From a phage, in NCBI GenBank assembly GCA_011884725.1, contig GCA_011884725.1_3919.1: a stretch of 64,000 nucleotides of DNA; one strand, given 5' to 3'. The position numbers were made by a program, and so were the translations under genes. Below are positions 1 through 64,000 of this stretch, one piece after another. Position 1 is the stretch's first letter, and every line of letters begins with the position of its first letter. The notes under the pieces were generated by a model. That model saw only the letters and a list, made by a program, of their open reading frames with translations. It had not been told where the DNA came from and did no database searches.

Positions 1-2
1 TT

Positions 3-527
3 AACCTATATACACAGTTGGATGTTGGGAAGTGTGCATCATACCGATACTTAGTGGAGTCACTAGAAAAACTCCGTAAATTTTGCTGGATGCACAACAT
101 TCGTAAGATTGGTTTACCCATGATTGGTGCAGGTATCGGTGGTTTAGACGCACAAGCTGTGAAAAGCCTCATTAATAGCGTTATGTACAACGTTGATGTG
201 TACCTATACGTCTATGATGAAGCAATGGCAACTGTAGTTACCCCTAAGTATGCCACCTCAGCACCACAATTCTATGATGGTGTCGTGCTAAGTGACGGTA
301 AGTCTAACCATGTTACCCTCTATCAGCTTGTTGATGGTAAGGTCGAGGCTAGTTACCCTCTGGTTAGTGAGATGGGTATGTGTAATAGTGAAATGTTCTC
401 AATTGACCCGTTTGGTAGATACGAAGGGGTGTTCTTTGATAGCTACCCAGCAGCATACATCTACACAACAAATCAGGATGAAGTTCACTACTTGCTGTAT
501 TCTAAAAAGTTCAAATTCATAAACTAA
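3..527 (+). CDS. macro-domain-like protein, 5' end probably cut by window edge
   Basis: Frame open to window start (listed TTG start at 18 is probably internal). Motif LEKLRKF..NIRKIGLPMIGAGIGGLD resembles the macro-domain phosphate-binding loop (cf. IAFPAISTGVYG). Confidence 0.4.
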   Translation, partial: NLYTQLDVGKCASYRYLVESLEKLRKFCWMHNIRKIGLPMIGAGIGGLDAQAVKSLINSVMYNVDVYLYVYDEAMATVVTPKYATSAPQFYDGVVLSDGKSNHVTLYQLVDGKVEASYPLVSEMGMCNSEMFSIDPFGRYEGVFFDSYPAAYIYTTNQDEVHYLLYSKKFKFIN

Positions 528-923
528 TTAGTGCTTCACAGCACCTATAATTAATCTAAGAAGGCCGCCTAACCCATTGAAAAATTTAAGGTAAGGCAGC
601 CTTTTTCATTTTCAATTTGTGCAGGTAGCTGTATAGGTCTGCACAGGTGTCTCAAAAAATCTCATCGCCGGATAGAAAAATCATTTTCAAAACGTGCAGA
701 CTCCGCTCAGGTCGGGCAAGAAAAATCATTTTAGAATTGTGCAGGTAGGTTTTTATGGGGAGCCAGACCAACCCCTCTCCCCCTATTACTCCCCCTCTCC
801 CCAAAAGTCAAGAGAAAAATTTGTAGCGGATTGAAAAATAATTCTTGATTTGTGTTCTGTTTTGTGGTAGTCGTGTGCGCACGTTTCATTACAGTTTTTC
901 CAAAAATATTTTTAAAATTTTTC

Positions 924-952
924 TTGACTCTTTGAACGGGGTTATCTAGTAT
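924..952 (+). promoter_or_regulatory. sigma70-like promoter of early gene array
   Basis: TTGACT (924-929), 17-nt spacer, TAGTAT (947-952), directly upstream of the first conserved leader module. Confidence 0.5.
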
Positions 953-956
953 TTGC

Positions 957-1015
957 ATCAACGGGGAGGGAATGACCTTCCCCACTAAATAAAGTCCTAA
1001 ACTGGAGATTCAAAA
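957..1015 (+). repeat. leader module A copy 1 (5' hairpin + RBS)
   Basis: ATCAACGGGGAGGGAATGACCTTCCCCACTAA..CTGGAGATTCAAAAATG; hairpin 963-983; near-identical copies before six genes. Confidence 0.7.
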
Positions 1016-1399
1016 ATGGCATACCGTGCACCTAAATTCATCAACAAAGACAACTTTCGCAACGCACTGGAGAAGTCACTTGATGAGAATTTTAAAGGTA
1101 ACGTTATTGTTGTTCACTCATTTAATTTCAAGTATGATATCAATGGGAATAAAATCAACCATTACACGGCAACAATGCTAGATGGTACTCTTTCAAGTGA
1201 AAAAGCCATTTTACATGCACTTGCTGGACGTGGTAAAAACCTGATAAGATGCGATAAGAGACGTTATCAGGGTGGCGCATATGGTTACGATGATGCTGTT
1301 TATCATCTTGAAAATATGGGCTATCAAGTAGAAAAAGCTGGAGTGTCTCAAATAATTGGTAGTGATGGTTACGTAACTATCTTCAAAATTAACAAATAA
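1016..1399 (+). CDS. hypothetical early protein
   Basis: 127-aa ORF, ATG preceded by conserved GGAGATTCAAAA RBS of module A. Confidence 0.7.
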   Translation: MAYRAPKFINKDNFRNALEKSLDENFKGNVIVVHSFNFKYDINGNKINHYTATMLDGTLSSEKAILHALAGRGKNLIRCDKRRYQGGAYGYDDAVYHLENMGYQVEKAGVSQIIGSDGYVTIFKINK

Positions 1400-1484
1400 A
1401 GTACTTTACAGGGGGCTTATAGTTCGATAAAGTAAGCCCCAGATAAAGAGCTTTACCACTAAATCCTAAATTGGAGATTCAAAA
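1400..1484 (+). repeat. leader module B copy 1 (stem-loop + RBS)
   Basis: Hairpin GGGGCTTA..TAAGCCCC (1412-1440) then AGATAAAGAGCTTTACCACTAAATCCTAAATTGGAGATTCAAAAATG; four copies in window. Confidence 0.7.
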
Positions 1485-1775
1485 ATGGCTACTATCAAAA
1501 ACGTTGTAATCCCTGTAAAAACTCGTGATGACGCTCGCATCATGGCGAAAAAGTTAGGCGGGAAAGTGGTTGACAACGGAAAACAATCTGCTGTAAGATG
1601 GGGTGTGAAGGCTGATAAACAGTTGAAGTTAAAAAATTCACCAATAAATCTTTTTACATGTGTAAACACTATCGGAAAGACAAATGTATACACGAAAAAG
1701 GCATATATTAGACGCGTAGCCTTAACATCTCCAACTCGTACAATGAGAAGTCATGCAAAGCTGAAAATTAACTGA
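1485..1775 (+). CDS. hypothetical early protein
   Basis: 96-aa ORF behind module B RBS. Confidence 0.7.
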   Translation: MATIKNVVIPVKTRDDARIMAKKLGGKVVDNGKQSAVRWGVKADKQLKLKNSPINLFTCVNTIGKTNVYTKKAYIRRVALTSPTRTMRSHAKLKIN

Positions 1776-1777
1776 TA

Positions 1778-1863
1778 AAGTACTTTACAAGGGGCTTAAA
1801 AGTTGATACCTTAAGCCCCAGATAAAGAGCTTTACCACTAAATCCTAAACTGGAGATTCAAAA
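1778..1863 (+). repeat. leader module B copy 2
   Basis: Hairpin GGGGCTTAA..TTAAGCCCC (about 1791-1819) plus conserved RBS region. Confidence 0.7.
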
Positions 1864-2160
1864 ATGAAATTATCAAATAAAGTTCGTGAAAATCTAAGCA
1901 AATTACTCAACAAAATTGATTTCATTGAAACATCAAGAAATAGCCATGATGTTATGGAATGGTTACACGGCAAAATAAAAGGTCGTCGTGTAGTGATTTG
2001 CTTATGGAATAGTTGCAGGGAGTATAAAAAACCTGTATTGCAAGTCAATATCTATGATGATAATCTTAAAAGTCCTGTCAAATCTAAAAGCGATTTACTA
2101 GATTCTTATGAGATAACTGTAAATGGCAAAGTGTCACGTAAAGAGGAAGCACCATGTTAA
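1864..2160 (+). CDS. hypothetical early protein
   Basis: 98-aa ORF behind module B. Confidence 0.7.
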   Translation: MKLSNKVRENLSKLLNKIDFIETSRNSHDVMEWLHGKIKGRRVVICLWNSCREYKKPVLQVNIYDDNLKSPVKSKSDLLDSYEITVNGKVSRKEEAPC

Positions 2161-2486
2161 TGACTGGTATCACTGCAATCATTGCCATTTTCGCGCTCTA
2201 TAAGGCATATAAAGCCTATAATCTAGCAAATAAGGCAATCACACAACAGGTTAGTAATAGCCTTGTAATGAGCTTTCTAGAGCGGTTGAGCGATGAACAA
2301 TTAAAGCGGTTAGAAATGAGCTTCAGATTCAGGGCGAGAACTTATCAAATCAGCGACATTTTCAAAGATGATTTTCAATTAGTCGATGATTATAATTCTC
2401 TGATAAATGCTTTAAATATTAGTGACTTAAAAGACTATCATACTGTAATTGTTCAAGAGTTGAGCAAACGAAAACAAAACTGTTGA
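2154..2486 (+). CDS. hypothetical membrane protein
   Basis: 110-aa ORF, hydrophobic N-terminus (MLMTGITAIIAIFALY), start overlaps previous stop. Confidence 0.6.
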   Translation: MLMTGITAIIAIFALYKAYKAYNLANKAITQQVSNSLVMSFLERLSDEQLKRLEMSFRFRARTYQISDIFKDDFQLVDDYNSLINALNISDLKDYHTVIVQELSKRKQNC

Positions 2487-2511
2487 CACTGATTTTTAGA
2501 TAGATTAAATT
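2483..2511 (+). promoter_or_regulatory. sigma70-like promoter
   Basis: TTGACA (2483-2488), 17-nt spacer, TAAATT; identical sequence recurs at 3347-3375. Confidence 0.55.
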
Positions 2512-2515
2512 ACAC

Positions 2516-2575
2516 ATCAACGGGGAGGGAATGACCTTCCCCACTAAGTAAAGTCCTTAAACTAGGAGATTCAAA
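2516..2575 (+). repeat. leader module A copy 2
   Basis: Same 5' hairpin (2522-2542) and RBS as copy 1. Confidence 0.7.
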
Positions 2576-2848
2576 ATGTATACTACTAACAACGGTCGCA
2601 CTTTAAATGTCACTCTACGTCACTATGTCGACGGTGTGATGCACTTTGAGGATTTACAGGCTGAGCAACATATCTTAAATTGGCAAGTCGCAGGACTCCA
2701 AAAAACTGCTACCGGATACGGCAAAAAGATTCCAACTAGCTGGAAAGTTCACTATGAAGGCCGTTTGCGCAGAATTTATCAGGATGTATGTAACAATAGC
2801 ACATCAAGTTACATCATAGTAAAAGGTAAAAAACTGCATTTAGTATAA
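2576..2848 (+). CDS. hypothetical early protein
   Basis: 90-aa ORF behind module A. Confidence 0.7.
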   Translation: MYTTNNGRTLNVTLRHYVDGVMHFEDLQAEQHILNWQVAGLQKTATGYGKKIPTSWKVHYEGRLRRIYQDVCNNSTSSYIIVKGKKLHLV

Positions 2849-2849
2849 A

Positions 2850-2933
2850 GTACTTTACAGGGGGCTTATTAGTCTGTACAGTAAGCCCCAGATAAAGAGC
2901 TTTACCACTCAATCCTAAATTGGAGATTCTAAA
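2850..2933 (+). repeat. leader module B copy 3
   Basis: Hairpin about 2861-2889 plus conserved RBS region. Confidence 0.7.
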
Positions 2934-3338
2934 ATGACTATTAATAATCGTGAGTTGTCAATCTTAAAAGCACGTTTAACCGTTAATCGAATCAATGTTA
3001 TTACATCATCAGCACCGGATGAAACATTGCACAACATTATCGGAAAGATTCAAAGCGTTATCTTAGACGTTGAAAACGTAAAAAACTCATTGGCTGACGT
3101 TGCAGCAGGTATCACGCTAGACGGTGCACAATATGAAATGGCCGACATGTTAGGCAAATCTAAGGTAATGAATAAAGAGTTAGACTTGAAAATGTTTAGA
3201 TTTGCCGTGAAAGTGTGGCTATCTGTTGAGTATGATGCTAATTTTGCAATCGCTGATTTCTTTGCCACTTGGTTACAACGTAATTTGGCAAATCATGACT
3301 TTCGTGACATCTGCGACGCAATTTATGCAGAACTCTAA
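2934..3338 (+). CDS. hypothetical early protein
   Basis: 134-aa ORF behind module B. Confidence 0.7.
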   Translation: MTINNRELSILKARLTVNRINVITSSAPDETLHNIIGKIQSVILDVENVKNSLADVAAGITLDGAQYEMADMLGKSKVMNKELDLKMFRFAVKVWLSVEYDANFAIADFFATWLQRNLANHDFRDICDAIYAEL

Positions 3339-3346
3339 AAATTTTA

Positions 3347-3375
3347 TTGACACTGATTTTTAGATAGATTAAATT
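3347..3375 (+). promoter_or_regulatory. sigma70-like promoter (duplicate of 2483-2511)
   Basis: TTGACACTGATTTTTAGATAGATTAAATT. Confidence 0.55.
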
Positions 3376-3377
3376 AC

Positions 3378-3439
3378 ACATCAACGGGGAGGGAATGACC
3401 TTCCCCACTAAGTAAAGTCCTTAAACTAGGAGATTCAAA
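3378..3439 (+). repeat. leader module A copy 3
   Basis: Hairpin 3385-3405 plus RBS. Confidence 0.7.
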
Positions 3440-3637
3440 ATGGCTATTATCAACGGTTTAACCATTGAAACCACGCACATCAAAGACATTAAAGTTGGTG
3501 ATGTAGTTCTTTCCCACGGCGTAGAAAAAACAGTCACTGCAAAGGGTATCAAAGATGATTCTTTCATGGGTAGAACTCTCTTCGGTGATTCTTATTGCTT
3601 AGGTTATCTTGCAGTTTTAAAAGTTGTCAAAAATTAA
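3440..3637 (+). CDS. hypothetical early protein
   Basis: 65-aa ORF behind module A. Confidence 0.65.
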   Translation: MAIINGLTIETTHIKDIKVGDVVLSHGVEKTVTAKGIKDDSFMGRTLFGDSYCLGYLAVLKVVKN

Positions 3638-3639
3638 CT

Positions 3640-3730
3640 GATAAAGTACTTTACAAGGGGTTTATAGTTCGATAAAGTAAGCCCCAGATAAAGAGCTTTA
3701 CCACTAAATCCTTAAACTAGGAGATTCAAA
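3640..3730 (+). repeat. leader module B copy 4
   Basis: Hairpin GGGGTTTA..TAAGCCCC (3657-3685); a C-to-T change gives a G.U pair, consistent with an RNA stem. Confidence 0.7.
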
Positions 3731-4273
3731 ATGAAATGCTTTCACGGTACTACTCAAGAAAACTTTATCAACCTGATTAATAACGGTGATAAACCATCAG
3801 GTGTATGGAATTGTTCGGATATGGACGGCAATTTTTACGTGTACCCAGAAAATAAACTCTATGGTGATGATGAGGAAGAGATAGCATCGGAAGGTATCCA
3901 GCAAGCTCTAGGAAATGCCACTATCACGGCAGCTTTTCAGATGAAAACTCAAAATATTGTTATCTTAGAACTTGACATTCCAGAGGATGAGCTAAATGAT
4001 GATTATTCTTGTGATAACATGTCAAATATAGCAAGCTTTACAGAGTACTTTGATGTAAATTGGATTAAAAAGGTCTATACAACAGAGTTCAACGCTATGT
4101 ATTCACCTTTTTGTCTCCCTTCACTGGATAACCCAAATTTAAATTATCTTGATGAAACATTGGAGCTACTTGCTAAAAGTATCCAACAATCCGACAGTAT
4201 TCAGGTTTTTTGTGACATCATGGATACACTGACAGAAAACATTGTAGAGAGTGATTTAAAGGTCTTTTTCTAA
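3731..4273 (+). CDS. hypothetical early protein
   Basis: 180-aa ORF with conserved RBS. Confidence 0.7.
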   Translation: MKCFHGTTQENFINLINNGDKPSGVWNCSDMDGNFYVYPENKLYGDDEEEIASEGIQQALGNATITAAFQMKTQNIVILELDIPEDELNDDYSCDNMSNIASFTEYFDVNWIKKVYTTEFNAMYSPFCLPSLDNPNLNYLDETLELLAKSIQQSDSIQVFCDIMDTLTENIVESDLKVFF

Positions 4274-4305
4274 AAACCTATACATTCACCTTATAAACAC
4301 TGATT

Positions 4306-4326
4306 AACCCCTTACAGGGGCTTTTA
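4306..4326 (+). terminator. possible intrinsic terminator
   Basis: CCCCT-TAC-AGGGG stem followed by CTTTT. Confidence 0.4.
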
Positions 4327-4339
4327 GAGGGCTTAAATC

Positions 4340-4573
4340 ATGCTTACAACCATTTATCTCATCCTTTCTATCTGTAGCGGTCATTCATGTGACTTTAAAG
4401 GGCTTGAAGAGTTTACAGGAAGTAAAGAAAATGCTATTCAGGTTTGCCAGATAGCAAGACAAGACTATCCCGCCAGTGATGATATACAATGCTACTTTAA
4501 GACAGAAGATGAAGAAGGAATCTATTTCGACAGTGTTGATGGTCAATATGAAATTATCATTGAAAAAGACTAG
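4340..4573 (+). CDS. hypothetical protein
   Basis: 77-aa ORF; RBS GAGGG upstream. Confidence 0.6.
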   Translation: MLTTIYLILSICSGHSCDFKGLEEFTGSKENAIQVCQIARQDYPASDDIQCYFKTEDEEGIYFDSVDGQYEIIIEKD

Positions 4574-4603
4574 ACAAGCCTGATAAAAGTCTGTAAATTA
4601 CAC

Positions 4604-4663
4604 ATCAACGGGGAGGGAATGACCTTCCCCACTAAATAAAGTCCTAAACTGGAGATTCTAAAA
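4604..4663 (+). repeat. leader module A copy 4
   Basis: Hairpin 4610-4630 plus RBS; preceded by TAAATT -10 element. Confidence 0.7.
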
Positions 4664-5005
4664 ATGGCTTATGTAACCGTAATTACTGATAAAGAGAATT
4701 CATCTTGGTCAACTCAGGTTAGTGACAAGATGTCACCTATGCAGTGCCTAAAATACTTTGAGCAGTGGAATAAAGGCGAGGATGTAAGCCCATTTCAAGT
4801 GATGCAGGTTATCCATGTAGATAACGAAGGGAATAAAACGGTTTTAAATAGTGAGTACTACGCAAGCCGTTTTGAAACTAGAAGTAAAACAATGAAGCTT
4901 TTACGTGAATCCGGTTATGCCCATATCGCCGCGCTAATCTGGGATGACCTGCTAAAAAGTCAGCGTATCAGCTATGTAAAACCTGAAAAAATATTCATCA
5001 GTTAA
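4664..5005 (+). CDS. hypothetical early protein
   Basis: 113-aa ORF behind module A. Confidence 0.7.
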   Translation: MAYVTVITDKENSSWSTQVSDKMSPMQCLKYFEQWNKGEDVSPFQVMQVIHVDNEGNKTVLNSEYYASRFETRSKTMKLLRESGYAHIAALIWDDLLKSQRISYVKPEKIFIS

Positions 5006-5037
5006 TCAATAACTTATAAAAAACTTTTAAAAAAGTG

Positions 5038-5066
5038 TTGACAACACCCCTTGACAATAGTACATT
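5038..5066 (+). promoter_or_regulatory. promoter with tandem TTGACA boxes
   Basis: GTTGACAACACCCCTTGACAATAGTACATT: TTGACA at 5038 and 5051, TACATT 17 nt after the first. Confidence 0.45.
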
Positions 5067-5206
5067 TGTTCGAGGGGGTTTATCTAAAAGGGATTCACTT
5101 AAAAGATTCTTTATAGATAAACTTAAAAAATTGCTTGCAATCATCTTCCAAAAACTTTATAGTTTATCTCAAGCAATAATGCTTTCCTAAACTGGAGATT
5201 CAAAAA

Positions 5207-5737
5207 ATGAACAAGTTCAAAGCTATCAACTACATTCGCTCAAATAGTGTCATGTCTAAGCCTGTTAAGGATACCTACGAATTCCGTTGCAATGGTGAAC
5301 ACTTTGCTACCATCACCAAATCAAACAACGGGGCTTATTATATCCATCGTCGTAATGTTTCTACGGTTGTAGTTTCTAACTTTATGCAAGCTGTAGCGGA
5401 ACTCCTCCCGCTCTTCTTAGAAAAGTATGCCGTACAGTGTGAAAGTGTTCGTGAATGCACTAAAACAGTGTTAAACGGTTATCGTATGGCTTACGAGCGC
5501 TCTTTAAAGAATCTCAATAAATACTACAAAGCACCGGAAGGCACTTCATCCACAGCCTACGGGGTAGGGGGCTTCAATGTCAGCCTTTACGAAGTGGAAG
5601 AAATCGAGCTTTATGACCATCGCCCAAATGGTTACGCTAAGACACTGGGAGAGGGGTTAATGCTGAATATCAAGAACTTAGAAAAAACTTTAAGAGAAAT
5701 TGAAAAAGATATTGACGAGACAATCAAAAGTCTGTAA
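5207..5737 (+). CDS. hypothetical protein
   Basis: 176-aa ORF; RBS CTGGAGATTCAAAAAATG. Confidence 0.7.
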   Translation: MNKFKAINYIRSNSVMSKPVKDTYEFRCNGEHFATITKSNNGAYYIHRRNVSTVVVSNFMQAVAELLPLFLEKYAVQCESVRECTKTVLNGYRMAYERSLKNLNKYYKAPEGTSSTAYGVGGFNVSLYEVEEIELYDHRPNGYAKTLGEGLMLNIKNLEKTLREIEKDIDETIKSL

Positions 5738-5743
5738 ATTATC

Positions 5744-5802
5744 AATCAACGGGGAGGGAATAACCTTCCCCACTAAGTAAAGTCCTAAACTGGAGATTCA
5801 AA
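5744..5802 (+). repeat. leader module A copy 5
   Basis: Hairpin GGGGAGGGAATAACCTTCCCC (5751-5771) plus RBS. Confidence 0.7.
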
Positions 5803-6066
5803 ATGGAACACGTAGAACTGACCACACTCTTACAAATCGCAACCGACAAGGAAGACGTAGCATTATTTCACCGTATAGAGAGTGATTTGTTCAATGGTGA
5901 AATCATCAAAGAATCTTACGAAGTTGTCGGATTCAAAGATGGTAAAGCATTTGGCTTTTTTGACCTCGACAAAAGCAAAGCGGTTACAAAGTACGATGTT
6001 CTATCTTGTGAGATTCTTACAAAATACAACGAAAAAAGGCTTGCAACCTACGCCAACATGCAGTAA
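5803..6066 (+). CDS. hypothetical early protein
   Basis: 87-aa ORF behind module A. Confidence 0.7.
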   Translation: MEHVELTTLLQIATDKEDVALFHRIESDLFNGEIIKESYEVVGFKDGKAFGFFDLDKSKAVTKYDVLSCEILTKYNEKRLATYANMQ

Positions 6067-6072
6067 ATTACT

Positions 6073-6132
6073 AATCAACGGGGAGGGATGACCTCCCTAC
6101 TAAACAAAGTCCTAAACTGGAGAATCTAAATT
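6073..6132 (+). repeat. leader module A copy 6 (variant)
   Basis: Variant hairpin GGGAGGGATGACCTCCCT with compensatory changes, then conserved RBS. Confidence 0.65.
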
Positions 6133-6381
6133 ATGTCAACTATCCGCGTAACTGTTAATGCTTATGGCTGCCACCAACTTGATGCAAAATTCGATATCGG
6201 TGGAACAGATAACACCTTTGACCTTATCAAAATGCTGATTCAGCAGGTGATACCAGATTATAACCCTACTGATGACTTCTGGAAAGATGCCGTAAAAGAA
6301 GCCATAAACGAGGAATCTCACTACCATTATTGGGGTGACTTGATTATCTCTCTGTACTACAGCAAACAAGGTTACAACTAA
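6133..6381 (+). CDS. hypothetical early protein
   Basis: 82-aa ORF behind module A variant. Confidence 0.7.
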   Translation: MSTIRVTVNAYGCHQLDAKFDIGGTDNTFDLIKMLIQQVIPDYNPTDDFWKDAVKEAINEESHYHYWGDLIISLYYSKQGYN

Positions 6382-6391
6382 TCGACGCAGC

Positions 6392-6445
6392 GGGGCTAAA
6401 TAGCCCCAGATACCTGAAAAGCTCCTTCTCATAGGGGCTTTTTTA
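6392..6445 (+). terminator. terminator(s) closing the early plus-strand array
   Basis: Hairpin GGGGCTAAATAGCCCC (6392-6407) and GGGGC + TTTTTT (6434-6445). Confidence 0.55.
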
Positions 6446-6449
6446 CGTC

Positions 6450-8010
6450 TATAAAGAGACTCTATACAGTCCCTTTCCTTTCCTTCCTAGAATCTATCCC
6501 ACTAATTCGATAGAGACTATCTCATACCTTAAAAAGCAATAACTCTATAGTCTACTCTATAACCTCTTATCAAATCAACTTAAATATAAGCCCATAACCC
6601 GAAAGGGAAGGGCAACCACTAAAACGCTCTATAAAGCTCTATAACAGCCTTATCAATCTAACTTAAGCAATCATATTAACCTACTCTAAAAAGCCCTTTA
6701 TAGAGCTTCCCAGAGCCTTAAAAGAATCTTATAAGGGTGTAAGCTTTATTATCTCGTTAGCTATCTTGTGAACTACTAAAAAGGGCTTGTTAGTGTCTTA
6801 AAAGTATGTTATAGGGGCTATAAAGTTACTTCAAAGTTACGTAAAAGGGGCTATAAAGTTACGTAAATGCTAGCCCCCTTAACATTTTCTTAACAATTTC
6901 TTAACAATCCCTACATAGTTATGCTTTTAAGGCACTTGTTAGAGACTTGTTAGCCCCTTGTTAAATCTCTGTTAAGACCACGTAAAAGCCTTGTAAGAGT
7001 CTTTAGCATAGCCTTTAAAGCCTCTGTAAAGCCCTATAAAGAGGTGTCTGTATAGTTGGGGTGTAATTACTAGGAAGAGACTTAAAAGAGCTTACAAGGA
7101 GCTATAGAGAGCTTTTAAGAGGGCTATTTAGAGAATCACTAAGAGGGAAAGGGAACGATAAGAAAAGAGATAGTGACCATGTTAATAGCTTGTTAAAAAG
7201 ATTAAACACTTGTTAGGAACTTGTTAATTATCCCTACAAAATAACTCTTTAAAATTAACTTGTTAGCTCTTGTTAGTCATCTGTTAAGATTCTGTAAAGC
7301 CTATGTATCAACTGTTAAGAAACTGTTACACCCTTGTTAGTTCTGTTAAGAATCTGTTAAGACCTCTGAAGAGATGTTAAGAAGATGTGAGAACTGTTAA
7401 GGAATTGTTAATGATATTTTAAAATTTTGCAAAGTACTTGTAAGGGAGTTGTTAAGGGCTACCAAGCAGATATACATCTTCTACAGATATTTTTCAGTCC
7501 CTTCAAAGACCCTAAAAAATGACTTGATAGTCCTATTTTATAAAAATTTTAAAATTCTGAATAATTACCTATACAGTCTTTTAAAAATACAGGTAATAAC
7601 AGGCTTATAAGATACCTTGTTAGTACCGTGTTAGACCTTGTGAGATAAGGTCTGTAAAGATATTCCTGTTAAGTTTGTTAAAACAGTCTATATAGAGGCT
7701 TAGTATTTCCTAGTGAACACCTATAGAGGGTAACATAGCTAACCTAGAGATTAAGAGGTGTATAGGAGCTTCTAAGAGGGTGTAGAGAGATGGTTAAGGT
7801 GATTGTATAGGTTGTTAAGAAGGCTTGTTAGAAGAGTGTTTAGAAGGGCTATACAGAGGGGCTATTAAGACCACTAGATAGATACTAAGATACTATATAG
7901 TACTATATAACTATATAGAGAGTAAGATTAAGAAGGTTGTTAAGAAGGGTAGATATTTTATTCACATATGATGGTGACCCAGCGGTTGGGACAACCGATA
8001 AATTTTATAA
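6450..8010. repeat. ORF-free region with dense phased short repeats (iteron-like)
   Basis: No ORF of 60 aa or more in any frame; more than 30 copies of (C)TTGTTA(A/G) and CTGTTAAG, several CTATAAAG, tandem GGGGCTATAAAGTTAC x2 (6817, 6846); spacing in 7261-7410 is multiples of about 10-11 bp. Confidence 0.75.
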
Positions 8011-8042
8011 AAATTAAAAAGCCCCCGATTAAGGAGGCTCTT
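7975..8042 (-). terminator. possible terminator region after minus-strand operon
   Basis: Hairpin CGGTTG-GGA-CAACCG (7983-7997) and GC-rich GCCCCCGATTAAGGAGGCTC next to A/T runs, just downstream of the stop at 8051. Confidence 0.3.
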
Positions 8043-8050
8043 AAGATATT

Positions 8051-8599
8051 TTAAATCAGTGTTTCCAGAACTGTTTTCAATGATGACTTGGTTGTCTGAT
8101 AAAAATGAGTAAATCCATTGTTATTATCGAATACCTGCATCATGATATCATCTCCCTTGATTGGGTACACTCGGATATCATAGTGAAAACCATTAAAGAC
8201 ACAAGAACCACTACAGAATGCTCTAAAGTCATCTACTGAGATATACTCTTCATGACCTGTGATTTTTATACAAACGCCTTTACTCGGTCTCTTAGGGTTG
8301 ATATCTTCCATCACAGACATACTCTGTCCACCAAGAGATACCATAGTGACCACTTTACGGTTCTTCTGTTTAAAGTACATCTTAACTTTCTGCAAAGTGT
8401 CTTCATAGAATGGATAAGACCTTTCTACAAAGATTCCTTCAAGTGGCTCTTTACCATTTTCAACTTCTCGGTTATGCCGTACTGCAAAGATAATTTGTTC
8501 GAACCAGTCAAGATTTTCTTCGGAGAGTGCTTCCCGAACATCCTTCCAGTCAAGTACTAAGTAGTTACCTTCAACTTCTTTTAAGTTATCTTTTTCCAT
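8051..8599 (-). CDS. hypothetical protein
   Basis: ORF 8051-8674; internal ATG at 8599 chosen because it avoids a 62-nt overlap with the upstream gene. Start is uncertain. Confidence 0.55.
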   Translation of the reverse strand: MEKDNLKEVEGNYLVLDWKDVREALSEENLDWFEQIIFAVRHNREVENGKEPLEGIFVERSYPFYEDTLQKVKMYFKQKNRKVVTMVSLGGQSMSVMEDINPKRPSKGVCIKITGHEEYISVDDFRAFCSGSCVFNGFHYDIRVYPIKGDDIMMQVFDNNNGFTHFYQTTKSSLKTVLETLI

Positions 8600-8612
8600 A
8601 TCTATCACACCA

Positions 8613-9077
8613 TTATCGTAAAACTTGATATTCTGGTACTGCGAATTTATTACTATTGTTCTTGATGAGGTCATCCTCTGAAACTAAAAATGTAATCCCA
8701 CATAAGTGTCTGTAACGACTATCATACTCGAATATCTTAAACAGATATTTACCATCATGATAAACCTGTTGCACTTCACCTTCTGCAACAGTCTCGCCTG
8801 TAATAAAATTTTTTAGTTTATACACATTACCAACTTTAGGTACTGTTTTCATCTCAGGCTCTTTTAGTGCTACACCTATTTTTGCATCACCGAGTAAATG
8901 AGAACTCTCAAAAGCTACGTGTTTCATATAAGCTTCTGAGCATTCCCAAATAAAACAATGTACAAGAACCTTAGCAGCATGTCTTGAGCAGTTCAACTTA
9001 TCACAAATTTCTGTGTACATCTCATCTTTAGTAGAATTGTCAAGCATTGCTCTTTGCACTACTTCTTTAATTTTCAT
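8613..9077 (-). CDS. hypothetical protein
   Basis: 154-aa ORF in a tight minus-strand operon. Confidence 0.65.
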   Translation of the reverse strand: MKIKEVVQRAMLDNSTKDEMYTEICDKLNCSRHAAKVLVHCFIWECSEAYMKHVAFESSHLLGDAKIGVALKEPEMKTVPKVGNVYKLKNFITGETVAEGEVQQVYHDGKYLFKIFEYDSRYRHLCGITFLVSEDDLIKNNSNKFAVPEYQVLR

Positions 9078-9495
9078 AAGCTCTCCGAATAACCCTATTA
9101 AGCATCTCTAAAGTCAGCTTTCCAGACTCTAAATGTGGCATAACAAGCTTTAAAGCTTTTTCAACATCATGCACAACATCTATTATACCTTCTTCATAGG
9201 CTTCTACAAGGATATCTTTTACGTTTTGTTGGTTATCTTTTTGTGGTATTGCTAGACGCATATCAAACTCATTTGCTTGAGGGTGGTCACTACCATGCCA
9301 GTAACCATCTTTGTTAAAGCTGATGTAGTCACCGTGGTAAAAGTGTACACCATTAGCTTTAAACTTCTCCAGCACAAGGCATTGAATTGGGTATTCAGTA
9401 TTCCACTCCCTGACTCCTATAACCTTCACTGTTGCGATGTACTCCTGTGTTTTTGCATCTACGATGTCAAGTTCTTGACCAGCTATGATTTGCAT
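9067..9495 (-). CDS. hypothetical protein
   Basis: 142-aa ORF, overlaps neighbour by a few codons. Confidence 0.65.
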   Translation of the reverse strand: MQIIAGQELDIVDAKTQEYIATVKVIGVREWNTEYPIQCLVLEKFKANGVHFYHGDYISFNKDGYWHGSDHPQANEFDMRLAIPQKDNQQNVKDILVEAYEEGIIDVVHDVEKALKLVMPHLESGKLTLEMLNRVIRRAYEN

Positions 9496-9549
9496 ATTCT
9501 CTACCTTCTAAGTTTCTACAAAGGGGCTATCAAGTAACCCCTCAAGTTA

Positions 9550-9774
9550 TTACTCAGACTTTTCAGTCTTCTTGTCGGATTTCTTACTAGTCTTCTTCTC
9601 AGCTTTCTGTTCAGGCTCCTTCTCAGAAGTTGCCTTAATAACCATATCAAGAAGCTCTGATAAGTCACTCTTCAGTAAAGTAACAGGCTGCTCATTGTAG
9701 AAGTTTTTGTCAAGATAGACTTTGAACTCTTCAATAGATGGAAATCCAAAAATTGGTACAGGTGTCTTAGTCAT
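9550..9774 (-). CDS. hypothetical protein, Lys/Glu-rich C-terminus
   Basis: 74-aa ORF. Confidence 0.55.
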   Translation of the reverse strand: MTKTPVPIFGFPSIEEFKVYLDKNFYNEQPVTLLKSDLSELLDMVIKATSEKEPEQKAEKKTSKKSDKKTEKSE

Positions 9775-9850
9775 TACTTAGTTTCTCCATAAGCATCTTT
9801 CAAGATTGCCTTGTTAATCATTTCAGCGATTGCAAAACGAACACATACAG

Positions 9851-10354
9851 CTATAATTGTAGGTTGCATTCTTTACTTACCTCTTCAAGTTTAACCTCAG
9901 AGTCCTTAAGTCGTTTCTTATGAACTCTGAATCTCATTAGTGAGATGATGATACCAACTAAAGGGACAGCATACAAGTACCAAACATCATATACCTTTGC
10001 AGTAATCTGTGTAATTGTCAAATCTTGAGCTATGCAGCTAATTGCTGATACTGCCAGTAGCATTGCTAAGAAGAACGCCAGTACCATAACAATACTTAGG
10101 CATCCTCTAGCATGGTGTTCATGCTTAATGCACTTATTCTTTTCGTCAACAACCCTGTTGTAGTCATTTGTAAAGTCTCTGTAGAAAGCTTTCAAGTATT
10201 CTTGAGTGTAGCCTTCAAAGCAACCTGTACCATACCAATAATCACCACCGAAATGTGCTATGATACCAGTATCTCCATTTGGTTTGGTTACTTTCAAAGA
10301 AGTATGATGGCGAGTGTCCTGATAATCTATCTTATATCTTTCTTCGTAAATCAT
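9851..10354 (-). CDS. hypothetical membrane protein
   Basis: 167 aa; hydrophobic segments LSIVMVLAFFLAMLLAVSAISCIA and YAVPLVGIIISLM. Confidence 0.6.
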   Translation of the reverse strand: MIYEERYKIDYQDTRHHTSLKVTKPNGDTGIIAHFGGDYWYGTGCFEGYTQEYLKAFYRDFTNDYNRVVDEKNKCIKHEHHARGCLSIVMVLAFFLAMLLAVSAISCIAQDLTITQITAKVYDVWYLYAVPLVGIIISLMRFRVHKKRLKDSEVKLEEVSKECNLQL

Positions 10355-10569
10355 TTTTCAATCCCTCTCAATCGTTTGTTCCACTCAAGGTCAACAAGTC
10401 TTTGCAGGACTTTCCCTCTAGGTGTTACACCTTTTAAATCTGCATTGTAACAATGGTAAAAATCACCTTCAGTATGTCTACCATAGCATTTTCTGATGTT
10501 CTGACTTCTACGATACTGCTCTAATAGGGACAGTTTGTAGTAATCTTCAACTGTAGTTAGTTTTTTCAT
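10351..10569 (-). CDS. hypothetical protein
   Basis: 72-aa ORF, start/stop overlap with neighbour. Confidence 0.55.
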   Translation of the reverse strand: MKKLTTVEDYYKLSLLEQYRRSQNIRKCYGRHTEGDFYHCYNADLKGVTPRGKVLQRLVDLEWNKRLRGIEK

Positions 10570-10652
10570 TCTTTCACCACGTATCTTCTCAAGAAACTAA
10601 AAAGGGAACTACCTCTCGATAGCTCCCATCATAGTTAATGTTGTATATTCGG

Positions 10653-11234
10653 TCAAGAGTATTTTTTAGGCAGTAATGCACTGCGCTTATTGCTCTCTTC
10701 ACTCAATAGTGCGATAAATTCATCACCTTTACCCTTCCACGGGCTGAATGTCGGAATGTGCTCTCTGATAGCATCAATCACTGTTTTAAGGGCGTTGTTC
10801 TTTAACCACCAATCAGATACCGCTGAAGCTACAATGTAGTAAGCACCGTCATCTGTGAAGATTGGCTCAGAGATACATGGCGAAATCATAGTGGTAATGA
10901 TAGAACCATTATTCATGTAGTATGTTCTTTTTTCAACCTTATCAAGAAGCTTATGAAGGTCTGCAAAGAGACTCACCACCTCTTTATGGTCAATATCTTT
11001 TTCAAGATTTGCTCTATATTTCAATAGTGCAGCATCGACCTCTTTGTCATTGAATTTGAAGTATTGAACTTCTTCATTCACACATACACTGATGTTGTTG
11101 GTGTTTATCGTCAATTTGCACAGTTTGACTGGAGAGTTAATGTTGGTCTGAAAAAGTGCTACACAGCCTTCTACATTCCCGAAATGTTTGACTAATGTAA
11201 CTTCTGGTTGGATGTGCTCATGTTCTTCTGACAT
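10653..11234 (-). CDS. hypothetical protein
   Basis: 193-aa ORF. Confidence 0.65.
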   Translation of the reverse strand: MSEEHEHIQPEVTLVKHFGNVEGCVALFQTNINSPVKLCKLTINTNNISVCVNEEVQYFKFNDKEVDAALLKYRANLEKDIDHKEVVSLFADLHKLLDKVEKRTYYMNNGSIITTMISPCISEPIFTDDGAYYIVASAVSDWWLKNNALKTVIDAIREHIPTFSPWKGKGDEFIALLSEESNKRSALLPKKYS

Positions 11235-11578
11235 TATAGTTTCCTCATTAAATACTTTTTAAGTTGTGTGTTAGGTTTCTCAAAAACTTCTATAGAAGAT
11301 ATTTTGACAGATTCACCACGCATACCAGTATGTTTGAATATATAGTACTCTAACATCCCTATGTACTTTGCTGGTAAGTCATGCTTGACATACACCGTTA
11401 CAGAATCTTCAAATTCAACGACCTTTGTACCATCTTTGTAGTTAAACTCTTTAGGATGGTCGTAGTTATCGATATCGTACATTAAAAAGAGTCTTTTACG
11501 TTGTAAGTCAAGCTTATTTGTTAAAGACTCTTTGATATCTGAGAAGTTTTTGTACACTGTGACATGGAGCTTACTCAT
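11234..11578 (-). CDS. hypothetical protein
   Basis: 114-aa ORF, coupled to neighbours. Confidence 0.6.
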   Translation of the reverse strand: MSKLHVTVYKNFSDIKESLTNKLDLQRKRLFLMYDIDNYDHPKEFNYKDGTKVVEFEDSVTVYVKHDLPAKYIGMLEYYIFKHTGMRGESVKISSIEVFEKPNTQLKKYLMRKL

Positions 11579-11864
11579 CGTTAAACTCTCTGACGAAGAA
11601 ATAGTTGACTTTGTTATTACCTACCATAAGGTCAAAGCAGGTATTTTCAAAAGGTTTGTTGTAGGCATCATATGAAACATATGGGTCAGCTACTTGCTTA
11701 GTGCTTAACTTCTTACTTGATGGGTTTAAGAGGCCACCATACAGCTTCTTGATAGCCTCTTCTACAACAGACCAGATAATTTCGTCAGTAATTTCTTCGT
11801 ACAGGTCAAGTTCACGCTCTAGTGAGAAGTCACAAATAGGGAAAATAACCTGTACTTTACTCAT
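11571..11864 (-). CDS. hypothetical protein
   Basis: 97-aa ORF. Confidence 0.6.
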   Translation of the reverse strand: MSKVQVIFPICDFSLERELDLYEEITDEIIWSVVEEAIKKLYGGLLNPSSKKLSTKQVADPYVSYDAYNKPFENTCFDLMVGNNKVNYFFVREFNDE

Positions 11865-12262
11865 TAACGAATCACCTGTGAGACTTGAATTGCTTCAGTT
11901 ACTGACAAGTCACCTACTTTCTCTTCTTTGATAAAGGTGAAGGTAAGTTCAACAGGCTCTCGCTCTTCTTGCTCAACTGGAACACCATTAAGCTCATCAA
12001 AGATTGATTGGGTTGTCCAATCTTCACCACCATCTGGGTAGTGGATTGCGTAAAGAGGGAACTCCCTGTCAAACCAACCAAATACAGGACAACCATCTTC
12101 ATCATCTCGTACTCGATGAAGTGTGCTTCCAGACCCTGTAAACTGAAGGAATAAATCTCCGTTGCACTTGTATATTACTGCATCGGCAAAACCTATATCT
12201 TCTCGACCATCATAGCCAAACGTGTCAACTTTTACTTGGATATCTCTAACATCTTTATTCAT
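11864..12262 (-). CDS. hypothetical protein
   Basis: 132-aa ORF. Confidence 0.6.
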   Translation of the reverse strand: MNKDVRDIQVKVDTFGYDGREDIGFADAVIYKCNGDLFLQFTGSGSTLHRVRDDEDGCPVFGWFDREFPLYAIHYPDGGEDWTTQSIFDELNGVPVEQEEREPVELTFTFIKEEKVGDLSVTEAIQVSQVIR

Positions 12263-12653
12263 AAAAACCTCTCTCTGCTTGTTCGATTTTTGCTCTTAAA
12301 GTTTCGCAATGATGTAGATGGTAGTTAGCTTCTTGTTCATGTGTTGCTAACTGCCTTTCAAGAACAGTTTTATAGTAACCTGCAAGTTGCTCTTTTGTCA
12401 ATGGGTGCTCTGAAATAATATCAAGTCCACTTTCACCAAGAGGATTGAATTGTCCATGCTCATTGACATTGTAAGTCTCAAACTTGAACATACCATTGTT
12501 CACAGACTCAATAGGTGACAGTTCAACAAGCTCTACAGTAAACCGTGTATACACCTTGTCGCCTCTTGAAACTACATTGTTTCCAATGATGCGTACAAGC
12601 GAACCATTACGAGTGTATTTAAAAGTCCCAAAATCACTAGCCCAAAGCTTCAT
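12255..12653 (-). CDS. hypothetical protein
   Basis: 132-aa ORF. Confidence 0.6.
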   Translation of the reverse strand: MKLWASDFGTFKYTRNGSLVRIIGNNVVSRGDKVYTRFTVELVELSPIESVNNGMFKFETYNVNEHGQFNPLGESGLDIISEHPLTKEQLAGYYKTVLERQLATHEQEANYHLHHCETLRAKIEQAERGFYE

Positions 12654-12661
12654 AGTTTTCT

Positions 12662-12693
12662 CCTTAGAAAATAAAAAAGGCTCCCGAAGGAGC
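12662..12693 (-). terminator. intrinsic terminator after endolysin gene
   Basis: Minus strand reads GGCTCCTTCGGGAGCC followed by TTTTTTATTTT. Confidence 0.6.
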
Positions 12694-12704
12694 CTATGAA
12701 GATA

Positions 12705-13169
12705 TTACTTTGGATATACACTGTCAAGATAAATGTCAGCTTCCATTCTACGTCTATTTTTCAAGCCGTTTGAAGTTACCTTCTTACCTTTGACTGTAAT
12801 CTTGTTCCACCACTGCATAGCTTCTGCACAACCTACCTTATTACCAGCATTGTGGCGCTTGATAAATGTAGAGTCCTGCATAGCTGTGATACCGATGTTA
12901 TATGTTTCACTTACAAGTGCATCGAACTCATTCTGAGAAGTTGGAGCCTTGATAGCTTTGTTCACTGCTGCAACAAACTTTTCAACATCTGCGAGAAGAT
13001 ACTGTTCAGCTTGTTCAGCCGTGATTTTCATACCCATCTTAACAGGTTTCCCGTCAATACGGATTGTACCATACCCGATTGTTGGGATTCCGGCAGAGTC
13101 TTCGTAAGCCTCTAACTCCAGACCTTCGAAGAACTTAATAGCGTCTAAACCTTTTCTTGAGAGTTGCAT
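12705..13169 (-). CDS. endolysin, T4-lysozyme-like (GH24) muramidase
   Basis: FFEGLELEAYEDSAGIPTIGYG matches the T4 lysozyme catalytic region [22 protein letters not shown] (Glu-Asp-Thr spacing). Confidence 0.85.
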   Translation of the reverse strand: MQLSRKGLDAIKFFEGLELEAYEDSAGIPTIGYGTIRIDGKPVKMGMKITAEQAEQYLLADVEKFVAAVNKAIKAPTSQNEFDALVSETYNIGITAMQDSTFIKRHNAGNKVGCAEAMQWWNKITVKGKKVTSNGLKNRRRMEADIYLDSVYPK

Positions 13170-14302
13170 TACGCCTCCCCTGCTGGGTTAACTGTAACTG
13201 TTGCTGCATTGGATGTTACAGAGCCACCTGCACCAGTAACTACACAGGTGTAGCTTCCTGCATCAGCAGCGGTTGCACCTTCTTTGGTGTAAGTTGCAGT
13301 AGTTGCATCGAGGATGTCTTCCTCACCTTTCTTCCATTGGTAACCTGTCGCACCTGTTGCCACAACATTCAGCGTTAAGGTCTCACCTTCAGTGATTTCT
13401 TGATTGGTTGGCTGTTGAGTGATAACTGGTAAAGCTTTCACAGTAACGGTTGCAGGGTTAGAAGTGACAGAACCACCTGCACCTGTTACAACGCAAGTGT
13501 ATGAACCTGCATCTGCTGGCAGAGCACCAGACTTACTATAGGTTGCATCTGTAGCCGAAGGAATGTCAGAGCTATCTTTCTCCCACTGATAACCTGTTGC
13601 ACCTGTTGCAGTCACTTCCAAGTTGATGTTTCCACCCTCATTGACGGTCTGGCTAGAAGGTTGTTGTGTAATCACAGGCAGTGCGTTGACAGTAACTGTT
13701 GCCGCATCTGAGGTAACGCTTGTCCCAGCCTCTCCAGATACAACACAAGTGTATGAACCAGCATCAGAAGGTTCTACAGACTGTTTTGTGTAGGTTGCAG
13801 ATGTGGCGCTAGTGATATCCTCACCATCCTTTTTCCATTGATATCCAGTGGCATTAGTTGCAATAACACTTAGGGTAAGTGTACCACCTTCATTTACTGT
13901 TTGATTGGTTGGTTGCTGAGTGATTGATGGTGGCTTGATAGCGTCCTTCAACTTAGCATTCAACATTGAGAATGGTTTAACTCTTGCCAGCCATTCACAA
14001 TAAACTGTATCAACGTCTTTACCATTGATAATTGCATATTGTAAGTCCATGAAGAAGTCAGAAGTTCTCATTTGAGCACCAACACTGTAAAGCAACTCAT
14101 CACTAAATGGAACTTTGTAGTCTGGTTTATAGTCAAACTTCTCAACTTCTGCAATATCAGCTTCAGGCCAATACGAGCTATAGGTAAGTGGTAAAATAGC
14201 CTCTTGATATGTTCTAAAATCATATCTCTTACCAGCCTTTACGTTTGCAATGAAGCCCTTCACAAACTCTTTGAAGTCTGGGTAAGTCTTTGCTTTAATC
14301 AT
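13169..14302 (-). CDS. protein with three tandem Ig-like repeats
   Basis: 377 aa; N-domain of about 130 aa, then three repeats of about 85 aa (PVITQQPTNQTVNEGG..ATGYQWKK..AGSYTCVV.G..VTS..ATVTV). Confidence 0.7.
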   Translation of the reverse strand: MIKAKTYPDFKEFVKGFIANVKAGKRYDFRTYQEAILPLTYSSYWPEADIAEVEKFDYKPDYKVPFSDELLYSVGAQMRTSDFFMDLQYAIINGKDVDTVYCEWLARVKPFSMLNAKLKDAIKPPSITQQPTNQTVNEGGTLTLSVIATNATGYQWKKDGEDITSATSATYTKQSVEPSDAGSYTCVVSGEAGTSVTSDAATVTVNALPVITQQPSSQTVNEGGNINLEVTATGATGYQWEKDSSDIPSATDATYSKSGALPADAGSYTCVVTGAGGSVTSNPATVTVKALPVITQQPTNQEITEGETLTLNVVATGATGYQWKKGEEDILDATTATYTKEGATAADAGSYTCVVTGAGGSVTSNAATVTVNPAGEA

Positions 14303-14670
14303 TTCTTTTCAGCCTCTAAATGTGCGTTTAGTCTAAAATAACCTTTGTGATTCGGAGATACATCACCAACGACAATACCTTTAACCTTATAGCCTTTACC
14401 AATTACATACTGGATATCCATAAGGAATCTTCCAAGACCAACAATATGGAACATTGGGTATAATAGATTCTCAGAGTCTGGAATATTGATTTCAGGTTTG
14501 TAGGTACGCTGTTCGCTTGTTGGTGTAATATCTTCTTCAGGCCATTTACTGAGTCTCCATGTCAAAGGTGTTGGGATAACATCATTAAGGTTGTACCTTT
14601 CACCATTTTGCACGGAATTGATATAGGATTGTAGGAAGCAATAAAAGTCTTTTGCACTCTTAGCTTTCAT
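14299..14670 (-). CDS. paralog of the N-domain of the Ig-repeat protein
   Basis: 123 aa; shares RY, WPE(E/A)DI, YKP, LLY, F(L/F)MD(I/L)QY(V/A)I with residues 1-110 of 13169-14302. Confidence 0.65.
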   Translation of the reverse strand: MKAKSAKDFYCFLQSYINSVQNGERYNLNDVIPTPLTWRLSKWPEEDITPTSEQRTYKPEINIPDSENLLYPMFHIVGLGRFLMDIQYVIGKGYKVKGIVVGDVSPNHKGYFRLNAHLEAEKK

Positions 14671-14717
14671 TAAATATCCTTATAAATAGTTAAAGGGGCA
14701 TAAGCCCCTATTCACAC

Positions 14718-15308
14718 TTAAGCTTTGGTCTTAAGTAGGTTCTTAAGTTTTTTAAGATTCATACTCTCATCAAACTTAAAACCAAATCCATTGACATAAT
14801 CAATGAACTCGGATTTCTTACTGAGTGACAATGCGTAACTCATATCAAAGTTCTTGCTTGTTTCTGCGTCTGGACTAGAGTTCACATCAAATGAAATTTC
14901 CGTAGGCTCTTGCTTACTTTTTCTCATATTATCAACCAACAAACATGTATAGTTTGCTGGATAGAAATTTACACTACCATCAACGTAGCTATACTTATTA
15001 TTATGGACAAGGTTGGAAAATACCTTAAGGAATGTTTCTGAGTCGTGGCAAACAAGTTTGAATTGGCTGCTCTCTCCAAGCGCAACTAATGAATACGGAC
15101 TTTCACTATCGAAGTGATAATTTGGATTCGATGCCGTTACTGTTACACGCATCAAGTTATTAGCAATAGTCTTCTGTTTAAAAGAATTTTGAACATAGTG
15201 AAGACCTCTATCACACTGATTGACTAGCTCTTTAAGTAGGTCATTTGCATAAGGTGAGTTAATTGATACAGAGCCATCACTATTGTAATTAAAACTTACT
15301 GTTAACAT
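14718..15308 (-). CDS. hypothetical protein
   Basis: 196-aa ORF. Confidence 0.65.
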   Translation of the reverse strand: MLTVSFNYNSDGSVSINSPYANDLLKELVNQCDRGLHYVQNSFKQKTIANNLMRVTVTASNPNYHFDSESPYSLVALGESSQFKLVCHDSETFLKVFSNLVHNNKYSYVDGSVNFYPANYTCLLVDNMRKSKQEPTEISFDVNSSPDAETSKNFDMSYALSLSKKSEFIDYVNGFGFKFDESMNLKKLKNLLKTKA

Positions 15309-15535
15309 TTTTCAGTTCTCCTGCGATTTATAATTTTGCTGCAATAGAGAAACGAAGTAAACTCACTGGAAGAAACCATTAAGTGTTGTTCACTAGATTG
15401 AGCCATTGCCCTGAAATACATTCCAGTCAAAGCATCATAGTGACTATTCTTTCCAATTGAGGTTATATAGCCATGACTCTTTGCAGTTTGATATAAATCT
15501 ATAATATCTGCGATTTCTAATTGGGAACTACACAT
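15302..15535 (-). CDS. hypothetical protein
   Basis: 77-aa ORF. Confidence 0.5.
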   Translation of the reverse strand: MCSSQLEIADIIDLYQTAKSHGYITSIGKNSHYDALTGMYFRAMAQSSEQHLMVSSSEFTSFLYCSKIINRRRTEKC

Positions 15536-15678
15536 AGATAATCCTCTTGTCTTCTGTAATTTTGAAAGAACAGGTACAGACCAATTTCAGAGGATGAATA
15601 GTAGATTAACTCTACCCTTTTTGATTCCTTACAGTGATTGGTATTCTTACCTTTCTTCGGTTTATTTGATTTTCTCAT
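15517..15678 (-). CDS. hypothetical small basic protein
   Basis: ATG at 15678 preceded by AAGGAGA; the listed 15699 start lacks an RBS. Confidence 0.35.
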   Translation of the reverse strand: MRKSNKPKKGKNTNHCKESKRVELIYYSSSEIGLYLFFQNYRRQEDYLCVVPN

Positions 15679-15772
15679 TAAGTCTCCTTTGTAGAACAAG
15701 GCAGACCTACAGCTTTAACTAAGATGGTACAGTAATCCATACAACAAGTCAAGAACTATTGCAAGTTAAAAA

Positions 15773-15797
15773 AGTTGTTGACAAAGTACTTGACAAG
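15773..15797. promoter_or_regulatory. conserved dual-TTGACA motif in divergent promoter region
   Basis: GTTGACAAAGTACTTGACAAGGTG; a 23/24-identical copy lies at 56832-56856 in the other divergent intergenic region. Confidence 0.55.
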
Positions 15798-15927
15798 GTG
15801 TAGGCTTATAAATACTTAGAAGATAACTTAAAAGGTTCCTCTAAAAAGGCTATTTAAACAGATATCTTTCTGGATATCTATCTTTTATCTTAAAAGCCTT
15901 TTAAGAGGTCTTATAAGAGGCATACCA

Positions 15928-16299
15928 ATGAAAAACAGAACAAACAAAGGCCAGTTTAAAAAAGGCCAGTCTGGAAACCCATCTGGAAGACCGAAAGGCT
16001 CACGTAACAAAAGTTCACTCGTAAAAGCTCAACTGACCATTGATAATTCTGCTGAGTTTGCTGCAAAGTTGTTTGAAGCGATTGTTACAAGGGACGCTGC
16101 TAAGCTTGCAGAGTTCGGGTTAAACACAGACGATGTAACCATCAAGAGCATGATTGAAGTCGGTAAAACCATCATGACTCACTCAGCAGGTGAGATGAAA
16201 GCAATTGCAGCAGACACTAAGAAGACCCCTGATAACGGTGGTCAGTCTCAGACAGATAACAAACCAACGTTCTCTGCTGTTGCAACCCTCAAAAAATAA
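15928..16299 (+). CDS. hypothetical protein with basic Gly/Pro-rich N-terminus
   Basis: 123 aa; KGQSGNPSGRPKGSRNK motif, possibly nucleic-acid binding; family not identified. Confidence 0.6.
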   Translation: MKNRTNKGQFKKGQSGNPSGRPKGSRNKSSLVKAQLTIDNSAEFAAKLFEAIVTRDAAKLAEFGLNTDDVTIKSMIEVGKTIMTHSAGEMKAIAADTKKTPDNGGQSQTDNKPTFSAVATLKK

Positions 16300-16311
16300 T
16301 TTTAAAAGGTG

Positions 16312-16341
16312 TTGACAGACTCTACAAAGTTGCTCTAAAGT
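16312..16341 (+). promoter_or_regulatory. possible promoter
   Basis: TTGACA (16312-16317) with TAAAGT-like -10. Confidence 0.35.
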
Positions 16342-16380
16342 CTGTCACATCAAACAACAAATGAGAGAAGAGAGTAAAAT

Positions 16381-17796
16381 ATGAGCGAATTATTTAAACA
16401 TGCGCACCTTCATGCAGGTCGAACTGAAAATGGTGCTGTAAACCATACTTCATCAATGTCTGCTCTTGTAGACTTTTACAAAGCTGCTGGTTCAAGCCGT
16501 AGCAATGTAGAAATCTTACCAGACCTGTTCTACAAAGCTTTGCGTGAGGATGTTGATGTTGCAGTTCGTATTTTACTGCATATGCGAGATGTACGAGAAG
16601 GTATGGGTGAGCGTAAAGCCTTCAGAACTGTTTTACTTCAAGCGATTGAAGACAAAGTTTTAGAGCCTACGCAGGTTCTTCGCATTATGGATAAGATTGC
16701 AGAACTTGGTCGTTTTGATGACTTCAAAATCTTTGTAGGTACTCGTTTCGAGACAGATGCCTTCAAGCATTTAGAAGCAGCATTACTAGACCCTGCAACA
16801 GCAGGTTTGGCAGCTAAGTGGTTACCACGAGTCAAACCACGTCATAAGCAGTTTGTAAAACGTTTCTGCAAGTTTGCCAACTTGAGCGAGAAAGAGTACC
16901 GCACACTGTTGTCTGCACTATCTGATACAGTTGAGCAAAAAATCTCTGCTAATGAGTTTGGTAAGATTGACTACAGTAAGATTCCTTCACTTGCTGCTGC
17001 ACGCTACCAAAAACTGTTTAACCGTAAAGATGGAGAGCGATACAAAGCTTACATCGAGTCCTTATCAAAGGGTGAGGCTAAGATTAATGCTGGTGCTGTT
17101 TACCCATACGATGTGATTAAATCTGTCAAGCATGGTAATGCAGATGTTGCTAATGAGCAGTGGAAAGCACTACCAAACTGGATGGCAGAAGGTGAAAACA
17201 TCTTGTGTATGTCTGATGTATCAAGTTCAATGTCTTGGGTGAATTTTGGCTCCATTACTGCTCTGGATATTGGTGTATCACTTGCCTTGTATGTAGCAGA
17301 ACGCAATACAGGCTGCTTTAAGAATGAGTTGATGGTTTATTCAACAAACCCTCACTTCATCGAACTGAGTGGTGATTTACGAAACCGTCATCGTCAGGTG
17401 ATGCGACACGTTGAATATGGCTCAACTAACTTACAAGCAGCTTTTGACCGCATTCTTGAAACAGGTAAAAGAAACAACTTGACTCAGAAAGATATGCCAA
17501 GTAAGCTTATCATCTTCTCCGATATGGAGTTCAATCAGGTTGATGGAGCTAACGGTCGTACAAACTTTGAAGCAATTCAGAGTAAGTACAAAAAAGCTGG
17601 ATATGAGATGCCACAACTGGTATTCTGGTACTTAGCAAACCGTAATGGTACTTGCGAAGTGTCTGTTAAGGATAACGGTGTAGCAATGGTATCTGGTTTC
17701 TCTCCAGCCACTTTAAAAGCTCTGCTTGGTGGTGAGAAGTTTGACCCAATCAGCGTAATGCTCAAAGCAGTAATGATTGACCGTTATATCTGGTAA
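16381..17796 (+). CDS. vWA-domain protein with helical N-domain (possible TROVE/Ro60-like architecture)
   Basis: 471 aa; C-terminal vWA with MIDAS-like DVSSSMS (DxSxS) and downstream T and D positions (IIFSDMEF); helical N-domain of about 270 aa; sits directly upstream of the tRNA array. Confidence 0.7.
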   Translation: MSELFKHAHLHAGRTENGAVNHTSSMSALVDFYKAAGSSRSNVEILPDLFYKALREDVDVAVRILLHMRDVREGMGERKAFRTVLLQAIEDKVLEPTQVLRIMDKIAELGRFDDFKIFVGTRFETDAFKHLEAALLDPATAGLAAKWLPRVKPRHKQFVKRFCKFANLSEKEYRTLLSALSDTVEQKISANEFGKIDYSKIPSLAAARYQKLFNRKDGERYKAYIESLSKGEAKINAGAVYPYDVIKSVKHGNADVANEQWKALPNWMAEGENILCMSDVSSSMSWVNFGSITALDIGVSLALYVAERNTGCFKNELMVYSTNPHFIELSGDLRNRHRQVMRHVEYGSTNLQAAFDRILETGKRNNLTQKDMPSKLIIFSDMEFNQVDGANGRTNFEAIQSKYKKAGYEMPQLVFWYLANRNGTCEVSVKDNGVAMVSGFSPATLKALLGGEKFDPISVMLKAVMIDRYIW

Positions 17797-17814
17797 AAAG
17801 TTTTAAAAAGGGTA

Positions 17815-17843
17815 TTGACAATGTGTTTAATACCCTTTAATAT
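17815..17843 (+). promoter_or_regulatory. promoter of tRNA array
   Basis: TTGACA (17815-17820), 17-nt spacer, TAATAT (17838-17843); a second TTGACA lies at 17906. Confidence 0.6.
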
Positions 17844-17961
17844 GTTCTACATAGAAACGAAATGAGAGCTTTTCTAAGATACTGAAAAATATTTTAAAAA
17901 AGTTCTTGACAACCACTAAAAAATAATGTTAAAGTGGTTACATAGAGTTTGAAAAGTTTAT

Positions 17962-18038
17962 CTCTGTTTAGCTCAGCTTGGTAGAGCGTTCCGTTTGGGG
18001 CGGTAAGGCCGGAGGTTCAAGTCCTCCAACAGAGACCA
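17962..18038 (+). tRNA. tRNA-Pro (anticodon TGG)
   Basis: 7-bp acceptor CTCTGTT/AACAGAG, T-arm GGAGGTTCAAGTCCTCC, anticodon loop TTTGGGG, encoded CCA. Confidence 0.75.
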
Positions 18039-18045
18039 AATTAAT

Positions 18046-18123
18046 GTTCCAGTAGACAAAATGGTAAAGTCACCACTCTTTCAAAGTGGATATCTGAGGG
18101 TTCAAATCCCTTCTGGAACGCCA
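18046..18123 (+). tRNA. tRNA-Glu (anticodon TTC)
   Basis: Acceptor GTTCCAG/CTGGAAC, anticodon stem CCACT/AGTGG, loop CTTTCAA, T-loop TTCAAAT, CCA. Confidence 0.75.
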
Positions 18124-18126
18124 GTT

Positions 18127-18205
18127 TTGACAGAAGACCAATTACAGCAAACTTAATCTTATTCATCTGAAGGTAAATCGGACAAAGAAGAGATTTGGTC
18201 TGGTC
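18127..18205 (+). ncRNA. inter-tRNA structured element E1
   Basis: CAGAAGACC-box, helix AGACCAA (18135-18141) / TTGGTCT (18195-18201), TTACAGCAAA box inside. Confidence 0.5.
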
Positions 18206-18214
18206 ATTAAGAAT

Positions 18215-18291
18215 TGCGGGTATAGAGAAAGGGCGTCTCACATGTCTCATTAGCATGGTATCGGCAGGTTCGACTCCTGCACCCGCCTCCA
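18215..18291 (+). tRNA. tRNA-Met-like (anticodon CAT) with 1:72 mismatch
   Basis: Anticodon stem CATGT/GCATG, loop CTCATTA, T-arm GCAGGTTCGACTCCTGC, 3' ACCCGCC-T-CCA; 5' end TGCGGGT leaves position 1 unpaired. Confidence 0.6.
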
Positions 18292-18294
18292 AAT

Positions 18295-18365
18295 TTACAG
18301 AAGACCGTTTACAGCAAAATTGAATGAAATTTTTAGCGGAAAAATTGAAAGATACGGTCTGGTAA
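18295..18365 (+). ncRNA. inter-tRNA structured element E2
   Basis: Helix AGACCGT (18302-18308) / ACGGTCT (18354-18360); compensatory to E1; TTACAGCAAAA box. Confidence 0.5.
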
Positions 18366-18375
18366 TACTAAACAT

Positions 18376-18449
18376 GGTTAGGAAGCACATAAGGTATGTG
18401 CGGTCGCCTGTTAAGCGAATGGCACAGGGTTCGAATCCCTGACTAACCG
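18376..18449 (+). tRNA. tRNA-Asn (anticodon GTT)
   Basis: Acceptor GGTTAGG, D-stem GCAC/GTGC, anticodon loop CTGTTAA, T-arm CAGGGTTCGAATCCCTG; no encoded CCA. Confidence 0.65.
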
Positions 18450-18461
18450 CAAAATTGAAAT

Positions 18462-18549
18462 GTGTCGTTATCCCGTAGATGGTAGCGGTGGGGACTGTAA
18501 ATCCCTTGTCATTGAGACTCGGTAGGTTCGACTCCTACACGGCACACCA
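18462..18549 (+). tRNA. tRNA-Tyr (anticodon GTA), long variable arm
   Basis: Acceptor GTGTCGT/ACGGCAC, anticodon loop CTGTAAA, long variable arm, T-arm GTAGGTTCGACTCCTAC, CCA. Confidence 0.7.
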
Positions 18550-18554
18550 ATAAA

Positions 18555-18631
18555 GGCTATGTAGTTTAACTGGAGAAAATACTCCCCTGTCACGGGAGAT
18601 GATGTGAGTTCAAGTCTCATCGTAGCCGCCA
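18555..18631 (+). tRNA. tRNA-Asp (anticodon GTC)
   Basis: Acceptor GGCTATG/CGTAGCC, anticodon stem CTCCC/GGGAG, loop CTGTCAC, T-loop TTCAAGT, CCA. Confidence 0.75.
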
Positions 18632-18685
18632 AATTATAATAAGTATTTCAAAATGATGTTTTGAGAGGGCTATTTAGCCCCTCCC

Positions 18686-18716
18686 TTAAAGAGTTCTTAC
18701 GAGTATTCTTTAAAGG
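18686..18716 (+). ncRNA. hairpin with conserved TTCTTACGAG loop, copy 1
   Basis: TTAAAGAGTTCTTACGAGTATTCTTTAAAGG; second copy at 22027-22056 has a different but still complementary stem. Confidence 0.45.
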
Positions 18717-18795
18717 AGCAGAAGACCAAATACAGCAAGAATGTATGATATTTTCAAGCCAATCCAATTTTGAAAAAATTTAAAACTTGGTCTGG
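18717..18795 (+). ncRNA. inter-tRNA structured element E3
   Basis: CAGAAGACC box, helix AGACCAA (18723-18729) / TTGGTCT (18787-18793), ATACAGCAAG box. Confidence 0.5.
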
Positions 18796-18804
18796 CTCAA
18801 CAAA

Positions 18805-18939
18805 TTTACAGAAGACCGTTTACAGCAAAACTTAAACAATCTATTTCTCGGTAAAGAAAAGGCGAAGGTTCGATTCCTTCACTCGGCAGATGTCGAGTTG
18901 GTGTAATGGTAGCACTTAAGATGATAAACAACGGTCTGG
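18805..18939 (+). ncRNA. element E4 enclosing a tRNA-like module
   Basis: Helix AGACCGTT (18813-18820) / AACGGTCT (18930-18937); inside: T-arm GAAGGTTCGATTCCTTC, hairpin ACTCGGC-AGAT-GTCGAGT, D-arm-like GTGTAATGGTAGCAC. The order is 3'-half before 5'-half. Confidence 0.45.
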
Positions 18940-18940
18940 T

Positions 18941-19084
18941 AATTATCTTTGTAGATAAGTTATTAAGCTTACCTGTGAGTATGCGACCACAAAGGGTGAA
19001 AGGGTAAATTCTAGATTTAAACCCAAAAAGGCACATCGCTACAGACCTTAAGCAAGTCTGGGTAGCTTATCTACAAAGATAATT
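18941..19084 (+). ncRNA. structured RNA closed by a 19-bp perfect helix
   Basis: AATTATCTTTGTAGATAAG (18941-18959) is the exact reverse complement of CTTATCTACAAAGATAATT (19066-19084); inner hairpins include CAGAC/GTCTG. Confidence 0.5.
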
Positions 19085-19088
19085 TAAT

Positions 19089-19164
19089 GGAAGTGTAGCA
19101 GAATGGTGATGCGGCAGACTTTTAATCTGACAGGCGATGGGTTCGAATCCCTCCACTTCTACCA
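19089..19164 (+). tRNA. tRNA-Lys (anticodon TTT)
   Basis: Acceptor GGAAGTG/CACTTCT (G1.U72), anticodon loop CTTTTAA, T-loop TTCGAAT (weak T-stem), CCA. Confidence 0.65.
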
Positions 19165-19168
19165 ATAT

Positions 19169-19245
19169 GGTTCAGTCGCAGATAAGGTAATGCAAGGGTC
19201 TCATAAGCCCTATGAATGTGGGTTCGATTCCCATCTGAACCTCCA
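19169..19245 (+). tRNA. tRNA with CAT anticodon (elongator Met or Ile2-type)
   Basis: Acceptor GGTTCAG/CTGAACC fully paired, anticodon stem AGGGT/GCCCT, loop CTCATAA, T-loop TTCGATT, CCA. Confidence 0.65.
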
Positions 19246-19246
19246 A

Positions 19247-19322
19247 GCTGGTATAGTTAAGAAGGTTATAACACTCCCCTGATAAGGGAACATCGGTGGT
19301 TCGATTCCACCTACCAGTACCA
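19247..19322 (+). tRNA. tRNA-Ile (anticodon GAT)
   Basis: Acceptor GCTGGTA/TACCAGT, anticodon loop CTGATAA, T-arm GGTGGTTCGATTCCACC, CCA. Confidence 0.7.
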
Positions 19323-19337
19323 ATTTCAATAAAGTTG

Positions 19338-19366
19338 TTGACATTGAGATGTGACTACTTTATAGT
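19338..19366 (+). promoter_or_regulatory. internal promoter within tRNA array
   Basis: TTGACA (19338-19343), 17-nt spacer, TATAGT (19361-19366). Confidence 0.6.
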
Positions 19367-19568
19367 AACCTTAGTTTTCGTTGCGTAGCGTCTATTTTGC
19401 AAATTTAAAATAAATGCAAACGACAATGTTTTTCTGGCAGTAGCTTGATAGGCTAAACACCAGTGAGGTCTTCCAATCCCTCATCAAAGAATTTGGCGTA
19501 CTCGCCCACGGTATGATTAATAAGGTGGGCATCTTTAAGGGCTTTCTAAGAGAGTCTTTAAAGATAAT

Positions 19569-19645
19569 GCACCCTTAGTTCAATTGGATAGAGCAACGGT
19601 CTTCTAAATCGTTAGTTACAGGTTCGAATCCTGTAGGGTGTACCA
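19569..19645 (+). tRNA. tRNA-Arg (anticodon TCT)
   Basis: Acceptor GCACCCT/AGGGTGT, D-arm TAGTTCAATTGGATAGAGC, anticodon loop CTTCTAA, T-loop TTCGAAT, CCA. Confidence 0.75.
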
Positions 19646-19787
19646 AATAGTTAGCAGATTACTTAGACGGCCTTAGCGGGTCTTCCTGTAGGGAGGTGGT
19701 CTGTATCTCATGTTTTCCAGAACATGTAAATAATCTGAGAAGAAGCTTGACAGTGTTGAGATAACAGGGTAAGCTTCGAATTATAAT

Positions 19788-19870
19788 ATGGGACGATGTT
19801 AAGACTCTAAGGCATGAGCAACGGCCTCCAAAACCGTTTCAAAGGGGTTCAACTCCTCCGTCCCATGCCA
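19788..19870 (+). tRNA. atypical tRNA (anticodon probably CCA, Trp?)
   Basis: Acceptor ATGGGAC/GTCCCAT, T-loop TTCAACT, CCA; anticodon stem AACGG/CCGTT encloses 9 nt (CCTCCAAAA); D region is 4-8 nt longer than usual. Confidence 0.45.
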
Positions 19871-19883
19871 AAGTCTTATTAGG

Positions 19884-19971
19884 GGTAGGTAGCGGCTAAT
19901 GGTAGCCAAACTGTCTTGAAAACAGTTGCCACTGTAGAGATACGGTGAGGGTTCGACTCCTTTACTTACCG
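19884..19971 (+). tRNA. tRNA-Ser (anticodon TGA), long variable arm
   Basis: Acceptor GGTAGGT/ACTTACC, anticodon stem ACTGT/ACAGT, loop CTTGAAA, long variable arm, T-loop TTCGACT. Confidence 0.65.
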
Positions 19972-20126
19972 CCTAATAAGATTTACTCCGTCCATGCTTG
20001 TTCGCATTGTCGGTTTATCCCTCGTGTATTGTCGTACACTGTCAAAGCACCTAGTAGGTGTCACGGAGAAGAGATAATATCAAGCTCTCCAAAGGTTCTA
20101 GTCACCGGATTAAACAAGACTATGCA

Positions 20127-20151
20127 AAGACCTATTTAGGTCTTTTTAGAG
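20127..20151 (+). terminator. intrinsic terminator inside tRNA array
   Basis: AAAGACC-TATTTA-GGTCTTT followed by TTTAG. Confidence 0.5.
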
Positions 20152-20227
20152 GGCTTCTAAGGTTATTAGTCGCTTGTTGTGGAACCTTGTTGCTTAGGTT
20201 CTTAGAAGTTCTCTAAAAAGATTTAAT

Positions 20228-20305
20228 GGGAGATTGACGGTAATTGGTAAACCTACCATCCTTAGAAGTTGGTGTTTGAGGGTTCGAATCCCTTGTCTCC
20301 TACCA
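20228..20305 (+). tRNA. tRNA, class I shape, anticodon TAG (Leu?)
   Basis: Acceptor GGGAGAT/GTCTCCT, anticodon loop CTTAGAA, 5-nt variable loop, T-loop TTCGAAT, A73, CCA. Confidence 0.5.
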
Positions 20306-20312
20306 AATTAAT

Positions 20313-20388
20313 GCAGGTGTAGCAAAATGGTTATGCGGCTGACTCTTAATCAGTAAGACGATGGGTTCAATTCCCTCCACCTGTACCA
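20313..20388 (+). tRNA. tRNA-Lys (anticodon CTT)
   Basis: Acceptor GCAGGTG/CACCTGT, anticodon stem GCTGA/TCAGT, loop CTCTTAA, T-loop TTCAATT, CCA. Confidence 0.6.
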
Positions 20389-20394
20389 AACATT

Positions 20395-20470
20395 GGGGAT
20401 GTAGTTTACATGGTTAAAACATAAGTTTTGCAAACTTAAGTACAGGGTTCAATTCCCTGCTTCTCCACCA
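20395..20470 (+). tRNA. tRNA-Cys (anticodon GCA)
   Basis: Anticodon stem AAGTT/AACTT, loop TTGCAAA, T-arm CAGGGTTCAATTCCCTG, CCA. Confidence 0.65.
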
Positions 20471-20476
20471 ATTAGT

Positions 20477-20551
20477 GCATCCATAGTTTAAACGGGAAAA
20501 TTACAGTCTTCCAAACTGAGGTTGAGGGTTCGATTCCCTCTGGATGCTCCA
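20477..20551 (+). tRNA. tRNA-Gly (anticodon TCC)
   Basis: Acceptor GCATCCA/TGGATGC, anticodon loop CTTCCAA, T-loop TTCGATT, CCA. Confidence 0.65.
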
Positions 20552-20557
20552 AACAAT

Positions 20558-20634
20558 GCTGCTTTCGTATAATTGGCTATTACACATCCCTTGTAAGGAT
20601 GGAAATGCAGGTTCGAGTCCTGTGAGCAGCACCA
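20558..20634 (+). tRNA. tRNA-Thr (anticodon TGT)
   Basis: Acceptor GCTGCTT/GAGCAGC, anticodon stem CATCC/GGATG, loop CTTGTAA, T-loop TTCGAGT, CCA. Confidence 0.7.
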
Positions 20635-20635
20635 A

Positions 20636-20730
20636 TTCAGAGGTCAAGTGAAAGACCGCTTTGAGTCAACTGAAGACCGTAACAAATACCACGGAGTTGA
20701 GTTAGCGGCACAACTTCAGACCTCTTTCAT
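20636..20730 (+). ncRNA. structured spacer element between tRNA-Thr and tRNA-Val
   Basis: Closing helix CAGAGGTC (20638-20645) / GACCTCTT (20722-20729); contains a GAAGACCGT box as in E2/E4; no T-loop. Confidence 0.4.
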
Positions 20731-20805
20731 ACTCGCTTAGTTTATATGGTAAAACATCACCCTTACAAGATGAAGAAAAAGGTTCAAGTCCTTTAGTGAG
20801 TACCA
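20731..20805 (+). tRNA. tRNA-Val (anticodon TAC)
   Basis: Acceptor ACTCGCT/AGTGAGT, anticodon loop CTTACAA, T-arm AAAGGTTCAAGTCCTTT, CCA. Confidence 0.6.
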
Positions 20806-20806
20806 T

Positions 20807-20884
20807 GTTCCAGTATCCCAATTGGCAGAGGATGCAAGCTCAAACCTTGTATTAGTGACGGTTCGAATCCGTCTTGGAACACCA
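20807..20884 (+). tRNA. tRNA, class I shape, anticodon CAA (Leu?)
   Basis: Acceptor GTTCCAG/TTGGAAC, anticodon stem GCAAG/CTTGT, loop CTCAAAC, T-arm GACGGTTCGAATCCGTC, A73, CCA. Confidence 0.5.
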
Positions 20885-20889
20885 ATTTT

Positions 20890-20965
20890 GCAGGATTAGT
20901 TCAAATGGAAAGAGCAACAGTCTACGAAGCTGTTAATAGGGGTTCGAATCCCTTATCCTGCGCCA
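20890..20965 (+). tRNA. tRNA-Arg (anticodon ACG)
   Basis: Acceptor GCAGGAT/ATCCTGC, D-stem GTTC/GAGC, anticodon stem ACAGT/GCTGT, loop CTACGAA, T-loop TTCGAAT, CCA. Confidence 0.75.
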
Positions 20966-20982
20966 GATAAAAAGGTGATACT

Positions 20983-21225
20983 ATGCAAACATTAACAGTA
21001 GTTGAACATGAAAACTGTGAGAGTATTGAGTTTGTCAGGGTCATTGGTGTTGAACACCACATTTTCTTAAAAGTGGGATACTTATGTGACCCCGCTAGAG
21101 TAGAAAGATTTATACGTGATTGTTTTGGTGGTAGACATCTGAAGAGTGTTATTTTTGAGACAGTTTTACCAGAAGGTTTAGAAACGAATAATAACATTTA
21201 CCTCCTTACGAGGATTAGACAATGA
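20983..21225 (+). CDS. hypothetical protein embedded in tRNA array
   Basis: 80-aa ORF; RBS AAAGGTGA 7 nt upstream of ATG. Confidence 0.5.
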   Translation: MQTLTVVEHENCESIEFVRVIGVEHHIFLKVGYLCDPARVERFIRDCFGGRHLKSVIFETVLPEGLETNNNIYLLTRIRQ

Positions 21226-21779
21226 GATACTTAAAGTATGCTTCATGGATTTTCTTAGCTTTGTTAGAGCCATTTGCAGCAATCTTAGCAGTTATCTTAG
21301 CACCTTTTGTAGTTCCATTCTACAGTGAGAAGAAAGGACACTTACCTTTCGGGTTCAGATGGATGGAGACATATGACAACCCAATTGATGGTGATGAAGG
21401 TCACGTTAAAAGATGGGCTAATATTAGATGGATTGGTAAACTAGGTGTCTACATGCAAAGAGTCGGATGGCTCTGGAGAAACAAAGCTTATAACTTCTCT
21501 TACCATGTATTAGGAAGAGATGTAAGAGATGTTACTAAGTGGAAAGGTAATATCAACGTAAGTTCTAACCCTGAAGATAATCAGACTGGTTATCTCCTAA
21601 TGTGGAACAGTAATGCTTGGGGATTATTCGCTTTTATCCCATCAATTAAAGTCTTCGGTAAACAGTTTTACTGGAGAATTTATGTTGGATGGAAACTTAA
21701 AAGTGTTGTCCCAGAAGAAAGAGCATTCTCAAGGGAAAGAGTTATGTTGGCATTCTTTATTCATCCACTGAGAAAGTAA
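21222..21779 (+). CDS. hypothetical membrane protein embedded in tRNA array
   Basis: 185 aa; N-terminal TM segment (WIFLALLEPFAAILAVILAPFVVPF); start overlaps previous stop; RBS GAGGA. Confidence 0.6.
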   Translation: MRYLKYASWIFLALLEPFAAILAVILAPFVVPFYSEKKGHLPFGFRWMETYDNPIDGDEGHVKRWANIRWIGKLGVYMQRVGWLWRNKAYNFSYHVLGRDVRDVTKWKGNINVSSNPEDNQTGYLLMWNSNAWGLFAFIPSIKVFGKQFYWRIYVGWKLKSVVPEERAFSRERVMLAFFIHPLRK

Positions 21780-21787
21780 AGATTTAA

Positions 21788-21863
21788 AGGGGATTAGTTT
21801 ACAAGGTTAAAACCTCGGTCTTTGAAATCGAAGAAGTTGGTTCAATTCCAACATCCCCCGCCA
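21788..21863 (+). tRNA. tRNA-Gln (anticodon TTG)
   Basis: Anticodon stem TCGGT/ATCGA, loop CTTTGAA, T-arm GTTGGTTCAATTCCAAC, 3' ATCCCCC-G-CCA; position 1 (A) unpaired with C72. Confidence 0.6.
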
Positions 21864-21865
21864 AT

Positions 21866-21944
21866 GCTCCATTACTCCAATTGGCAGAGAGGCCAGACTT
21901 AAAATCTGTGTTATGTATCGGTTCGAATCCGATATGGAGTACCA
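21866..21944 (+). tRNA. tRNA, class I shape, anticodon TAA (Leu?)
   Basis: Acceptor GCTCCAT/ATGGAGT, anticodon loop CTTAAAA, T-arm ATCGGTTCGAATCCGAT, A73, CCA. Confidence 0.5.
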
Positions 21945-21949
21945 AATTT

Positions 21950-22025
21950 AGCGGTATAGCATAACTGGCAATGCAGCAGTCTCTGAAGCTGTCCTATTAA
22001 GGTTCAAATCCTTATGCCGCTGCCA
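21950..22025 (+). tRNA. tRNA-Gln (anticodon CTG)
   Basis: Acceptor AGCGGTA/TGCCGCT, D-stem GCAT/ATGC, anticodon stem GCAGT/GCTGT, loop CTCTGAA, T-loop TTCAAAT, CCA. Confidence 0.6.
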
Positions 22026-22026
22026 C

Positions 22027-22056
22027 TTCTAAGGATTCTTACGAGAGTCCTTAAAT
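22027..22056 (+). ncRNA. hairpin with conserved TTCTTACGAG loop, copy 2
   Basis: TTCTAAGGATTCTTACGAGAGTCCTTAAATG; stem TAAGGATTC/GAGTCCTTA. Confidence 0.45.
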
Positions 22057-22132
22057 GTGGCCTTATCATAAATGGTAATGACCCATGCTGTGAACATGGT
22101 CTATACGGGTTCAAATCCCGTAGGTCACCCCA
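22057..22132 (+). tRNA. tRNA-His (anticodon GTG)
   Basis: Acceptor GTGGCCT/AGGTCAC, anticodon stem CCATG/CATGG, loop CTGTGAA, T-arm ACGGGTTCAAATCCCGT, CCA. Confidence 0.7.
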
Positions 22133-22138
22133 ATTTAT

Positions 22139-22214
22139 AGTCCAAGTAGCTTATATGGTTAAAGCGCGTGTCTGAAAAACATGAGAAGAGGGTTCAAATC
22201 CCACTGGACTACCA
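22139..22214 (+). tRNA. tRNA-Phe (anticodon GAA)
   Basis: Acceptor AGTCCAA/CTGGACT, anticodon stem CGTGT/ACATG, loop CTGAAAA, T-loop TTCAAAT (short T-stem), CCA. Confidence 0.6.
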
Positions 22215-22230
22215 ATTTCAAAGGTGCTTA

Positions 22231-22965
22231 ATGAAAGAGATGACAGAACAAGGTAAGGAGATTTTCAATCTCTTAAAAACCGGTAAAGGGTTTTCTAACC
22301 CCCTTATTACTGGTGCAGCAGTTCTCGGTGGAACCGTAGCTGCCTCTACATCACTTGTAAGCTCTATTAGCTCTGTATCAGACCCTACAGTAAAGGATAA
22401 GCTTGTTGCTGCTGGACTTACAACAGTTCTGCTTAACAGCTTTACCACGAGTCTGACAAGCACTACATCAACTACCAAAACACTAACAGATTACGGTCAA
22501 AAGTCCATTGATGAGTTTTCATCACGTATGCAGGTAGCAAAAGGTTACTCTAATGTTATGGGTGCAGCAGGTGAACAAGTTGGCTGTACACCATTTAGTG
22601 GTATTATGGGTGTTGCTACAGAGTATGGTCAAAAAACTATTGATACGATTAACAGTGTACTAGATAGTGTTAATGGTGTGTTAAGTGACTTACAAGATGC
22701 TATTGACAAAGGTCTTGATACTATTTCTGATTTAGCTGAGCAAGCTGTTAGTAAGATTAATGAAGGTATTTCAAAAATTACAGCTTATGCAGATGAAGTT
22801 GTGCAGATGATTGAAGAAGAAGCTGCTCTTATTGCAGAGTACCTTAAAACGAATATCAATGGGTTCTTAGCAGGTATCTTACCAGACTGGTTTGATGATG
22901 CTTGTAAAACTGGTGTAATTGACACTATTGCAACACCAGAAATGAAGAACGCATTACAGAAATAA
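22231..22965 (+). CDS. hypothetical protein (Ser/Thr-rich N-half, helical C-half)
   Basis: Listed ORF starts at 22168 inside tRNA-Phe; in-frame ATG at 22231 with RBS AAAGG chosen. Confidence 0.55.
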   Translation: MKEMTEQGKEIFNLLKTGKGFSNPLITGAAVLGGTVAASTSLVSSISSVSDPTVKDKLVAAGLTTVLLNSFTTSLTSTTSTTKTLTDYGQKSIDEFSSRMQVAKGYSNVMGAAGEQVGCTPFSGIMGVATEYGQKTIDTINSVLDSVNGVLSDLQDAIDKGLDTISDLAEQAVSKINEGISKITAYADEVVQMIEEEAALIAEYLKTNINGFLAGILPDWFDDACKTGVIDTIATPEMKNALQK

Positions 22966-22967
22966 AT

Positions 22968-23060
22968 GGAAGATTAACCCTAAAAGGTAAGGGAGCAGTT
23001 TGCTAAACTGCCAGTAGCTGAGAAATCGGTGTACCAGTTCAAGTCTGGTATCTTCCTCCA
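22968..23060 (+). tRNA. tRNA-Ser (anticodon GCT), long variable arm
   Basis: Acceptor GGAAGAT/ATCTTCC, D-stem CCC/GGG, anticodon stem GCAGT/ACTGC, loop TTGCTAA, long variable arm, T-arm ACCAGTTCAAGTCTGGT, CCA. Confidence 0.7.
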
Positions 23061-23064
23061 ATTT

Positions 23065-23140
23065 GAATCCGTGACAGAAACGGCTATGTGCCTGTCTGCA
23101 AAACAGGTTTATAAGGGTTCGAGTCCCTTCGGATTCTCCA
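23065..23140 (+). tRNA. tRNA with GCA anticodon (second Cys-like)
   Basis: Acceptor GAATCCG/CGGATTC, anticodon stem CCTGT/ACAGG, loop CTGCAAA, T-arm AAGGGTTCGAGTCCCTT, CCA; atypical D-arm. Confidence 0.5.
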
Positions 23141-23177
23141 AGTTATTTTACTCTCTCTCAATTAAAATAATAATAAT

Positions 23178-23237
23178 GCCCTGCTATAAGTATTCTTCCT
23201 TTCGCTACCGAAGAGTATTTTTAGACAGGGCTTTTTT
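23178..23237 (+). terminator. terminator after tRNA array
   Basis: GCCCTG .. CAGGGC followed by TTTTTT. Confidence 0.5.
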
Positions 23238-23303
23238 ACAGAGTTATACTTTATAGGAAGACTTATACAGTATGTCTCTGACGTACATTGTGGTTTCTCC
23301 TTG

Positions 23304-23331
23304 ACGGTCTCTGTGCCGTCTTTTTTAAGGG
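23304..23331 (+). terminator. intrinsic terminator
   Basis: GACGG-TCTCTGTG-CCGTC followed by TTTTTT. Confidence 0.55.
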
Positions 23332-23362
23332 GAAACATGATTAACTATTTGGAGAAAACATA

Positions 23363-23563
23363 ATGAGCGAGACCGTTTATAAAGAACTTTATGAAGCTAA
23401 TAAAAAGCTAGAATTTATGCAGAATACTATCATGGCAATTGCAGACAGATTGTCTGTAGCAACAGGTATTGATATTAAAGAAGCATCTATGGATGCACTT
23501 CTTGATGCTGTTGATGCAAAGTTCGAAGTTAAGAAAGAAGAGACTGCTACAGACTCTGAATAA
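23363..23563 (+). CDS. hypothetical small protein upstream of terminase
   Basis: 66-aa acidic ORF with RBS GGAGAAAACATAATG. Confidence 0.5.
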   Translation: MSETVYKELYEANKKLEFMQNTIMAIADRLSVATGIDIKEASMDALLDAVDAKFEVKKEETATDSE

Positions 23564-23584
23564 TTCTATTTGCGGAGGTGCTTA

Positions 23585-25186
23585 ATGGACTTAAATGCTG
23601 TTAAGCAGAAGCGAGTGGAAGATGTTAGGAAAGTCCTAGCTGGAGAGTTGGGGCTTTCTGATGAAGTAAAAGAAATTATTAAATCATTCGGTAAAGACCC
23701 CTCTAAATTCCTTCCAACTCAAATTCTGACTTTATTAAGATACACACCAGACCAAGTTCGCCTTATCTTTAAATTGATGACTGATAAGAATTATGTAGCC
23801 CCTCAGCCGGGTTCTCAAGAGGTCTTTTTAAATACTAATGCTGACTTGGTTCTCTATGGTGGTGCTGCGGGTGCTGGTAAGACTGCTGCATTGTTAATGG
23901 ACTCTTTAAGGTTTATTGATGACCCTAATTATAATGCTGTATATTTCCGTCGAAATACAACACAGCTACAAGGTGGTTTGTGGCCTGCTGCAAAGAAACT
24001 ATTTGGTAAGTTTGGTGGGGTTCCTCACGAGCAGAAGATGACTATCACATTCCCTTCTGGGGCAACTATCAAGTTTACCTATCTAGAGCTTGAAAAGCAC
24101 GCTGAAGGTCATCAGGGTATTGAGTATTCAGCTATTTACTTTGACGAAGGTACTCACTTCTCTGCTTCACAGATTTCATACCTACAGACTCGTCTACGTT
24201 CTGGGGCTGAAGGTGATTCATACATGAAGATTTCTATGAACCCAGACAGAGACCACTTTATTTACGATTGGGTAGAACCATTCTTAGATGAAGAAGGTTA
24301 CCCAGACCCTGAAAAGTGTGGTCGTATTCGTTGGTATGTAATGAATGATGGTGTTATGGTTTCTGATTGGGAGAGAGACAAGATTCTTGAAATGTTTCCT
24401 CTTGAGATTCCTCAAACATATACATTCATCTCTGGTACGATTGATGATAACCCAATTCTTGACTTCTTAGAACCTAAATATCGTGGTAAGTTGGAAAACA
24501 ACACCCCTGTAAACGTTGCAAGACTTCGTTTCGGTAACTGGAAGGCTCGTGCAGAAGGTTCAAACTATTGGCAAAGACAATGGTGTGAAATTGTTGATTC
24601 ACTCCCAGAAGATGTATTCGATGTCAGAGCATGGGACTTAGCAGCAACTTTACCATCTGAGATTAACCCTAACCCAGACTGGACAGCAGGTGTTAAGATG
24701 GGTAAATCTAAAAAAGACGGTTGCTATTATATCATTGATGTAGTAAGATTTAGAGATAGACCCTCTGGAGTCGAAACACAAATTAATTTGACTGCTGAAA
24801 GTGACGGTAAGCGAACTGGTATTTTTATCCCTCAAGACCCAGGCGCTGCTGGTAAATCCTACGCAACATCCCTCATCAGGAAACTTGCCGAGAAAGGTTA
24901 TCGAGCAAGAGCTAAACCAACAAATAAAGACAAAGTTACCCGATTTGCGGGGTTTTCTGCTGCTTCTGAAGCTGGACTTGTAAAAGTCTTGAGAGGTAGT
25001 TGGAACGAAGCTTACTTTCAAGAACTTGAAGGTTTTTGTGGTGATGGTAAAACTAAAGATGACCAAGTGGATGCTACCAGTGATGCTTTCAACAGTCTTA
25101 ACGAAGTTAAATTATTCAAGCCACCATCAATGGGTGCTCACACAGACTTAGTGAGAGGAAACCCATATGAGGGGCTTAGACGTTGA
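23585..25186 (+). CDS. terminase large subunit
   Basis: Walker A LVLYGGAAGAGKT, ATPase and nuclease-domain acidic residues; ATG at 23585 follows RBS GGAGG. Confidence 0.9.
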   Translation: MDLNAVKQKRVEDVRKVLAGELGLSDEVKEIIKSFGKDPSKFLPTQILTLLRYTPDQVRLIFKLMTDKNYVAPQPGSQEVFLNTNADLVLYGGAAGAGKTAALLMDSLRFIDDPNYNAVYFRRNTTQLQGGLWPAAKKLFGKFGGVPHEQKMTITFPSGATIKFTYLELEKHAEGHQGIEYSAIYFDEGTHFSASQISYLQTRLRSGAEGDSYMKISMNPDRDHFIYDWVEPFLDEEGYPDPEKCGRIRWYVMNDGVMVSDWERDKILEMFPLEIPQTYTFISGTIDDNPILDFLEPKYRGKLENNTPVNVARLRFGNWKARAEGSNYWQRQWCEIVDSLPEDVFDVRAWDLAATLPSEINPNPDWTAGVKMGKSKKDGCYYIIDVVRFRDRPSGVETQINLTAESDGKRTGIFIPQDPGAAGKSYATSLIRKLAEKGYRARAKPTNKDKVTRFAGFSAASEAGLVKVLRGSWNEAYFQELEGFCGDGKTKDDQVDATSDAFNSLNEVKLFKPPSMGAHTDLVRGNPYEGLRR

Positions 25187-25202
25187 TAGCTAGGTGAGAA
25201 GA

Positions 25203-26669
25203 ATGGCAGATATTACAGAAACACAAGAAAGCTTACCACCATTTAGAATGGGTGAAGTAGGTTCTTTGGGTCTGAAGGTTAAGAATGGAAGAATCTATGA
25301 AGAACCTCGTCAGGCACTAAGGTTCCCTGAAAGTATTAAAACTTTCCAATTAATGATGCGTGACCCTGCTGTAGCAGCATCTGTAAATATTATTAAGATG
25401 TTTGTCAGAAAAGTCAACTGGAGATTCGTACCTCCAAAGGGAAAAGAGCAAGACCCTAAAATGCTTGAAAGAGCAGACTTCTTTAATTCTTTAATGGATG
25501 ACATGGAGCATGATTGGGCAGATTTTATTAATTCTGTAATGTCATTCTGCACTTATGGGTTCTGTGTTAACGAGAAAGTTTATAAGAAGCGTCAGGGTAA
25601 AAAAGGAAAGTACCAGTCTAAATTTGATGATGGTCTAATTGGATGGGCTAAATTACCAATCAGAAACCAATCAACACTTGATAAGTGGTATTTTGACGAA
25701 GACTTTAGAAAAGTTACAGGTGTTAGGCAGAATCTGAGAAATGTTTCACATATTGCTGGAGCAATTAATCTCGGAGAAAGACCACTAACAAGAAAACTTC
25801 CACGAGCTAAATTCATGCTGTTCAAGTATGACGATGAATATGGAAATCCAGAAGGTCGTTCACCATTACTTAATGCTTATGTACCGTGGAAGTATAAAGT
25901 ACAGATTGAAGAGTATGAAGCTGTTGGTGTTTCAAGAGACTTGGTAGGTATGCCAAAGATTGGTTTACCACCAGATTATCTGGATGAAAATGCAGAACCT
26001 GAAAAGAAAGCTTTCGTACAATACTGCAAAACTGTTGTCAACGATATGATTGCTAATGACAGAGCAGGTTTAATCTGGCCTAGATATATCGACCCAGATA
26101 CTAAAGAGGATATTTTCGAGTTCTCATTAGTTTCTAGACAGGGTGCTAAAGCATACGATACAGGTTCTATTATTGACAGATACTCCAAGCAGATTATGAT
26201 GGCATTTATGTCAGATGTTCTTGCTATGGGTCAGTCAAAATACGGTTCATTCTCTCTTGCAGATTCTAAGACAAGCTTATTAGCGATGTCAGTAGATATT
26301 CTGCTGAAGCAAATTAAGAACGTAATTAACCGTGACTTAGTTGCACAGACTTATGCTCTTAATATGTGGGATGATGAAGAACATGTACAAATCACATATG
26401 ATGATATCGAAACTCCAGACCTTGAAGCAATTGGTTCTTATATTCAGAAGACTGTTGCAGTAGGTGCTTTGGAAGTTGACAAAGAACTATCTAACAAGCT
26501 TAGAGAGCATATTGGTCTTCCTCCTGCTGATGAGTCTCAGCCAGTATCTGAAAAGCTTTCTCCAAATAGCCAAAGCCGTTCAGGAGATGGTTATAAGACC
26601 GCTGGAGAAGGTACTGCAAAGACACCTTCAGCGAAAGACCCAAGCACAGCAAATAAGGCAAATAAATAA
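25203..26669 (+). CDS. portal protein
   Basis: About 489-aa ORF immediately after the large terminase, followed by protease and capsid genes; RBS AGGTGAG. Confidence 0.75.
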   Translation: MADITETQESLPPFRMGEVGSLGLKVKNGRIYEEPRQALRFPESIKTFQLMMRDPAVAASVNIIKMFVRKVNWRFVPPKGKEQDPKMLERADFFNSLMDDMEHDWADFINSVMSFCTYGFCVNEKVYKKRQGKKGKYQSKFDDGLIGWAKLPIRNQSTLDKWYFDEDFRKVTGVRQNLRNVSHIAGAINLGERPLTRKLPRAKFMLFKYDDEYGNPEGRSPLLNAYVPWKYKVQIEEYEAVGVSRDLVGMPKIGLPPDYLDENAEPEKKAFVQYCKTVVNDMIANDRAGLIWPRYIDPDTKEDIFEFSLVSRQGAKAYDTGSIIDRYSKQIMMAFMSDVLAMGQSKYGSFSLADSKTSLLAMSVDILLKQIKNVINRDLVAQTYALNMWDDEEHVQITYDDIETPDLEAIGSYIQKTVAVGALEVDKELSNKLREHIGLPPADESQPVSEKLSPNSQSRSGDGYKTAGEGTAKTPSAKDPSTANKANK

Positions 26670-27169
26670 TGGCTGAAGTTATCTCTATTTCAAATGCTAC
26701 ACGAGTGCATTCGTATAGAGGTGTTCTTATTATCACTGACAAATTATCTGTAGAGGTTGGCTCAAGGGTCAGCCTTTCAGGTTATGTAAGTGATGGTGAA
26801 ACCTCTGACGTTTTCACTATTTGCAGGTTACTTGATGCTCCAATGAGTGGGAAACCGTTTATTTCAGGAAATTGTAGTGAAATTGTTAAAATTCCATTTG
26901 ACAGTTCATGCCTTTTGGGTGTAAAGTTATATAACTGCGAGAATAAACGTATCAATGTTAATAGCATTGAAGCCGCTTTCATTACCCTCGACACTGCATT
27001 TCAATCTCCAATGACAGTTAATAAAGAAACAAACAGACTTGAATACATTTTTTCACAAAATGATTACAAAGTACTTGTCAAAGGTAAAGTATATGATATG
27101 ATTGTAAATGTGGTAGATGAATCTGGTAACCATTCAACAGTCCTTAAACAAAAAGTAAGGTTTAATTAA
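26669..27169 (+). CDS. hypothetical head-module protein
   Basis: 166-aa ORF coupled to portal stop (TAATG). Confidence 0.6.
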   Translation: MAEVISISNATRVHSYRGVLIITDKLSVEVGSRVSLSGYVSDGETSDVFTICRLLDAPMSGKPFISGNCSEIVKIPFDSSCLLGVKLYNCENKRINVNSIEAAFITLDTAFQSPMTVNKETNRLEYIFSQNDYKVLVKGKVYDMIVNVVDESGNHSTVLKQKVRFN

Positions 27170-27501
27170 TGGGAACATTAACTATTGATGGTAAGAATAA
27201 AATCCTCGCCACGCTAACCCCAACGACTATTATTTTACACAATGTAGACCCAACGGCAGACCCTACAGCAAATAAGGTTACTCAGCCAGTGGCTATTTAT
27301 TTTTCTGAACCGGATAACGGCTTAATTGCCTCAGAAGACACAGTTAATATTACTGTTCCAGCTTCTGCAACGGTCTCACACTATAGCTTGTGGGATGCTA
27401 ACGATAAATGCGTGGCAACTGGTGCTCTTAGCAAACCTCAATTCTTTGCTGAAGAAGGTATTTATGTTATCTCTTCAGTCTCTGTAGATTTAAACAAATA
27501 G
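27169..27501 (+). CDS. hypothetical head-module protein
   Basis: 110-aa ORF, start overlaps previous stop. Confidence 0.6.
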   Translation: MGTLTIDGKNKILATLTPTTIILHNVDPTADPTANKVTQPVAIYFSEPDNGLIASEDTVNITVPASATVSHYSLWDANDKCVATGALSKPQFFAEEGIYVISSVSVDLNK

Positions 27502-27512
27502 GGTGAGTAAAA

Positions 27513-28859
27513 ATGAGTTCGAATATCTTCAGACTTGCTGATAGATTATTCAACCAACCTTTACTAGCCACTGAATCATTAGCTCACTCAGCAGCAACTT
27601 ATGTGAATAACAGATTGCTGGGTGATGTCCAAGCAGCAGTAAACTTTGATAAACCCAAAGGTGACGCAAGAAGTCTTTTAAAAGTAAAAGATGACATTGC
27701 TATTATCCCTATTATGGGTGGTTTAACTCATCGTATGACGTTCATTGATGCAATGTGTACAGGTGGATTAAGCTCTTATGAGGGTTTACGTAGAGGCTTT
27801 GACGAAGCTTTAGCAGATGAGTCAATCAAGACTATTGTTCTGCATATTGATTCTGGTGGTGGTGAAGCTTCAGGTTGCTTTGAATTAGCACGTCACATCA
27901 TGGCTTCAAGAGGCCAAAAGAAAATTATTGCTTATGTAGATGAGTTCGCTTGTTCCGCTGCATATGCTCTTGCATCTTCTGCTGAAGAAATTATTGCATC
28001 ACCAGATGCAGATGTTGGTTCTATTGGTGTAATCATGGTTCATCAGGAATTAACTAAGGCATTTGAAAAGAATGGCGTAACAATTAACGTCATCAAAGCT
28101 GGTGAGTTTAAAGGTATGGGTTCACCATTCCAAGCACTTTCAGAAGAAAGCAAAGAAAGACTTCAAAAGAGAATTAATGATACCTACGCAACCTTTACAG
28201 GTTTTGTAGCTGAAGCTCGTAATATCTCTGAAGAAGCTGTAAAGAATACTGAGGCGAATGTTTATTCTGCTCAGGAAGCTCTTGAACTTGGTTTAATTAA
28301 CTCAATCATGTCTCAAGATGATTTCTTAAATTACTTACAAGGTTCTGAAGAGGCTCCTGTAAGTTTAAACGTTAACAATTCAGGTGAAGAAATGACTGAA
28401 CAAGAAAAGCAAGAACTAGAAGCTTTGCGTCTTCAGGTTGCTCAAATGAAAGCTAAAGAACAGGAAGCTGCTTTGTCAGATTTGACTAATAAGATTTCTG
28501 CTTCTGCTGAAGCTTTTGGATTTGATGCAAAAGAAGCTGCAACGACTATTTTAGGTGCTGGTCTTGATAACCCTCTGAGTGTTCTGTTTATGAATGCTAT
28601 GGAAGGTGCTAACCAGAAACTTAATGAAACTATCGCGTCCCATGCTTCTGCAATGGAAGAAAAAGAATCAGAAATTACCAAGCTGAAAGAAACTGCTGGT
28701 GCTGTTCTTGAACATTCCAACGCTATGGAAGAAGTGGGTAATGACGGCGAAGCTGATTTAGTTGAAGAAGAAAAAGAACCAGCTAAGAATGCTTCCGAAG
28801 ACACCGCTGAACAACGCAAACTGGCTCTCCAGAATGCTCTAAAATCTCTTATCAAATAA
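27513..28859 (+). CDS. prohead serine protease (ClpP/S49-like) fused to scaffold-like domain
   Basis: N-half IIPIMGG..DSGGGEASG..ACSAAYALASSA resembles S49/ClpP peptidases; C-half Glu/Ala/Lys-rich and helical. Confidence 0.8.
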   Translation: MSSNIFRLADRLFNQPLLATESLAHSAATYVNNRLLGDVQAAVNFDKPKGDARSLLKVKDDIAIIPIMGGLTHRMTFIDAMCTGGLSSYEGLRRGFDEALADESIKTIVLHIDSGGGEASGCFELARHIMASRGQKKIIAYVDEFACSAAYALASSAEEIIASPDADVGSIGVIMVHQELTKAFEKNGVTINVIKAGEFKGMGSPFQALSEESKERLQKRINDTYATFTGFVAEARNISEEAVKNTEANVYSAQEALELGLINSIMSQDDFLNYLQGSEEAPVSLNVNNSGEEMTEQEKQELEALRLQVAQMKAKEQEAALSDLTNKISASAEAFGFDAKEAATTILGAGLDNPLSVLFMNAMEGANQKLNETIASHASAMEEKESEITKLKETAGAVLEHSNAMEEVGNDGEADLVEEEKEPAKNASEDTAEQRKLALQNALKSLIK

Positions 28860-28870
28860 GGAACACAATA

Positions 28871-29248
28871 ATGGCATATCAAGGTTTTACTAAGTTAGGT
28901 AAAAGAGAACCTCTGAATGATATCATTCTTTGGGAACAGGTTACCCCAACAGGCCACTCTCGTAAAGAGTACACCCCACAGGCATCTACAGAATATCGTG
29001 TAGGTGAAGTTCTGAAAGCAGATGGTACTAAAGTTGCAGCAGGGGAAGAAGCTCAGGCTGATTCTGTATGTATCGTTAACTTTTATGCAGACCTGCAACT
29101 GTCTTACCACGGTCAGTTGAAAGTTGTTGGTATTTACCGTGACGCAGAACTGAAAGACATGCTGACTCTTGAGTCTGGTGTTAATGCCGAGAGCGTCAAG
29201 ACAGCTCTGGCTGCTAAAGGTATTGATTTCGTACCAACTGGCCTGTAA
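28871..29248 (+). CDS. putative head decoration protein
   Basis: 125-aa ORF between protease and major capsid genes; call is positional only. Confidence 0.4.
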   Translation: MAYQGFTKLGKREPLNDIILWEQVTPTGHSRKEYTPQASTEYRVGEVLKADGTKVAAGEEAQADSVCIVNFYADLQLSYHGQLKVVGIYRDAELKDMLTLESGVNAESVKTALAAKGIDFVPTGL

Positions 29249-29281
29249 TAACAATAATAAGACATTCTGGAGAATTTTACA

Positions 29282-30388
29282 ATGTTGACTAATTCTGAAA
29301 AAAGCAGATTTTTCCTTGCTGACCTGACTGGTGAAGTCCAGTCTATCCCAAATACTTATGGGTATATTTCCAACTTAGGTCTGTTCCGTTCAGCACCAAT
29401 CACCCAAACTACTTTCCTTATGGACTTGACTGATTGGGATGTTAGCTTGCTTGATGCGGTAGACCGTGATAGCCGTAAAGCAGAGACTAGCGCACCTGAG
29501 CGTGTTCGTCAAATCAGCTTCCCAATGATGTACTTCAAAGAAGTTGAAAGCATTACTCCTGATGAAATTCAGGGTGTACGTCAGCCAGGCACTGCAAACG
29601 AACTGACTACTGAAGCTGTAGTACGTGCTAAGAAGCTGATGAAGATTCGTACCAAGTTCGATATTACTCGTGAGTTCCTGTTTATGCAAGCTCTGAAGGG
29701 TAAAGTTGTTGATGCTCGTGGTACTCTGTATGCTGACCTGTACAAGCAGTTCGACGTTGAGAAGAAGACTGTTTACTTCGACCTTGACAACCCTAATGCT
29801 GACATCGACGCTTCTATTGAAGAACTGCGTATGCACATGGAAGACGAAGCTAAGACTGGCACTGTAATCAACGGTGAAGAAATTCACGTAGTTGTTGACC
29901 GTGTATTCTTCAGCAAGCTGACTAAACACCCTAAGATTCGTGATGCCTATCTTGCACAGCAGACCCCACTGGCTTGGCAACAGATTACTGGTTCTCTGAG
30001 AACTGGTGGTACTGACGGCGTTCAGGCTCACATGAACACTTTCTACTACGGTGGTGTTAAGTTTGTCCAGTACAACGGTAAGTTCAAAGACAAGCGTGGT
30101 AAGGTTCATACTCTGGTGAGCATTGATGGTGCTGGTGCAGAGGTTGGTGTAGGACACGCTTTCCCTAACGTTTCTATGCTGGGTGAAGCAAACAACATCT
30201 TCGAAGTGGCTTATGGCCCATGCCCTAAGATGGGTTACGCAAATACACTTGGTCAGGAACTGTATGTATTCGAATACGAAAAAGACCGTGATGAAGGTAT
30301 TGACTTCGAAGCTCACTCTTACATGCTGCCATACTGTACTCGTCCTCAGTTGCTGGTAGACGTTCGTTCTGACGCTAAAGACGAATAA
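29282..30388 (+). CDS. major capsid protein
   Basis: 368-aa ORF after protease/scaffold, strong RBS, codon usage of a highly expressed gene. Confidence 0.75.
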   Translation: MLTNSEKSRFFLADLTGEVQSIPNTYGYISNLGLFRSAPITQTTFLMDLTDWDVSLLDAVDRDSRKAETSAPERVRQISFPMMYFKEVESITPDEIQGVRQPGTANELTTEAVVRAKKLMKIRTKFDITREFLFMQALKGKVVDARGTLYADLYKQFDVEKKTVYFDLDNPNADIDASIEELRMHMEDEAKTGTVINGEEIHVVVDRVFFSKLTKHPKIRDAYLAQQTPLAWQQITGSLRTGGTDGVQAHMNTFYYGGVKFVQYNGKFKDKRGKVHTLVSIDGAGAEVGVGHAFPNVSMLGEANNIFEVAYGPCPKMGYANTLGQELYVFEYEKDRDEGIDFEAHSYMLPYCTRPQLLVDVRSDAKDE

Positions 30389-30409
30389 TATTCTTAAGGA
30401 GGGTTATGA

Positions 30410-30859
30410 ATGTGTTATACAGGCGACCCAGCCAATAACCCTCTTGATAGAGTAAGAATCCTCTGCACAGACACCAATAATGATGAAATTCTTATTGAAC
30501 AGTCTGTGCTAGAGTGGTTCTATCTAGAATCTGGAAAGGATGAAAAGAAAGCAGCCATCAAAGCTCTTAAATATTTACTCTTTCAAGTAGCCAAGATGGG
30601 AGATGAGAAGGTTGGTGGTGTTTATTTACGTAACTCTTCCAGATTCAAATCTCTGAAAGCTGTTTATGATGACCTTGTTAAAAGCTCTGTTTCAGGACTA
30701 CCCTATGCAGGTGGTATTAACCAGTGCGATATTGATATGCGTCGTCAGAATCCTTGCTCTGTCAAGAAATACACAGAATATGGTGATGCTGCCAGATACG
30801 AAGGCAGAGATTACTGCAACCGTGTTAATGGCGTATTTATTATCGAGCGAGATGAATAA
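30410..30859 (+). CDS. putative head completion protein
   Basis: 149-aa ORF with RBS AAGGAGGG; positional. Confidence 0.55.
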   Translation: MCYTGDPANNPLDRVRILCTDTNNDEILIEQSVLEWFYLESGKDEKKAAIKALKYLLFQVAKMGDEKVGGVYLRNSSRFKSLKAVYDDLVKSSVSGLPYAGGINQCDIDMRRQNPCSVKKYTEYGDAARYEGRDYCNRVNGVFIIERDE

Positions 30860-31341
30860 TGGTTAAAAGGGTTATTCACCCCGCTAGAGCAAAATTAGTC
30901 GGGGCTATGAAGAACTTGCAAACGGCTAATGCTCAAGTTGGGTATTTTCAAGAACAAGGTCAACATAGCTCTGGTTTTTCTTATCCTGCTTTAATGTATT
31001 TGCAAGAAGTTATTGGGGTTCCCTCAGCTTCTGGTAAAGTATATCGTAGGTTGTTTGAAATCACTATGATGCTAAACAGACAGACCTTGTTAGAGCAGAC
31101 TAAGAAGAATCTATATAAGCAACTTAGCAGTCTCAACACAGACCCTTCAAATACCCTAGAAGCATTTGCAAAGAATGCTCAAAAGGCAATTAAAAGAGGT
31201 TTTGGTAATTCTGCTATCCTCCCTCCTAACGCACCTTCCACAGTCAAGAAAAAAGGCTTTAATGCACCTCTTGTTGAGACAGGTGACTTAAGGGATAACC
31301 TTGCTTATAAAATTTCTACTAAGAAGGGTATTAAGAAATGA
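30859..31341 (+). CDS. putative head-tail joining protein
   Basis: 160-aa ORF, coupled. Confidence 0.55.
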   Translation: MVKRVIHPARAKLVGAMKNLQTANAQVGYFQEQGQHSSGFSYPALMYLQEVIGVPSASGKVYRRLFEITMMLNRQTLLEQTKKNLYKQLSSLNTDPSNTLEAFAKNAQKAIKRGFGNSAILPPNAPSTVKKKGFNAPLVETGDLRDNLAYKISTKKGIKK

Positions 31342-31739
31342 GACTCTTAAACAGACACAGCTTTGTAGTAAAGCGTAAAGTCTCTGAAGACGGTTATTAC
31401 AATGATGATGGTGATTGGGTAGCTTCACAAGATATTGTAGAGGTTAACTGCAAAGGTAATATCCAGCCATATATCAAAGGTTCTGTAAAGAACGGTACAC
31501 AGATTGCTTTACCGGAAGGTATCAGGCTTACCGATACAAGAATCCTGTATACTACATATAAACTTAGAACTTCAGATGATGTAGAGTGGAATGAGTCTGA
31601 CATTGTTATGATTGATGGTCATGAGTATGAAGTATTTATGACTATGGATTGGTCACAGCAATTAGCTCATACGTCCCATTATGAATATATCATTATTAGA
31701 AGGGATAAAATGAATGCAGTTAGAAACAGCAGAACTTGA
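31338..31739 (+). CDS. putative tail completion protein
   Basis: 133-aa ORF, coupled. Confidence 0.55.
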   Translation: MRLLNRHSFVVKRKVSEDGYYNDDGDWVASQDIVEVNCKGNIQPYIKGSVKNGTQIALPEGIRLTDTRILYTTYKLRTSDDVEWNESDIVMIDGHEYEVFMTMDWSQQLAHTSHYEYIIIRRDKMNAVRNSRT

Positions 31740-32313
31740 AAAAGGTCTAGTTAGAACCTTAGTGGATGTTATTGGTCACAGACTAGCTCGTGATAAAAAT
31801 AATAGACCAAATGTAATTAGAGCTTACCCTTCTGATAACTCAAATGACAAAGGTTTAAAACCTGACCAGCCATTTATTACCGTATATTGTCAAGATGCTG
31901 CAACACCTTATGGTTGGGTTCTTGATAAGTTTGTTGAGGATGATGTAGTTTGCTACAGAATTGCTTTTCAGATTCCAGTATTAATTACGGTAAATGGTAA
32001 AGGTGCTCACAGTATTATGCTTGAGCTTAAACAACGATTAGAGATGAGTTCAGTCAGAGATTTAATTCTTGAAGAGACAGGAGCTACAGTTTTAGACACT
32101 GGAGCTATCCCGAATGACTATACCTATCTCAATACAGATTTCGAAAATTCTGCGCCTCTTGTTGTAACTCTTGTAAAAAATTCAGTCCTGAAAGATGAAC
32201 GTGGGGGAATTATTGAACGTGTCATTGTTGATGGTGAATTAGTTTACGAAGAAGGACAAGAGCCACCAGAATATACTATCCATCTAGATGTAGACTCCAA
32301 AGGGGTAAAATAA
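31714..32313 (+). CDS. hypothetical structural protein
   Basis: 199-aa ORF. Confidence 0.55.
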   Translation: MQLETAELEKGLVRTLVDVIGHRLARDKNNRPNVIRAYPSDNSNDKGLKPDQPFITVYCQDAATPYGWVLDKFVEDDVVCYRIAFQIPVLITVNGKGAHSIMLELKQRLEMSSVRDLILEETGATVLDTGAIPNDYTYLNTDFENSAPLVVTLVKNSVLKDERGGIIERVIVDGELVYEEGQEPPEYTIHLDVDSKGVK

Positions 32314-33666
32314 ATGTGGAATCCAATTGTTAATGTAGATATTACATTGAACACCGCAGGAACTACAAGAGAAGGTTTTGGGCTACCACTATTTTTAGCT
32401 TCAACAGATAACTTTGAAGAAAGAGTCCGTGGTTACACTTCCTTAACTGAAGTTGCTGAAGATTTCGATGAAAACTCTGCTGCATATAAGGCTGCTAAAC
32501 AACTTTGGAGTCAGACTCCTAAAGTAACTCAGCTTTATATTGGTAGACGTGCTATGCAGTACACTGTATCAATTCCTGATGAGGTTACTGAGAGCACCGA
32601 CTATTCTTTAACTGTAGCTGTGAGCGGTGGAGTTTCTCAGCCATTCCAGTACACTTCACAGTCAGAAGATACTGCTGAGAAGGTGCTACAGCAGCTTAAA
32701 ACTCAGATTGAAGCAGAGCCTTCTGTAAAAGACCTTGTTACCGTCAATGTAACTGGTGCTGGTGGTTCAGCAACAATGGTAATCACCAAAGCGGGTGACA
32801 ATGACTTCGTGAAGGTTACCACTACAGCACAAACAGTGTCAATTGCAAGTACAACTGCTGACACAGCATCGACTGCTCTGGCAGCTATTGAGGCTTATTC
32901 AACTGACTGGTATTTCATTGCAGCAGAAGATAGAACTCAACAGTTTGTCTTAGCAATGGCTTCTGAGATTCAAGCTCGTAAGAAGATTTTCTTTACAGCT
33001 AACTCTGATGTAACAGCCCTACAAGGTACAGAATTATCCAGTGCAAATGATGTTCCAGCACAACTTGCTAAGAATAAGTACACTCATACAGTTTGCTTGT
33101 GGCATCACACAGCAGCAGAAGATTATCCAGAAATGGCATACATTGCTTATGGTGCTCCTTATGATGCAGGTTCAATTGCTTGGGGTAACGCACAGTTAAC
33201 TGGTGTAGCTGCTTCTCTACAGCCATCTAATCAGAGACCTCTGACAAGTATTCAGAAGTCAGCTTTAGATGCACGTCACTGTAACTTTATTGACCTTGAT
33301 GGTGGTGTTCCAGTGGTTCGTAGAGGGATTACTTCTGGTGGGGAATGGATTGATATCATCCGTGGTGTTGACTGGTTAGAATCAGACCTGAAAACTTCTC
33401 TGAGAGACTTGCTAATTAACCAGAAGGGTGGTAAGATTACTTATGATGATACTGGTATTACCCGTATTCGTCAAGTCATTGAAACCTCTCTGCAAAGAGC
33501 AGTCAACAGAAACTTCCTGTCATCTTACACAGTTAATGTTCCTAAAGCCTCTCAAGTTGCTTTGGCAGACAAGAAAGCTCGTATCCTGAAAGACGTTACC
33601 TTCTCAGGTATCTTAGCAGGGGCTATCTTGGATGTTGACTTGAAAGGTACAGTGGCTTACGAATAA
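32314..33666 (+). CDS. tail sheath protein
   Basis: 450-aa ORF immediately upstream of tube, chaperones and tape measure. Confidence 0.65.
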   Translation: MWNPIVNVDITLNTAGTTREGFGLPLFLASTDNFEERVRGYTSLTEVAEDFDENSAAYKAAKQLWSQTPKVTQLYIGRRAMQYTVSIPDEVTESTDYSLTVAVSGGVSQPFQYTSQSEDTAEKVLQQLKTQIEAEPSVKDLVTVNVTGAGGSATMVITKAGDNDFVKVTTTAQTVSIASTTADTASTALAAIEAYSTDWYFIAAEDRTQQFVLAMASEIQARKKIFFTANSDVTALQGTELSSANDVPAQLAKNKYTHTVCLWHHTAAEDYPEMAYIAYGAPYDAGSIAWGNAQLTGVAASLQPSNQRPLTSIQKSALDARHCNFIDLDGGVPVVRRGITSGGEWIDIIRGVDWLESDLKTSLRDLLINQKGGKITYDDTGITRIRQVIETSLQRAVNRNFLSSYTVNVPKASQVALADKKARILKDVTFSGILAGAILDVDLKGTVAYE

Positions 33667-33681
33667 TAGAGGTAAATTGGA

Positions 33682-34128
33682 ATGGCTATGTATCAGCAAT
33701 ATTCCCCTAAAGACGTTGTGTGTAGCTGGAATGGTATTGCCATTGAAGGCTTTGCCCCAGACTCATTCTTACGTCTACAGAGAACATCACCACTTGTGAC
33801 ACCAGTTGTAGGTGCAGGTGGTCAAGTTGCTCTGACAAGAAATGCAGACAAGACAGGTACTATTGAGATTGAGCTAATGCAGACTTCTCTCTCTAACCAG
33901 ATGCTTTCTGCAATTCAAGCTAAACAAGACAATATGGAACTTGAAGAAGATATCTCTTCTAACTTCGTAATCTACGACCCATCAGGCTCTGTTCTGGCAA
34001 CTGGTATTAATGCTTGGTTGCAGGAATTACCACAGATTGAACTTGGTCGTGACCAGAACTCTAAGACTTGGATTTTTGGTTGTGAGAAGCTAGACTACAC
34101 TTCTACAATTCCAGCGTCAAGTGTTTAA
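33682..34128 (+). CDS. tail tube protein
   Basis: 148-aa ORF after sheath; followed by terminator. Confidence 0.65.
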   Translation: MAMYQQYSPKDVVCSWNGIAIEGFAPDSFLRLQRTSPLVTPVVGAGGQVALTRNADKTGTIEIELMQTSLSNQMLSAIQAKQDNMELEEDISSNFVIYDPSGSVLATGINAWLQELPQIELGRDQNSKTWIFGCEKLDYTSTIPASSV

Positions 34129-34142
34129 TAAATCCTATAAGG

Positions 34143-34177
34143 GGGAGACTTTAAAAGGTCTTCCCCTTTTTTGTTTC
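34143..34177 (+). terminator. intrinsic terminator after tube gene
   Basis: GGGGGAGAC..GGTCTTCCCC followed by TTTTTTG. Confidence 0.55.
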
Positions 34178-34201
34178 TTTTAAAAATATTAAGGAATCAC
34201 A

Positions 34202-34600
34202 ATGAAAACAGAATCTAGAGTAATTAATGGTAAGAAAGTAAATATCGTTCTGCTTGGGGCAAGAGATGGTATTAAGATGTCTATGAAGTTGGGTAAAATT
34301 GTTGTTCCAACATTTGCACAGATGCTGTCAAGCCTGACTGATAAAGATAAGAAAGAAGCTCCAATGGTTCCATTTAAAGAACTTGTTGAAGCTTGTTTTG
34401 ACAGAATTGAAGAAATCAACCTTGAAGAAATGGCTACCATGTTATTTCAAGGGGCAACTGTTGATGACTTCCCACTTAATATTGATACATACTTCCAAGC
34501 AAACTACGGTGAATTTATTGATTACTTAGCATTTGCGCTGGAGGCAAACTTCGGAAGTTTTTTCGAAGCAAGCATTTTCAAAAGCCTAACTTCTCAGTAA
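34202..34600 (+). CDS. tail assembly chaperone
   Basis: 132-aa acidic ORF between tube and tape measure. Confidence 0.55.
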   Translation: MKTESRVINGKKVNIVLLGARDGIKMSMKLGKIVVPTFAQMLSSLTDKDKKEAPMVPFKELVEACFDRIEEINLEEMATMLFQGATVDDFPLNIDTYFQANYGEFIDYLAFALEANFGSFFEASIFKSLTSQ

Positions 34601-34602
34601 AC

Positions 34603-34841
34603 ATGGGTAACACTCTACAGACACCACTAACTGATGCTGCTGTAGAGGCAACCTATGAAGAAGCAGACGAGATGAAATTTGTGCTTGCTATTTATGGTAT
34701 GGAAGGGTGTAAAGAAACACTTGACCAACTCTTTGCTATGACATTCTCTGATTTATTATCATTGAGACAATTTCTTGAAATTCAGAGGTCGTATAAAGAG
34801 GAAATTGCTTACAACGAACTTAGAAGAGCAGGAAAAATGTA

Positions 34842-34842
<1 letters not shown>
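34603..34842 (+). CDS. second tail assembly chaperone ORF
   Basis: 79-aa ORF directly before tape measure. Confidence 0.5.
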
Positions 34843-40226
<5,384 letters not shown>

Positions 40227-40227
<1 letters not shown>

Positions 40228-41696
40228 TGGCAGGATTAACTACAACAGGATTACAAACTCTAAGATATCAGGAAATTTTTGATAATATCAAATCAAGACT
40301 TCTTAGAGATATCTCACCAAACCTTGACGTTTCTGAAGATAGCCAATTAGGTCTCTTCCTAGCTTCAATTGCAAGGTCTTTAGCAGATACTCATGAGATT
40401 CTATCAGAAATCTACGATGGGGGTACAATTGATAAGGCTGAAGGCTTTAACCTTGATGATATTACAGCTTTAAATGCGGTATACAGATACGTTGCTCAGG
40501 CAACAAGAGGTCAAGTTGAGTTTACTGGAACTACTGGTGCTACCATTCCTTCAACAACAAGATTAAGAAGTACTGCCGGAAACATCTTTTATCCAGTTAA
40601 CAACATTACCCTTACTCCGTCATATTGTGTTGAAGCTGTTCTTGAAGTTAACTCTTTACGAACTGATGCAGATTATGTTATTATTATTGATAACGTTATT
40701 TTCTCATATAAACCAACCTCATCAGACACAATTACCACACTCCTAACTAAATTAGCAGAGGCTATTAATGGTGGTATTGTAGCAAAAGCAGAAGTTATCA
40801 ATGATGGAGCCGCATTAAGAGTCTATAAAGATGAGGGTGATATCATTGCAAGAACAAACCCTATGGTTGTCACTGCAACAACGTTTCTGACCTTTACAAA
40901 GATTACAACTATCTCAGATGTAGTAGCTGAAGAGGTTGGTGCTATCCCTGCTTTAGCTGGAACTCTTATTGAGATTGAGACAACTGTTGATGGTCTTGAC
41001 AGTATTTATAACAGGTATGACTTAACAACTGGTAGAAACGAAGAAACTGACACAGAACTTAGACAGAGATATTTAGAATCCTTAGCAGTTACTGGTGTAG
41101 GGACTTTGGATGCAATTGTAGCTGCTGTTAAAAGAGTTCAAGGTGTCTCAGATGCTTCAGGTGTTGAGAATGATACTGAAGAGACAAACTCAGAAGGTCT
41201 TCCACCAAAATCTTTTAAGATTGTTGTAGTTGGTGGTCAAAATGATAATGTTGCTCAAGCAATCTGGGATACAAAACCTGCTGGTATCAGAGCTTATGGC
41301 TCAATTTTTGGTACAGCCTATGATTTAGGTGGTCTGGCACATAATATCTATTTTAGCAGACCAACACCAAAATACGCATTTGTTAAGGTGTCTTACTCAT
41401 TATATGACGAAGAAAGTTTGACAATCCCTGAAGAAGATATCAGAGATAGTATTGTGCAAGGTATTAACGCCTACGGAAGAACTCTTAAGGTTGGTAATGA
41501 TGTTATCCCTAACAGAATTTATGGGTACATCTATGACGTAATCAAAGGTATTGAGATTAATGAGGTGAAAGTAGCATTATCAAACAGCCAATCAGTTCCA
41601 CCTAGTGACGGACAATATACTACAGCAAGAATTACTGTTGACGGTGACCAATATACTGTTTGGGAAAGTAGCCAGTATACCATCACTAAGGAGTAA
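40227..41696 (+). CDS. baseplate wedge protein (gpJ-like)
   Basis: 489 aa, position-conserved. Confidence 0.6.
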
Positions 41697-41698
41697 TA

Positions 41699-42553
41699 AT
41701 GTTTGAAAAGATTGATAGTGTCTATTATAAAACACTTGATGAAAGGACTGTAACACAGTTTAAAGATAAATTTATCTATACAAGTATCTTGAAAGCAATC
41801 ACTGATGAGCTACAAACACTAGAGGATGTTTGCTGGCAGATGCACACAGAGAGAAATATCAGGACGTCAGTAGGTCAACAACTTGATAATATTGGCTCAC
41901 TGATTAAAGTTCCCAGACCTTTAGGTGCTGATGATGAAACATATAGAGCTATGCTTTATATCCAAATCTTCCTAAGACGTTCTGATACTACTCCAACATT
42001 CTTGCAAAAAGCAATTATGACATTGTATGGTGCAACTTTCTCTCAGATTTTTGAGCATATTACTCCTAAGACTGGTGGTATCGTTATCCGTATTAATACT
42101 AGAAAAAGCGTTCTTGATGCTGCATATACACTGTCAAAGATTTCTGCAACAACCACTGGTTCCGCTGTTATCTTAAGAGATGTTACTTTAAATGGGACCG
42201 CTTGGACACCTGTAGAGGTTGCTGATTCATCACTTGCTATTGTTGATGATAAAGAGAACTGGTTTGTAACTGATGCTAACAGAGGTCTGGTCACAAATAA
42301 CACTGGTGGCTCTCTGGAGTCCAACCTAGTAGGGAGTCTTGCAGATGCTGGTGTTATTGATGGTTACTTTAAGGTTGACAGAACAGCAAACTCACAGAGC
42401 GATGATTATATGACTGTAGATAGGTCTAATAATAGTGGCTATTTCATTGCTGGTAAAGAAGCTATTGCAGGTGGTGCATATGGAATCATGGCTGAGGTTG
42501 CACAAATTGTCAAAGGCAGAAAAGATAAATCACAACAAGAAGGAAATTCTTAA
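41699..42553 (+). CDS. baseplate/tail protein (gpI-like)
   Basis: 284 aa following the J-like gene. Confidence 0.5.
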
Positions 42554-42855
42554 TGGCAGTTCTAAATTGGTCTACAAACGAAGTAGATACTGATGGTAAT
42601 CAGTTAAAAGTTTTACCACCACCGGAAGTTCAAGAGACAGGTCTTTTAAAGGGTGAGCCTATGGGTAGGCAGTGGTTCAACTATATTATCAACTACCTGC
42701 TGAATAAAGTAAATGGCACTGTTGGTGAAGTTCGTTCATATGCAACTGAGCAACCAGATTTAGTGGCTAATGGCTGGAACCTCATTAAGTCTGAGACAGG
42801 GACTGCATCAACAAGTACAAGAAACCTTTACACATATGAATATGTAGGAGCTTAA
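42553..42855 (+). CDS. hypothetical tail protein
   Basis: 100-aa ORF. Confidence 0.5.
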
Positions 42856-42857
42856 TA

Positions 42858-44033
42858 ATGGCAGTAGGTGAAATTCAAATTAGTGCCTTGCCACAAGCGG
42901 CCTTACCAATTGATTTGAGTGATATCTTCCACCTTAAGCAAGGTGTTGAGGATAAAAGATGTACGCTTGAGCAGTTGTTAGCACCTCACGCATCTCTGAG
43001 GAATAATCCTCATGGTGTAACTAAATCACAAGTGGGTCTTGATAATGTTATTAACTCTCTTCAATTAGTTGCAGCTAATAACTTGTCAGACATCGTGAAT
43101 GTTGCTGAGGCAAGAGCAAATCTACAAATTATGTCGTCAGAGGAAGTGAATAACTTAATTCAGCAACATATTGACGACAAAAGTAACCCACACAATACAA
43201 CGAAAGCACAGGTTGGTTTAAGTAATGTTCAGAACTGGACAACATCTAATCTGTACAATGAAGATGCTGATAAGTATGCTACAGCGAGAGCAGTGAATAA
43301 CTTATACAAAGCTATCCAAGCATCATATCCAGTGGGGACTATTCATCTGTCTGTTAACTCTGCTAACCCATCCACTTACTTGCTTTGTGGTGGCACTTGG
43401 GAGTTAGTTTCTAAAGGTAGGGCACTAGTTGGTTATGATACAGATTCTAGACCTGTTGGTTCAATGTTTGGTTCTCAGACTGTAGCATTAACAAATAATA
43501 ATTTACCAGCACATACTCACTCTATCTACCTAACAGGTGGTGGTCATACACACTCTGCAAGTGTATCTATCTCTAGTTTTGATTATGGTTCAAAAAGCAC
43601 ATCAACTTTTGATTACGGTACAAAAACGACTAATAGTGCTGGTGCTCACACTCACACGTTTAGTGGCACAACAAGTAATGCTGGTAACCACAACCATAGA
43701 GTTCCTATGAGGGGTAATGATAGGGGTGGCACAAACGCTATTACTGCATCTGCTGATGCTGGTGTTGGTAATGCTATGTATACTGATTTAGCTGGTGCTC
43801 ACACCCATAGCTTCTCAGGTACAACTGCATCATCTGGTGCTCATAGTCATACTGTCGCAATTGGTGCTCACAGCCACACTGTTAATATTGGTTCGCACAG
43901 TCATACAGGCACTGTTACTGTTTCTAGCTCTGAGCATACACACTCAGGGACAACTGGTTCTGTTGGTGGTGGTCAAGCATTCAGTGTTGAGCAGCCATCT
44001 TTTGTAGTGTATGTGTGGCAGAGAACAGCTTAA
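42858..44033 (+). CDS. tail fibre protein with His-x-His repeats
   Basis: 391 aa; repeats GAHTHSFSGTT, GAHSHTVAIGAHSHTVNIGSHSHTG; C-terminus homologous to that of the next gene. Confidence 0.7.
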   Translation: MAVGEIQISALPQAALPIDLSDIFHLKQGVEDKRCTLEQLLAPHASLRNNPHGVTKSQVGLDNVINSLQLVAANNLSDIVNVAEARANLQIMSSEEVNNLIQQHIDDKSNPHNTTKAQVGLSNVQNWTTSNLYNEDADKYATARAVNNLYKAIQASYPVGTIHLSVNSANPSTYLLCGGTWELVSKGRALVGYDTDSRPVGSMFGSQTVALTNNNLPAHTHSIYLTGGGHTHSASVSISSFDYGSKSTSTFDYGTKTTNSAGAHTHTFSGTTSNAGNHNHRVPMRGNDRGGTNAITASADAGVGNAMYTDLAGAHTHSFSGTTASSGAHSHTVAIGAHSHTVNIGSHSHTGTVTVSSSEHTHSGTTGSVGGGQAFSVEQPSFVVYVWQRTA

Positions 44034-44043
44034 TTTCTTTACA

Positions 44044-44068
44044 GGGGCTTTATAGCCCCTTTTAAGAG
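44044..44068 (+). terminator. intrinsic terminator between fibre genes
   Basis: GGGGCTTTATAGCCCC followed by TTTTAAG. Confidence 0.55.
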
Positions 44069-44079
44069 GAAAACTTATA

Positions 44080-46452
44080 ATGGCAGATTACAAATTGAGT
44101 CAATTAAACTCAATCGACACAATTCGTTCAGAAGACCTATTGCACATCAGAGTTAAGAAAAGACCTGAAATGTTGGGTGATGAAGACCGTAGAATGACCT
44201 ATCAAGATTTCTTAGCTTCCTTCAAACTAGAAAGGTTTGTTCAGATTGCTGGGAGTACTATGATTGGGGATTTAGGTATTGTCAAGTTACTTTACGGTGG
44301 TAAGACGGTATTTGACCCAACAGGCTCTTCTGAGGTTACTATTGGGGATGTTTTAAAGACTTTTAAAATTAACGCAAATGGTCTTAAACTAACTATTGCA
44401 GATGCTTCAAGGTCAGCAACTGTTTATCATACTCTGAATAAGCCAAGTCCTAATGAGCTTGGTATGAGGACTAATGAAGAGAATGATGCAAGATACGCAA
44501 GACTTGCTATCACAAACACATTCTCTGGAACTCAAAATATTCAAGGTGATGCTAACTTACTTCGCCTTAGAAACCAAAATGCAAATAATGCACAATATAT
44601 CGAAGGTGTAAACCTAGATGGTTCGGCTAGATGGTGGGTTGGTATTGGTAGTAATGGCTCTGACGAAGTAAAGCTGTACAATAACAAATACAACTCAGCC
44701 TTGACTGTTGCAAGTAATGTCTCTGTTAATAAGTCTTTAGCAATCACTGGTCAAGTTCAACCTTCAGATTTCTCTAACTTAGATGCTAGATACTTCACTC
44801 AGACAGTTGCTAATCAGAGATTTGCACAGTTAGCTGCTAATAATAATTTCACGGGCACTAACACGTTTAGTAGAAATCTAACTATCATTAGTGACAGTGC
44901 TGCTTTAAGGTTGAAAAATGCAACAGCTAGCTCACTATTCATTCAGGGTGTTGACTCTCAGAACACTAACAGGTGGTATGTAGGGAACGGGGATAACACA
45001 GCCTCTGTGCTGCTACACAACTATGTACACGGTTCAAATATCAGACTTGATAATGGCTATATCTCAGTCAACCAGAACTTCAGAATCACTGGTCAAGTTC
45101 AACCTTCGGATTGGACTAATATTGATTCTAGATATATTCCGGCAGCAACATTAAGTACTATTGCAAGAACTAATGCACAAAACACTTTTAACGGTGTACA
45201 GAAAGTTGTTACGGATAATGAAGCTCTAATTTTGAAAAACTCTACTCAGAACAGACCATTGTATATCCGTGGTGTGGACACTGCTAATGTGTCAAGGTGG
45301 TGGGTAGGTGTTGGTGGGGCAGATACTAATGATGTTACCCTAAATAACAGTTTTTCTGGCACTCAGTTAGTTTTAGGTAACTCATCTGCAAGCATCAATA
45401 AGACACTATCCCTGACTGGACAGATTCAGCCCTCTGATTTCTCTAACTTAGATGCTAGATATTATACGCAATCTACAGCAAACTCTAGGTATATGCTTGC
45501 TTACTCTTCTGGCACTGGTACAGAGGTAGGTGATGGTGATGGTATTGCTTGGAATGCTAAAACTGGTCTGTATAATGTTACAGGTAAATCTGGTAGTTCA
45601 ACACAGCTAGTCTACCATATGTATCAGGGTACAAGTTCTACACCATCTGCTCAATTAAAATTTGACTATAGAAATAGGGGTTGTTGGTATAGGTCAGCAA
45701 GAGATGGGTATGGGTTTGAGAATACTTGGGCTAAAATCTATACAGACCAAGATAAACCAACCCCTTCAGATATTGGTGCATACACTAAAGCAGAAACTGA
45801 CCAGAAGATTGCAAAAGCAATTAGTGACTCTACAGACCTGAATAAAATCTATCCAGTAGGTATTGTGACGTGGTTTAACAGTAATGTCAACCCTAACACA
45901 GCACTTCCTGGGTTAACTTGGACGTACCTGAATAATGGTGTTGGTAGAACTATTAGAATTGCAGCAGCAAACGGTTCAGATGTTGCTACAACTGGTGGTT
46001 CAGACTCTGTAACGTTGTCTGTTGGTAACTTACCTTCACACACGCACAGCTTCTCTGCTACCACTTCATCATTTGATTATGGTACTAAGACTTCTAGCAC
46101 AACTGGTAACCACAACCACAACAGAGGTACTATGGAGATTACTGGTACAGTAGGTTACTTTAGAAGTGACTCTAGCAGCTTCTACACAGCAAGTGGTGCA
46201 TTCACACTTGGTAGCTCAACTGCTTCTAAGGGTTTTACTGGCTCTAACTTCACTAATGGTATCCCTGCTAACTTTAATGCGTCAAGAACTTGGTCTGGTG
46301 TAACGAATACAACAGGTAACCACAGCCACACTGTTGGTATTGGCGCTCACAGCCACACAGTTAGCGGTAACACAGGTGGTACTGGTTCTGGTTCAGCATT
46401 TAGTGTTACTAACCAGTTCTACAAGTTAATGGCTTGGGTAAGAACTGCTTAA
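44080..46452 (+). CDS. long tail fibre protein
   Basis: 790 aa; internal repeats (LTGQVQPSDFSNLDARY x3), C-terminal HxH block and ..SAFSV..W.RTA tail shared with 42858-44033. Confidence 0.75.
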   Translation: MADYKLSQLNSIDTIRSEDLLHIRVKKRPEMLGDEDRRMTYQDFLASFKLERFVQIAGSTMIGDLGIVKLLYGGKTVFDPTGSSEVTIGDVLKTFKINANGLKLTIADASRSATVYHTLNKPSPNELGMRTNEENDARYARLAITNTFSGTQNIQGDANLLRLRNQNANNAQYIEGVNLDGSARWWVGIGSNGSDEVKLYNNKYNSALTVASNVSVNKSLAITGQVQPSDFSNLDARYFTQTVANQRFAQLAANNNFTGTNTFSRNLTIISDSAALRLKNATASSLFIQGVDSQNTNRWYVGNGDNTASVLLHNYVHGSNIRLDNGYISVNQNFRITGQVQPSDWTNIDSRYIPAATLSTIARTNAQNTFNGVQKVVTDNEALILKNSTQNRPLYIRGVDTANVSRWWVGVGGADTNDVTLNNSFSGTQLVLGNSSASINKTLSLTGQIQPSDFSNLDARYYTQSTANSRYMLAYSSGTGTEVGDGDGIAWNAKTGLYNVTGKSGSSTQLVYHMYQGTSSTPSAQLKFDYRNRGCWYRSARDGYGFENTWAKIYTDQDKPTPSDIGAYTKAETDQKIAKAISDSTDLNKIYPVGIVTWFNSNVNPNTALPGLTWTYLNNGVGRTIRIAAANGSDVATTGGSDSVTLSVGNLPSHTHSFSATTSSFDYGTKTSSTTGNHNHNRGTMEITGTVGYFRSDSSSFYTASGAFTLGSSTASKGFTGSNFTNGIPANFNASRTWSGVTNTTGNHSHTVGIGAHSHTVSGNTGGTGSGSAFSVTNQFYKLMAWVRTA

Positions 46453-46481
46453 TCCCTTGTTGACTGATTGTTAAGATGGTG
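46453..46481 (+). promoter_or_regulatory. possible promoter plus inverted repeat
   Basis: TTGACT, 17-nt spacer, TAATAT; overlaps inverted repeat AAGATGGTG..CACCATCTT. Confidence 0.4.
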
Positions 46482-46531
46482 TTAATATTCTTTATGGGTA
46501 TTCTCACCATCTTGGCTGATGAGGTGATTAA

Positions 46532-46729
46532 ATGCCTACAATCCTAGCAATTCTTCTAAAAAATCTAGGTAGCTTCTTCTGGAAACTCATTTTATCCCTT
46601 CTAAGTGAATACATGATTGAGAAAGTGTTCTTTAAGCTTGCAAGATACCTTGCGAGTAAAACAGACACACCTATTGATGATGAGTTCGTAGATAACTTAG
46701 AAAAAGCTTTTAAGGGGGAGAATAAATGA
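46532..46729 (+). CDS. hypothetical small membrane protein (holin-like?)
   Basis: 65 aa; hydrophobic N-terminus (ILAILLKNLGSFFWKLILSLL), charged C-terminus. Confidence 0.45.
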   Translation: MPTILAILLKNLGSFFWKLILSLLSEYMIEKVFFKLARYLASKTDTPIDDEFVDNLEKAFKGENK

Positions 46730-47097
46730 AGTGGCTAGAGGATGCTTTTAAAAACAATATTGGTGCAATTGTAGTTGGTATTTTTAGTGTTATTGGAATG
46801 TATACCACTATGCAAGTTTCAAGTGGTAAGCAAGAAGTATCTGTCACAACAAAGTTACAGCAGCTAGATAATTATTCCAAAAGTAACTATTCAGCTATTC
46901 GTGATTTACAGTCTGACATGAGACTGATTCAGCTAGGGATGGAGAACCAGAAAGTCCAGTTAGAGAATGTTAAGGGTGAAAACGCAAAACTTACCAAAAC
47001 CCTTGATAAATTCTCTGACAGTGTGAACAATCTGGCTCAATCAGTATCAGCCTTGCAAGCTATTACTGAAAAGAACACAAAGAATACTGAAAAATAA
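46726..47097 (+). CDS. membrane-anchored coiled-coil protein
   Basis: 123 aa; TM segment IGAIVVGIFSVIGMY then helical Q/L/N-rich region. Confidence 0.5.
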   Translation: MKWLEDAFKNNIGAIVVGIFSVIGMYTTMQVSSGKQEVSVTTKLQQLDNYSKSNYSAIRDLQSDMRLIQLGMENQKVQLENVKGENAKLTKTLDKFSDSVNNLAQSVSALQAITEKNTKNTEK

Positions 47098-47103
47098 AAT
47101 TTA

Positions 47104-47135
47104 AGGCTCCCGTAAAAAGGAGCCTTTTTTGTTTT
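47104..47135. terminator. bidirectional intrinsic terminator
   Basis: GGCTCC-CGTAAAAA-GGAGCC flanked by A-run upstream and TTTTTTGTTTTT downstream, between convergent genes. Confidence 0.65.
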
Positions 47136-48034
47136 TACTTACCTACTGACAGAGGTGCTTCAATCTTTCCTGCATGTTGGTAGTTGTAAATGCCACCAAT
47201 AAAATCACTTGCAGTAAGGTGTTTTAGGTCACTTAGTGTGTTAAGTGGTACACCAATCTCAAAAGTAGGTGCATGGAACTCTTCATTGTTCATCAGTTCA
47301 TAAACCTGCTTCATATGGTTCTGATAAATCTGAGTATCCCCAAAGACACCTATCAAGTACCGTGGAGTGTATCCAGTCATCTTACAAAGAACTTCTAAGA
47401 TGAAGCCGTAAGACGCAATGTTAAATGGAAGTCCTAAAAAGGTGTCTACAGAACGCTGATACCATTGCAAATCCACTTCACCTTCATTAGTGATATAAAT
47501 CTGAAACAGAACATGACAAGGTGCTAAAGCCATTGAGTTTGCTGCAATATCTGCTGCATTCCAAGCATTAACAAGCATGTATCGGTCTGTGATATCACCC
47601 TTCATCTTCGTTACTAAGGTCTCTAGCTGGTCTACAACACAACCGTTATGACCTTCAAAGTTTCTCCACTGAACTCCATAGATTCTCCCACCTGCGTCAT
47701 CTAACCAGTCTTGTTCAGAAGAATAATTAGAGCTTAACCAGCGTTTAAAATCATCTGACCAGATAGTCCAGCGTTCTCCATCATTTTCATCCCAAGTGCG
47801 GTAACGGAGTTCACCCAGTTTATTCTCACCATTCAGGAACCATAAAGCTTCCCCAATAACTTGCCGTGTAAACACCTGTTTAGATGTTAAGAGCGGGAAA
47901 CCAGTTCGCATATCAAAACGAAACTGAGGTGGAGCAAAAGCAGAGATAACATCTCCAGTTCGTGTAGTACGTAGTTCACCAACGGATAAAACATGGTTCA
48001 GGATATTTTTGTAACTTGTATCTGCTTGTGACAT
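47135..48034 (-). CDS. thyA: thymidylate synthase
   Basis: ThyA signatures: ..LAPCH.. (active-site Cys), DTFLGLPFNIASY, RTGFPLLTSK. Confidence 0.92.
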   Translation of the reverse strand: MSQADTSYKNILNHVLSVGELRTTRTGDVISAFAPPQFRFDMRTGFPLLTSKQVFTRQVIGEALWFLNGENKLGELRYRTWDENDGERWTIWSDDFKRWLSSNYSSEQDWLDDAGGRIYGVQWRNFEGHNGCVVDQLETLVTKMKGDITDRYMLVNAWNAADIAANSMALAPCHVLFQIYITNEGEVDLQWYQRSVDTFLGLPFNIASYGFILEVLCKMTGYTPRYLIGVFGDTQIYQNHMKQVYELMNNEEFHAPTFEIGVPLNTLSDLKHLTASDFIGGIYNYQHAGKIEAPLSVGK

Positions 48035-48035
48035 A

Positions 48036-48581
48036 TCAAAAGTGTCCTTTTACTTGTGGAACATAAATTTCAAAAGTTGCTTTACCATCCTCTGATGGTT
48101 TTGACTGTACCTTTGTAAACACACGGTTATCATACAGCTTCTCAAAGAAGTTTTCAAAAGGTAAATGCACAGTGGCCTCTTCAGTAACTTTATGGAAAAC
48201 AGTATGGAACACCACACTAGCATACGGTAAAGCATTGACAAGGATACCTGCACCACCAATTACAAAGACATCTTCATCAATAGAGCTATCAAGATACTTC
48301 AAAAATGCTCCAAATGACTCTTTACTGGCTTTAGCATACATTACATCATCTTTGCCAAAGTCTATGCCTAAGTATGGTACAGAATTTGTTAAGATGAGGT
48401 TTGCACGTTCTGGTAAAGGTTTACTACCCAGAGTCTTAAAAGTCTCATTACCCATGACTACTAAGTTATTTTTAGTGAGTCTCTTAAACTCTTGCATGTC
48501 CTGTTTATGTCGAGGCCACGGCATACCAGTCGGTGTACCAAATTCACCGTTTTCACCACTTGCAAAGATTAATTTAATCAT
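48036..48581 (-). CDS. folA: dihydrofolate reductase
   Basis: N-terminal IKLIFA..GE.G....MPW, NLVVMG..TF motifs typical of DHFR; adjacent to thyA. Confidence 0.85.
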   Translation of the reverse strand: MIKLIFASGENGEFGTPTGMPWPRHKQDMQEFKRLTKNNLVVMGNETFKTLGSKPLPERANLILTNSVPYLGIDFGKDDVMYAKASKESFGAFLKYLDSSIDEDVFVIGGAGILVNALPYASVVFHTVFHKVTEEATVHLPFENFFEKLYDNRVFTKVQSKPSEDGKATFEIYVPQVKGHF

Positions 48582-48838
48582 TTTGTAAATCCTTTCTTAA
48601 TGAACCAGTTGATAACATTCTTCACAGCTTTATTGCTATGGTAGACTAAGTGTGGTGTAGGTTGGTATGAACCATAAGCCCAGAAAGCAATGATTTCATT
48701 ACACTCTGTACACCTTGTACTCTCTTCAGCGATATGACCATTGACTATTTCACTTACCTCGCCTTGCAAGTCTGTACACCCACAATGTGGACATCGGATA
48801 GGTGTTCCATCAGACTCATAGCAGTGTTCAATTTTCAT
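48578..48838 (-). CDS. zinc-ribbon protein
   Basis: 86 aa with CPHCGC ... CTEC (two CxxC pairs). Confidence 0.55.
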   Translation of the reverse strand: MKIEHCYESDGTPIRCPHCGCTDLQGEVSEIVNGHIAEESTRCTECNEIIAFWAYGSYQPTPHLVYHSNKAVKNVINWFIKKGFTK

Positions 48839-49354
48839 CTATTTAACCTCAAAAACTGGTTCAAGAACCAATATAAAGTCTACACAGTCATCTTCTTCAT
48901 CCAGAATACCATCAAAGTTCTTAGGAACGAAGTCGAAGAGGCTCATCACAAAGCAGTCAGAAGTAACCCTGATAGTTCCTCCGATGTTCTCTACAGTTAA
49001 CACTGTACGACTTTCTTTTACCTCCCTCAGAAGATTACCCACAAAGTCATCTAAGAAGTACTTCATCAATGACTTAAAACCTTTAGGATAATCTGTACCA
49101 GAGTATGTTTCAATCTGAGGCACAAGCTTAACATTTATAATAGTCTTTGTTAAGAACGTGTTAGAGAACATACTATCAGGTAACTTACAAACAGTCTTTC
49201 CAGTACCTTCATGTTCAATCTCAACAAAACCAGCTTCGTCGCCACATGTAACTATTTTAAAAGATGCTTCATTCTCACCCTGTGAGGCCATAAACTTTTT
49301 AAGCATCACTTTAAGGAAGTCTGCATGAGCATCTTGTAAGTAGATATCAATCAT
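48839..49354 (-). CDS. hypothetical protein
   Basis: 171-aa ORF. Confidence 0.6.
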   Translation of the reverse strand: MIDIYLQDAHADFLKVMLKKFMASQGENEASFKIVTCGDEAGFVEIEHEGTGKTVCKLPDSMFSNTFLTKTIINVKLVPQIETYSGTDYPKGFKSLMKYFLDDFVGNLLREVKESRTVLTVENIGGTIRVTSDCFVMSLFDFVPKNFDGILDEEDDCVDFILVLEPVFEVK

Positions 49355-49367
49355 AACTAATCACCTA

Positions 49368-49727
49368 TTATGGAAACAGACACTTAATGTCATCGTTTTT
49401 GAAGACGAAACTTGTGTAATTGTGACCGTCAACATCCAGCCAAACAGCCTGAACATCTACACCGTCAAGATTCTGGTAAAGCTCTTTGATGAAGTGGTCT
49501 TTTACAATCTGGCTGCTAGTTGTTTCCAGCTTAATGTTTGAGATTGCTGAACCTACAGCCATATAACCCATGACACGTTTCTTCTCAGTATGTTTAATCT
49601 TACCATCTTTGTAAGCCATAATGAGATTTGAAAGAATTTTTACACCATAATACTTTTCAAGGTGAGTGGGTACGCCATAAAAACCTAATGCGAAGTTTTC
49701 AGAGTGGATAATGTTTTCACGTTTCAT
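49368..49727 (-). CDS. hypothetical protein
   Basis: 119-aa ORF. Confidence 0.6.
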   Translation of the reverse strand: MKRENIIHSENFALGFYGVPTHLEKYYGVKILSNLIMAYKDGKIKHTEKKRVMGYMAVGSAISNIKLETTSSQIVKDHFIKELYQNLDGVDVQAVWLDVDGHNYTSFVFKNDDIKCLFP

Positions 49728-49728
49728 A

Positions 49729-50058
49729 TTAATCTGCCAACCTTAAATTGAAATTAACACCAAATTTTTCACATACTTCCAACATATACTCAAGGGAAAC
49801 ATTCCCAGTGAGGTGGATTATGTTGGATACACGAGCCTGAGAGATACCACAAATTTTAGCAACTTGCTCTTGAGAAAGACCTCTTGATTTAATCTCTCTC
49901 TTAAAACGATGTGCAACAAAGTCTCTCATTTCGTCTACATCCATTGGACAAATATAACTCTCCATTTCAGCCTCTCTATCAGCCTCCCAATCATCTTGTG
50001 GGGCATAAGGGTCAAAAACCTCATTCATCTTTCTTCTTCCGTTTGCGTGAAGTGTCAA
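49729..50058 (-). CDS. helix-turn-helix DNA-binding protein (XRE-like)
   Basis: LSQEQVAKICGISQARVSNI is a classic HTH signature. Confidence 0.6.
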   Translation of the reverse strand: MTLHANGRRKMNEVFDPYAPQDDWEADREAEMESYICPMDVDEMRDFVAHRFKREIKSRGLSQEQVAKICGISQARVSNIIHLTGNVSLEYMLEVCEKFGVNFNLRLAD

Positions 50059-50233
50059 TCAATGAATCTATGTTTGTAGCCCTAACCTTTTCACGTTCAT
50101 CATTAAGATAATCATCAAGAGCCTTTTCAATCTGTGAATCATCTTGACAGATGACTGTAAAGACTGTAAAGCCGTCTGTATCGTCAATTATCTTACCATA
50201 ACCGCTTCTGGGATGTAACTTTTTAAGAGCCAT
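50021..50233 (-). CDS. hypothetical protein
   Basis: 70-aa ORF. Confidence 0.45.
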   Translation of the reverse strand: MALKKLHPRSGYGKIIDDTDGFTVFTVICQDDSQIEKALDDYLNDEREKVRATNIDSLIDTSRKRKKKDE

Positions 50234-50234
50234 A

Positions 50235-50618
50235 TCAAATACCTGTGCAGCTTCTGTTTTCTAAGAAATACTCAACACCATACATAGCTTTTTGCATCAA
50301 ATCTTCTTTAAACTGGATACGGTGGTTGAGCATCTCCTGCACATCAATATCGTCATGGTGTTTCTCTTTAATGTTTGCAGATTGCAGGAAATACTCTGCA
50401 AGAACGCGATACTGGTAGTCAGTTACCTTATCAGTCATCTCTGTTAAAGACTCTTCAGAGATTGGTTTAAGTAGCTCGCCTTTAGATAAAGCAACACCTT
50501 TTACAATCTGGCAAGTGTCTTCTGGAACACCTGATAAGTCCACATTTGGAAGTTCTGTTGCATTGACTGGTAAATTCATTGCCATAACCATTGCAGCAGC
50601 TAATAAAATCTTTTTCAT
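50235..50618 (-). CDS. secreted/periplasmic hypothetical protein
   Basis: Signal peptide MKKILLAAAMVMAMNLPVNA. Confidence 0.6.
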   Translation of the reverse strand: MKKILLAAAMVMAMNLPVNATELPNVDLSGVPEDTCQIVKGVALSKGELLKPISEESLTEMTDKVTDYQYRVLAEYFLQSANIKEKHHDDIDVQEMLNHRIQFKEDLMQKAMYGVEYFLENRSCTGI

Positions 50619-50899
50619 AATGACCTCAAAGTTATATTAAATTTTGTATTACATTGAGTATAAAAATAAGCTATAACACCTGACTTGTCAACAGATTTTA
50701 TAGCTTATTTAGCAGATTTTTTATAAGGCTACTGCCATCCTTCCATACCAGACTACACCATGCAAAACCAGACTTCACATCACCTTACCGTGCAATACAT
50801 TACTTAAAACCCTCTTAGAAGACTCTTAAGTGATGCTGGTGAGTACCCGTTGGTTTATGCTACTCAGTATACTCACCAAATTTTCTATGTCAACAACTT

Positions 50900-51046
50900 T
50901 TATATAAAAGTCCTGATAACTATATGTGTTACAAAACAGAAGATTGTGAACAAGACACCCATTGCAAAGGATGTGTTCAAAAGTTTACTTGTTATGTAAG
51001 ACAACACAAAGACAACTAATGCAAACAGAATGATTGTGCTTAACAT
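50900..51046 (-). CDS. candidate small hydrophobic protein (unlisted ORF)
   Basis: 49 aa (MLSTIILFALVVFVLSYITSKLLNTSFAMGVLFTIFCFVTHIVIRTFI), begins 4 nt after the ligase stop; weak RBS. Confidence 0.3.
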   Translation of the reverse strand: MLSTIILFALVVFVLSYITSKLLNTSFAMGVLFTIFCFVTHIVIRTFI

Positions 51047-51049
51047 AGT

Positions 51050-52153
51050 TTACTCATAATCCCTAATAACTAGCCCTACAGGAAACTGTAAAGAACCCTT
51101 ACGAGTCATCTTCTGGAACTGAACAGTTAAAGGTTTCCCGATAAACTCTTCAGGATGTTCAGCAAGATACTGTTTCTTCTCATGAGTAGTCTTCCATGAG
51201 ACATCTACAAAGACGTTAGGAAGAGTCTCTACAACGAACTTGCCATGACCACGTTTATCGGTCTTTACACCAGTCACTTTAAACTCTTCAGTGTGCATCT
51301 TCTTATGCTTAATCAAGAAGTATGAACGGTGACAACACTCATAGAAGGAGTCTTCAGAGATTGAACGGTACATTGCACCTTCAAACTTAGCTTCAACCCA
51401 CTTATCATGAGCTTCATCAAACTCTTCCCAAGAATTTACACGACGAGACTTAACAGGAACAACTTTACAGCCGTCTCTGAAGTCATTCAATGGTGAAGTC
51501 TCAATAATATCTCTACGCTCAGGCCACGTCTTAGTACTGTCACAGATATCATACCAGTAAAACTTGAGTAGATGTCGGTCAGGATTGTCTTCATTTTTAA
51601 TCATGGAGACAATATCTTCTAAGTCCAACCCATGAGCATAGATTTCACCATCAAATTCATCAACATCTTTATGGAGCCTCAACATTGCCATAATGTCAGG
51701 TATTAGCTCAGTAGGAATTTTATAAATAGTGTTCTCACGAGAATATGCTGTAAATACACTGCCAATACTTAAGTGTCTTGAAATTCTACAACGGACACCA
51801 TCAAGTTTTGGTTGAGCATCAGCAGGGAACTTCAGATACTTTGCATGGCTAACCTTTGCAGCATCATGAGCAAGCTGTACACCTACCTTCTCAGTATTCT
51901 GTGCAGACTCTTTTGTGTAAGCATACCCTTTACGGTCAACTTGCTTTTTATACTTAGCAGCAACTTCAAAGAGAGCTTGCTGTTCAGCATTACGCTCATT
52001 CTTTTTACCGATGTTTTTAGGTTCTGCTGTATACTCTTCAAACATCATCTTGCCATTTTCTTTACCATAGGTTGTGATAACTTTGTCACCTACAGCAACA
52101 CATGACCAGACGTTGAAGGAACCATCTTTATTTTGTTTGTACAGAATTGTCAT
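51050..52153 (-). CDS. ATP-dependent DNA ligase
   Basis: Adenylation motif I KLDGVR (AQPKLDGVRCRI); ATG at 52153 with RBS AGAGG preferred over 52189. Confidence 0.8.
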   Translation of the reverse strand: MTILYKQNKDGSFNVWSCVAVGDKVITTYGKENGKMMFEEYTAEPKNIGKKNERNAEQQALFEVAAKYKKQVDRKGYAYTKESAQNTEKVGVQLAHDAAKVSHAKYLKFPADAQPKLDGVRCRISRHLSIGSVFTAYSRENTIYKIPTELIPDIMAMLRLHKDVDEFDGEIYAHGLDLEDIVSMIKNEDNPDRHLLKFYWYDICDSTKTWPERRDIIETSPLNDFRDGCKVVPVKSRRVNSWEEFDEAHDKWVEAKFEGAMYRSISEDSFYECCHRSYFLIKHKKMHTEEFKVTGVKTDKRGHGKFVVETLPNVFVDVSWKTTHEKKQYLAEHPEEFIGKPLTVQFQKMTRKGSLQFPVGLVIRDYE

Positions 52154-52358
52154 TTTTAACCTCTGAGTGATACCAAGTGTTGCAAGCATTACATGCGTAA
52201 AGCTCTAAGTCGTTTTTATCTGGTTTATGGAAACAGTTTGACCCACAACGACACCGGAATAACTTACCATCAACACGAAGAATGAATGTTTCAAGCTCAC
52301 CCTCTTCTGTAAGGACGGCGTTATTATATTTGTTATCTTTATCCATTTGCACCCTCAC
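52128..52358 (-). CDS. zinc-ribbon protein
   Basis: 76 aa with CRCGSNC ... CNAC. Confidence 0.55.
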   Translation of the reverse strand: MRVQMDKDNKYNNAVLTEEGELETFILRVDGKLFRCRCGSNCFHKPDKNDLELYACNACNTWYHSEVKNDNSVQTK

Positions 52359-52506
52359 CTGTGTCAGATTTCATATAAGACCTGTCACTAAACCTTTTAA
52401 TGAAATGTACAACGCATTTCGGTGTATCTTTTGCATCTTTGATGTGCAACCTTTCGAAACTACGCACTGTGAAGGTTGCACCTGTCATTGTTTGTTTAGA
52501 TTTCAT
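52350..52506 (-). CDS. candidate small protein (unlisted ORF)
   Basis: 52 aa; its ATG overlaps the upstream TGA (ATGA junction). Confidence 0.35.
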
Positions 52507-52760
52507 TTTCTCTTACCACCAATTTCTACGTCAATAACTTGAACATCGCCAGCAACATCAAACTTATGAATGATGCTTTCCACAGTGTAAGTCCAACCCT
52601 CAATGCGAACCAACTCACCTTCTCGTGGGACGATTGGATTACGTTGAGCTACGGTTGTAGTGGAGTGAACAACATCATAACAATAGATGTAGTTTACTAA
52701 GACTTCCATCGAGAAAACCTCACTCAATAACCGTAGTGTGTGATTGTCCATTTTTGCCAT
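52503..52760 (-). CDS. hypothetical protein
   Basis: 85-aa ORF. Confidence 0.55.
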   Translation of the reverse strand: MAKMDNHTLRLLSEVFSMEVLVNYIYCYDVVHSTTTVAQRNPIVPREGELVRIEGWTYTVESIIHKFDVAGDVQVIDVEIGGKRK

Positions 52761-52977
52761 AGTTGTAAGATGTTGTTGTTTGAGAATTTGGACATCTTAC
52801 AACAACAATATCTCTGCTTATAGCATCACCATTGAGTTTGTAGATTTTGCAGTCTTGCATCTCTGGAGGGAGGCTGTAAGAAGCATCTTTGTTTTCATAA
52901 GATGGGTTGCAGCCAGCCAGAAAAATTACTCCAAGTGCAACCATTGCTTTCACACAACTCTTAACCTTATTGTTCAC
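52720..52977 (-). CDS. lipoprotein
   Basis: Signal peptide with lipobox (MNNKVKSCVKAMVALGVIFLAGC); small mature domain with two more Cys; GTG start. Confidence 0.6.
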   Translation of the reverse strand: MNNKVKSCVKAMVALGVIFLAGCNPSYENKDASYSLPPEMQDCKIYKLNGDAISRDIVVVRCPNSQTTTSYNYGKNGQSHTTVIE

Positions 52978-53113
52978 GATAGTCTACCTCTCTGTATGTT
53001 TTTAAATAGTGAGTGATGAGTTCTGGTAATTCACTACGTTTAACGTTTGAACGAAGAAGTGTCCAATCAAAACCTTTACCAACCCTTCCCCAGAGACTGT
53101 ACATTTTCTTCAT
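52967..53113 (-). CDS. candidate small protein (unlisted ORF)
   Basis: 48 aa (MKKMYSLWGRVGKGFDW..); RBS GGAG 5-8 nt upstream; ATGA overlap with stop of 53110-53343. Confidence 0.4.
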   Translation of the reverse strand: MKKMYSLWGRVGKGFDWTLLRSNVKRSELPELITHYLKTYREVDYREQ

Positions 53114-53343
53114 ATCAACTCCAGAATATCAATACGTTCACCCTTAAGAACACCTGTACGGTCTCTTGCAATCTTACCGTCAACGATAAGGATATGCGCG
53201 ACCTTTAAAGCCTCACGATTAAAACCTTTTACGAACTTGCTAGGCATGACTACAATGGACATCTCCTGAATTAACTCTGGAGTGTAGCAGTTATCATGAA
53301 GTTGCTGAATAACATCTGCAAGTGTCATTTTTGATGTCTCCAA
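53110..53343 (-). CDS. hypothetical protein
   Basis: 77-aa ORF. Confidence 0.55.
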   Translation of the reverse strand: METSKMTLADVIQQLHDNCYTPELIQEMSIVVMPSKFVKGFNREALKVAHILIVDGKIARDRTGVLKGERIDILELI

Positions 53344-53534
53344 TACTCAATGTCAATAAGTTCTTGTGCAATGCTTTTCAGATTACTTTTAAGGAAAACT
53401 TTCTCACCACCAGACAGGGAAGTGTTATCAATGAGTCTATTCATTTTCTCAAACAACTTCTGCTTACGGTTCTTGATAGTTTCCTTTGAAGCACCTTTCA
53501 TCATTGCTGCATGGGTTCTTCCACGGTGACTCAT
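53325..53534 (-). CDS. hypothetical basic protein
   Basis: 69-aa ORF. Confidence 0.55.
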   Translation of the reverse strand: MSHRGRTHAAMMKGASKETIKNRKQKLFEKMNRLIDNTSLSGGEKVFLKSNLKSIAQELIDIEYWRHQK

Positions 53535-53585
53535 AAACCCTCCTATACAAGATACAGTATAAGGTACTCTTCCCTGAGCACCTTG

Positions 53586-54089
53586 TCAACTTAGTTTTGC
53601 AAACTCTCCGTGGAGTTTTACAGCAGCTTCACAGTATGCTTTATGGGCTTCTTCAGGGGTGTCAAATAAACCAAGTGATGTCCTTTTACCTCTGCATGTT
53701 ATAGCTGCCCTCCACTTATTACAGTCTTTAAAGTAATGTACACCCTTGTAACCTGATTTATTAGTCGTCTGCTTTATTCTATTTTGTGCATTTCCGTATT
53801 TATCAGTCTCCCTAAGATTAGAAATGTGATTATTACTTCTGTTACCATCAATGTGGTCTATCATCTTAGTAGGTTTGTAACCATGTTCGAACCACCAAAC
53901 GAGGTGATGAATTTTTATTACGACATCTTTGAATTTAAGTACTTTGTAACCGTAAGCATCAGCACCTCCTGCAATCTGCCCAGCTTTAGCTTGTCTATTC
54001 CTGTCATACTTGTTGTAGAAGACCCCTTTGTCGGGGTCGTAAATAAAATTATCCTTGTAATCTTGAAGTGTTAGTGTACGGCGTACCAT
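53586..54089 (-). CDS. HNH homing endonuclease with AP2 DNA-binding domain
   Basis: HNH core HHLVWWFEHGYKPTKMIDHIDGNRSNNHISNLR; AP2-like SGYKGVHYFKDCNKWRAAI..LGLFDTPEEAHKAY; start overlaps the DNA polymerase 3' end. Confidence 0.8.
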   Translation of the reverse strand: MVRRTLTLQDYKDNFIYDPDKGVFYNKYDRNRQAKAGQIAGGADAYGYKVLKFKDVVIKIHHLVWWFEHGYKPTKMIDHIDGNRSNNHISNLRETDKYGNAQNRIKQTTNKSGYKGVHYFKDCNKWRAAITCRGKRTSLGLFDTPEEAHKAYCEAAVKLHGEFAKLS

Positions 54090-56770
54090 GTCTTACCTAC
54101 CTTACCAGTGCCTGTAACAAGCGTCTTACTCTTTAATCCAAGATTTTTTGATGCTTGACCATACATTCTATCAATAATTTCCTTAACATCAGGTACATCT
54201 TTGGTTGGAACCTCTAAAGAGACCTCATCGTGGTAACTACAGACCCACCTAGCACCAATAGCGGGCTTCCTACCATTTAGAACTGTAAGCTTGCGCTCTG
54301 TTAACTCTCTGTTAGCCAAGTTAATACCCTCATTCTGCACCTGCGCCTCACTGCCCATAAGTGTGTAATTCAATAACTTATGTGGAGATTTACACCATAA
54401 CCACGCTCCAGCAACTTTGATATAACCACCTTTGGCAATTGCAGAAGTTTTTCCGAAAACCTCTTCAAGTGCTTTCTTAGTTGCTTTGAAGTCTTCCTCT
54501 AACCTGTCCAGAAGCTTTTTAATCTTAGGCAGACGCACAAAGTAAGTTTGTTTAGTCAATGCACCTTCTTCCGTAGATGATGCCTTGATAGTTTTTGCAA
54601 ACTTCTCGTCTCCGGCTCCAAATAACAGGGCGTAGATACCATTCTTAGCCTTCTTACGGCCTTTTGTAATCTCGTGAAGAAGTTCCTCATCCTGTGTCTC
54701 CCTACAACGAACAATATCTTCTTCCTTGTTCAAACCAAAGTAAATACTGTTCAGTGTATGTGCATCAGTACCTGTGTAGACTTCATAGAGGTCATTCTCA
54801 GCATCATAACGCAGATACTTGTCAGTTTCTGGGTTAAGATACTTGTCAAGATGCTTGCAGTAGTATCTACCATCATCTTGCTTAGTGAACTCAACTGACT
54901 CTTTACCCTCAGTTACCGCTTTAGTGAAGTCTTCATCACCCATAAAGTTACAAAGAAGAACTAGCTGGGCTGAGTTTTGGTCTACGGAGATGATATCTGT
55001 ACCATCTTCACAAGTCCACACCTCCCTCATAGGTGCTCCATAGACAGCAGCACCAGACGGCACGTTTACAATACCATATTGTGTCATACGTCCAGTTGAA
55101 GTACCAAACACCATTGCACCAGCACTAAGGCGACCATCAGGACGAATCTGGTTCAACCAACCTTTTTCATCATCCTTTGAGTTCTCAATGGTTCTGCGTC
55201 GGTGCATCAAAGTATAGTATTTAGCAATCTTCTGTCCAAGCTCACCTTCAATCGTATCATAAGAAGATTCAGTAAGTTTTGGTGAAGTACGGATTAAGCA
55301 AGGTTCAAGCAAATCCGTGTACTTCTTCACAGACCAGTTATGTTCGATGTACTGGACACCTTCGTGTTCAACATAACTCAACCCACACCGTTCAACCATC
55401 TCCTGCCACTTAGGATGCTTTGTAATCATCTTTTTGTTGTCTTTGAAACGACAAACTTTGACAGGGCGACCGTCTGAATCTTTCTTGTAGTTCCAGTCAT
55501 CTGGAATCCAACCAACTGATTTCAAGTAGTCTTTAACAACTGCTACCTGAGTCATACGAGAAACTTCAAACTCAATTGGTGTATATGGTGCATCAATCAA
55601 TCCTGTGTAGCGACTTGACTCAAGCTCAAAGTGGTTAACAACATGACTGTTATAGTACTTCACAGTTTTGACTGTTTTTACTGGCTTCCAGTCTTTGCAT
55701 TTCTTACCAATCTTTGCATTCAACTCATTGCAAATTGCACGAGCATCCTTCATTGCTACAAAGCCTTCCTTGTACTCTTCACCAGTTACAGAGTTGGTTG
55801 GTGTATAGCAATTTCTCTTTTCAATGTTAAAAATCTTTGTAGTTGGCTTACCAAATGGCTTGATTTCATAAGTCTGCATCTCACCATTACGCACCTGCTG
55901 ACGATACTTCGTCTTAGGGTACTTGGTAATTCTTTTCAGTCCATCTGCATGACCAAATGCTTCAACATACTCATTCCAAGCTTTTGCAAACTCTTCTCCA
56001 GTGACTTTACCTTTGGTCTTAATAGTTGGAGGAAGATGTGGTTCAACTTCTGAAGCAAGCTCATTAGTCAACTTGTCAAGTTCCTTTACATGGAACTCCA
56101 TAAGCTCTTTATCAGCTTTCCAACCATTGATAGCTTGTTGACTCATCCAGAAAGATGTTTCTTTAGCTCGCATATAGGTTTCATAAGTGTCTATGCCACA
56201 CTTCTTTAGCTTGAGATACTCATTATCCAGTGCGCGTTTAGTTTTGGCGTTAATACGGATATCTTCCACAACACGAGTGAAGATTTCTGCATTCCACACA
56301 CCCCAATGTTCAATCTCTGGTTTACGGACACCAACACGAGCACCCCATGCAGCCAAGCCATGAGCACCTTTATAGCCTTTTGGAGTTGGTCTATCCATCC
56401 ACTGAACACGAGACTGGATAAGAGAATCCTGAAAGAAATTACTCCACGGCTTACACTTTGGATTATCAAAGTTCCATAAATCAGGTGCAATGTGATTGAA
56501 AACCCACCAGTCATAACCCAGACCATTATGGATGCAAAGTCGTTTTGCCTTTAACGCAAACTCAACACCTTCACGTAAACCACCCTTAATGTACTTAGTG
56601 TACTTGTGACCGAGGATAGGCTCATCTGTAAAGACCCATACAGGTGGCTCTTCATCGTCAGATTTATAATCTGCGAAAGCCATTACGTGAACTTTAGTGA
56701 ACTCAAGGAGTAAACCATCAGTTTCTGTATCACCAACTAAATGTAAGTTTTTAAAATCTACGTTTTCCAT
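54071..56770 (-). CDS. DNA polymerase, family A, with 3'-5' exonuclease domain
   Basis: Exo I DTETDGL; Pol motifs D..SAQLVLL, RKKAKNGIYALLFG, YHDE; ATG at 56770 with RBS GAGGGAG preferred over 56800. Confidence 0.92.
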   Translation of the reverse strand: MENVDFKNLHLVGDTETDGLLLEFTKVHVMAFADYKSDDEEPPVWVFTDEPILGHKYTKYIKGGLREGVEFALKAKRLCIHNGLGYDWWVFNHIAPDLWNFDNPKCKPWSNFFQDSLIQSRVQWMDRPTPKGYKGAHGLAAWGARVGVRKPEIEHWGVWNAEIFTRVVEDIRINAKTKRALDNEYLKLKKCGIDTYETYMRAKETSFWMSQQAINGWKADKELMEFHVKELDKLTNELASEVEPHLPPTIKTKGKVTGEEFAKAWNEYVEAFGHADGLKRITKYPKTKYRQQVRNGEMQTYEIKPFGKPTTKIFNIEKRNCYTPTNSVTGEEYKEGFVAMKDARAICNELNAKIGKKCKDWKPVKTVKTVKYYNSHVVNHFELESSRYTGLIDAPYTPIEFEVSRMTQVAVVKDYLKSVGWIPDDWNYKKDSDGRPVKVCRFKDNKKMITKHPKWQEMVERCGLSYVEHEGVQYIEHNWSVKKYTDLLEPCLIRTSPKLTESSYDTIEGELGQKIAKYYTLMHRRRTIENSKDDEKGWLNQIRPDGRLSAGAMVFGTSTGRMTQYGIVNVPSGAAVYGAPMREVWTCEDGTDIISVDQNSAQLVLLCNFMGDEDFTKAVTEGKESVEFTKQDDGRYYCKHLDKYLNPETDKYLRYDAENDLYEVYTGTDAHTLNSIYFGLNKEEDIVRCRETQDEELLHEITKGRKKAKNGIYALLFGAGDEKFAKTIKASSTEEGALTKQTYFVRLPKIKKLLDRLEEDFKATKKALEEVFGKTSAIAKGGYIKVAGAWLWCKSPHKLLNYTLMGSEAQVQNEGINLANRELTERKLTVLNGRKPAIGARWVCSYHDEVSLEVPTKDVPDVKEIIDRMYGQASKNLGLKSKTLVTGTGKVGKTWYAVH

Positions 56771-56831
56771 TTTTACTCCCTCTAAAATCATTAACCTCAT
56801 ACATTACTGCAAAAAATTATAAAAAGCAAGT

Positions 56832-56856
56832 TGACAATGTACTTGACAAGGTGTTA
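56832..56856. promoter_or_regulatory. conserved dual-TTGACA motif, second copy
   Basis: GTTGACAATGTACTTGACAAGGTG between the polymerase operon and the plus-strand replication genes. Confidence 0.55.
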
Positions 56857-57026
56857 ATCTTTGCGAAGTGGGTTTTACTTAAAAGGTTACTTAACAGTTT
56901 AACTATACAGATACTTTAAAACTCTTAAAAGATTATTTAATAGCTTTTAAAAAGCTTTAAAGTATAACGTATAGAATACGTTAAGATAAAAGATTAAAAC
57001 TTAATAGTTACTTAAAAGAGGCTTAC

Positions 57027-57449
57027 ATGCAGAAAATGTTTGTTCACCCAGACATAGCTGACTTTGTTAGAGCTTTGCAGAAGTTGGAAGAACTTGACAT
57101 TGCTGCTCAACGGGAATATGCTCACCATCACAGGAGAATGGTTGATATACAACATGAAATAGAGTTATCAGAAGACTATGAAGATGACTTAAAATGCTCT
57201 GTGTTCGAGCATATGAAAGACGTTGCTATAGCTAGACGTAAAGCTAAAGACACAGTTGCTTTACTAGATTCTCTTAAAAAGAGGTTGCAAAGTGGTACAG
57301 ACCTGTGTAATCTAGCGTCACTGATTAACGATGTTGAAACTTCTTGGGATAGGCACTATTATCCACGTTCTGAAAAGACACTTGACTTTTCTTCATCCGA
57401 AAACTTAAAATGTTCTAGAAAGAAACTTAACCAACTGAGAGAGAAATAA
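57027..57449 (+). CDS. hypothetical protein
   Basis: 140-aa ORF. Confidence 0.6.
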   Translation: MQKMFVHPDIADFVRALQKLEELDIAAQREYAHHHRRMVDIQHEIELSEDYEDDLKCSVFEHMKDVAIARRKAKDTVALLDSLKKRLQSGTDLCNLASLINDVETSWDRHYYPRSEKTLDFSSSENLKCSRKKLNQLREK

Positions 57450-57450
57450 T

Positions 57451-58251
57451 ATGAATATCGATGTAGAAAAGATGCTTGAAGAAAAAGGTATTGACGAAGC
57501 ATTTTTAATCAATGCCGTAGAAAGCATGGCTATGATTCTTCGTGGTAATAACTACACAGAACAGTTTATGCCTGCAAGCTATAACCTACCTAAAGACAAG
57601 TCTGATAACGGTGCTTTTGCAGAACAGGTTAATATGATGTTGACAGACACTACACTTGCTCTGGCATCTATTGCAGTTGGTGTTGATGCACTTGCTGAGT
57701 TCATTTTTTATGAAATGCAAAAGAATGACTATATCAGAATGTCAGATGAAGATAAGGAACTGTTGCTGACTAAGGACACTGATTTCATTATTGATACGCT
57801 TATCTCATCAACGAGTGCTGTTATGGCTGTTCTTGAGAAGCGCATGGAAGAGAAACTTTCACGATATGAAAAACTTGATTGGGGCGTCGAAGAATTAAAC
57901 CCACGAATCAAAGAAATTATCCAGCAAACTAAAGAGTCTTTGGAAGAAGCTGTTGAAAATGACTCTGTAGCTGATATAGAACCTCTTCAGGTGAAAGTTG
58001 CACTGATGATTCCAGCTATCTCTACGATGATGAATATCGTTGCACTAATCCAACTTTCACAGATGATGGGTGTAAGTATTGAGTTCATTGAAGAGATGAC
58101 TGGTGGCGTTAGTATGCAAGCAATCAATGATGTTTTGGTGAACATCGGTGCTTCAATCATTGAAGAGAAACTACGCATTAACTTCGGTGATGATTTTGTG
58201 AAGCAAATCTCAGCTATGGCTGAAAAAGAGTCTGCTGAGCAACTGCACTAA
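57451..58251 (+). CDS. hypothetical protein
   Basis: 266-aa ORF, coupled. Confidence 0.6.
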   Translation: MNIDVEKMLEEKGIDEAFLINAVESMAMILRGNNYTEQFMPASYNLPKDKSDNGAFAEQVNMMLTDTTLALASIAVGVDALAEFIFYEMQKNDYIRMSDEDKELLLTKDTDFIIDTLISSTSAVMAVLEKRMEEKLSRYEKLDWGVEELNPRIKEIIQQTKESLEEAVENDSVADIEPLQVKVALMIPAISTMMNIVALIQLSQMMGVSIEFIEEMTGGVSMQAINDVLVNIGASIIEEKLRINFGDDFVKQISAMAEKESAEQLH

Positions 58252-58312
58252 GTCTTTATAAATCTTACAAGCCTCCTTAGTTGGGGGCTTTTTAGTAATT
58301 AATGGAGATAAA

Positions 58313-59056
58313 ATGAGTAATATTATCGCCTTTACTGGAAAGGCACGTTCTGGAAAAGACACCTCATGTTCTATTGTGAAGAACATTTTAGAGGATGAGT
58401 ATGGCTACAATGTTGAAGTAATGGCCTTTGCAGACAACCTTAAACTATCTGCATCAAAGATATTTGACTTGACTTGGAATGACCTGTACGGTGAAACTAA
58501 AGAGACTCCACAGGTTTTTGACTTATCATATCCTGAACTGATGTTTAAAGTTACGGAAGCTATGGAGTTCACCTTCAGAGATGAACGTTACCATATGGAC
58601 TTCAAGCTTATGTCAGAGTTAACCGGACGATTAATCATGGAGCTTAAGAAGGTTGCTAAACCTACCCTATTAACACGTCTGGGATTTAGTAAAAAGTATA
58701 AATTCTCATCAAGACAAATTCAACAGATTTGGGGTACTGAAGTTGTCCGTAAAGTAATGGGCGACAAGTTCTGGTCTAAAGACCTTGAAAAAAGAATGGT
58801 TAGATTCCATGAAATGTGCTCACTTAGAAACCAATATGGTTTTGTCTTAATCAGTGATTTAAGATTTGACTCTGAAGCTGAATGGCTGAGTAGATTTGCA
58901 CACCAAACTATTGAAGTAAAAAGAGACAATGTGGACAAAGTTTCATCACATGTTTCAGAAAATGGGATTTCTACAAAATATGAGCGTGACATTATTCATA
59001 ATAATGGTACTCTTGCAGACCTTGAGAACAAGCTAAGAGCCATCATTAAAGTTTAA
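58313..59056 (+). CDS. deoxynucleoside monophosphate kinase
   Basis: P-loop IIAFTGKARSGKDT resembles T4 gp1 dNMP kinase (GxxRSGKDT). Confidence 0.65.
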   Translation: MSNIIAFTGKARSGKDTSCSIVKNILEDEYGYNVEVMAFADNLKLSASKIFDLTWNDLYGETKETPQVFDLSYPELMFKVTEAMEFTFRDERYHMDFKLMSELTGRLIMELKKVAKPTLLTRLGFSKKYKFSSRQIQQIWGTEVVRKVMGDKFWSKDLEKRMVRFHEMCSLRNQYGFVLISDLRFDSEAEWLSRFAHQTIEVKRDNVDKVSSHVSENGISTKYERDIIHNNGTLADLENKLRAIIKV

Positions 59057-59064
59057 AAGAGAGA

Positions 59065-59265
59065 ATGAAGATGAGAGTAAAAGACAATTTTAAAGTTATT
59101 GACCACCGTTTAGTGGAACTCTCATCTCTTTCCAATGAGGTAATGATTGAACGTCTTAAGAGAGTTGAATCACGAAGGAAAGAGATTGCAGATGAAATTC
59201 ATGAACTGGACAAGATTGAAAATGGATTGAAGGAAGAACTACAACGAAGAGGTGCTAATGTCTAA
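59065..59265 (+). CDS. hypothetical coiled-coil protein
   Basis: 66-aa ORF. Confidence 0.5.
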   Translation: MKMRVKDNFKVIDHRLVELSSLSNEVMIERLKRVESRRKEIADEIHELDKIENGLKEELQRRGANV

Positions 59266-61243
59266 AGGTCGTAAATTGAAAGAGGCTGGTCAGTTTGTTG
59301 GTCATTGCGCATGTCCACGTTGTGGTTCATCAGATGCTGGTTCAATCTATCATCATGACGATGGTTCTTATTCAATGACTTGCTTTAGTTGTAACAAAGG
59401 TTTCCCAGAGTGGGATTTTGATAAAGGACAAATCGTGAGCACTTATTCTACTGGTTCAGACAATAAAAACCGTACTTTCCGTGGAATGGATTTAGACGAT
59501 GTGAAAGAAAACCTTGAAGCGATGGACTTGAAAGACAGGAAGATTCCTGCAAAAGTTCTTGAGCGTTTGGGTATCAAGGTTGACATTGACAGTGATGGTG
59601 AAATTGACGCGCATTTCTACCCAACTTACAAACGCAATGAAGATGGCAAGCTAGAGCATGTTGGATACCGTGTTCGTCACCGTTACCCAGAAGACCATCC
59701 AAAAGAGCACCTACGAGGTAAGTTAAAAGACTTTTCTGGTGGTGTTGGAGACATTAAAGGTGAACTGGCAATGTTCGGTTCATGGATTGCTCCAGAAGGT
59801 GGTAACCGTCTATTCATCTGGGAAGGTGAGATGGAATGTGCGACAGCAATCTATATGACTTCTCTTGCGATTAAGGACAAATCTCGTCGTAAGAATTACT
59901 GTCACGTATCTGTTCCATCAGGTGCAAACATCAAGTCTATCAAGGATAACTATCAGTACATTACATCATTTGATGAGATTTACTTGTGCTTTGATAACGA
60001 TGAAGCAGGTGCTAAAGCCACTAAAGAGGCTGCTGGTATCCTACCTATTGAGAAGGTTCGTTTATTCCAGTATCCAGAAGGTGTAAAAGACCTTAACGAA
60101 TGGTGGACAAAGTTCTATAAAGAAAAAGATACAGTTCTGGAAGGATTTAAGCAGCGTATCTACAATGCACCCCGTTACTGCCCTGCTGGTATCAAGAACT
60201 TCGCAGATGGTTTTGAGGCAATGAAGAATCGTGGTCAGATTCCATTGATTCCTTTCCCAGAATCTTTCGGAGATTTGAACAGGCTGACTTATGGTGGTTA
60301 CGGTTTAGGTGAGATTACAACTATTGCAGCACCATCTTCAGTAGGTAAGTCAGCTTACACTCGTGAGATGATTTACTCAGCTTGGAAAGAAACTGATTAT
60401 AATATCGGTGTAATTCCTGTAGAAGATACCTACGAAGAGTTGATGGAGATGCTCTGTGCAATCCGCCTGAGCAAGCAGATTTCCGAGATTCCTTATGACG
60501 AACGTGATTGGGATGAATTAAAGGAAGCACACGCAGAACTATCTAAAGGTCGTCGTATCCACATCGTAGACCATCAAGGGGCAATTGACCAAGATAACCT
60601 GCTGGAATTTGTTGACTATCTTGTTAACAGTTTAGACTGTAAGATTATCATTCTTGACCCTATTACGTTGGCTCTGTCACGTTCAGATACGGATGAAGAG
60701 GAAGTTTTGTCTGAACTATTGCGTCGTTGCAAACGCTACCAGTATGCACAGGTAAACGTCTGTCACGTTCGTAAGAGTGCAGGTGGTCAGAAAGCTAACT
60801 CTGAAGGTGGAGATATCTCTGAAGAGGACATTAAAGGTTCTGGTGCGTATTTCCAGATTTCTATGAACAACATTCTGTTAATGCGTAATAAGGTTGACCC
60901 AGACCCTGTTAAGAAAAACTTGACAAAAATAAAGTTAACTAAGTGTCGTCGTCATGGTAAGTCAACAGGTATTGCTGGTCATACTTGGTACAATCCAGAC
61001 ACAGGACGTCTTATCAAAGCTTCTGGATGTGGTGTTGACATTGATGGTGCAGCAGAAAATATTCGTCAACAGTTCGGTATTGGTGAAGCCGAAGACCATT
61101 ATGACGACTCTTTGCCTCATTATGAGGATGAAGTGTTTGACCGTGAGACTGGTGAAGTCTATACTGAAGAACAGCGTCAAAGCTCAACGATTCCACCTGT
61201 ATTAAGTGAGGATGCAGATGACTGCCCGTTTGAAACTGAGTGA
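59258..61243 (+). CDS. DNA primase/helicase (T7 gp4-like)
   Basis: N-terminal Cys4 zinc ribbon (CACPRCGS..CFSCNKGF), Toprim-like region, C-terminal helicase with Walker A AAPSSVGKS; ATG at 59258. Confidence 0.85.
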   Translation: MSKGRKLKEAGQFVGHCACPRCGSSDAGSIYHHDDGSYSMTCFSCNKGFPEWDFDKGQIVSTYSTGSDNKNRTFRGMDLDDVKENLEAMDLKDRKIPAKVLERLGIKVDIDSDGEIDAHFYPTYKRNEDGKLEHVGYRVRHRYPEDHPKEHLRGKLKDFSGGVGDIKGELAMFGSWIAPEGGNRLFIWEGEMECATAIYMTSLAIKDKSRRKNYCHVSVPSGANIKSIKDNYQYITSFDEIYLCFDNDEAGAKATKEAAGILPIEKVRLFQYPEGVKDLNEWWTKFYKEKDTVLEGFKQRIYNAPRYCPAGIKNFADGFEAMKNRGQIPLIPFPESFGDLNRLTYGGYGLGEITTIAAPSSVGKSAYTREMIYSAWKETDYNIGVIPVEDTYEELMEMLCAIRLSKQISEIPYDERDWDELKEAHAELSKGRRIHIVDHQGAIDQDNLLEFVDYLVNSLDCKIIILDPITLALSRSDTDEEEVLSELLRRCKRYQYAQVNVCHVRKSAGGQKANSEGGDISEEDIKGSGAYFQISMNNILLMRNKVDPDPVKKNLTKIKLTKCRRHGKSTGIAGHTWYNPDTGRLIKASGCGVDIDGAAENIRQQFGIGEAEDHYDDSLPHYEDEVFDRETGEVYTEEQRQSSTIPPVLSEDADDCPFETE

Positions 61244-61499
61244 TAGTTATAAAAGAGAGGGGTTTATACCCTTCTTTGAAGAAAAAAGTTTAAATGAATT
61301 TCAGGAAGAGTGTTTGACAAAGGTTGATAGGTTCTATAGAATGCTCTACATGAAATGTGATGGAGGCGTTGAGGTAGAAGAAAAGTTCCATCACAGCATA
61401 ATCACAGTCACTATTACTATACCTCGACATAATATTGGTTGGCTGTTTATAATTAAAGAAAATGTGTTTGAATATCAAGTATATCGGAGAATATCATGA
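61206..61499 (+). CDS. doubtful ORF overlapping primase-helicase end
   Basis: 97-aa ORF with no clear RBS; contains promoter-like GTTTGACAAAGG. Confidence 0.25.
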   Translation: MRMQMTARLKLSDSYKREGFIPFFEEKSLNEFQEECLTKVDRFYRMLYMKCDGGVEVEEKFHHSIITVTITIPRHNIGWLFIIKENVFEYQVYRRIS

Positions 61500-61645
61500 A
61501 ACATTCTAAAGCATTTGAACAAGTTTTTGGGGATTCCTTAAAAGCCACTGCTGGTAAACCAGCAAAATACTATGAAGAGAAGCGTGTAAGAACTGGAAAA
61601 ACTGCACGTAAAGCAGCTTCTAAAGATAAGCACAACTTCCAGTAA
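61496..61645 (+). CDS. candidate small basic protein (unlisted ORF)
   Basis: 49 aa (MKHSKAFEQVFGDSLKATAGKPAKYYEEKRVRTGKTARKAASKDKHNFQ); RBS GGAGA 7 nt upstream. Confidence 0.4.
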   Translation: MKHSKAFEQVFGDSLKATAGKPAKYYEEKRVRTGKTARKAASKDKHNFQ

Positions 61646-61717
61646 TTAATGTTTGACAATAGAGTATCAACAAATTAGAATTGGTACTCTTCATAAATTG
61701 AGATAGAGGTTTAAATA

Positions 61718-62575
61718 ATGTCTAAAGTTGTTAAAATGAAAGCTCCGGTAGAGAAGTACAATGGTACTGAACGTCAAACTCTACGTTACCTTCTGAAAGA
61801 TGTTTGGTTTTATTACCTGAACACTTCACCACGTCCGGGAAAAGGTAAATCCATTGACAAGAAATTCCCAGGCAAAGACTGTAACTACAGTGTTTCAATT
61901 CTGGCAGAAGATGGTAATAAACTATTTAAAGAGTTTACTAAGTCTAAGAAAAACCCAGAAGGTTGGGATAAAGTTACTACTGAAGCAGTTGATGCAGATG
62001 ACTTCGAAGAGAAGTTTGGTTGCAAACCACCATTTGAAGCAGACACTTACTACATCTTGAAAGTAAGTCGTGCAGCAGCTTATAAAGATGGTGCTGTGTG
62101 GACAGCTAAACAGTCATTCCCTGTAATGCTGATTGAAGAAGTAAATGGTAAGCGTGTAGCTGTTAAACAGCCGATGAAGAAAATCAAAGCTCAAGCATCT
62201 GACAAACATGAAGATGACAAGAACTATGATGTAATTCATCCAGATATTGCAGTTGGTAACGGTTCTTTTGGTAGCGTGATTCTTTCTACTCACTTCTACA
62301 CTTTTGAGAACAATGTTCTGACAAAACCTATTCAGGAACAGTTTATCATTGATACTCTTGTACCTTACACTGGTGGTAATGGCGCTAACGGTGAACCTGA
62401 ACTGGATGAAGACGAACTGGCTATGCTCGGTCTTGACGGTGTTGAAGATAACGGTGAAATCACTGAAGAAGACGCAACAGACCATAAATATTCGAATGAT
62501 TCTGATGATGGTGACGATGAAGACTTGCCAGACCCAGACGACGAAGAAGATGAAGACTTCGATACAGAAGACTAA
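61718..62575 (+). CDS. putative single-stranded DNA-binding protein
   Basis: 285 aa with strongly acidic C-terminal tail ending ..DEDFDTED, as in T7 gp2.5-type SSBs; sits within the replication module. Confidence 0.45.
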   Translation: MSKVVKMKAPVEKYNGTERQTLRYLLKDVWFYYLNTSPRPGKGKSIDKKFPGKDCNYSVSILAEDGNKLFKEFTKSKKNPEGWDKVTTEAVDADDFEEKFGCKPPFEADTYYILKVSRAAAYKDGAVWTAKQSFPVMLIEEVNGKRVAVKQPMKKIKAQASDKHEDDKNYDVIHPDIAVGNGSFGSVILSTHFYTFENNVLTKPIQEQFIIDTLVPYTGGNGANGEPELDEDELAMLGLDGVEDNGEITEEDATDHKYSNDSDDGDDEDLPDPDDEEDEDFDTED

Positions 62576-62637
62576 TCTTTAAAAGTTACTTTAAAGCCCT
62601 GTACTTAGTATGGGGCTTTTTCATATGGAGAGTCACA

Positions 62638-63684
62638 ATGGAGAAGTACACGCTAACAAAACTTCCCGATTCAGTTACACATGTCTTTATTGACTCTGAT
62701 AGTATTGCCTATAAAGGTGCTTGTGTAGTTGAGAAAGCAAAATATAAGTATGTCAATAAACTCACAGCAGAAGAATCTGAACCATTTGATAATGCAAAAG
62801 ATGCGGCAAGATGGTTAGCAGACCAGAGAATCCTTGTGGAAGAACTTGGCCTGACATTTGATGAAGATGAATGGGAAAGACAGACTTGGAAAGAAGCTAA
62901 GAGTGAAAAAGAAGCTATCATGGCTACTCAGCAGGTTCTTCAGGAATGGCTTAAGATTGTTGGTAAAGAAAGAACTTGGGTAGGTTATTTAACAGAGAAG
63001 GGTGTGCATAAACATAAAGACATTAAAGGTCTTGAGCACCAATATCAAGGTAATCGTAAAGATGCTGTCACACCAACACACTTAGTCGCTTGTCGTGAAT
63101 ACCTTTTATCCAGACCAGAGTTCAAGCTCTTAAAGGGAGGCTTCGAAGCCGATTCAATCGTAATTGCTAAAGCTGAAAAGATGGGTAAGAAGGCTGCTCT
63201 TATGAGTATTGACAAAGACCTTCGACAAGCTGAAGGAACTTATTGTATTGATATGACTTATGAAAAATCACCACTAATCTTTATTGCTGATAATAATGTT
63301 GGTGATATCTGGGATTGTCCTATCAAATCAAAACCAAAAGCTGCAAAAACAGTTGGTGTAGGTTTTAAATTCTTGTGTTATCAGGCTGTTGCTGGAGATA
63401 ATGCAGATAACTACTTCGGCCTTAAAGGTGCTGGTAAAGTAGCTGTGATGAATGCTTTAGAGGGTAAAGAGACCTATAAAGAGTGTCTTGATGCTATCTA
63501 TGAACTCTATGCTAAAAAAGACTCTTATACCTATGTGTCATGGGATGGACAGACTGTTACAAAGACACCGTTAGAGTTAATGGAACAGCATTTCTTCCTA
63601 GCTTATCAAGAGCGAAATAAATCAGATATTTTTTCATTTGAAAAGTATGGATGGACACCAAATGTTAACTCAACAAACTCTTAA
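62638..63684 (+). CDS. 5'-3' exonuclease / flap endonuclease
   Basis: N-terminal acidic cluster HVFIDSDSIAYKG, GFEADSIVIAKA, H3TH-like FGLKGAGKVAV. Confidence 0.6.
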   Translation: MEKYTLTKLPDSVTHVFIDSDSIAYKGACVVEKAKYKYVNKLTAEESEPFDNAKDAARWLADQRILVEELGLTFDEDEWERQTWKEAKSEKEAIMATQQVLQEWLKIVGKERTWVGYLTEKGVHKHKDIKGLEHQYQGNRKDAVTPTHLVACREYLLSRPEFKLLKGGFEADSIVIAKAEKMGKKAALMSIDKDLRQAEGTYCIDMTYEKSPLIFIADNNVGDIWDCPIKSKPKAAKTVGVGFKFLCYQAVAGDNADNYFGLKGAGKVAVMNALEGKETYKECLDAIYELYAKKDSYTYVSWDGQTVTKTPLELMEQHFFLAYQERNKSDIFSFEKYGWTPNVNSTNS

Positions 63685-64000
63685 AGAATACCTGCACTAT
63701 GACCCCGAAACAGGGGTCTTTACTTGGATTAAGAAGTCTGCTAGACACACAAAAATTGGCTCTGTTGCAGGTACAAACTTAAGAGGGTACACCAGAATTT
63801 ATTTGTTTGGTAAGGGCTATTATGCACATACCCTAGCTGTTCTGTATATGGATGGATACCTACCTGAGTGTGTTGACCATAAAAATCATGTAACACTAGA
63901 CAATCGCTGGGTAAATCTTAGGGCATGTACGTTATCAGAGAACCAATGTAATAGGTTGCTCAATAAGAACAATAAATCAGGTGTTAAAGGTGTGTACTAC
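63662..64000 (+). CDS. HNH homing endonuclease, 3' end beyond window
   Basis: MLTQQTLKEYLHYDPETGVF..; HNH core YMDGYLPECVDHKNHVTLDNRWVNLR; AP2-like KSGVKGVY starting at the window edge; overlaps the exonuclease 3' end. Confidence 0.7.
   Translation, partial: MLTQQTLKEYLHYDPETGVFTWIKKSARHTKIGSVAGTNLRGYTRIYLFGKGYYAHTLAVLYMDGYLPECVDHKNHVTLDNRWVNLRACTLSENQCNRLLNKNNKSGVKGVYY

What the first reader, a model, noticed from the sequence alone, without database searches (positions are those of the whole stretch)
3..527. Macro-domain-like protein at the window edge
The visible C-terminal part carries a macro-domain-like glycine-rich loop (KIGLPMIGAGIGGLD). Macro domains bind or hydrolyse ADP-ribose, so a phage copy could reverse ADP-ribosylation of DNA, RNA or protein. 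The assignment rests on a short motif and the gene is truncated by the window.
Basis: partly seen in the sequence, partly recalled or inferred. Interest (0 to 1): 0.45.

Follow-up and report, generated by a model that had tools for sequence, protein, structure and literature searches.

The report
Phage macrodomain, likely anti-DarT2 factor
The window edge cuts through a gene of a Felix O1-like phage whose product is a real macrodomain related to phage T4 Tk.4, a protein recently shown to protect T4 from a bacterial defence that ADP-ribosylates DNA, so the finding is correct but is a new member of a known family.

Summary
Confirmed. Window 3-527 (+) is the C-terminal 174 codons plus stop of a 259-aa protein conserved in Felixounavirus phages (94-97% identical full-length copies in EcoM2, BPS17L1 and phiWec177). 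Only nt 3-215 belong to the macrodomain. Nt 216-524 encode a separate ~103-aa domain with no detectable relatives outside this protein family.

Full-length relatives pass Pfam Macro. The best matches are the macrodomain part of DarG, TARG1 and SCO6735, by both sequence and predicted fold.

The position of the catalytic Lys of TARG1, DarG and PhiKZ AdfM is occupied by Gln (NLYTQ, nt 3-17). SCO6735 also has Gln there, and that enzyme removes ADP-ribose from thymidine in DNA.

The macrodomain is 33% identical (E 1e-22) to T4 Tk.4, which has the same motifs. A 2025 preprint shows that tk.4 is needed for T4 to resist the DarTG2 defence and names it AdfM. T5, which is DarTG2-sensitive, has no homologue.

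Most likely function: an orphan-antitoxin-like enzyme that strips ADP-ribose from phage DNA. The fast-evolving C-terminal domain and a two-allele cassette (window 1-680) are the unexplained parts.

Verdict: new member of a known kind, modest interest.

The parts
3..527 (+). 3' part of the gene: codons 86-259 of a 259-codon CDS, plus the TAA stop (525-527). The first 85 codons lie upstream of the window.
   Evidence: Translation. Alignment with full-length EcoM2, BPS17L1 and phiWec177 proteins, 97/95/94% identity. dN/dS 0.13-0.15 against these three.
3..215 (+). C-terminal half of the macrodomain (aa 86-156 of the full protein): central strand, helix, glycine-rich diphosphate-binding loop, last helix and strand.
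   Evidence: Pfam Macro profile positions 74-116. DarG models. TARG1, DarG and SCO6735 alignments. AlphaFold2 model of a 95%-identical full-length relative, best Foldseek hits 5m31 and 4j5r.
3..17 (+). NLYTQ motif. Gln (nt 15-17; Q90 of the full protein) sits at the position of the catalytic Lys of TARG1 (K84), DarG (K80) and PhiKZ AdfM (K78), and of the essential Gln85 of SCO6735.
   Evidence: HMMER alignments to TARG1. The profile alignment to 5e3b ends at Q, opposite chain residue 105, which is SCO6735 Gln85 (numbering offset). hhalign to PhiKZ gp104. Q is present in 113 of 114 motif-bearing homologues. Residue roles from PMC9411070 and PMC13309987.
105..149 (+).
   Evidence: Read directly in the sequence. 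P-x-I-G-A-G-I-x-G is invariant across the family. It aligns with TARG1 MPRIGCGLDRL. It is the only part conserved at DNA level (about 77%) between the two Felixounavirus alleles.
216..524 (+). C-terminal domain of ~103 aa, acidic (pI 4.6), six or seven beta-strands followed by one helix. Found only fused to this macrodomain in Ounavirinae-like phages; function unknown.
558..616 (+). Stem-loop (558-606) followed by a U-rich tract; probable intrinsic terminator of the operon that ends with this gene.
   Evidence: RNA fold of 525-625: -25.7 kcal/mol, z = -3.2. A Rho-independent terminator is annotated at the same place after the wV8 homologue. The simple terminator scan did not report it because the loop is long.
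1..680 (.). Right part of a mosaic cassette that exists in two allelic forms in Felixounaviruses. It runs from about codon 48 of the gene to about 150 nt past the stop.
   Evidence: wV8 is 97.7% identical to the window from nt 681 on, but matches only nt 109-217 (77%) before that. EcoM2 against VpaE1 and wV8 loses identity about 143 nt into the gene and regains it at the position equal to window 681. The window-type allele is in 13 phage records; ~214 others matched only nt ~105-227 at 60-80% DNA identity, and the other-allele proteins that were examined are about 41% identical.

Best explanation
The ORF is the C-terminal two-thirds of a two-domain phage protein. Its N-terminal 157 aa form a macrodomain of the ALC1-like class (the TARG1, DarG, SCO6735 group), of the same phage family as T4 Tk.4 (PHROG 335, usually annotated 'phosphatase').

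Proposed mechanism: the glycine-rich loop (nt 105-149), together with the upstream H-G-C-N...M-G-A-G-I-A loop that lies outside the window, holds the diphosphate and distal ribose of ADP-ribose. Asn28 and Gln90 (the Gln is at nt 15-17) position the ribose-base bond for water-mediated hydrolysis, as proposed for SCO6735. The enzyme thereby removes ADP-ribose that a host DarT2-type toxin has put on thymidines of single-stranded phage DNA, so that replication can go on. In effect it is an orphan antitoxin carried by the phage (an AdfM-type anti-DarT factor).

Shown here: macrodomain identity, class, motif equivalences, and homology to T4 Tk.4.
Shown elsewhere: T4 tk.4 is required for resistance to DarTG2; SCO6735, with Gln at the catalytic position, cleaves thymidine-linked ADP-ribose.
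Inferred: that this Felixounavirus protein has the same substrate and role.

The C-terminal ~103-aa domain is inferred to be a partner- or substrate-binding module. It evolves about twice as fast as the macrodomain, and its function is not known.
For: Family and class:
- PHROG 335, E 7e-48.
- Pfam Macro is passed by the 94-97% identical full-length copies.
- The best curated models are the macrodomain part of DarG: NCBIfam 2.3e-15 and PADLOC 2.9e-16.
- PDB sequence hits: TARG1 1e-13, T. aquaticus DarG 1e-11, M. tuberculosis DarG 3e-11, Bt_1257 2e-10, SCO6735 7e-10.
- AlphaFold2 model: pLDDT 79.5, pTM 0.74. Best Foldseek hit is the T. aquaticus DarG macrodomain, then TARG1.

Active site:
- H25-G-C-N28 matches SCO6735 H24-V-C-N27.
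- Q90 matches TARG1 K84, SCO6735 Q85 and PhiKZ AdfM K78.
- SCO6735 Q85 and N27 are needed for cleavage of thymidine-linked ADP-ribose (PMC9411070).
- The macrodomain is basic, pI 9.2, which fits a nucleic-acid substrate.

Link to function:
- T4 Tk.4 is 33% identical, E 1e-22, with the same three motifs.
- tk.4 was the single hit of a transposon screen on a DarTG2 host, and a clean knockout sensitises T4 to DarTG2 (bioRxiv 10.1101/2025.11.20.689424).
- T4 lacking adfA and adfN stays DarTG2-resistant (PMC11825919).

A test that could have failed: T5, which is DarTG2-sensitive, has no homologue anywhere in its genome, while the T4 control scores 1.6e-35.

The gene is under purifying selection and lies in a cassette with two deeply diverged alleles, as is common for counter-defence genes.
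Against: - Nothing has been measured for this protein or for any Felixounavirus homologue.
- Identity to T4 Tk.4 is only 33%, and macrodomains of one class can differ in substrate. TARG1 and SCO6735 also act on proteins.
- The T4 result is a preprint. It shows genetics, not the enzymatic step.
- Whether DarTG2 restricts Felixounaviruses is unknown.
- The N-terminal third of the domain, including Asn28, is not in the window and is taken from 94-97% identical relatives.
- T4 Tk.4 works without the C-terminal domain, so that domain is unexplained by this model.
- The T5/T4 contrast is two phages only.
- Macro-only relatives in two metagenomic phages sit next to Tad2-like genes, which could point to ADP-ribose-derived signals instead.
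Confidence: 0.6

Rival explanations
1. A general ADP-ribosyl hydrolase that acts on ADP-ribosylated RNA or protein rather than DNA. Examples would be countering mRNA-modifying toxins such as CmdT, or reversing protein ADP-ribosylation by host or phage transferases.
For: TARG1 and SCO6735, close structural and sequence relatives, also de-modify proteins (PMC9411070). mRNA ADP-ribosylation is a known anti-phage mechanism (PMC11618068). The family is very widespread, in 2826 phage records, which suggests a broad need.
Against: The only genetic phenotype known for a family member (T4 tk.4) is against DarTG2, where it was the single hit. The best curated models are DarG. No ADP-ribosyltransferase gene turned up among the 20 window ORFs scanned, but the scan was not exhaustive.
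Confidence: 0.15
2. A small-molecule enzyme, as the database name 'phosphatase' implies: an ADP-ribose 1''-phosphate phosphatase like yeast Poa1p, or an O-acetyl-ADP-ribose deacetylase. It could be linked to tRNA repair, since a polynucleotide kinase lies in the same gene block and the phage has 26 tRNAs.
For: The N-terminal 60 aa are most similar to Poa1p (E 1.4e-5 to 1.6e-6). GenBank, PHROG and JGI names include 'phosphatase', 'Poa1p_like' and 'O-acetyl-ADP-ribose deacetylase'. A polynucleotide kinase gene lies eight genes upstream in relatives.
Against: The Poa1p match stops after 60 residues, whereas TARG1, DarG and SCO6735 align over the whole domain. These names are transferred annotations, not tested activities. 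T4 tk.4 is not next to pseT or RNA ligase genes, so the linkage to the kinase is not conserved. The T4 phenotype is defence-related.
Confidence: 0.1
3. A binder or hydrolase of ADP-ribose-derived immune signals such as Thoeris gcADPR or His-ADPR, acting as a sponge-type counter-defence.
For: Macro-only family members in ~100 kb phage contigs lie two genes from a Tad2-like (PF11195) gene. Macrodomains bind ADP-ribose derivatives (established knowledge).
Against: This is neighbourhood evidence from two related contigs, where the gene also sits among replication genes (DnaB-like helicase, DNA polymerase A). The hydrolase-type residues (Asn, Gln) are strictly conserved. No such activity is known for this macrodomain class.
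Confidence: 0.05
4. A non-catalytic ADP-ribose reader: the macrodomain only binds, and the C-terminal domain carries the activity or recruits a partner.
For: The canonical catalytic Lys and the TARG1 Asp125 are both absent, replaced by Gln and Gly. The C-terminal domain is of unknown function.
Against: SCO6735 is highly active with the same Gln. T4 Tk.4 has the same Gln, lacks the C-terminal domain and still protects against DarTG2. The C-terminal domain has no conserved polar residues that suggest a catalytic site.
Confidence: 0.05

Closest known systems
Phage T4 Tk.4 (NP_049723.1), named AdfM in bioRxiv 10.1101/2025.11.20.689424
   Same: Same phage macrodomain family (PHROG 335). 33% identity over 159 aa, E 1e-22. 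Identical HGCNC, NLYTQ and P-x-IGAGIG motifs. Lytic coliphage context.
   Different: T4 Tk.4 is a single domain of 155 aa. The Felixounavirus protein carries an extra ~103-aa C-terminal domain. The function is shown genetically for T4 only.
PhiKZ gp104, the AdfM of chimalliviruses (PMC13309987)
   Same: A phage macrodomain shown to remove DarT2-made ADP-ribose from DNA. Homologous (hhalign probability 95.7%). The Asn (N23 there, N28 here) is conserved.
   Different: Only 21-23% identity. It has Lys78 where this protein has Gln. It is imported into the phage nucleus, which Felixounaviruses do not have. It has no C-terminal domain.
DarG2 antitoxin macrodomain (T. aquaticus 5m31/5m3e, M. tuberculosis 5m3i)
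   Same: Best curated-model match and best fold match. Substrate class: thymidine-linked ADP-ribose on single-stranded DNA.
   Different: Scores 56.7 bits against a 250-bit equivalog cut-off. No DarG C-terminal DarT-binding domain is matched (only positions 2-153 of 338). No adjacent darT gene. Lys80 is replaced by Gln.
Streptomyces coelicolor SCO6735 (5e3b) and Bacteroides Bt_1257 (2fg1)
   Same: ALC1-like macrodomains. The His-x-Cys-Asn and Gln constellation is the same. SCO6735 cleaves thymidine-linked ADP-ribose with Gln85 essential.
   Different: They are cellular stand-alone proteins, and sequence similarity is modest (E 7e-10 with the family profile). The 'mobile loop' lysines are only partly matched: a Lys lies five residues after Gln in Felixounavirus proteins but not in macro-only relatives.
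Human TARG1/OARD1 (4j5r)
   Same: Top PDB sequence hit (1e-13 with the profile); TM-score 0.74-0.78 normalised to the target.
   Different: The catalytic dyad Lys84/Asp125 is replaced by Gln and Gly. TARG1 also lacks the Asn.
Yeast Poa1p (6lfq-6lfu), ADP-ribose 1''-phosphate phosphatase
   Same: Strong similarity in the first 60 residues, including HxCNC...GGGIA. This is the source of the 'phosphatase' label.
   Different: The match does not extend through the rest of the domain. The Ser30 position that is altered in one deposited Poa1p variant is Leu here (reading).

Membership tests
Macro domain (Pfam PF01661) | Score at or above the curated gathering cut-off (22 bits) | tested here: met
   Full-length relatives that are 94-95% identical to the fragment score 28.9-29.0 bits. 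The truncated window fragment alone scores 15.4 bits, below the cut-off, because 85 residues are missing.
Macro domain (Pfam PF01661) | Alpha/beta/alpha sandwich fold with two glycine-rich loops around the ADP-ribose cleft | tested here: met
   AlphaFold2 model pLDDT 79.5. Foldseek E 2e-7 to 1e-6 against the DarG and TARG1 macrodomains, TM 0.72-0.78 normalised to the target. Loop 2 is in the window (nt 105-149). Loop 1 (MGAGIA) is seen only in relatives.
Macro domain (Pfam PF01661) | Binds ADP-ribose | not testable with these tools
   Needs a binding assay (ITC or similar) with purified protein.
ALC1-like (TARG1/DarG/SCO6735) macrodomain class | Closest sequence and structure relatives fall in this class rather than the MacroD or PARG classes | tested here: met
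   The top ten distinct PDB sequences are TARG1, DarG, 2afc, Bt_1257 and SCO6735. MacroD-type Af1521 scores only E 0.06. Foldseek gives the same order.
DarG antitoxin (NCBIfam NF048014, equivalog) | Full-length score above 250 bits; macrodomain plus C-terminal DarT-binding domain; encoded next to darT | tested here: not met
   56.7 bits, matching only model positions 2-153 of 338; PADLOC DarG positions 2-150 of 329. The neighbours are spanins and small phage genes, not darT.
DarG antitoxin (NCBIfam NF048014, equivalog) | Catalytic Lys80 (T. aquaticus numbering) | tested here: not met
   Gln occupies the position of TARG1 K84 and of PhiKZ AdfM K78. PMC9411070 equates these with DarG K80. A direct alignment to 5m31 at this residue could not be printed.
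T4 Tk.4-type AdfM (phage macrodomain, PHROG 335) | Significant full-domain homology to T4 Tk.4 with the shared HGCNC, NLYTQ and GAGIG motifs | tested here: met
   BLASTP E 1e-22, 33% identity over 159 aa; alignment; PHROG 335 E 7e-48. Q after NLYT in 113 of 114 homologues.
T4 Tk.4-type AdfM (phage macrodomain, PHROG 335) | Confers resistance to DarTG2 | not testable with these tools
   Shown for T4 only. Here there is only a consistent absence of the family from the DarTG2-sensitive phage T5.
PhiKZ-type AdfM (chimallivirus gp104) | Close homology to gp104, with active-site Asn23 and Lys78 | tested here: not met
   21-23% identity. Asn is conserved, but Lys78 aligns with Gln. A remote homologue, not a member.
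SCO6735/Bt_1257 subclass of ALC1-like macrodomains | Gln at the catalytic position, supported by His24, Asn27 and the loop glycines | tested here: met
   H25-G-C-N28 aligns with H24-V-C-N27. The profile's Gln position aligns with 5e3b chain residue 105, which is Gln85. G127, G129 and G131 lie in the loop.
SCO6735/Bt_1257 subclass of ALC1-like macrodomains | Mobile loop five residues longer, carrying Lys89 and Lys93/94 | tested here: inconclusive
   Felixounavirus proteins have G94-K95 after Q90, but the macro-only relatives do not. Loop length could not be compared residue by residue without model coordinates.
Poa1p-type ADP-ribose 1''-phosphate phosphatase | Homology over the whole domain, and phosphatase activity | tested here: inconclusive
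   Similarity is confined to residues 1-60. In the full-profile search one Poa1p entry aligned over positions 1-97. Activity cannot be tested here.

The most novel reading that the evidence does not exclude
The Ounavirinae-specific C-terminal domain has no detectable sequence or fold relatives, evolves about twice as fast as the macrodomain, and exists in deeply diverged alleles swapped as a cassette. On the most novel reading, it is an independently evolved toxin-binding or DNA-mimicking module. That would give these phages a second, non-enzymatic way to neutralise DarT2-like toxins, functionally parallel to the C-terminal domain of bacterial DarG but unrelated to it. The two alleles would then track different host toxins.
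Probability: 0.2. Interest if true: 0.55.

Novelty: new member of a known kind. Interest (0 to 1): 0.3.

Why it matters
DarTG systems stop phages by ADP-ribosylating their DNA, and phage-borne erasers decide which hosts a phage can infect. This finding places the common 'phosphatase' gene of Felix O1-like phages, which are widely used for Salmonella and E. coli biocontrol and typing, in the same family as T4 Tk.4/AdfM. That gives a concrete, testable prediction for host-range determinants. It also shows that the Gln-type active site described in Streptomyces SCO6735 is the rule in a phage family present in about 2800 sequenced phages. The attached orphan C-terminal domain is a small open question.

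Tried and rejected
Start codon and weak hits
- The TTG at nt 18 as start codon is rejected: relatives show 85 more codons upstream.
- Weak Pfam hits of the fragment (sCache_2, RuvX, Catalase_C; E 0.1-0.2) are treated as chance.

C-terminal domain, searched four ways without an assignment
- Pfam and NCBIfam.
- A profile search of 1.84 billion representatives: own family only.
- Foldseek against BFVD: own family only.
- The afdb50 library was not available.
- No similarity to the DarG C-terminal domain appeared in the DarG HMM matches.

Alignments
- I tried to print a residue-level alignment to T. aquaticus DarG (5m31). The five printed slots were always taken by TARG1 or Poa1p entries.
- The Lys80 equivalence therefore rests on TARG1 K84, PhiKZ K78 and the literature.

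Literature
- No paper on the Felixounavirus macro gene was found.
- The PhageMaP study of Bas63 does not mention it, and its supplements are not held.
- LeRoux et al. 2022 is not held.

Context scans
- Twenty window ORFs were scanned for NAD or ADP-ribosyltransferase domains; none was found. The scan was not exhaustive.
- T5.105, annotated 'Sir2', was considered as a hidden macrodomain in T5 and rejected: no similarity, and an N-terminal DxDGV motif of another kind.

Linkage to polynucleotide kinase as evidence for a tRNA-repair role is rejected, because it is not conserved in T4.

Full report
**Observation.** Frame 3 of the + strand is open from nt 3 to a TAA at 525-527, giving 174 codons. 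The other two forward frames are closed. The peptide KIGLPMIGAGIGGLD is encoded at nt 105-149. The ORF lister offers a TTG at nt 18, but this is not the start. The window is a Felixounavirus (Felix O1-like myovirus of E. coli and Salmonella): megablast finds 251 phage records, and the window carries 26 tRNA genes and typical structural and replication genes. In relatives the gene is 780 nt, or 259 aa. The visible part is 97%, 95% and 94% identical to the EcoM2, BPS17L1 and phiWec177 proteins. So the window holds residues 86-259, and 85 codons lie upstream. dN/dS against these three is 0.13-0.15, so this is a functional gene.

**Is it a macrodomain?** Yes.
- The fragment alone gives E 7e-48 to PHROG 335 'phosphatase', 8.7e-9 to the NCBIfam DarG model and 9.7e-10 to PADLOC DarG.
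- Against Pfam Macro the fragment is below the cut-off (15.4 vs 22 bits) because it is truncated. The full-length relatives pass at 29 bits.
- A family profile hits TARG1 (1e-13), T. aquaticus and M. tuberculosis DarG (1e-11, 3e-11), 2afc, Bt_1257 and SCO6735 (about 1e-10) over the whole domain. MacroD-type proteins score far lower.
- An AlphaFold2 model of a 95%-identical full-length relative (pLDDT 79.5, pTM 0.74) is best matched by the T. aquaticus DarG macrodomain and TARG1.
- The class is therefore the ALC1-like (TARG1/DarG) class.

**Anatomy.** The protein has two domains.
- The macrodomain ends at DVYLYVY (window nt about 215).
- Nt 216-524 encode a further ~103 aa with no Pfam or NCBIfam match.
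- A profile of this C-terminal part, searched against 1.84 billion representatives, found only its own family.
- A second database search with a macrodomain profile found 3164 relatives. Of the best 120, 30 are two-domain proteins of 228-281 aa from ~90 kb phages (Pectobacterium, Yersinia, Hafnia and others). The rest are single macrodomains of ~150 aa.
- Among the two-domain proteins, mean pairwise identity is 53% in the macrodomain and 24% in the C-terminal domain.
- Within the close alleles, dN/dS is 0.04-0.05 for the macrodomain and 0.18-0.25 for the C-terminal domain.
- The macrodomain is basic (pI 9.2). The C-terminal domain of this allele is acidic (pI 4.6).

**Active site.** Three motifs are invariant in the family: H25-G-C-N28, N86-L-Y-T-Q90 and P124-x-I-G-A-G-I-x-G. 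The last two are in the window.
- HMMER aligns Q90 with the catalytic Lys84 of TARG1, and the TARG1 Asp125 with Gly.
- hhalign puts Q90 opposite Lys78 of PhiKZ AdfM.
- The profile alignment to SCO6735 (5e3b) ends exactly at the Gln, opposite chain residue 105. With the +20 numbering offset read, that residue is Gln85.
- H25-G-C-N28 aligns with SCO6735 H24-V-C-N27.
- According to PMC9411070, SCO6735 lacks the Lys and Asp, needs Gln85 and Asn27, and efficiently removes DarT-made ADP-ribose from thymidine.
- Gln follows N-L-Y-T in 113 of 114 motif-bearing homologues.
- The missing Lys is therefore a family trait shared with an active enzyme, not a sign of an inactive domain.

**Link to function.**
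- tblastn finds the macrodomain in 2826 phage records, including T4-like phages. There it is gene tk.4, 'contains A1pp phosphatase motif'.
- T4 Tk.4 is 33% identical (E 1e-22) and has the same motifs.
[quoted passage not shown] It also reports that T5 is sensitive.
- From these data I predicted that Tk.4-type macrodomains are that factor, and tested one consequence: T5 should lack the family. It does. tblastn and a family HMM over all six-frame ORFs of the 121,750-bp genome give nothing at E <= 10, while a T4 control scores 1.6e-35.
- A later literature search then found bioRxiv 10.1101/2025.11.20.689424. In a T4 transposon library, tk.4 was the single significant hit on a DarTG2 host; a clean knockout sensitises T4; and the authors name the gene adfM. 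Enzymatic removal of ADP-ribose is inferred there, not shown. No Felixounavirus is treated in that paper.
- A different, Lys-type macrodomain, also called AdfM (PhiKZ gp104), has been shown biochemically to remove DarT2 modifications (PMC13309987). It is only 21-23% identical to the present protein.

**Best explanation.** The gene encodes a Tk.4/AdfM-family macrodomain that removes ADP-ribose from thymidines of phage single-stranded DNA modified by DarT2-type toxins, using the Gln-type mechanism of SCO6735. I put the macrodomain identity at about 0.95 and the anti-DarT2 role at about 0.6. The rivals are:
- action on RNA or protein ADP-ribosylation;
- a small-molecule role, as the 'phosphatase' label implies (similarity to Poa1p is limited to the first 60 residues);
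- binding of ADP-ribose-derived immune signals, hinted at by Tad2-like neighbours of macro-only relatives;
- a purely binding role.

**Surroundings.**
- The gene is the last of a rightward block (polynucleotide kinase, spanins, small ORFs in relatives).
- It is followed by a stem-loop with a U tract at 558-616. A terminator is annotated at the same place in wV8.
- Window 1-680 belongs to a mosaic cassette. wV8 is 97.7% identical from nt 681 on, but before that matches only the glycine-loop region, at 77%.
- In EcoM2 against VpaE1 or wV8, identity is lost about 143 nt into the gene and regained at the position equal to window 681.
- The window-type allele occurs in 13 records. ~214 others match the window only over nt ~105-227 at 60-80% DNA identity, which fits a second allele; the proteins of that allele that were examined are about 41% identical.

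**Novelty and verdict.** Near-identical proteins are already in GenBank, labelled 'phosphatase', 'Macro domain, Poa1p_like family' or 'high-affinity ADP-ribose binding module'. The family now has a genetically validated member. This is a new member of a known kind. What remains open is the C-terminal domain, which T4 Tk.4 does without, and the meaning of the two alleles. Interest is modest (0.3).

Noticed in passing
window 600-6200: Families of direct repeats fill the intergenic spaces between the small genes downstream. Each has a promoter-like box, a hairpin GGGGAGGGAATGACCTTCCCC and a conserved leader ...CCTAAACTGGAGATTCAAAAATG (families D1-D6, up to 8 copies). They match the DR_1/6/7/9 repeats annotated in phage wV8. 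They also create the spurious reverse-strand ORFs that begin MGKVIPSPLM.
   Followed up: partly
window 606-755: Three copies of a short box, AAAAATCATTTT(C/A)(A/G)AA(T/A)(T/C)GTGCAGG, lie in the 490-nt gap right after the macro gene, upstream of the first repeat-type promoter. Their function is unknown.
   Followed up: no
window 16381-17796 (+): A 471-aa protein with DUF2828 and DUF7788 lies directly upstream of the 26-tRNA array (17962-23140). Its position matches the description of Bas63 g130, a Ro60-like protein reported as a counter to the Ppl defence (PMC11482910). The homology to g130 itself was not checked.
   Followed up: partly
window 13169-14302 (-): A 376-aa protein with three immunoglobulin-like domains and a weak chagasin-type peptidase-inhibitor (I42) match at its C-terminus.
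   Followed up: no
L005 7621-8028; L006 7606-8073; L007 2389-2856: In ~100 kb metagenomic phage contigs, macro-only relatives of this protein (NLYTQ type) sit two genes from a Tad2-like (PF11195) gene, next to a DnaB-like helicase. This may be a small counter-defence cluster inside the replication module.
   Followed up: no
L014 7588-8094 (phage T5 gene T5.105): T5.105 is annotated 'Sir2 (NAD-dependent deacetylase)', but its N-terminus reads IIFLDIDGVLN, a HAD-phosphatase-like DxDG motif. The annotation looks doubtful.
   Followed up: no
window 1-680 and L004 2390-3180: The upstream break of the two-allele cassette lies inside the macro gene, at about codon 48. The first 47 codons are shared between alleles at 85-92% DNA identity while the rest is at about 41% protein identity. 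The conserved glycine-loop island (nt 105-227) may serve as a recombination anchor.
   Followed up: partly

Follow-up and report, generated by a model that had tools for sequence, protein, structure and literature searches.

Conserved direct repeats and a dimorphic C-rich tract in a putative control region upstream of the small early genes of Felix O1-like phages

Introduction

Felix O1-like phages are classic typing phages and widespread agents of phage therapy and biocontrol. How their transcription is temporally regulated is, according to the Felix O1 genome paper, not known, and the literature searched contained no description of their replication origin and no usable transcript, start-site, or footprint records for these phages. 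The question raised by the locus described here is what function is served by a non-coding stretch in front of their small early genes, in which direct repeats are followed by a tract of cytosine runs. Other direct repeats and promoters are listed in the genome papers of Felix O1 and UAB_Phi87, these repeats not among them, the wV8 GenBank record has no repeat feature annotated over the repeats, and in public records the stretch is annotated as hypothetical small ORFs, a terminator, or a promoter. The repeat motif, its conservation throughout the subfamily, and the existence of a G-quadruplex (G4) and a non-G4 allele of the adjoining segment appear to be undescribed in the literature searched.

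Results

Genomic position and anatomy of the non-coding gap

The DNA analyzed is a stretch of 64,000 nucleotides (hereafter the window) from a member of Felixounavirus (Felix O1/wV8-like). A megablast search with its first 3 kb matched 251 phage records at 85–98% identity, nearly all of them Felixounavirus (wV8, Felix O1, and relatives). The repeats and the C-rich tract are located in a non-coding gap of 490 nt, which is bordered downstream by the ATG at 1016 of the first of a series of small rightward genes, each placed after a repeated cassette of promoter and ribosome-binding site; this small-gene array extends for ~6 kb up to the right terminal repeat. The features of the gap and of the gene upstream of it are the following.

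18–527, plus strand: macro-domain gene (ORF), the 3' end of which borders the gap upstream
558–606, plus strand: intrinsic terminator of the macro-domain gene, a hairpin followed by TTTTT (602–606)
601–628, plus strand: repeat copy 1, CTTTTT-TCATTTTCAATTTGTGCAG-GTAG, core 606–624; conserved in all lineages
638–645, plus strand: CTGCACAG, an inverted TGTGCAG half-site forming a 7-bp palindrome with 619–625
675–699, plus strand: repeat copy 2 of the window, GAAAAA-TCATTTTCAAAACGTGCAG, core 681–699; equivalent to copy 3 of four-copy relatives
720–748, plus strand: repeat copy 3 of the window, GAAAAA-TCATTTTAGAATTGTGCAG-GTAG, core 726–744; equivalent to copy 4 of relatives
749–802, no strand assigned: variable segment of 54 nt, here the C-rich allele; two alleles of equal length among relatives
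772–802, both strands: tract predicted to be G4-capable (minus) and i-motif-capable (plus), with a mirror repeat; within the variable segment 749–802
783–811, minus strand: candidate leftward promoter, TTGACT (811 to 806), 17-nt spacer, TAATAG (788 to 783); PWM 6.0
803–826, no strand assigned: AAAAGTCAAGAGAAAAATTTGTAG, with 88% invariance the best conserved block of the region
833–873, plus strand: promoter-like element, conserved A/T tract and TTGATT (845–850), 17-nt spacer, TAGTCG (868–873); poor −10, PWM 4.4
901–952, plus strand: main rightward sigma-70-type promoter (predicted), A/T-rich upstream element, TTGACT (924–929), 17-nt spacer, TAGTAT (947–952); PWM 12.0

Judged from sequence, the region 603–815 is the upstream half of a putative non-coding control module that is kept across the subfamily Ounavirinae. 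The module lies between the terminator of a long rightward operon, of which the macro-domain gene is the last gene, and the host-RNA-polymerase promoters of the small-gene array. The element at 558–606 has the stable G+C-rich hairpin, the U-run, and the position downstream of a gene that characterize intrinsic terminators (RNA fold of −19.3 kcal/mol, z −4.08, followed by UUUUUCAUUUU), its T-run at 602–606 doubling as the A/T flank of repeat 1. The wV8 homologue of this terminator folds at −28.7 kcal/mol (z −7.5), and a rho-independent terminator is annotated there in both wV8 and Barry. The promoter at 924–952 is the only strong sigma-70-type promoter of the gap and is conserved in all lineages. 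Both the repeats and the tract are located before the predicted rightward start sites, in the interval from the terminator to the promoters. They are not part of the early transcript, and the term early leader, under which they were placed in the initial annotation of this DNA, is inexact. The A/T-rich halves upstream of the two rightward promoter elements, at 833–854 and 901–922, are 73–82% identical to the repeat family, the higher value being that of the element at 833–873.

The position relative to the end of the genome was determined from annotated terminal repeats. That of Pr103Blw, annotated as 581 bp, maps to positions 6873–7463 of the window at 89% identity, and that of UAB_Phi87 was determined experimentally to be 608 bp (PMC4837284). 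The distance from position 800 to the right end of the terminal repeat at 7463 is 6.66 kb, corresponding to ~7.6% of an 88-kb genome, and the region of repeats and tract lies ~6.7 kb from the right end in a record starting at the terminal repeat. No conserved ORF spans the region. A 23-codon proline-rich ORF at 755–826, with a Shine-Dalgarno-like AGGTAGG upstream, was rejected as a small protein, its ATG being ATA in most relatives, and the wV8 "gene 13" and a minus-strand ORF of Pr103Blw were rejected as genes, both of them spanning indels that are not multiples of three.

Sequence and arrangement of the repeats

Read directly, the repeats are TCATTTTCAATTTGTGCAGGTAG (606–628), AAAAATCATTTTCAAAACGTGCAG (676–699), and AAAAATCATTTTAGAATTGTGCAGGTAG (721–748), each copy comprising 24–28 nt with its flanks and the copies being spaced 75 and 45 bp from start to start. 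The consensus TCATTTT-N2-A-N3-GTGCAG has three exact copies in the window. The pattern TCATTTTNNANNNGTGCAG is matched perfectly at 606, 681, and 726, in agreement with the three direct repeats that had been reported at about 605–748, and it has no other match in the 64 kb on either strand, even when up to two mismatches are allowed. That 13 specified bases are matched exactly three times within 140 nt cannot be due to chance. Each site is composed of two blocks, TCATTTY and GTGCA, which are ~12–13 bp apart from center to center and not symmetric, and a 5-bp A/T tract (A5 or T5) flanks every site. No dyad symmetry was found, and the sites are asymmetric direct repeats that do not overlap any promoter core: the end of the nearest site lies 97 bp before TTGATT (845) and 176 bp before TTGACT (924), and the sites as a group are positioned ~180–320 bp upstream of the strong rightward promoter. 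The inverted half-site at 638–645, the palindrome of which has a DNA fold of −7.2 kcal/mol (z −3.1), is present only in the window and in contigs L006 and L023, indicating that it is specific to the sub-lineage of the window.

Scans with the consensus sequences of host factors (DnaA, IHF, Fis, CRP, and sigma-54) gave nothing above the genome-wide rate; for DnaA boxes in 520–1020 at one mismatch, 1 was observed and 1.27 expected. The repeats were also considered as sigma-70 promoters and rejected as such, since none of the registers gives a conserved −10 and their plus-strand scores do not exceed 4.1. Neither strand is predicted to fold above the level of shuffled sequence (z of −0.28 for the plus strand and −1.13 for the minus strand), and no Rfam family reached its gathering score, the best match being 17 bits versus a required 46. 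A structured RNA or a known RNA family was dropped for lack of both an Rfam match and a folding signal on either strand.

Conservation of the repeats among relatives

Four copies of the repeat, spaced by 73, 39, and 43–45 bp, are present in wV8, Barry, Felix O1, and most other relatives, and one copy has been lost in the sub-lineage of the window. The alignments of most relatives to the window begin at exactly 681, the first base of a repeat core, so that the repeats also mark a mosaic junction. The layout of terminator, four repeats, C-rich tract, GTCAAG block, and promoter is common to Felixounavirus, Suspvirus, and Mooglevirus, and the same architecture is found in Kolesnikvirus, a genus of Erwinia phages, even though the upstream gene is only 43% identical at the protein level. 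The four Erwinia copies, at spacings of 37, 37, and 39 bp, read (T/A)5-TCATTTY-N6-GTGCATAG and are followed by GCCCACCCTCCCCTCTACC and later by a UP-type promoter. In an unclassified 88-kb contig without a DNA relative among GenBank phages (L044), five copies follow that contig's own macro-domain gene, bringing the range of copy numbers to 3 to 5. The bipartite core shared by these five lineages (Felixounavirus, Suspvirus, Mooglevirus, Kolesnikvirus, and L044) consists of the A/T tract, TCATTTY, N6, and GTGCA, and in every lineage it lies downstream of the macro-domain gene and ahead of the early genes.

When 24 distinct sequences were aligned, 67–75% of the columns were invariant in the repeat cores, the best conserved copy being copy 3 of the window (copy 4 of relatives) at 75%, compared with 10–30% in the spacers. 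In a complete genome of 87,639 bp, the motif does not occur outside these four positions, and every copy is on the plus strand. A scan of 2.9 million viral contigs for the paired-motif pattern returned only this subfamily with two exceptions, L044 and one unrelated contig whose match may be due to chance. A contig from outside the subfamily that carries the core twice (L041) was not counted, since its 50-nt tandem repeat would double a single chance match. The invariance of the cores compared with the drifting spacers, together with the confinement of the motif to a single locus, indicates purifying selection on a unique, oriented cis element. The flank of the repeat switches between A5 and T5 both among copies and among orthologous copies, and the distance from the last site to the promoters differs by 4–10 bp among lineages.

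The C-rich tract and its predicted structures

The sequence of 772–802 is CCCC-TCT-CCCCC-TATTACT-CCCCC-TCT-CCCC. The window contains 53 runs of at least four cytosines, and four of these fall within the 31 nt of the tract. The minus strand, read from 802 to 772, is GGGGAGAGGGGGAGTAATAGGGGGAGAGGGG, with four runs of four to five guanines and loops of 3, 7, and 3 nt. The canonical four-run G4 motif that had been claimed for this strand was recovered by G4 prediction as the sole G3+(N1–7)×4 motif on both strands of the 64 kb; among first-order Markov simulations of 64 kb, 5.5% contained any G3+×4 motif. The motif has a G4Hunter score of −2.42, the most extreme in the window (the next being +1.68), and the best 25-nt segment scores −2.32; an absolute score above ~1.5 denotes high propensity. 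The two 12-nt arms of the tract, read directly, form a perfect homopyrimidine mirror repeat, and no competing Watson-Crick structure or hairpin was found in the tract on either strand. When the leftward RNA was folded with G-quadruplexes allowed, a G4 was placed in it (−25.3 compared with −18.4 kcal/mol). Predicted structures of the tract are a G-quadruplex, an i-motif, and a triplex.

Relatives have one of two unrelated alleles, both of 54 nt, between the last repeat and AAAAGTCAA. The C-rich allele (A) is carried by part of Felixounavirus and by all Suspvirus and Mooglevirus sequences examined, and the four-run C3+ motif is kept in 15 of its 16 distinct variants, which come from three genera and differ in runs and loops; in Kolesnikvirus a shorter C-rich tract follows the repeats. 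Allele B, GGGTGCAGGTGGGGATGTCGCC...GGCTACCACATCTGAAAAG, lacks the G4 motif and is found in 140 of the 256 database records in which the flanks are present. Not a single G3+×4 motif occurs in a complete allele-B genome, and phages with this allele are viable and commonly isolated. The replacement of the tract by an unrelated non-G4 allele in so many records indicates that it is dispensable and not essential. The occurrence of the tract in related phages, on which the initial annotation had let its proposal depend, is therefore divided between Suspvirus, Mooglevirus, and part of Felixounavirus, where it is present, and the allele-B records, where it is not. From this distribution the tract is old, with its C-richness maintained wherever it is present, but a viable phage can do without it.

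The 31-nt tract contains six independent ends of contigs or records (L007, L039, L010, L042, EC106, and LMP34), which shows that its DNA behaves abnormally during library preparation or sequencing. L007 and L039 are the two ends of one 89-kb contig and meet inside the tract, whereas EC106 and LMP34 are GenBank records that end in it. One pair of ends in the tract overlaps by 9–10 nt, resembling a Tn5 target duplication. A genome terminus or pac site had been prompted by two IMG/VR contigs that start inside the tract with remains of Nextera adapters, and it was dropped: the terminal repeat is located ~6 kb away and the two ends of one contig join inside the tract, so that these contig starts are assembly breaks. 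Public assemblies break repeatedly at the tract, and owing to it ~215 bp, promoters included, are missing from at least one "complete" GenBank genome.

A candidate leftward promoter

On the minus strand, the invariant block at 803–826 reads as an A/T-rich stretch followed by the TTGACT listed above, and its GTCAAGnGA is retained in the Erwinia phages ~38 nt upstream of the promoter −35. The −10 that accompanies this −35 in the window, TAATAG, lacks the final T, and the resulting score of 6.0 is indistinguishable from background; all C-rich alleles have TAATAG or TAAGAG at this position and score 6.0–6.3. In allele B the element is TTGACT-17-TGgTAGCCT (PWM 13.1) and in an Erwinia phage TTGACG-18-TATACT (PWM 12.2), scores that are comparable with that of the main rightward promoter (12.0) and rank with the 27 best sites (at least 12) in 128 kb, both strands counted. 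Judged from these matches, a leftward transcript through the repeats is plausible in many relatives and doubtful in the window. If such a transcript exists, the G-runs of allele A would make up the promoter spacer and the first transcribed bases.

Discussion

The repeats are best explained, with a probability of about 40%, as an oriented array of sites for a DNA-binding protein that controls the adjacent promoter cluster. The three repeats, or four in most relatives, would constitute a row of sites in one orientation for a single sequence-specific DNA-binding protein, and we infer that the bound array may form a nucleoprotein complex that determines how active the neighboring promoters are or when they are active; the promoters concerned are the rightward one at 924–952 and, in many relatives, also the strong leftward one with its −35 TTGACT at 811–806. 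The C-rich tract would in that case be a variable spacer between the last site and the invariant block and would not be required. This reading is favored because the cores are kept in five lineages while the spacers drift, the locus is unique, all sites have one orientation, and promoters are adjacent. The distance of ~12–13 bp between the invariant blocks and their asymmetry make the repeats suited to a protein contacting two successive major grooves. The swaps between A5 and T5 flanks, together with the absence of RNA structure, point to recognition on DNA rather than on RNA, and the swaps themselves fit a readout of DNA shape and not an RNA signal. The binder is probably encoded by the phage. 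The one annotated regulator in the genome, an Xre-type helix-turn-helix protein (49732–50028), was not adopted for this role; proteins of its class usually bind palindromes, and the sites are non-palindromic. The earlier proposal that the repeats are operator or host-factor sites governing the early array draws support, at the level of sequence, from the same conserved, unique, and oriented cores next to promoters, but the sites are not palindromic, lie off the promoter cores, and match none of DnaA, IHF, Fis, CRP, and sigma-54. Several properties also count against such an array of binding sites. There is no overlap with a promoter core, the spacing is irregular in Felixounavirus (39–45 and 73–75 bp), and the distance from the last site to the promoter varies among lineages. 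In the Erwinia phages the spacing of 37–39 bp is equivalent to ~3.5 helical turns, which would place neighboring sites on opposite faces of the helix.

An origin of replication fits the same anatomy almost as well, and as an explanation in its own right we consider it possible, on the unlikely side. The repeats would then be iteron-like or origin-organizing, the A/T-rich sequence at 803–925 would be the unwinding element, and transcription from the adjacent promoters would activate or prime replication, in the manner of T7 and T4; with the C-rich allele, a G-rich leftward transcript could form a stable R-loop or a G4 primer. Four direct repeats of the same orientation at a single genomic locus, adjoining a very A/T-rich stretch and promoters on both strands, are in line with this, as is the G-rich tract downstream of the leftward promoter-like element in allele A and the Erwinia phages. 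T7-like replisome genes are annotated (a fused primase/helicase, DNA polymerase, exonuclease, and ligase) without an annotated initiator, and origins of the T7 type are transcription-activated. Unlike classical iterons, however, the repeats are not in helical register, their spacing being irregular or 3.5 helical turns. DnaA boxes do not exceed chance, and no initiator is annotated in the Pharokka-annotated genome. Allele B would give a C-rich and not a G-rich leftward RNA, so the R-loop part cannot be general, and the leftward promoter of the window itself is weak (PWM 6.0). GC skew tracks the direction of the genes and is uninformative on an origin. It is unlikely that array, G/C-rich tract, and divergent promoters together make up a replication origin or, alternatively, a T5-like entry checkpoint ~8% from the right end; in the origin version, a leftward host-polymerase transcript may give rise to an R-loop or G-quadruplex primer, by analogy with ColE1 RNA II and mitochondrial CSB II, and the organizer of the origin may be a phage protein that binds the repeats. 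Distinctly unlikely is a leftward non-coding RNA from a promoter with its −35 at 811–806, which would run through the G-rich tract and then antisense to the repeats; the repeats would in that case act in the RNA, where they might, for instance, be modules to which a host RNA-binding protein binds repeatedly. The minus-strand TTGACT and the A/T-rich stretch upstream of it form the most invariant block of the region (88%), a good −10 is present at 17–18 nt in allele B (13.1) and in the Erwinia phages (12.2), and the predicted transcript would include all repeats. In the alleles of the window and of all C-rich relatives, however, the −10 lacks its critical final T (PWM 6.0–6.3), the predicted structure is not significant (z −1.13), and the A5/T5 swaps would result in very different RNAs. 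The plus-strand G-U pairs of the wV8-type terminator become A-C mismatches on the minus strand, indicating that it is built for rightward transcripts; the minus-strand hairpin of the window's own terminator folds as well (−22.2 compared with −19.3 kcal/mol), but without a U-run.

The tract could itself be the regulator, folding into a G4, i-motif, or H-DNA on the supercoiled, freshly injected genome and modulating the flanking promoters. We regard this as quite improbable despite a very strong prediction (G4Hunter −2.42), a G4 placed in the leftward RNA by folding at the energies given above, the retention of a four-run C3+ motif by 15 of the 16 distinct C-rich variants, which span three genera, a shorter C-rich tract in the Erwinia phages too, and the six independent assembly or record ends inside 31 nt; 140 of 256 records carry the non-G4 allele, a complete allele-B genome is free of G3+×4 motifs, and these phages are viable. 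Very improbable is an entry checkpoint as in phage T5, for which the repeats would be the inner boundary of a first-entering segment made up of the small-gene array and the right terminal repeat. The position ~7.6% of the genome from the right end is close to the 7.9% of the T5 first-step-transfer segment, and the small genes behind strong host-type promoters resemble a pre-early region, but two-step transfer is not reported for Felix O1-like phages, the paired DnaA boxes and large inverted repeats of T5 are absent, with just a 7-bp lineage-specific palindrome in their place, and the terminal repeat of ~0.6 kb, compared with ~10 kb in T5, does not contain the array. The repeats might also be functionless relics of a tandem duplication of promoter-upstream sequence, in keeping with the membership of the A/T-rich upstream halves at 833–854 and 901–922 in the repeat family (73–82% identity), the copy number of 3 to 5, and a mosaic junction exactly at a repeat core. 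This too is very unlikely, because the cores stay near-invariant across lineages in which the spacers diverge and the flanking genes are 43% protein-identical or without detectable DNA similarity.

Arrays of directly repeated binding sites are a familiar kind of element, and for these phages a short, unique, subfamily-wide cis element is now defined at the boundary of the early-gene array. Its precise motif (A/T tract, TCATTTY, N6, GTGCA) can be used directly as bait for the factor that binds it, and the natural pair of G4 and non-G4 alleles in otherwise near-identical genomes offers a ready test of the effect of a G-quadruplex in a virulent phage.

Among known systems, promoter-proximal G4 and H-DNA motifs resemble the tract in having four runs of four to five guanines and a perfect homopurine/homopyrimidine mirror repeat within 50–120 bp of promoters, whereas the tract, a predicted G4, is not conserved throughout the genus and is an allelic alternative to a non-G4 sequence. 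In T5, the first-step-transfer segment comprises 7.9% of the genome, and the stop signal for injection lies in a conserved, repeat-rich, untranslated region of ~1.2 kb with nested inverted repeats, palindromes, and eight paired DnaA boxes, inside the 10-kb terminal repeat (10.1101/866236). In the present locus, simple direct repeats take up ~200 bp, DnaA boxes are absent, and the terminal repeat measures 0.6 kb and lies 6 kb away. Both regions nevertheless consist of conserved untranslated repeats that border a block of small genes with host-type promoters on its inner side, ~8% from an end of the genome, and both are conserved better than the neighboring genes. The iteron arrays of lambda ori, P1 oriR, R6K, and RK2 oriV likewise contain 3–5 direct repeats of ~19–25 bp in one orientation at one locus, adjoined by an A/T-rich stretch and a G+C-rich cluster and with promoters nearby. 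In contrast to iterons, the phage sites are spaced by 37–75 bp, out of helical register, are bipartite and asymmetric with an interchangeable A5/T5 flank, and are accompanied neither by DnaA boxes nor by a recognized initiator gene. The Fis sites upstream of rrnB P1 and the p4 sites of phi29, the latter located between the early and late promoters of that phage, differ from the present repeats in their Fis consensus and p4 inverted-repeat form, respectively, and in that the phage sites lie as far as 180–320 bp upstream. With these two arrays the repeats share the arrangement of several sites upstream of a strong promoter of the UP-element type, placed between divergent promoter-like elements at the early/late boundary of a virulent phage.

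Assembly breaks at the C-rich tract and the physical genome ends

The 31-nt C-rich tract, which is G-quadruplex-capable on the minus strand, contains six independent ends of contigs or records.

Sequence ends inside the C-rich tract
772-802: contigs L007, L010, L039 and L042; GenBank records ON210138.1 and MK482690.1

The Nextera adapter is fused to some of the six ends, and one pair overlaps by 9-10 nt, as a duplicated Tn5 target site would. Assemblies break recurrently at the tract, which could result from missing coverage, from a hot spot for tagmentation or from heterogeneity in length. The record of phage EC106 (ON210138.1; L030 and L031), which is labelled a complete genome, starts in the C tract and ends in the first early gene, and it lacks ~215 bp, the promoter region among them. 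The physical genome ends lie elsewhere inside the window, because non-coding positions 6873-7463 are homologous, at 89%, to the direct terminal repeat that is annotated, with a length of 581 bp, in phage Pr103Blw. This region holds 19 copies of TGTTA[AG] compared with 0.9 expected, as well as 9 of the 18 copies of CTTGTTA in the window, and these copies may be packaging recognition sites.

The repeat core at a mosaic junction and in other contigs

A mosaic junction is present in window 1-681, where the alignment of most relatives begins only at position 681, where a repeat core starts. A minority, comprised of BPS17L1, pSJ21, ECML-1, Si3, EcoM2 and phiWec177, carry the same version as the window from the macro-domain gene's 3' half through the terminator to repeat 1. 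The repeats may have a role as recombination points. In the IMG/VR contig L045, phage sequence passes directly after a repeat copy into unrelated G+C-rich sequence over the last approximately 190 nt, and this contig is probably a chimeric assembly. The core also occurs in L041, an unrelated 10-kb viral contig, in which two 50-nt tandem repeats located upstream of a promoter (reverse complement, about 3880-4010) carry AATCATTTTAACATAGTGCAG. The core in these repeats is identical to that of the window repeats, a match that could be due to chance.

For the 88-kb viral contig L044, no DNA relative was found among GenBank phages. On its minus strand at 1-1200, a macro-domain gene is followed by five copies of AAAWTCATTTYAAAAACGTGCATAGG, next by ~230 nt of TTAACA repeats, and finally by a promoter and early genes. 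No second TTAACA-rich stretch is present in the contig, and the TTAACA repeats resemble the terminal-repeat motif of Felixounavirus.

Promoter-like elements, early-gene cassettes and a regulator gene

Two promoter-like elements combine a good -35 with a 17-nt spacer and a -10 hexamer ending in G. This final G is kept across genera and is unusual for sigma-70.

-10 hexamers of the promoter-like elements
845-873, rightward: TAGTCG, TATTCG, TAGTTG or TATGTG
783-788, leftward: TAATAG or TAAGAG

In a related genome with annotation, only an Xre-type helix-turn-helix gene is labelled as a transcriptional regulator; in the window this gene is positioned among replication and nucleotide-metabolism genes.

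Regulator gene
49732-50028, minus strand: Xre-type helix-turn-helix gene, 99 aa

Between the small early genes, repeated cassettes (1385-1490, 1764-1870, 2845-2940, continuing to about 6140) consist of a promoter with a stem-loop, TTTACA..GGGGCTTA, together with CCTAAAYTGGAGAWTC ahead of each ATG. Within the array the stem-loop promoter motif is found at three positions and the ribosome-binding-site motif CCTAAAYTGGAGAWTC at eight. These cassettes, annotated in the relative wV8 as DR_1 to DR_9, are similar to the promoter-early stem-loops of T4-type phages.

Follow-up and report, generated by a model that had tools for sequence, protein, structure and literature searches.

Leader Modules in a Cluster of Small ORFs

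The window (the whole 64,000 nt stretch of phage DNA analysed, contig GCA_011884725.1_3919.1) represents a Felixounavirus genome of the Felix O1/wV8 type. Phage wV8 is 98% identical to it across about two thirds of the query region, and Pr103Blw is 91% identical across 97% of the query region. Ten small, co-oriented ORFs are each preceded by a module belonging to one of two families, A (n = 6) or B (n = 4), and these cassettes are confined to a single 5.5 kb cluster of ORFs of unknown function that adjoins the genome end (Table 1). The initial annotation had described such repeated leaders, six of one kind and four of another before 10 genes, and motif searches of the window confirmed this count. 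In a complete, 88.4 kb genome of a relative, every module lies at 81.9–87.1 kb and on one strand only. Two ORFs of the cluster (at 2154 and 4340) are without a module. None of the cluster ORFs matched a Pfam family, their only hits being PHROGs without an assigned function, and the modules had no match among Rfam families.

Table 1. Positions of the leader modules and associated features in the window (nt).
Feature	Position	Strand	−35	−10	Hairpin	ATG	Other elements
A1	924–1015	+	TTGACT 924–929	TAGTAT 947–952	963–983	1016	GGAG 1004–1007
A2	2483–2575	+	TTGACA 2483–2488	TAAATT 2506–2511	2522–2542	2576	
A3	3347–3439	+	TTGACA 3347–3352	TAAATT 3370–3375	3386–3406	3440	
A4	4571–4663	+	TAGACA 4571–4576	TAAATT 4594–4599	4610–4630	4664	
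A5	5712–5802	+	TTGACG 5712–5717	TAAATT 5735–5740	5751–5771 (loop AATAA)	5803	
A6	6041–6132	+	TTGCAA 6041–6046	TAAATT 6064–6069	6080–6098 (shortened)	6133	
B1	1397–1484	+	TTTACA 1405–1410	TAAAGT 1428–1433, in loop and 3′ arm of hairpin	1412–1440 (upper)	1485	Lower-stem arms 1397–1408, 1444–1455; predicted start A1441
B2	1776–1863	+	TTTACA 1784–1789	TACCTT 1807–1812	1791–1819 (upper, 9 bp)	1864	Lower-stem arms 1776–1787, 1823–1834
B3	2846–2933	+	TTTACA 2854–2859	TACAGT 2877–2882	2861–2889 (upper)	2934	Lower-stem arms 2846–2857, 2893–2904
B4	3642–3730	+	TTTACA 3650–3655	TAAAGT 3673–3678	3657–3685 (upper, U.G pair)	3731	Lower-stem arms 3642–3653, 3689–3700
Degenerate module before the 11th ORF	5135–5206	+	TTGCAA, then 17 nt (5135–5163 with −10)	TATAGT	AGCAAUAAUGCU, small and weak, from 5172	5207	SD block 5185–5201
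Short intrinsic-terminator-like hairpin	4306–4325	+			CCCCT-TAC-AGGGG, then CTTTT		3′ of 180-aa ORF; annotated terminator in wV8
Cluster end	6391–6449	+			Promoter-less B-type upper stem (GGGGCTAAATAGCCCC + AGATACC, 6391–6415)		Intrinsic terminator with T run, 6416–6443

Module A

The core of module A (CAACGGGGAGGGAATGACCTTCCCCACTAA) occurs at 959, 2518, 3382 and 4606 without mismatch and at 5747 with one mismatch, none being expected by chance, while the sixth copy has a symmetrically shortened stem (GGGGAGGGATGACCTCCCT). All six copies retain a sigma-70-like promoter consisting of a TTGACA-like −35 hexamer, a variable 17 nt spacer, and TAAATT or TAGTAT at −10, placed 7 nt before CAAC. In 138 of 139 A-type copies of related phages, the spacer measures 17 nt (16–18 allowed in the search). 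Copies A2 and A3 are 95% identical along 108 nt.

As had been noted, the hairpin directly follows the predicted transcription start, beginning about 4 nt after it, and its 3′ end lies 20 nt before the GGAG. All 71 A leader variants fold as a hairpin beginning at nt 4–5, including those with unrelated stems (e.g., GGGCAAGCAAGCCC); the sequences of stem and loop vary freely, while position and pairing are kept. Against mononucleotide shuffles of the hairpin segment, the fold has a median z of −4.6 (54 distinct variants). A protective 5′ stem-loop, one of the roles suggested initially, fits a hairpin situated near +4 of the predicted transcript.

Module B

The sequence CCCCAGATAAAGAGCTTTACCACT is found exactly four times, at 1437, 1816, 2886 and 3682. 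In the B4 hairpin, a C to T change gives a U.G pair, the compensated change recorded in the initial annotation. The predicted promoter (TTTACA, 17 nt, TAnnnT) lies within the hairpin, and transcription would start at the A directly after CCCC; the 7 nt distance from the −10 hexamer to the C-A step is common to both families. TTTACA is invariant among 50 distinct B sequences; in the loop, only T1, A2 and T6 of a hexamer situated exactly 17 nt (rarely 18) 3′ of it are constant or nearly so. Copies in Erwinia phage Roscha1 have GGTG/CACC in place of GGGG/CCCC, with the promoter retained. The upper stem keeps 7–11 consecutive pairs in 46 of 48 distinct variants, with a median z of −4.2 against mononucleotide shuffles of the same segment.

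Since the promoter lies inside the hairpin, RNA initiated at B is predicted to lack it. The initial annotation placed the B hairpin simply before the RBS, a reading that is not supported, the predicted start being just 3′ of a hairpin that wraps a second promoter.

The structures might act as DNA rather than as RNA. On supercoiled or newly injected DNA, the sense-strand hairpin might extrude, leaving the non-template strand of the −10 looped (a pre-melted promoter) and/or stimulating recombination. The −10 hexamer is in the loop and 3′ arm of every B copy. The promoter-early stem-loop (PeSL) cassettes of the T4-type phages RB49/phi1, PST and nt-1 (Arbiol et al. 2010, PMC2839356; Comeau et al. 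2014, PMC4122927) have their stem-loop mostly between −35 and −10 or over −10, and a crossover in an RB49 PeSL was mapped inside the loop (PMC2839356). However, only one strand folds well, unlike a symmetric cruciform (67 G.U pairs to two A.C mismatches; see below), and the hairpin of module A is downstream of the −10. Stems of 8–9 bp with 11 nt loops are, moreover, poor extruders. We consider a role as extruded DNA very improbable.

The upper hairpin caps a longer stem of about 20 bp (6 + 5 bp lower stem, 3 × 3 internal loop, 9 bp upper stem), which is predicted on single sequences and independently by RNAalifold from 54 sequences. In the alignment, 98.7% of cells are paired, compared with at most 62% in slid registers. 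The covariation score was reached by 0 of 500 shuffles, and is to be read as few independent events, with double changes in only 2 of 16 B pairs and many copies related by descent or conversion. The lower-stem pair 7–57 changes from G-C to U-A in nine sequences; this pair joins the left half of one arm (5′) with the right half of the other (3′), and thereby speaks against a pair of independent palindromic operators. With the promoter inside the hairpin, the ~20 bp stem would form only in read-through RNA.

Module B could be an RNase III-type processing site like those between the T7 early genes. Read-through RNA would be cut in the 3 × 3 internal loop; the upstream mRNA would keep a protective hairpin at its 3′ end, and the downstream mRNA would begin close to the start of the embedded promoter. 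The irregular helix (6 + 5 + 9 bp, with 1 × 1 and 3 × 3 internal loops) is predicted in all four copies and in the consensus, the compensatory change backs the lower stem, the internal-loop bases CA/AGA are invariant, and the end of the cluster has a further upper stem, without promoter but again with AGATA after it. However, the −35 hexamer and the start site explain the invariance of CA/AGA equally well, and a 9 bp upper stem is short for the usual distance from cut to loop. Hairpin A (8 bp) cannot be a substrate, so the proposal explains one family only, and we regard it as unlikely.

Ribosome-Site Block

The ribosome-site block TCCTAAACTGGAGATTC occurs eight times (≤3 mismatches), all within 995–6126, where 0.1 would be expected, and the remaining copies are a two-base-longer allele (CCTTAAACTAGGAG). 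The distance from GGAG to ATG is 7–10 nt, mostly 8. The common RBS proposed for both families is borne out by this near-identical GGAG block. Overall, ACTAAnTAAAGTCCT, AGATAAAGAGCTTTACC and GGAG are at fixed spacing in about 300 copies. The SD is itself covered by a weak UCC(U)/(A)GGA mini-hairpin, which is conserved and shows a paired indel. The 11th ORF shares the ribosome-site block only, behind a different promoter; in related phages its gene sits behind a full A module.

Conservation of the Hairpins among Related Phages

Approximately 280 copies from about 25 to 30 related genomes, collected by regular expressions that pre-impose part of the promoter pattern, retain the hairpins, with compensatory changes. 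G.U pairs outnumber A.C mismatches by 67 to 2 (38:0 in B, 29:2 in A), and the sense strand is the better-folding strand in 33 of 48 B variants and 46 of 54 A variants. Judged from these sequences, selection maintains both hairpins on the sense strand, which suggests RNA, and we infer RNA roles for A and B.

The modules persist in four genera of Ounavirinae (Felixounavirus, Mooglevirus, Suspvirus and Kolesnikvirus), with hexamers and stems fixed while spacers and loops are free. It is hardly credible that the repeats simply remain from recent tandem duplications, neutral and without a function of their own, as the 95% identity of A2 and A3 and the only loosely position-specific copies might suggest. 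That reading is already contradicted by the persistence across four genera, the structured conservation, the compensatory changes and the mutually unrelated flanking genes. Similarity of the B cores is 0.869 within a genome and 0.860 between genomes, with different genes downstream, so ongoing homogenisation appears weak.

One reading of the initial annotation is a regulator acting in trans at the RNA level that would switch the early set as a whole, with the hairpins and GGAG region as operators of a translational repressor or a RegB-like endoribonuclease. Consistent with this are the very uniform leader blocks, selection on the RNA-sense strand, and the conserved anti-SD/SD mini-hairpin with its paired indel. 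However, a sequence-specific site is unlikely in hairpin A, where pairing and position alone are kept among the 71 variants, and hairpin B is upstream of its own predicted start site. In the complete relative, no RegA/RegB-like or other RNA-binding protein is annotated, and the cluster proteins belong to no known family (a weak test); the absence of Rfam matches also counts against it. Shared ancestry and recombination of cassettes explain the uniformity more simply. A common trans-acting regulator is quite improbable.

No U run follows hairpin A or B (tails ACTAAATAAA and AGATAAAGAG), unlike the true terminators of the window, which do have T runs, and classical termination at these hairpins is therefore unlikely. 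For PeSL stem-loops, the function first proposed and reporter-tested was that of an attenuator or terminator shielding each cassette from transcription that arrives from upstream; the stem-loop of PeSL211/210 reduced lacZ expression to the same extent as did the rrnB T1 terminator (PMC2839356). The hairpins described here are likewise intercistronic and G/C-rich (−12 to −16 kcal/mol), and the GenBank record of ASO1A tags hairpin A as a 'rho-independent terminator' (WebGeSTer). On the other hand, hairpin A would stop transcripts of its own promoter at about +25, and the selected lower stem of B gives a helix of ~20 bp, longer than in typical terminators. Insulation of this kind seems rather unlikely.

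Modules as Cassette Boundaries

Related phages differ by the precise gain, loss or swap of units made up of an ORF and its module. Their gene maps have a conserved backbone in common, in which entire cassettes are inserted or missing, and the accessory cassettes vary in position. Junctions are sequence-precise and fall within the shared 3′ block, for example 'A-h B-e' versus 'A-e', or 'A-q B-g' in wV8 versus 'A-g' in the window. Seven of 20 gene families are found behind both A and B, the genes flanking the modules are mutually unrelated, and relatives contain A/B chimeras and empty cassettes. As read from these junctions, the modules act as repeated substrates for recombination, where ORF cassettes are swapped. 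The uniformity of the leaders, initially put down to co-regulation, has in this exchange a second cause.

Probable Composite Expression Cassettes

Both leader families are probably composite expression cassettes of the PeSL type that are also exchange points for small genes. Each fills an intergenic gap of about 90–105 nt, in which the upstream stop codon, in A/T-rich DNA, is followed by a predicted sigma-70-type promoter for host RNA polymerase, a G-run/C-run hairpin, a short fixed leader, the SD (GGAG) with its mini-hairpin, and the ATG. Host RNA polymerase would fire all 10–11 promoters right after infection, producing nested, co-directional transcripts ending at the terminators near 4320 and 6440. 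Hairpin A would be the 5′-terminal stem-loop of the primary transcript, with 3–4 unpaired nt ahead of it, and may guard the mRNA against 5′-end-dependent decay. The ~20 bp B stem in read-through RNA may serve as an attenuator, processing site or 3′-end protector for the upstream cistron, the embedded promoter restarting transcription for the next ORF. In DNA, homologous recombination between the ~100 bp repeats would shuffle small accessory early genes.

The promoter and RNA roles assigned to both modules are predictions. Of the original interpretation, uniform expression is supported, with every ORF having the same kind of promoter, hairpin and SD/spacer; the 5′ stem-loop option fits module A, and sense-strand selection fits action at the RNA level. 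The reading of module B and the repressor or nuclease are not supported.

A literature search found no transcriptome paper for Felixounavirus. By RT-PCR of Felix O1, ORFs 13, 16 and 20–22 of the homologous region were placed at 5 min after infection, while the cluster ORFs 14, 17, 19 and 23 were maximal at 25 min, not 5 min, a timing that counts against the cassette explanation.

The direct repeats of Felix O1 (Whichard et al. 2010, PMC3185647) and DR_1 to DR_9 in the GenBank record of wV8 are the same sequences as modules A and B. The 57 bp repeat (CTTTACATGGGGCTTAAAAGTCTGTAAAGTAAGCCCCAGATAAAGAGCTTTACCACT) is module B, and the 39 bp repeat (TTGACACTGGTTTTTAGATAGATTAAATTACACATCAAC) is the promoter of module A. 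In the Felix O1 paper the repeats are not among the listed promoters, and temporal regulation is stated as unknown (PMC3185647). That paper and the GenBank records list the repeats without interpreting them as cassettes.

Comparison with Known Systems

Hairpin A resembles the ompA type of stem-loop in being stable, a few nt from the 5′ end (predicted for A), and conserved in position and pairing but not in sequence. Such 5′-terminal stabilising stem-loops of E. coli mRNAs, e.g., in the ompA 5′ UTR, were reportedly described by Emory, Bouvet and Belasco in 1992. Unlike ompA, hairpin A follows a predicted start site, recurs ahead of many genes and also serves as a recombination module.

Module B alone resembles the RNase III processing sites R0.3 to R1.3, said to have been described between the T7 early genes by Dunn and Studier. 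Both are irregular hairpins of ~20 bp that contain an internal loop and lie between cistrons of a co-directional early gene cluster, where transcription is by host polymerase. As a putative cleavage site, module B differs in its shorter upper stem, its internal promoter and the lack of sequence similarity.

The closest known kind, matching in anatomy and behaviour as far as this comparison goes, is the PeSL cassette of T4-type phages, which belong to an unrelated subfamily. The order of elements is shared (stop codon in A/T-rich DNA, sigma-70-like −35/−10, polyG/polyC stem-loop with G-T pairs, SD and ATG), as is a stem-loop between −35 and −10, over −10 or just after −10. In both, numerous copies are grouped in a variable region whose ORFs have no known function, and the end points of indels or replacements between close relatives fall in the motif. 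In contrast to the PeSLs, with which they share no sequence homology, the modules occur in Ounavirinae rather than T4-like phages, form two discrete, highly conserved families instead of a loose motif, and have a near-identical SD block in all copies. The hairpin of module A comes after the predicted start site, and hence would be part of the mRNA; in module B, the entire promoter lies within a helix of ~20 bp, closed by a covarying lower stem. Only for PeSLs have promoter activity, terminator activity and mini-circles been demonstrated. Much like PeSL cassettes, the modules mark the sites at which phages gain, lose or swap small genes without a known function.

Position of the module cluster in the genome

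A megablast search of 50,697 phage records with window 500-6500 gave 259 matching records, nearly all of them Felix O1-group phages of Escherichia, Salmonella, Shigella and Citrobacter. The best matches were to wV8, which is 98% identical across about two thirds of the query, and to vB_EcoM-Pr103Blw, which is 91% identical across 97% of it, so the window is a segment of a Felixounavirus genome (subfamily Ounavirinae). The complete genome of Pr103Blw (88.4 kb) carries 11 SD blocks (the near-identical, GGAG-containing ribosome-site block common to modules A and B), seven A cores and four B cores, all on one strand at 81.9-87.1 kb. Its annotated 581-bp direct terminal repeat maps to the window with 89% identity, placing the end of the module cluster about 420 bp short of the physical genome end, towards which the cluster is transcribed. 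As the repeat maps inside the stretch 6450-7600, the window crosses a collapsed genome terminus. This stretch of more than 1 kb is gene-free and has dense short repeats (CTATAAAG, CTTGTTAG, TGTTAAG).

The ORF directly upstream of the cluster encodes the C-terminal portion of a macro-domain protein, according to the Pr103Blw annotation, and a terminator-like hairpin with a T run follows it. Between that hairpin and the first module, a motif composed of an A/T run, CATTTT, 4-6 nt and GTGCAG(GTAG) occurs three times, the first copy inside a 12-bp inverted repeat. Erwinia phage Roscha1 has four copies of this motif at the corresponding place (nt 2553-3013 of locus L057), so the motif is conserved across genera. 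Elsewhere in the window, 24 tRNA genes form a cluster on the + strand.

The two module families are a real and biologically meaningful feature of this genome, and the copies described in the initial annotation were all recovered. Five A modules share the 30-mer CAACGGGGAGGGAATGACCTTCCCCACTAA (one mismatch in the last), against an expectation of zero, and in the sixth the stem is symmetrically shortened. The invariant block of module B was found four times, exactly, and the U.G change reported for one B copy is present in the copy before ATG 3731. The ribosome-site block is limited to 995-6126 within the 64 kb. The features of the region are listed in the table.

Features of the module cluster and its surroundings (positions in the window)
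Feature	Position (nt)	Remarks
Macro-domain protein, C-terminal part	18-527	
Terminator-like hairpin	~564-608	T run
CATTTT/GTGCAG motifs	607, 682, 727	within 600-760
Inverted repeat	615-648	around first CATTTT/GTGCAG motif
Module A copies (30-mer)	959, 2518, 3382, 4606, 5747	
Module A, sixth copy	6080-6098	shortened stem
SD block, examples	995-1007, 2554-2568	
Starts of module-driven ORFs	1016, 1485, 1864, 2576, 2934, 3440, 3731, 4664, 5803, 6133	
Start of eleventh ORF	5207	SD block only
Starts of ORFs without module	2154, 4340	
Extra sigma-70-like site	5038-5077	TTGACA, 17 nt, TACATT
Terminators closing the cluster	~4306-4325, 6416-6449	
Promoter-less B-type upper stem	6391-6415	
Gene-free region	6450-7600	
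Terminal repeat (Pr103Blw match)	6873-7463	
tRNA gene cluster	17962-23137	24 genes

The ATG of one of the ORFs without a module (110 aa) overlaps the 3' end of the 98-aa ORF before it (ATGTTAA, 2154-2160). No module separates the two, and the arrangement looks like translational coupling inside one cassette. At the extra sigma-70-like site, a stem-loop of opposite polarity (CCCCTT...GAGGGG) surrounds the -10. Between this site and the promoter that follows at 5135 there is no ORF. The site may serve the 5207 gene as an additional promoter, or it may produce a short RNA. In the GenBank annotation of Pr103Blw (loci L002 and L059), several small cluster ORFs have implausible structural names, for example "tail sheath monomer" for a 98-aa protein and "prohead assembly scaffold protein" for a 67-aa protein; such names are probably annotation-transfer errors.

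Module A: a predicted promoter followed by a hairpin

All six A copies contain a sigma-70-type promoter, as seen by alignment and by promoter scan. The -35 element occurs as TTGACA, TTGACT, TAGACA, TTGACG or TTGCAA, the 17-nt spacer varies in sequence between copies, and the -10 is TAAATT (TAGTAT in the first copy). After the -10 come seven nt ending in ATC, then AAC and then the hairpin, which lies about 11 nt past the -10. The predicted start, 7-8 nt after the -10 (window 960/961, 2519, 3383, 4607, 5748 and 6077), would give an RNA beginning AACGGGG, with an 8-bp hairpin (-15 kcal/mol) from nt 4. The geometry was surveyed in 139 A-type copies, taken from loci of about 25 related genomes, with spacers of 16-18 nt allowed; 138 had a 17-nt spacer. 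On folding, each of the 71 distinct leader variants placed a hairpin at nt 4-5 from the predicted start, and some variants have unrelated stems (GGGCAAGCAAGCCC, GGGGCAAGATAAAGCCCC, GGGAAACATCCC). Position and pairing are conserved in module A, and the sequence of the stem is not. No extended stem was found around this hairpin; folds of read-through RNA retain the 8-bp hairpin only.

The A hexamers are very probably active host promoters. For the hairpin itself, a role as a 5'-terminal protective stem-loop is possible, at somewhat less than even likelihood; otherwise it may be an attenuator or something else. Stabilising stem-loops of the 5'-terminal kind lie no further than about 4 nt from the end of the mRNA and lengthen its half-life. 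Hairpin promoters of the N4 type, used by a virion RNA polymerase, were also considered and dropped, the window being a Felixounavirus segment with clear sigma-70 hexamers. Felix O1 encodes no RNA polymerase (PMC3185647).

Module B: a predicted promoter inside a long-range helix

In three of the four B copies, the promoter scan located an internal TTTACA, 17 nt and TAAAGT or TACAGT; the fourth has TACCTT. The survey of related phages covered 143 B copies with 48 distinct hairpins, and alignments of 50 distinct sequences (54 for RNAalifold) were used. Throughout the 143 copies, a hexamer that is nearly always TAnnnT (TAAAGT, TATCTT, TAAGAT, TAGTAT, TATGAT, TACCTT and TACAGT, for example) lies 17 nt, rarely 18, past an invariant TTTACA. 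Among the 50 distinct sequences, the only invariant or near-invariant positions of the loop are T1, A2 and T6 of this hexamer, a pattern that is the signature of a putative -10 element. From this signature, B transcripts are predicted to start at the A directly after CCCC (CCCC^AGAUAAAG; A1441, A1820, A2890 and A3686), the 7-nt geometry being that of module A. The B hexamers are likely to be active host promoters.

The GGGG and CCCC arms of the B hairpin surround the -10, and RNA initiated in B does not include the 5' arm; the hairpin therefore cannot be a leader structure of that RNA. The initial annotation had read both hairpins as leaders for co-regulation of the genes at the RNA level. Module A remains plausible as a 5' hairpin, while module B was misread, its promoter lying within the hairpin.

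Folding of read-through RNA revealed that the B upper stem is the top of a longer helix. The 5' arm of this helix (TAAAGUaCUUUA) starts at the upstream stop codon or adjacent to it and takes in part of the -35, and its partner (UAAAGaGCUUUA) lies at +4 to +15. The helix, of about 20 bp, consists of 6+5 bp with a 1x1 loop, a 3x3 internal loop (CAG/AGA) and a 9-bp G/C stem. RNAalifold returned the same extended structure, unguided, from the 54 distinct B sequences. In the alignment, 98.7% of cells are paired, the covariation score was reached by none of 500 shuffles, and pairing does not exceed 62% when the register is slid. At pair 7-57, 38 sequences have G-C and nine have U-A; pair 8-56 is U.G, C-G or U-A, and pair 5-59 is A-U or G.U. 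An alternative reading of the same bases, as two palindromic operators (TAAAGtaCTTTA and TAAAGagCTTTA), was rejected in favour of the long-range stem. Where the left half of the 5' element has changed from G to T, the matching C-to-A change is in the right half of the 3' element and not within the same element. A stem predicts such G-C to U-A coupling across the two elements, and separate palindromic protein sites do not. A promoter-less B-type upper stem (GGGGCTAAATAGCCCC followed by AGATACC), conserved in 12 related loci, is found directly before the intrinsic terminator of the cluster, which hints at an RNA role for the stem in its own right.

Strand of selection and conservation

Among distinct variants, the B stems contain 38 G.U pairs and no A.C mismatches, and the A stems 29 and two, respectively. 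The sense strand folds better than the antisense strand in 33 of 48 cases for B and 46 of 54 for A. The excess of G.U pairs, together with the better folding of the sense strand, shows that selection acts on the sense strand, and the selected molecule would most simply be RNA.

When only the modules were used as BLAST queries, B matched 288 phage records, including Citrobacter phages (Mordin, Moogle), SUSP2 and 29 Erwinia phages, and A matched 246. In Roscha1 (an Erwinia phage of the genus Kolesnikvirus), the B-type copies have TTTACA, 17 nt and TAGTAT or TAATCT. Their upper stem is GGTG/CACC in place of GGGG/CCCC, a further compensatory change, and the lower stem is kept. Other intergenic gaps of Roscha1 have different promoter-in-hairpin designs.

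The SD block exists as two alleles only, CCT-AAAYT-GGAG (196 copies) and CCTT-AAAYT-AGGAG (107 copies), which are never mixed. A weak UCC/GGA hairpin that covers part of the SD, predicted in most folds, is lengthened by the paired one-base insertions. In Erwinia phages this position is occupied by CCUU-AUA-AAGG. The case for a mini-hairpin over the SD is suggestive only, as the paired insertions amount to one event.

Possible functions of the hairpins

In Rfam searches of the whole window only tRNAs reached the gathering score, and a permissive scan of 500-7600 (E<=5) added one chance snoRNA hit to the tRNAs and nothing relevant. Intrinsic termination was also considered and set aside: no U tract follows either hairpin (the tails are ACTAAATAAA in A and AGATAAAGAG in B), making classical termination unlikely. 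Several other hairpins of the window do have T-run tails; in the terminator at 6416-6443, the T run is partly inside the 3' arm and partly directly behind it.

In read-through RNA, the B helix would be an attenuator, a processing site or a 3' protector. It resembles the RNase III sites of the T7 early type in being an irregular helix, about 20 bp long, that has an internal loop, a likeness that does not extend to the A hairpin of just 8 bp. Processing of the B helix by RNase III specifically is rather unlikely. Another reading makes B a dual-route element: RNA arriving from upstream would be cleaved in its internal loop by RNase III or a comparable enzyme, no more than one or two bases away from the embedded start. 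Both routes, processing and fresh initiation, would produce one and the same downstream mRNA, and a protective 3' hairpin would stay on the upstream one. This reading is improbable. If true, B would, together with A, make each small early gene autonomous, able to work wherever recombination drops it, and the whole would be a promoter-carrying gene-cassette system in a virulent phage.

Nothing was found in support of the dedicated trans-acting regulator that had been suggested to recognise the leaders. None of ten cluster proteins searched belongs to a Pfam family, their PHROGs matches are all of "unknown function", and no candidate RNA-binding regulator emerged. The T4 RegB target set is defined by GGAG in the SD of early mRNAs and a RegB nuclease encoded by the phage. 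Here GGAG is present in all SD-block copies; no RegB-like product is annotated in the complete relative, in which most proteins are "hypothetical".

Modules as cassette boundaries

The 303 proteins that start behind an SD block were clustered into 20 families (designated by letters), seven of which follow an A module in some genomes and a B module in other genomes. Gene maps have one backbone in common (b d i a c f h e g j l k), and polymorphism is cassette-wise, whole cassettes being present or absent; the placement of the accessory cassettes n, o, q and s differs from phage to phage. In the window, the A module after f drives h and is followed by a B module and e, and in two related loci (L033 and L035) the same A module is joined directly to e. 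Where the window has an A module driving g, wV8 has an extra gene (q) under that module, followed by a B module and then g. The first promoter is constant while the first gene may be b, m or o. Junctions between relatives are exact. There are also A/B chimeras, joined at the shared CCACTAAAT block, and empty cassettes, in which SD-ATG is fused straight to the next module. Cassette shuffling is quite likely driven by the repeats, through homologous recombination. Strong concerted evolution among the B copies of a genome was considered and rejected, the signal being marginal (0.869 vs 0.860).

Felix O1-like phages are widely used in typing, biocontrol and therapy directed at Salmonella and E. 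coli. Reading the modules as cassettes gives 10-11 candidate immediate-early promoters with defined predicted starts, and explains strain differences in the small early genes, which likely have host-takeover or anti-defence functions. The helix-enclosed promoter of B is a directly testable RNA structure. The modules are also compact, naturally insulated expression units, with boundaries that suit engineered insertions.

Earlier records and comparison with PeSL cassettes

The repeats themselves are already on record, and the element is of a known kind. Both sequences are listed as direct repeats of 57 and 39 bp in the Felix O1 genome paper, not among the promoters, and temporal regulation is stated there to be unknown (PMC3185647). 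The RT-PCR table of the same paper gives ORFs 13, 16 and 20-22 of the region at 5 min post-infection, and ORFs 14, 17, 19 and 23 at 25 min (PMC3185647). In the GenBank record of wV8 the sequences are marked DR_1 to DR_9, and in that of ASO1A the A copies are labelled "promoter" and "terminator" by automatic predictors. The repeats are not discussed in the wV8 and VpaE1 papers, and a literature search found no Felixounavirus transcriptome or promoter work.

The closest known system is the promoter-early stem-loop (PeSL) cassette of T4-type phages. Its parts are a stop codon set in A/T-rich DNA, a sigma-70-like promoter described as strong, a polyG/polyC stem-loop that includes G-T pairs, an SD and an ATG (PMC2839356). 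The stem-loop may lie between the -35 and -10, over the -10 or just after it (PMC2839356). PeSLs occur in clusters among the ORFans of hyperplastic regions and contain the end points of indels (PMC2839356; also PMC4122927). Promoter activity, terminator activity and mini-circles are the experimental features of the kind. Every sequence-level feature of a PeSL is found in the A and B modules. They have the stop codon in A/T-rich DNA, the -35 and -10, the stem-loop, the SD and the ATG, with G-run and C-run arms and G.U pairs; the arms lie around the -10 in B, and the hairpin after it in A. Their copies are concentrated among ORFs without known function, and insertions, deletions and replacements between relatives end inside them.

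The modules differ from the T4-type elements in not being homologous to them and in not belonging to a T4-like genome. Homology is denied because module matches are found only in Ounavirinae: in BLAST of both modules against 50,697 phage records, the names listed, apart from a few odd ones, are all of hosts or genera of this subfamily (Escherichia, Salmonella, Shigella, Citrobacter, Erwinia and "Felixounavirus"). We file the modules as an apparently independent analogue of the PeSL kind, not a homologue. Two traits are particular to them, the post-start 5' hairpin of A and the covarying helix that encloses the whole promoter of B. Shuffling of the PeSL type extends beyond T4-like phages, which supports the view that portable regulatory cassettes arose more than once in the evolution of large virulent phages.

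Follow-up and report, generated by a model that had tools for sequence, protein, structure and literature searches.

For phages of the T7 type, which have short exact terminal repeats, the classical proposal is that nicks are introduced at the repeat boundaries and that strand-displacement synthesis then duplicates the repeat. Phased short repeats are also encountered in pac and cos sites, such as the hexamers of P1 pac, the R sites of lambda cosB, and pacL and pacR of SPP1; in these systems the small terminase is known, and P1 and lambda have an IHF site as well. The iterons of plasmid and phage origins are typically 17-22 bp in length.

The closest described counterparts of the locus considered here are the direct terminal repeats (DTRs) of the phages UAB_Phi87, Pr103Blw and UAB_69. 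In the passages of PMC4837284 that were searched, the UAB_Phi87 DTR is given as 608 bp on the basis of time-limited Bal31 digestion and run-off sequencing of virion DNA, the Bal31-sensitive SpeI fragments are discrete and measure 4322 and 2819 bp, and a short exact DTR is assigned to class iii of Casjens and Gilcrease. The same passages report only the large terminase subunit for Felix O1 and UAB_Phi87, and they contain a terminase tree that agrees with the packaging type. For Pr103Blw a DTR of 581 bp was obtained with PhageTerm, according to the passages available from PMC8303462, and the DTR sequence of the Felixounavirus UAB_69 is printed in Fig. S1 of the supplement to PMC11350853. The kind of element and its location are therefore already on record for relatives that are 91-96% identical. 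Here the corresponding locus is described in a window of 64,000 nt, which is the whole stretch of phage DNA that was analysed (GCA_011884725.1).

A gene-free stretch between converging gene blocks

The longest run in the window without an ORF of at least 60 aa on either strand extends from 6433 to 8050 (1618 nt), and the next-longest such runs, of 908, 782 and 513 nt, are all located in the tRNA cluster. Two converging Rho-independent terminators enclose the region (Table 1), and the fold of 6382-6450 has a free energy of -28.5 kcal/mol (z -3.97). A preliminary description of this DNA, made from the sequence, had pointed to an ORF-free stretch flanked by convergent terminators, and it was right on both counts. 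In all matching relatives the region has the same neighbours, two blocks of small hypothetical genes that converge on it, and terminators are annotated beside the equivalent region in the records of Maleficent (both sides) and KhF2 (right side).

Table 1. Features of the gene-free region and its edges, in window coordinates
Feature	Position	Strand	Remarks
Second hairpin GGGGCTAAATAGCCCC	6392-6407		near the + strand terminator
Rho-independent terminator	6416..6445	+	hairpin and U-run; ends the rightward block of small early-type genes
Left non-coding flank	6446..6870		in the virion, predicted unique sequence just inside the right-hand repeat copy
GGGGCTATAAAGTTAC pair	6814-6829, 6847-6862		adjoins the left repeat boundary
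11-bp array AAAGTTACGTA	6822-6867		adjoins the repeat boundary
DTR, about 591-595 bp	6871..7465		single copy here, at both ends in virion DNA (by homology)
Left boundary element TAGCCCCCTTAACA	6871..6884		inverted partner of the right boundary element
Three inverted CTTAACA(T/A)TTT units	6878..6910	-	spaced 11 bp apart; directly inside the left end
Forward array 1, four (C)TTGTTA(G/A) units	6935..6976	+	starts 6937, 6948, 6959, 6970; exactly 11 bp apart
Central spacer	6977..7177		TGTTA-free, purine-rich; carries TAAAAG, TAGAG and GGGCTA units
Forward array 2, TGTTA(A/G)	7178..7228	+	starts 7180, 7191, 7211, 7222
Forward array 3, densest, 11 units	7259..7412	+	starts 7261, 7271, 7282, 7313, 7324, 7335, 7344, 7355, 7375, 7395, 7406
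Right boundary element TGTTAAGGGCTACCAA	7450..7465	+	last motif unit fused to GGGCTA
Right non-coding flank	7466..8010		in the virion, predicted unique sequence just inside the left-hand repeat copy
Rho-independent terminator	8017..8042	-	ends the leftward gene block (last gene 8674..8051); z -3.44

The left flank is C-rich on the + strand and bears units of the (G)CTCTATAAAG type. Within the central spacer the GC skew shifts from C-rich to G-rich, and the right flank, which is G-rich on the + strand, includes a stretch of 23% GC at 7500-7600. TGTTA pairs are found in the right flank at 7618/7629, 7667/7676 and 7813/7826; a lone unit follows at 7938, TATAG repeats occupy 7880-7920, and the flank shows no helical phasing.

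The centre of the region corresponds to a direct terminal repeat

Matches to the region, at 80-93% identity, are found in 257 records of phages of Escherichia, Salmonella, Shigella and Citrobacter. All matching records that were retrieved and checked belong to the Ounavirinae, mostly to Felixounavirus, and a search in distant mode extended the matches, at 76-79%, to Mooglevirus and Suspvirus, which are sister genera. Judged by these matches, the window holds the genome of a Felixounavirus, that is, a Felix O1-like myophage, in a circularly opened assembly. The appearance of the sequence had at first suggested a T5-type injection-stop region, an idea that was dropped when the search returned Felixounavirus.

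The UAB_69 DTR, as printed in the portion of PMC11350853 that was consulted, aligns end to end with 6871-7465, with 538 of 592 positions identical (91%). Among records deposited by several laboratories, six complete ones (ZX4221, E9, D4, I14.1, ECP2307 and GE_vB_7A) match the repeat twice each and have a terminus no more than about 4 nt from the boundaries at 6871 and 7465, and the H12 and ECOH1 records likewise begin at a boundary. In the two records that were checked for exact terminal copies, these were present at both ends and measured 591 bp (ZX4221) and 580 bp (E9); their repeats run from GCCCCCTTAACA... to ...TGTTAAGGGCTACC, which corresponds to 6873-7463 of the window. The ends of relatives are thus fixed and non-permuted, with independent records in agreement to within 2-4 nt (left 6871-6873, right 7461-7465), and identical sequence is found at both ends in relatives, whereas the present assembly holds one collapsed copy. 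By homology, the left physical end is placed at 6871-6873 and the right one at 7463-7465. The 'two places' at which phiWec172 is matched had been considered as a second repeat copy; this was dropped after both ends of the record had been viewed, and the match is taken as a split alignment.

The boundary elements described below can also be located in the UAB_Phi87 record, where the repeat that they enclose would measure 618 bp and SpeI would release terminal fragments of 4437 and 2749 bp. Compared with the values in the searched part of the UAB_Phi87 report, the fragments are off by 70-115 bp and the DTR by 10 bp, so that the agreement is close but not exact. From the UAB_69 alignment, the record ends of relatives and the reported DTRs it follows that the centre of the region is a terminal repeat collapsed to a single copy. 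The segment 6871-7465 is, by homology, the orthologue of the DTRs that have been published or deposited for several Felixounaviruses, and the ends of this phage are placed by the same homology. The whole 1.6 kb is accordingly read as the concatemer junction at which the two chromosome ends meet. Since the converging gene blocks and their terminators surround a DTR of about 595 bp, the virion chromosome would both start and finish with approximately 1 kb of non-coding DNA; the predicted non-coding ends comprise about 1.1 kb on the left (6871-8010) and about 1.0 kb on the right (6446-7465).

Short repeated units on one face of the helix

The region is characterized by a short unit with the extended consensus (C)(T/C)TGTTA(A/G)(G/a). 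In 6433-8050 the motif TGTTA[AG] occurs 27 times on the + strand and three times in inverted orientation (6879, 6890 and 6901), whereas 1000 dinucleotide-preserving shuffles of 6433-8050 contained 1.8 +/- 1.3 copies with a maximum of seven. Its density is 16.7 per kb as against 1.07 per kb elsewhere in the window, a 15-fold enrichment with a strong strand bias, and bare TGTTA cores on both strands number 35 versus 4.8 +/- 2.1 in shuffles. Of the 6-mers with six or more occurrences, TTGTTA, TGTTAA, TGTTAG, GTTAAG and GGGCTA are the most over-represented, at 16-26 times background, and CTATAAAG is present in five copies in 6433-8050 compared with four in the remaining 62 kb. The inverted units are the three that begin 8 nt inside the left end; all others point rightward.

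Neighbouring units are exactly 11 bp apart in 11 of 28 cases, and the densest array is recognized as a tandem repeat with a period of 11 and 9.8 copies. Pairwise distances cluster at 11, 20, 31, 42 and 62 bp; as 20, 31 and 42 outnumber 22, 33 and 44, the phase follows the helix and not a strict 11-mer. The best-fitting period is 10.25 bp (mean cosine 0.67), a value reached by none of 5000 position sets in which each set was jittered by +/-5 bp. The units stay on one face of the helix and are more than mere tandem 11-mers. The 10-11 bp periodicity of AA dinucleotides is likewise three to six times the window median over approximately 6450-7450, and it is not raised in the right flank.

Most of what the preliminary description had said about these units stands. 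Its placement of the sites on one helix face agrees with the 10.25-bp period and with the jittered controls, none of which equalled it. The count of more than 30 units is too high under the strict definition, which yields 30, and therefore applies only when bare TGTTA cores or TGTAA variants are included; of the starts that it gave for 7261-7410, all are correct save 7283, which should be 7282.

Boundary elements and conservation among relatives

The same element of 12-14 bp, TAGCCC(CC)TTAACA, is present at both DTR boundaries in opposite orientation, as TAGCCCCCTTAACA at 6871-6884 and as TGTTAAGGGCTA(CCAA) at 7450-7465. In the 64 kb, the pattern TGTTAAGG+CTA is found in three places only, namely at 6871-6884 (-), at 7450-7461 (+), and as a shorter variant at 1717-1727. 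As the two elements are inverted with respect to each other, both physical ends would open alike when read inward and would continue with TTAACA units at 11-bp spacing. Among 15 relatives from Felixounavirus, Mooglevirus and Suspvirus the boundary elements are almost invariant, and the most distant relatives differ by one motif base: in the left element TTTACA replaces TTAACA in the three most distant relatives, and in the right element TGTTTAG replaces TGTTAAG in one relative. Conservation in these 15 relatives of three genera also covers 10-15 bases outside both elements, which on the right side amount to 13 bases (GCAGATATACA..).

Within the region, motif bases are 96% conserved compared with 86% for other non-coding bases (p = 2e-11), and a phase of 10.25-10.5 bp recurs in 15 of 15 relatives from three genera. 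Given this phasing and the selective conservation of motif bases, the TGTTA(A/G) units are plausible candidates for protein-binding sites. Indels between relatives cluster at 10-11 and 20-24 bp and include the gain of one or two CTTAACAxTTT units; the copy number of inverted units ranges from three to five among relatives in steps of 11 bp, and insertions of 11 and 22 bp are seen in two of the loci. The repeat and the right flank are always retained (95-100% coverage), whereas the flanking genes are mosaic (11-100%), and the identity of the repeat and right flank equals or exceeds that of neighbouring genes. Within the genus, no part of the region is better conserved than the right flank (87-97% identity and 97-100% coverage in 11 Felixounavirus loci), and the left flank is 82-94% identical to relatives. 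Recombination at the repeat, instead of purifying selection, could partly explain the high conservation.

The Erwinia phages of the genus Kolesnikvirus have no TGTTA array, and a different, 38-bp tandem repeat adjoins the same terminator. One Kolesnikvirus record, BoyaciRG1, carries a terminal duplication of 1232 bp that overlaps genes and may be either a true repeat or an assembly overlap.

The passages searched in PMC4837284, PMC11350853 and PMC8303462 make no mention of phased TGTTA arrays, inverted boundary elements or conserved flanks, and a full-text literature search with part of the array sequence returned no paper. The inverted boundary pair is a detail for which no description was found in the portions of the literature that were searched, and the same applies to the orientation of the units, the higher conservation of motif bases, the step sizes of the indels, the phasing in three genera and the retention of the repeat and right flank.

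A proposed packaging model

We consider it likely, and hold this with good confidence, that the region is a concatemer junction around the DTR that serves recognition by the terminase through the phased units and the boundary elements. Here the terminase complex would recognize the junction in replicated concatemers during packaging. The approximately 30 TGTTA(A/G) units, which lie about 10.3-10.5 bp apart on one face of the helix, are probable sites for cooperative binding and bending, and they would be read by a DNA-recognition component of the packaging machinery, a role that belongs to the small terminase elsewhere. Replication, end protection or ejection would be alternatives to packaging as the process in which these units act. 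Because TAGCCC(CC)TTAACA is inverted between the two boundaries, the complex would cut or nick opposite strands there, and the repeat might then be duplicated by strand-displacement synthesis, by analogy with the T7-type scheme. Consistent with this model, repeats are clustered at the putative cleavage sites, with 30 phased units of which the last is fused to the right boundary element.

The large terminase is encoded at 23570-25186 (Terminase_6N/6C, phrog_979). When the 66-aa ORF that lies upstream of this gene, and the six proteins encoded beside the region, were compared with PHROGs and Pfam, no small terminase was recognized. The 66-aa ORF had been entertained as a small terminase and was set aside: PHROGs and Pfam returned only families whose annotation is without function, its homologues in a search were near-identical proteins only, and its predicted structure is a plain two-helix hairpin, too simple for an informative fold search.

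A rather unlikely variant is an undescribed mode of end recognition and processing, in which a phage (or host) protein would cover the terminal 0.9 kb or so along one face and direct symmetric nicking at both boundaries, and in which it might double, after injection, as a platform for an origin or for end protection.

Alternative readings

The preliminary description had taken the repeats as iterons for a DNA-binding protein and had offered three settings for them: an origin of replication, a region of packaging or terminal repetition, and a sink for a host protein. The second of these has been borne out by the 91% match to the UAB_69 DTR and by the record ends of relatives, and the sink has found no support. 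As to the origin, a phage initiator would bind the phased repeats as its iterons and unwind the DNA in the 23% GC stretch of 7500-7600, and such an origin could coexist with the DTR. Dense direct repeats do adjoin an AT-rich stretch, the GC skew changes sign inside the region, and the right flank is the best conserved part within the genus yet lacks an obvious packaging feature. The repeats and the low-GC stretch are, however, generic features. The repeat core of 6-8 bp at 11-bp spacing is unlike iterons of the usual length, the skew pattern across the window follows the direction of transcription, and no initiator gene was seen: Pfam gave no match for any of the six flanking proteins, and their PHROG matches are confined to families of unknown function. 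A scan of 6433-8050 for IHF, DnaA, Fis, Tus and Chi sites showed no enrichment; the IHF consensus WATCAANNNNTTR has no match there, and the single relaxed DnaA-box match (7958) equals the density across the window. Moreover, the physical ends map exactly here, so that the conservation is already accounted for, and an origin is regarded as improbable. The same scan bears on the proposal that arrays at both ends load a virion or early protein, or titrate a host protein, and in this way shield the ends from RecBCD or join them. Both ends, read inward, open with TAGCCC..TTAACA followed by phased units, there are no Chi sites in the region, and the PhageMaP authors suggest, in the passages available, that Bas63 is without a RecBCD inhibitor; the passages found on the Bas63 knockout library give no measurement for this intergenic region. 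Against it, none of the host-factor consensus sequences scanned (IHF, Fis, DnaA, Tus) is enriched and there is no candidate protein, which makes end protection, end synapsis or a sink purely speculative and very improbable.

Slippage offers a further explanation, in which 11-bp tandem repeats prone to it would pile up without function in a gene-free end region. Copy numbers that differ between relatives in 11-bp steps, and arrays that resemble degenerate tandem 11-mers, are what it would predict, but it fits poorly with motif bases that are conserved above the spacers, with a cumulative phase of 10.25-10.5 bp and not 11n, with boundary elements that are nearly unchanged across three genera, and with a region that is kept whole where adjacent genes are not; it is accordingly given hardly any credence. 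The least probable reading is a non-coding RNA or a cluster of promoters or regulatory sites. Such a reading would be in keeping with a long, conserved, ORF-free region that has a weak + strand hairpin with a T-run at 7983-7997, but the best Rfam E-values are 0.18-0.24 and far under gathering scores, the flanks fold no better than their shuffles (z -1.36 and -1.38), and promoter-like sites number 10 as against 9.2 expected from shuffles. Furthermore, both adjoining gene blocks are transcribed toward the region and terminate at its edges, and conservation tracks the DNA motif and not a base-pairing pattern. The packaging junction is thus retained as the preferred reading.

Implications

If the homology holds for this phage, the true ends of its genome lie at about 6871 and about 7465, and the record is best opened there, with the repeat counted twice. 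Phages of the Felix O1 type are classic Salmonella typing and biocontrol phages in which the packaging recognition factor is missing and the large terminase alone has been found. The phased arrays, and the boundary elements as candidate cut signals, provide concrete targets for such a factor, in particular 7259-7412 and 6871-6910, and Bas63 is a tractable relative in which to look for it. More generally, long conserved gene-free stretches with an 'iteron-like' appearance in circular phage assemblies should be tested first as collapsed terminal repeats.

Comparison with known systems

Compared with the DTRs of UAB_Phi87, UAB_69 and Pr103Blw, as described in the parts of the respective papers that were searched, nothing essential differs: they are orthologous, 91-96% identical, have the same boundaries, and are located between the same converging gene blocks. 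The pac and cos sites of P1, lambda and SPP1 resemble the present locus in having many units of 6-8 bp near the cleavage point in helical phase, an arrangement that suggests cooperative binding and bending by a recognition subunit. Those sites are much smaller than the present array, whose units, about 30 in number, extend over 1.2 kb, and the ends here are an exact terminal repeat whereas those of P1, lambda and SPP1 are headful or cohesive. Unlike in those systems, neither a small terminase nor an IHF site was found in the searches above, and for this reason the locus is not assigned to the pac or cos families.

The long terminal repeats of staphylococcal Twort-like myophages are reportedly bracketed by short inverted repeats. 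The likeness resides in the same short element being inverted at the boundaries of a terminal repeat, and an inverted element at both edges suggests one enzyme acting symmetrically. The Twort-like repeats, in contrast, are several kb long and bear genes, and the phages and their boundary sequences are unrelated to those considered here.

At the concatemer junction of T7 and T3, a terminal repeat of 160 bp is reportedly bordered by short repeats in arrays, and pac signals lie near it. The present phage differs from T7 and T3 in being a myovirus with a large terminase of the T4-type fold (Terminase_6N/6C), in having no recognizable small terminase of the gp18 kind, and in having a repeat that is four times longer and whose motifs are unrelated. 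The genes beside both ends here point outward to the ends, whereas the left end of T7 has early promoters that point inward. What the systems share is a short exact repeat with defined ends, short repeats in or beside it, and its presumed duplication from a single junction copy. In its mode of action the locus would resemble other terminal repeats of the T7/SP6 type, which are likewise short and exact.

Small palindromic insertions among relatives

Within the ORF-free region of TGTTA(A/G) arrays, the relatives compared with the phage differ by small insertions. A mini-palindrome of ~22-23 bp, (T)AATTGGTATTGTTACCAATCC, lies at insertion sites in the non-coding region that vary among relatives, and at one of these sites it is inverted. 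It is also contained in the repeat of UAB_69, a Felixounavirus with a published direct terminal repeat (DTR), and no copy was found in the 64-kb window. Further sites in the relatives carry other insertions of 21-32 bp, several of them apparently palindromic, and a segment of the window itself (6489-6510; AGAATCTATCCCACTAATTCGA) is missing from 11 of 15 relatives. The mini-palindrome resembles a very small insertion, either mobile or arising from a hairpin, by which the two-turn phase is kept.

Features in and around the region (L-numbers are loci of relatives)
Feature	Position	Strand	Remark
(T)AATTGGTATTGTTACCAATCC in relatives	L001:3908, L006:2146, L009:4073, L011:2056, L016:686, L017:8599, L026:9281, L027:854 and 958
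(T)AATTGGTATTGTTACCAATCC, window-equivalent insertion sites	6578, 6612, 7143, 7235, 7260, 7315
Last gene before left end, 207-aa protein	8051-8674	-	phrog_4330 (unknown function)
Four tandem ~38-bp repeats (TATGCACAAATTGAAAATGAAAAAC..CCAGACCC)	L031:5860-6010		Erwinia phage FIfi106 (Kolesnikvirus), in 460-bp gap
Boundary-type element, shorter variant TGTTAAGGCTA	1717-1727	-	only window copy besides two DTR boundaries
CCTAAACTGGAGA(A/T)TC(T/A)A	996, 1465, 1844, 2914, 4643, 5186, 5784, 6111	+
Cluster of 26 tRNA genes	17962-23140	+	directly upstream of late operon

The left end and its counterpart in Erwinia phages

The 207-aa protein of gene 8051-8674 has no Pfam match. Erwinia phage records place a gene annotated as 'Macro domain (Poa1p-like)' or 'phosphatase' at the spot that matches it by position and by a shared terminator. 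Beside the terminator and gene that correspond to window 8017-8674, the gap is shorter in these relatives, at 460 bp; it contains the four tandem ~38-bp repeats and no TGTTA array. The record of BoyaciRG1 (L035/L036) holds an exact duplication of 1232 bp at its two ends, spanning the gap and gene parts. This duplication could be a genuine terminal repeat, or else the assembly may overlap itself there.

Other features of the window

The short variant of the element that marks the DTR edges sits inside a block of small plus-strand ORFs, quite possibly by chance. In the late operon, a 66-aa ORF is followed by the large terminase gene (23570-25186) and then by a 491-aa ORF, which occupies the position of the portal gene in the related phage Bas63. 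The Dam/MboI-type site GATC is wholly avoided in the 64-kb window (0 occurrences vs 187 ± 13 expected from dinucleotide-preserving shuffles). The Felix O1 paper notes resistance to GC-rich restriction sites, with no mention of GATC in the passages covered.

The motif CCTAAACTGGAGA(A/T)TC(T/A)A occurs eight times on the plus strand of window 996-6128, where ~0.1 occurrences are expected by chance, and its copies lie directly 5′ of the starts of small genes adjoining the region (as compared with ORF starts for three of the eight, at 4643, 5186 and 6111). The motif is the 26-bp 'start-associated sequence'-like repeat described for Citrobacter phage Mordin.
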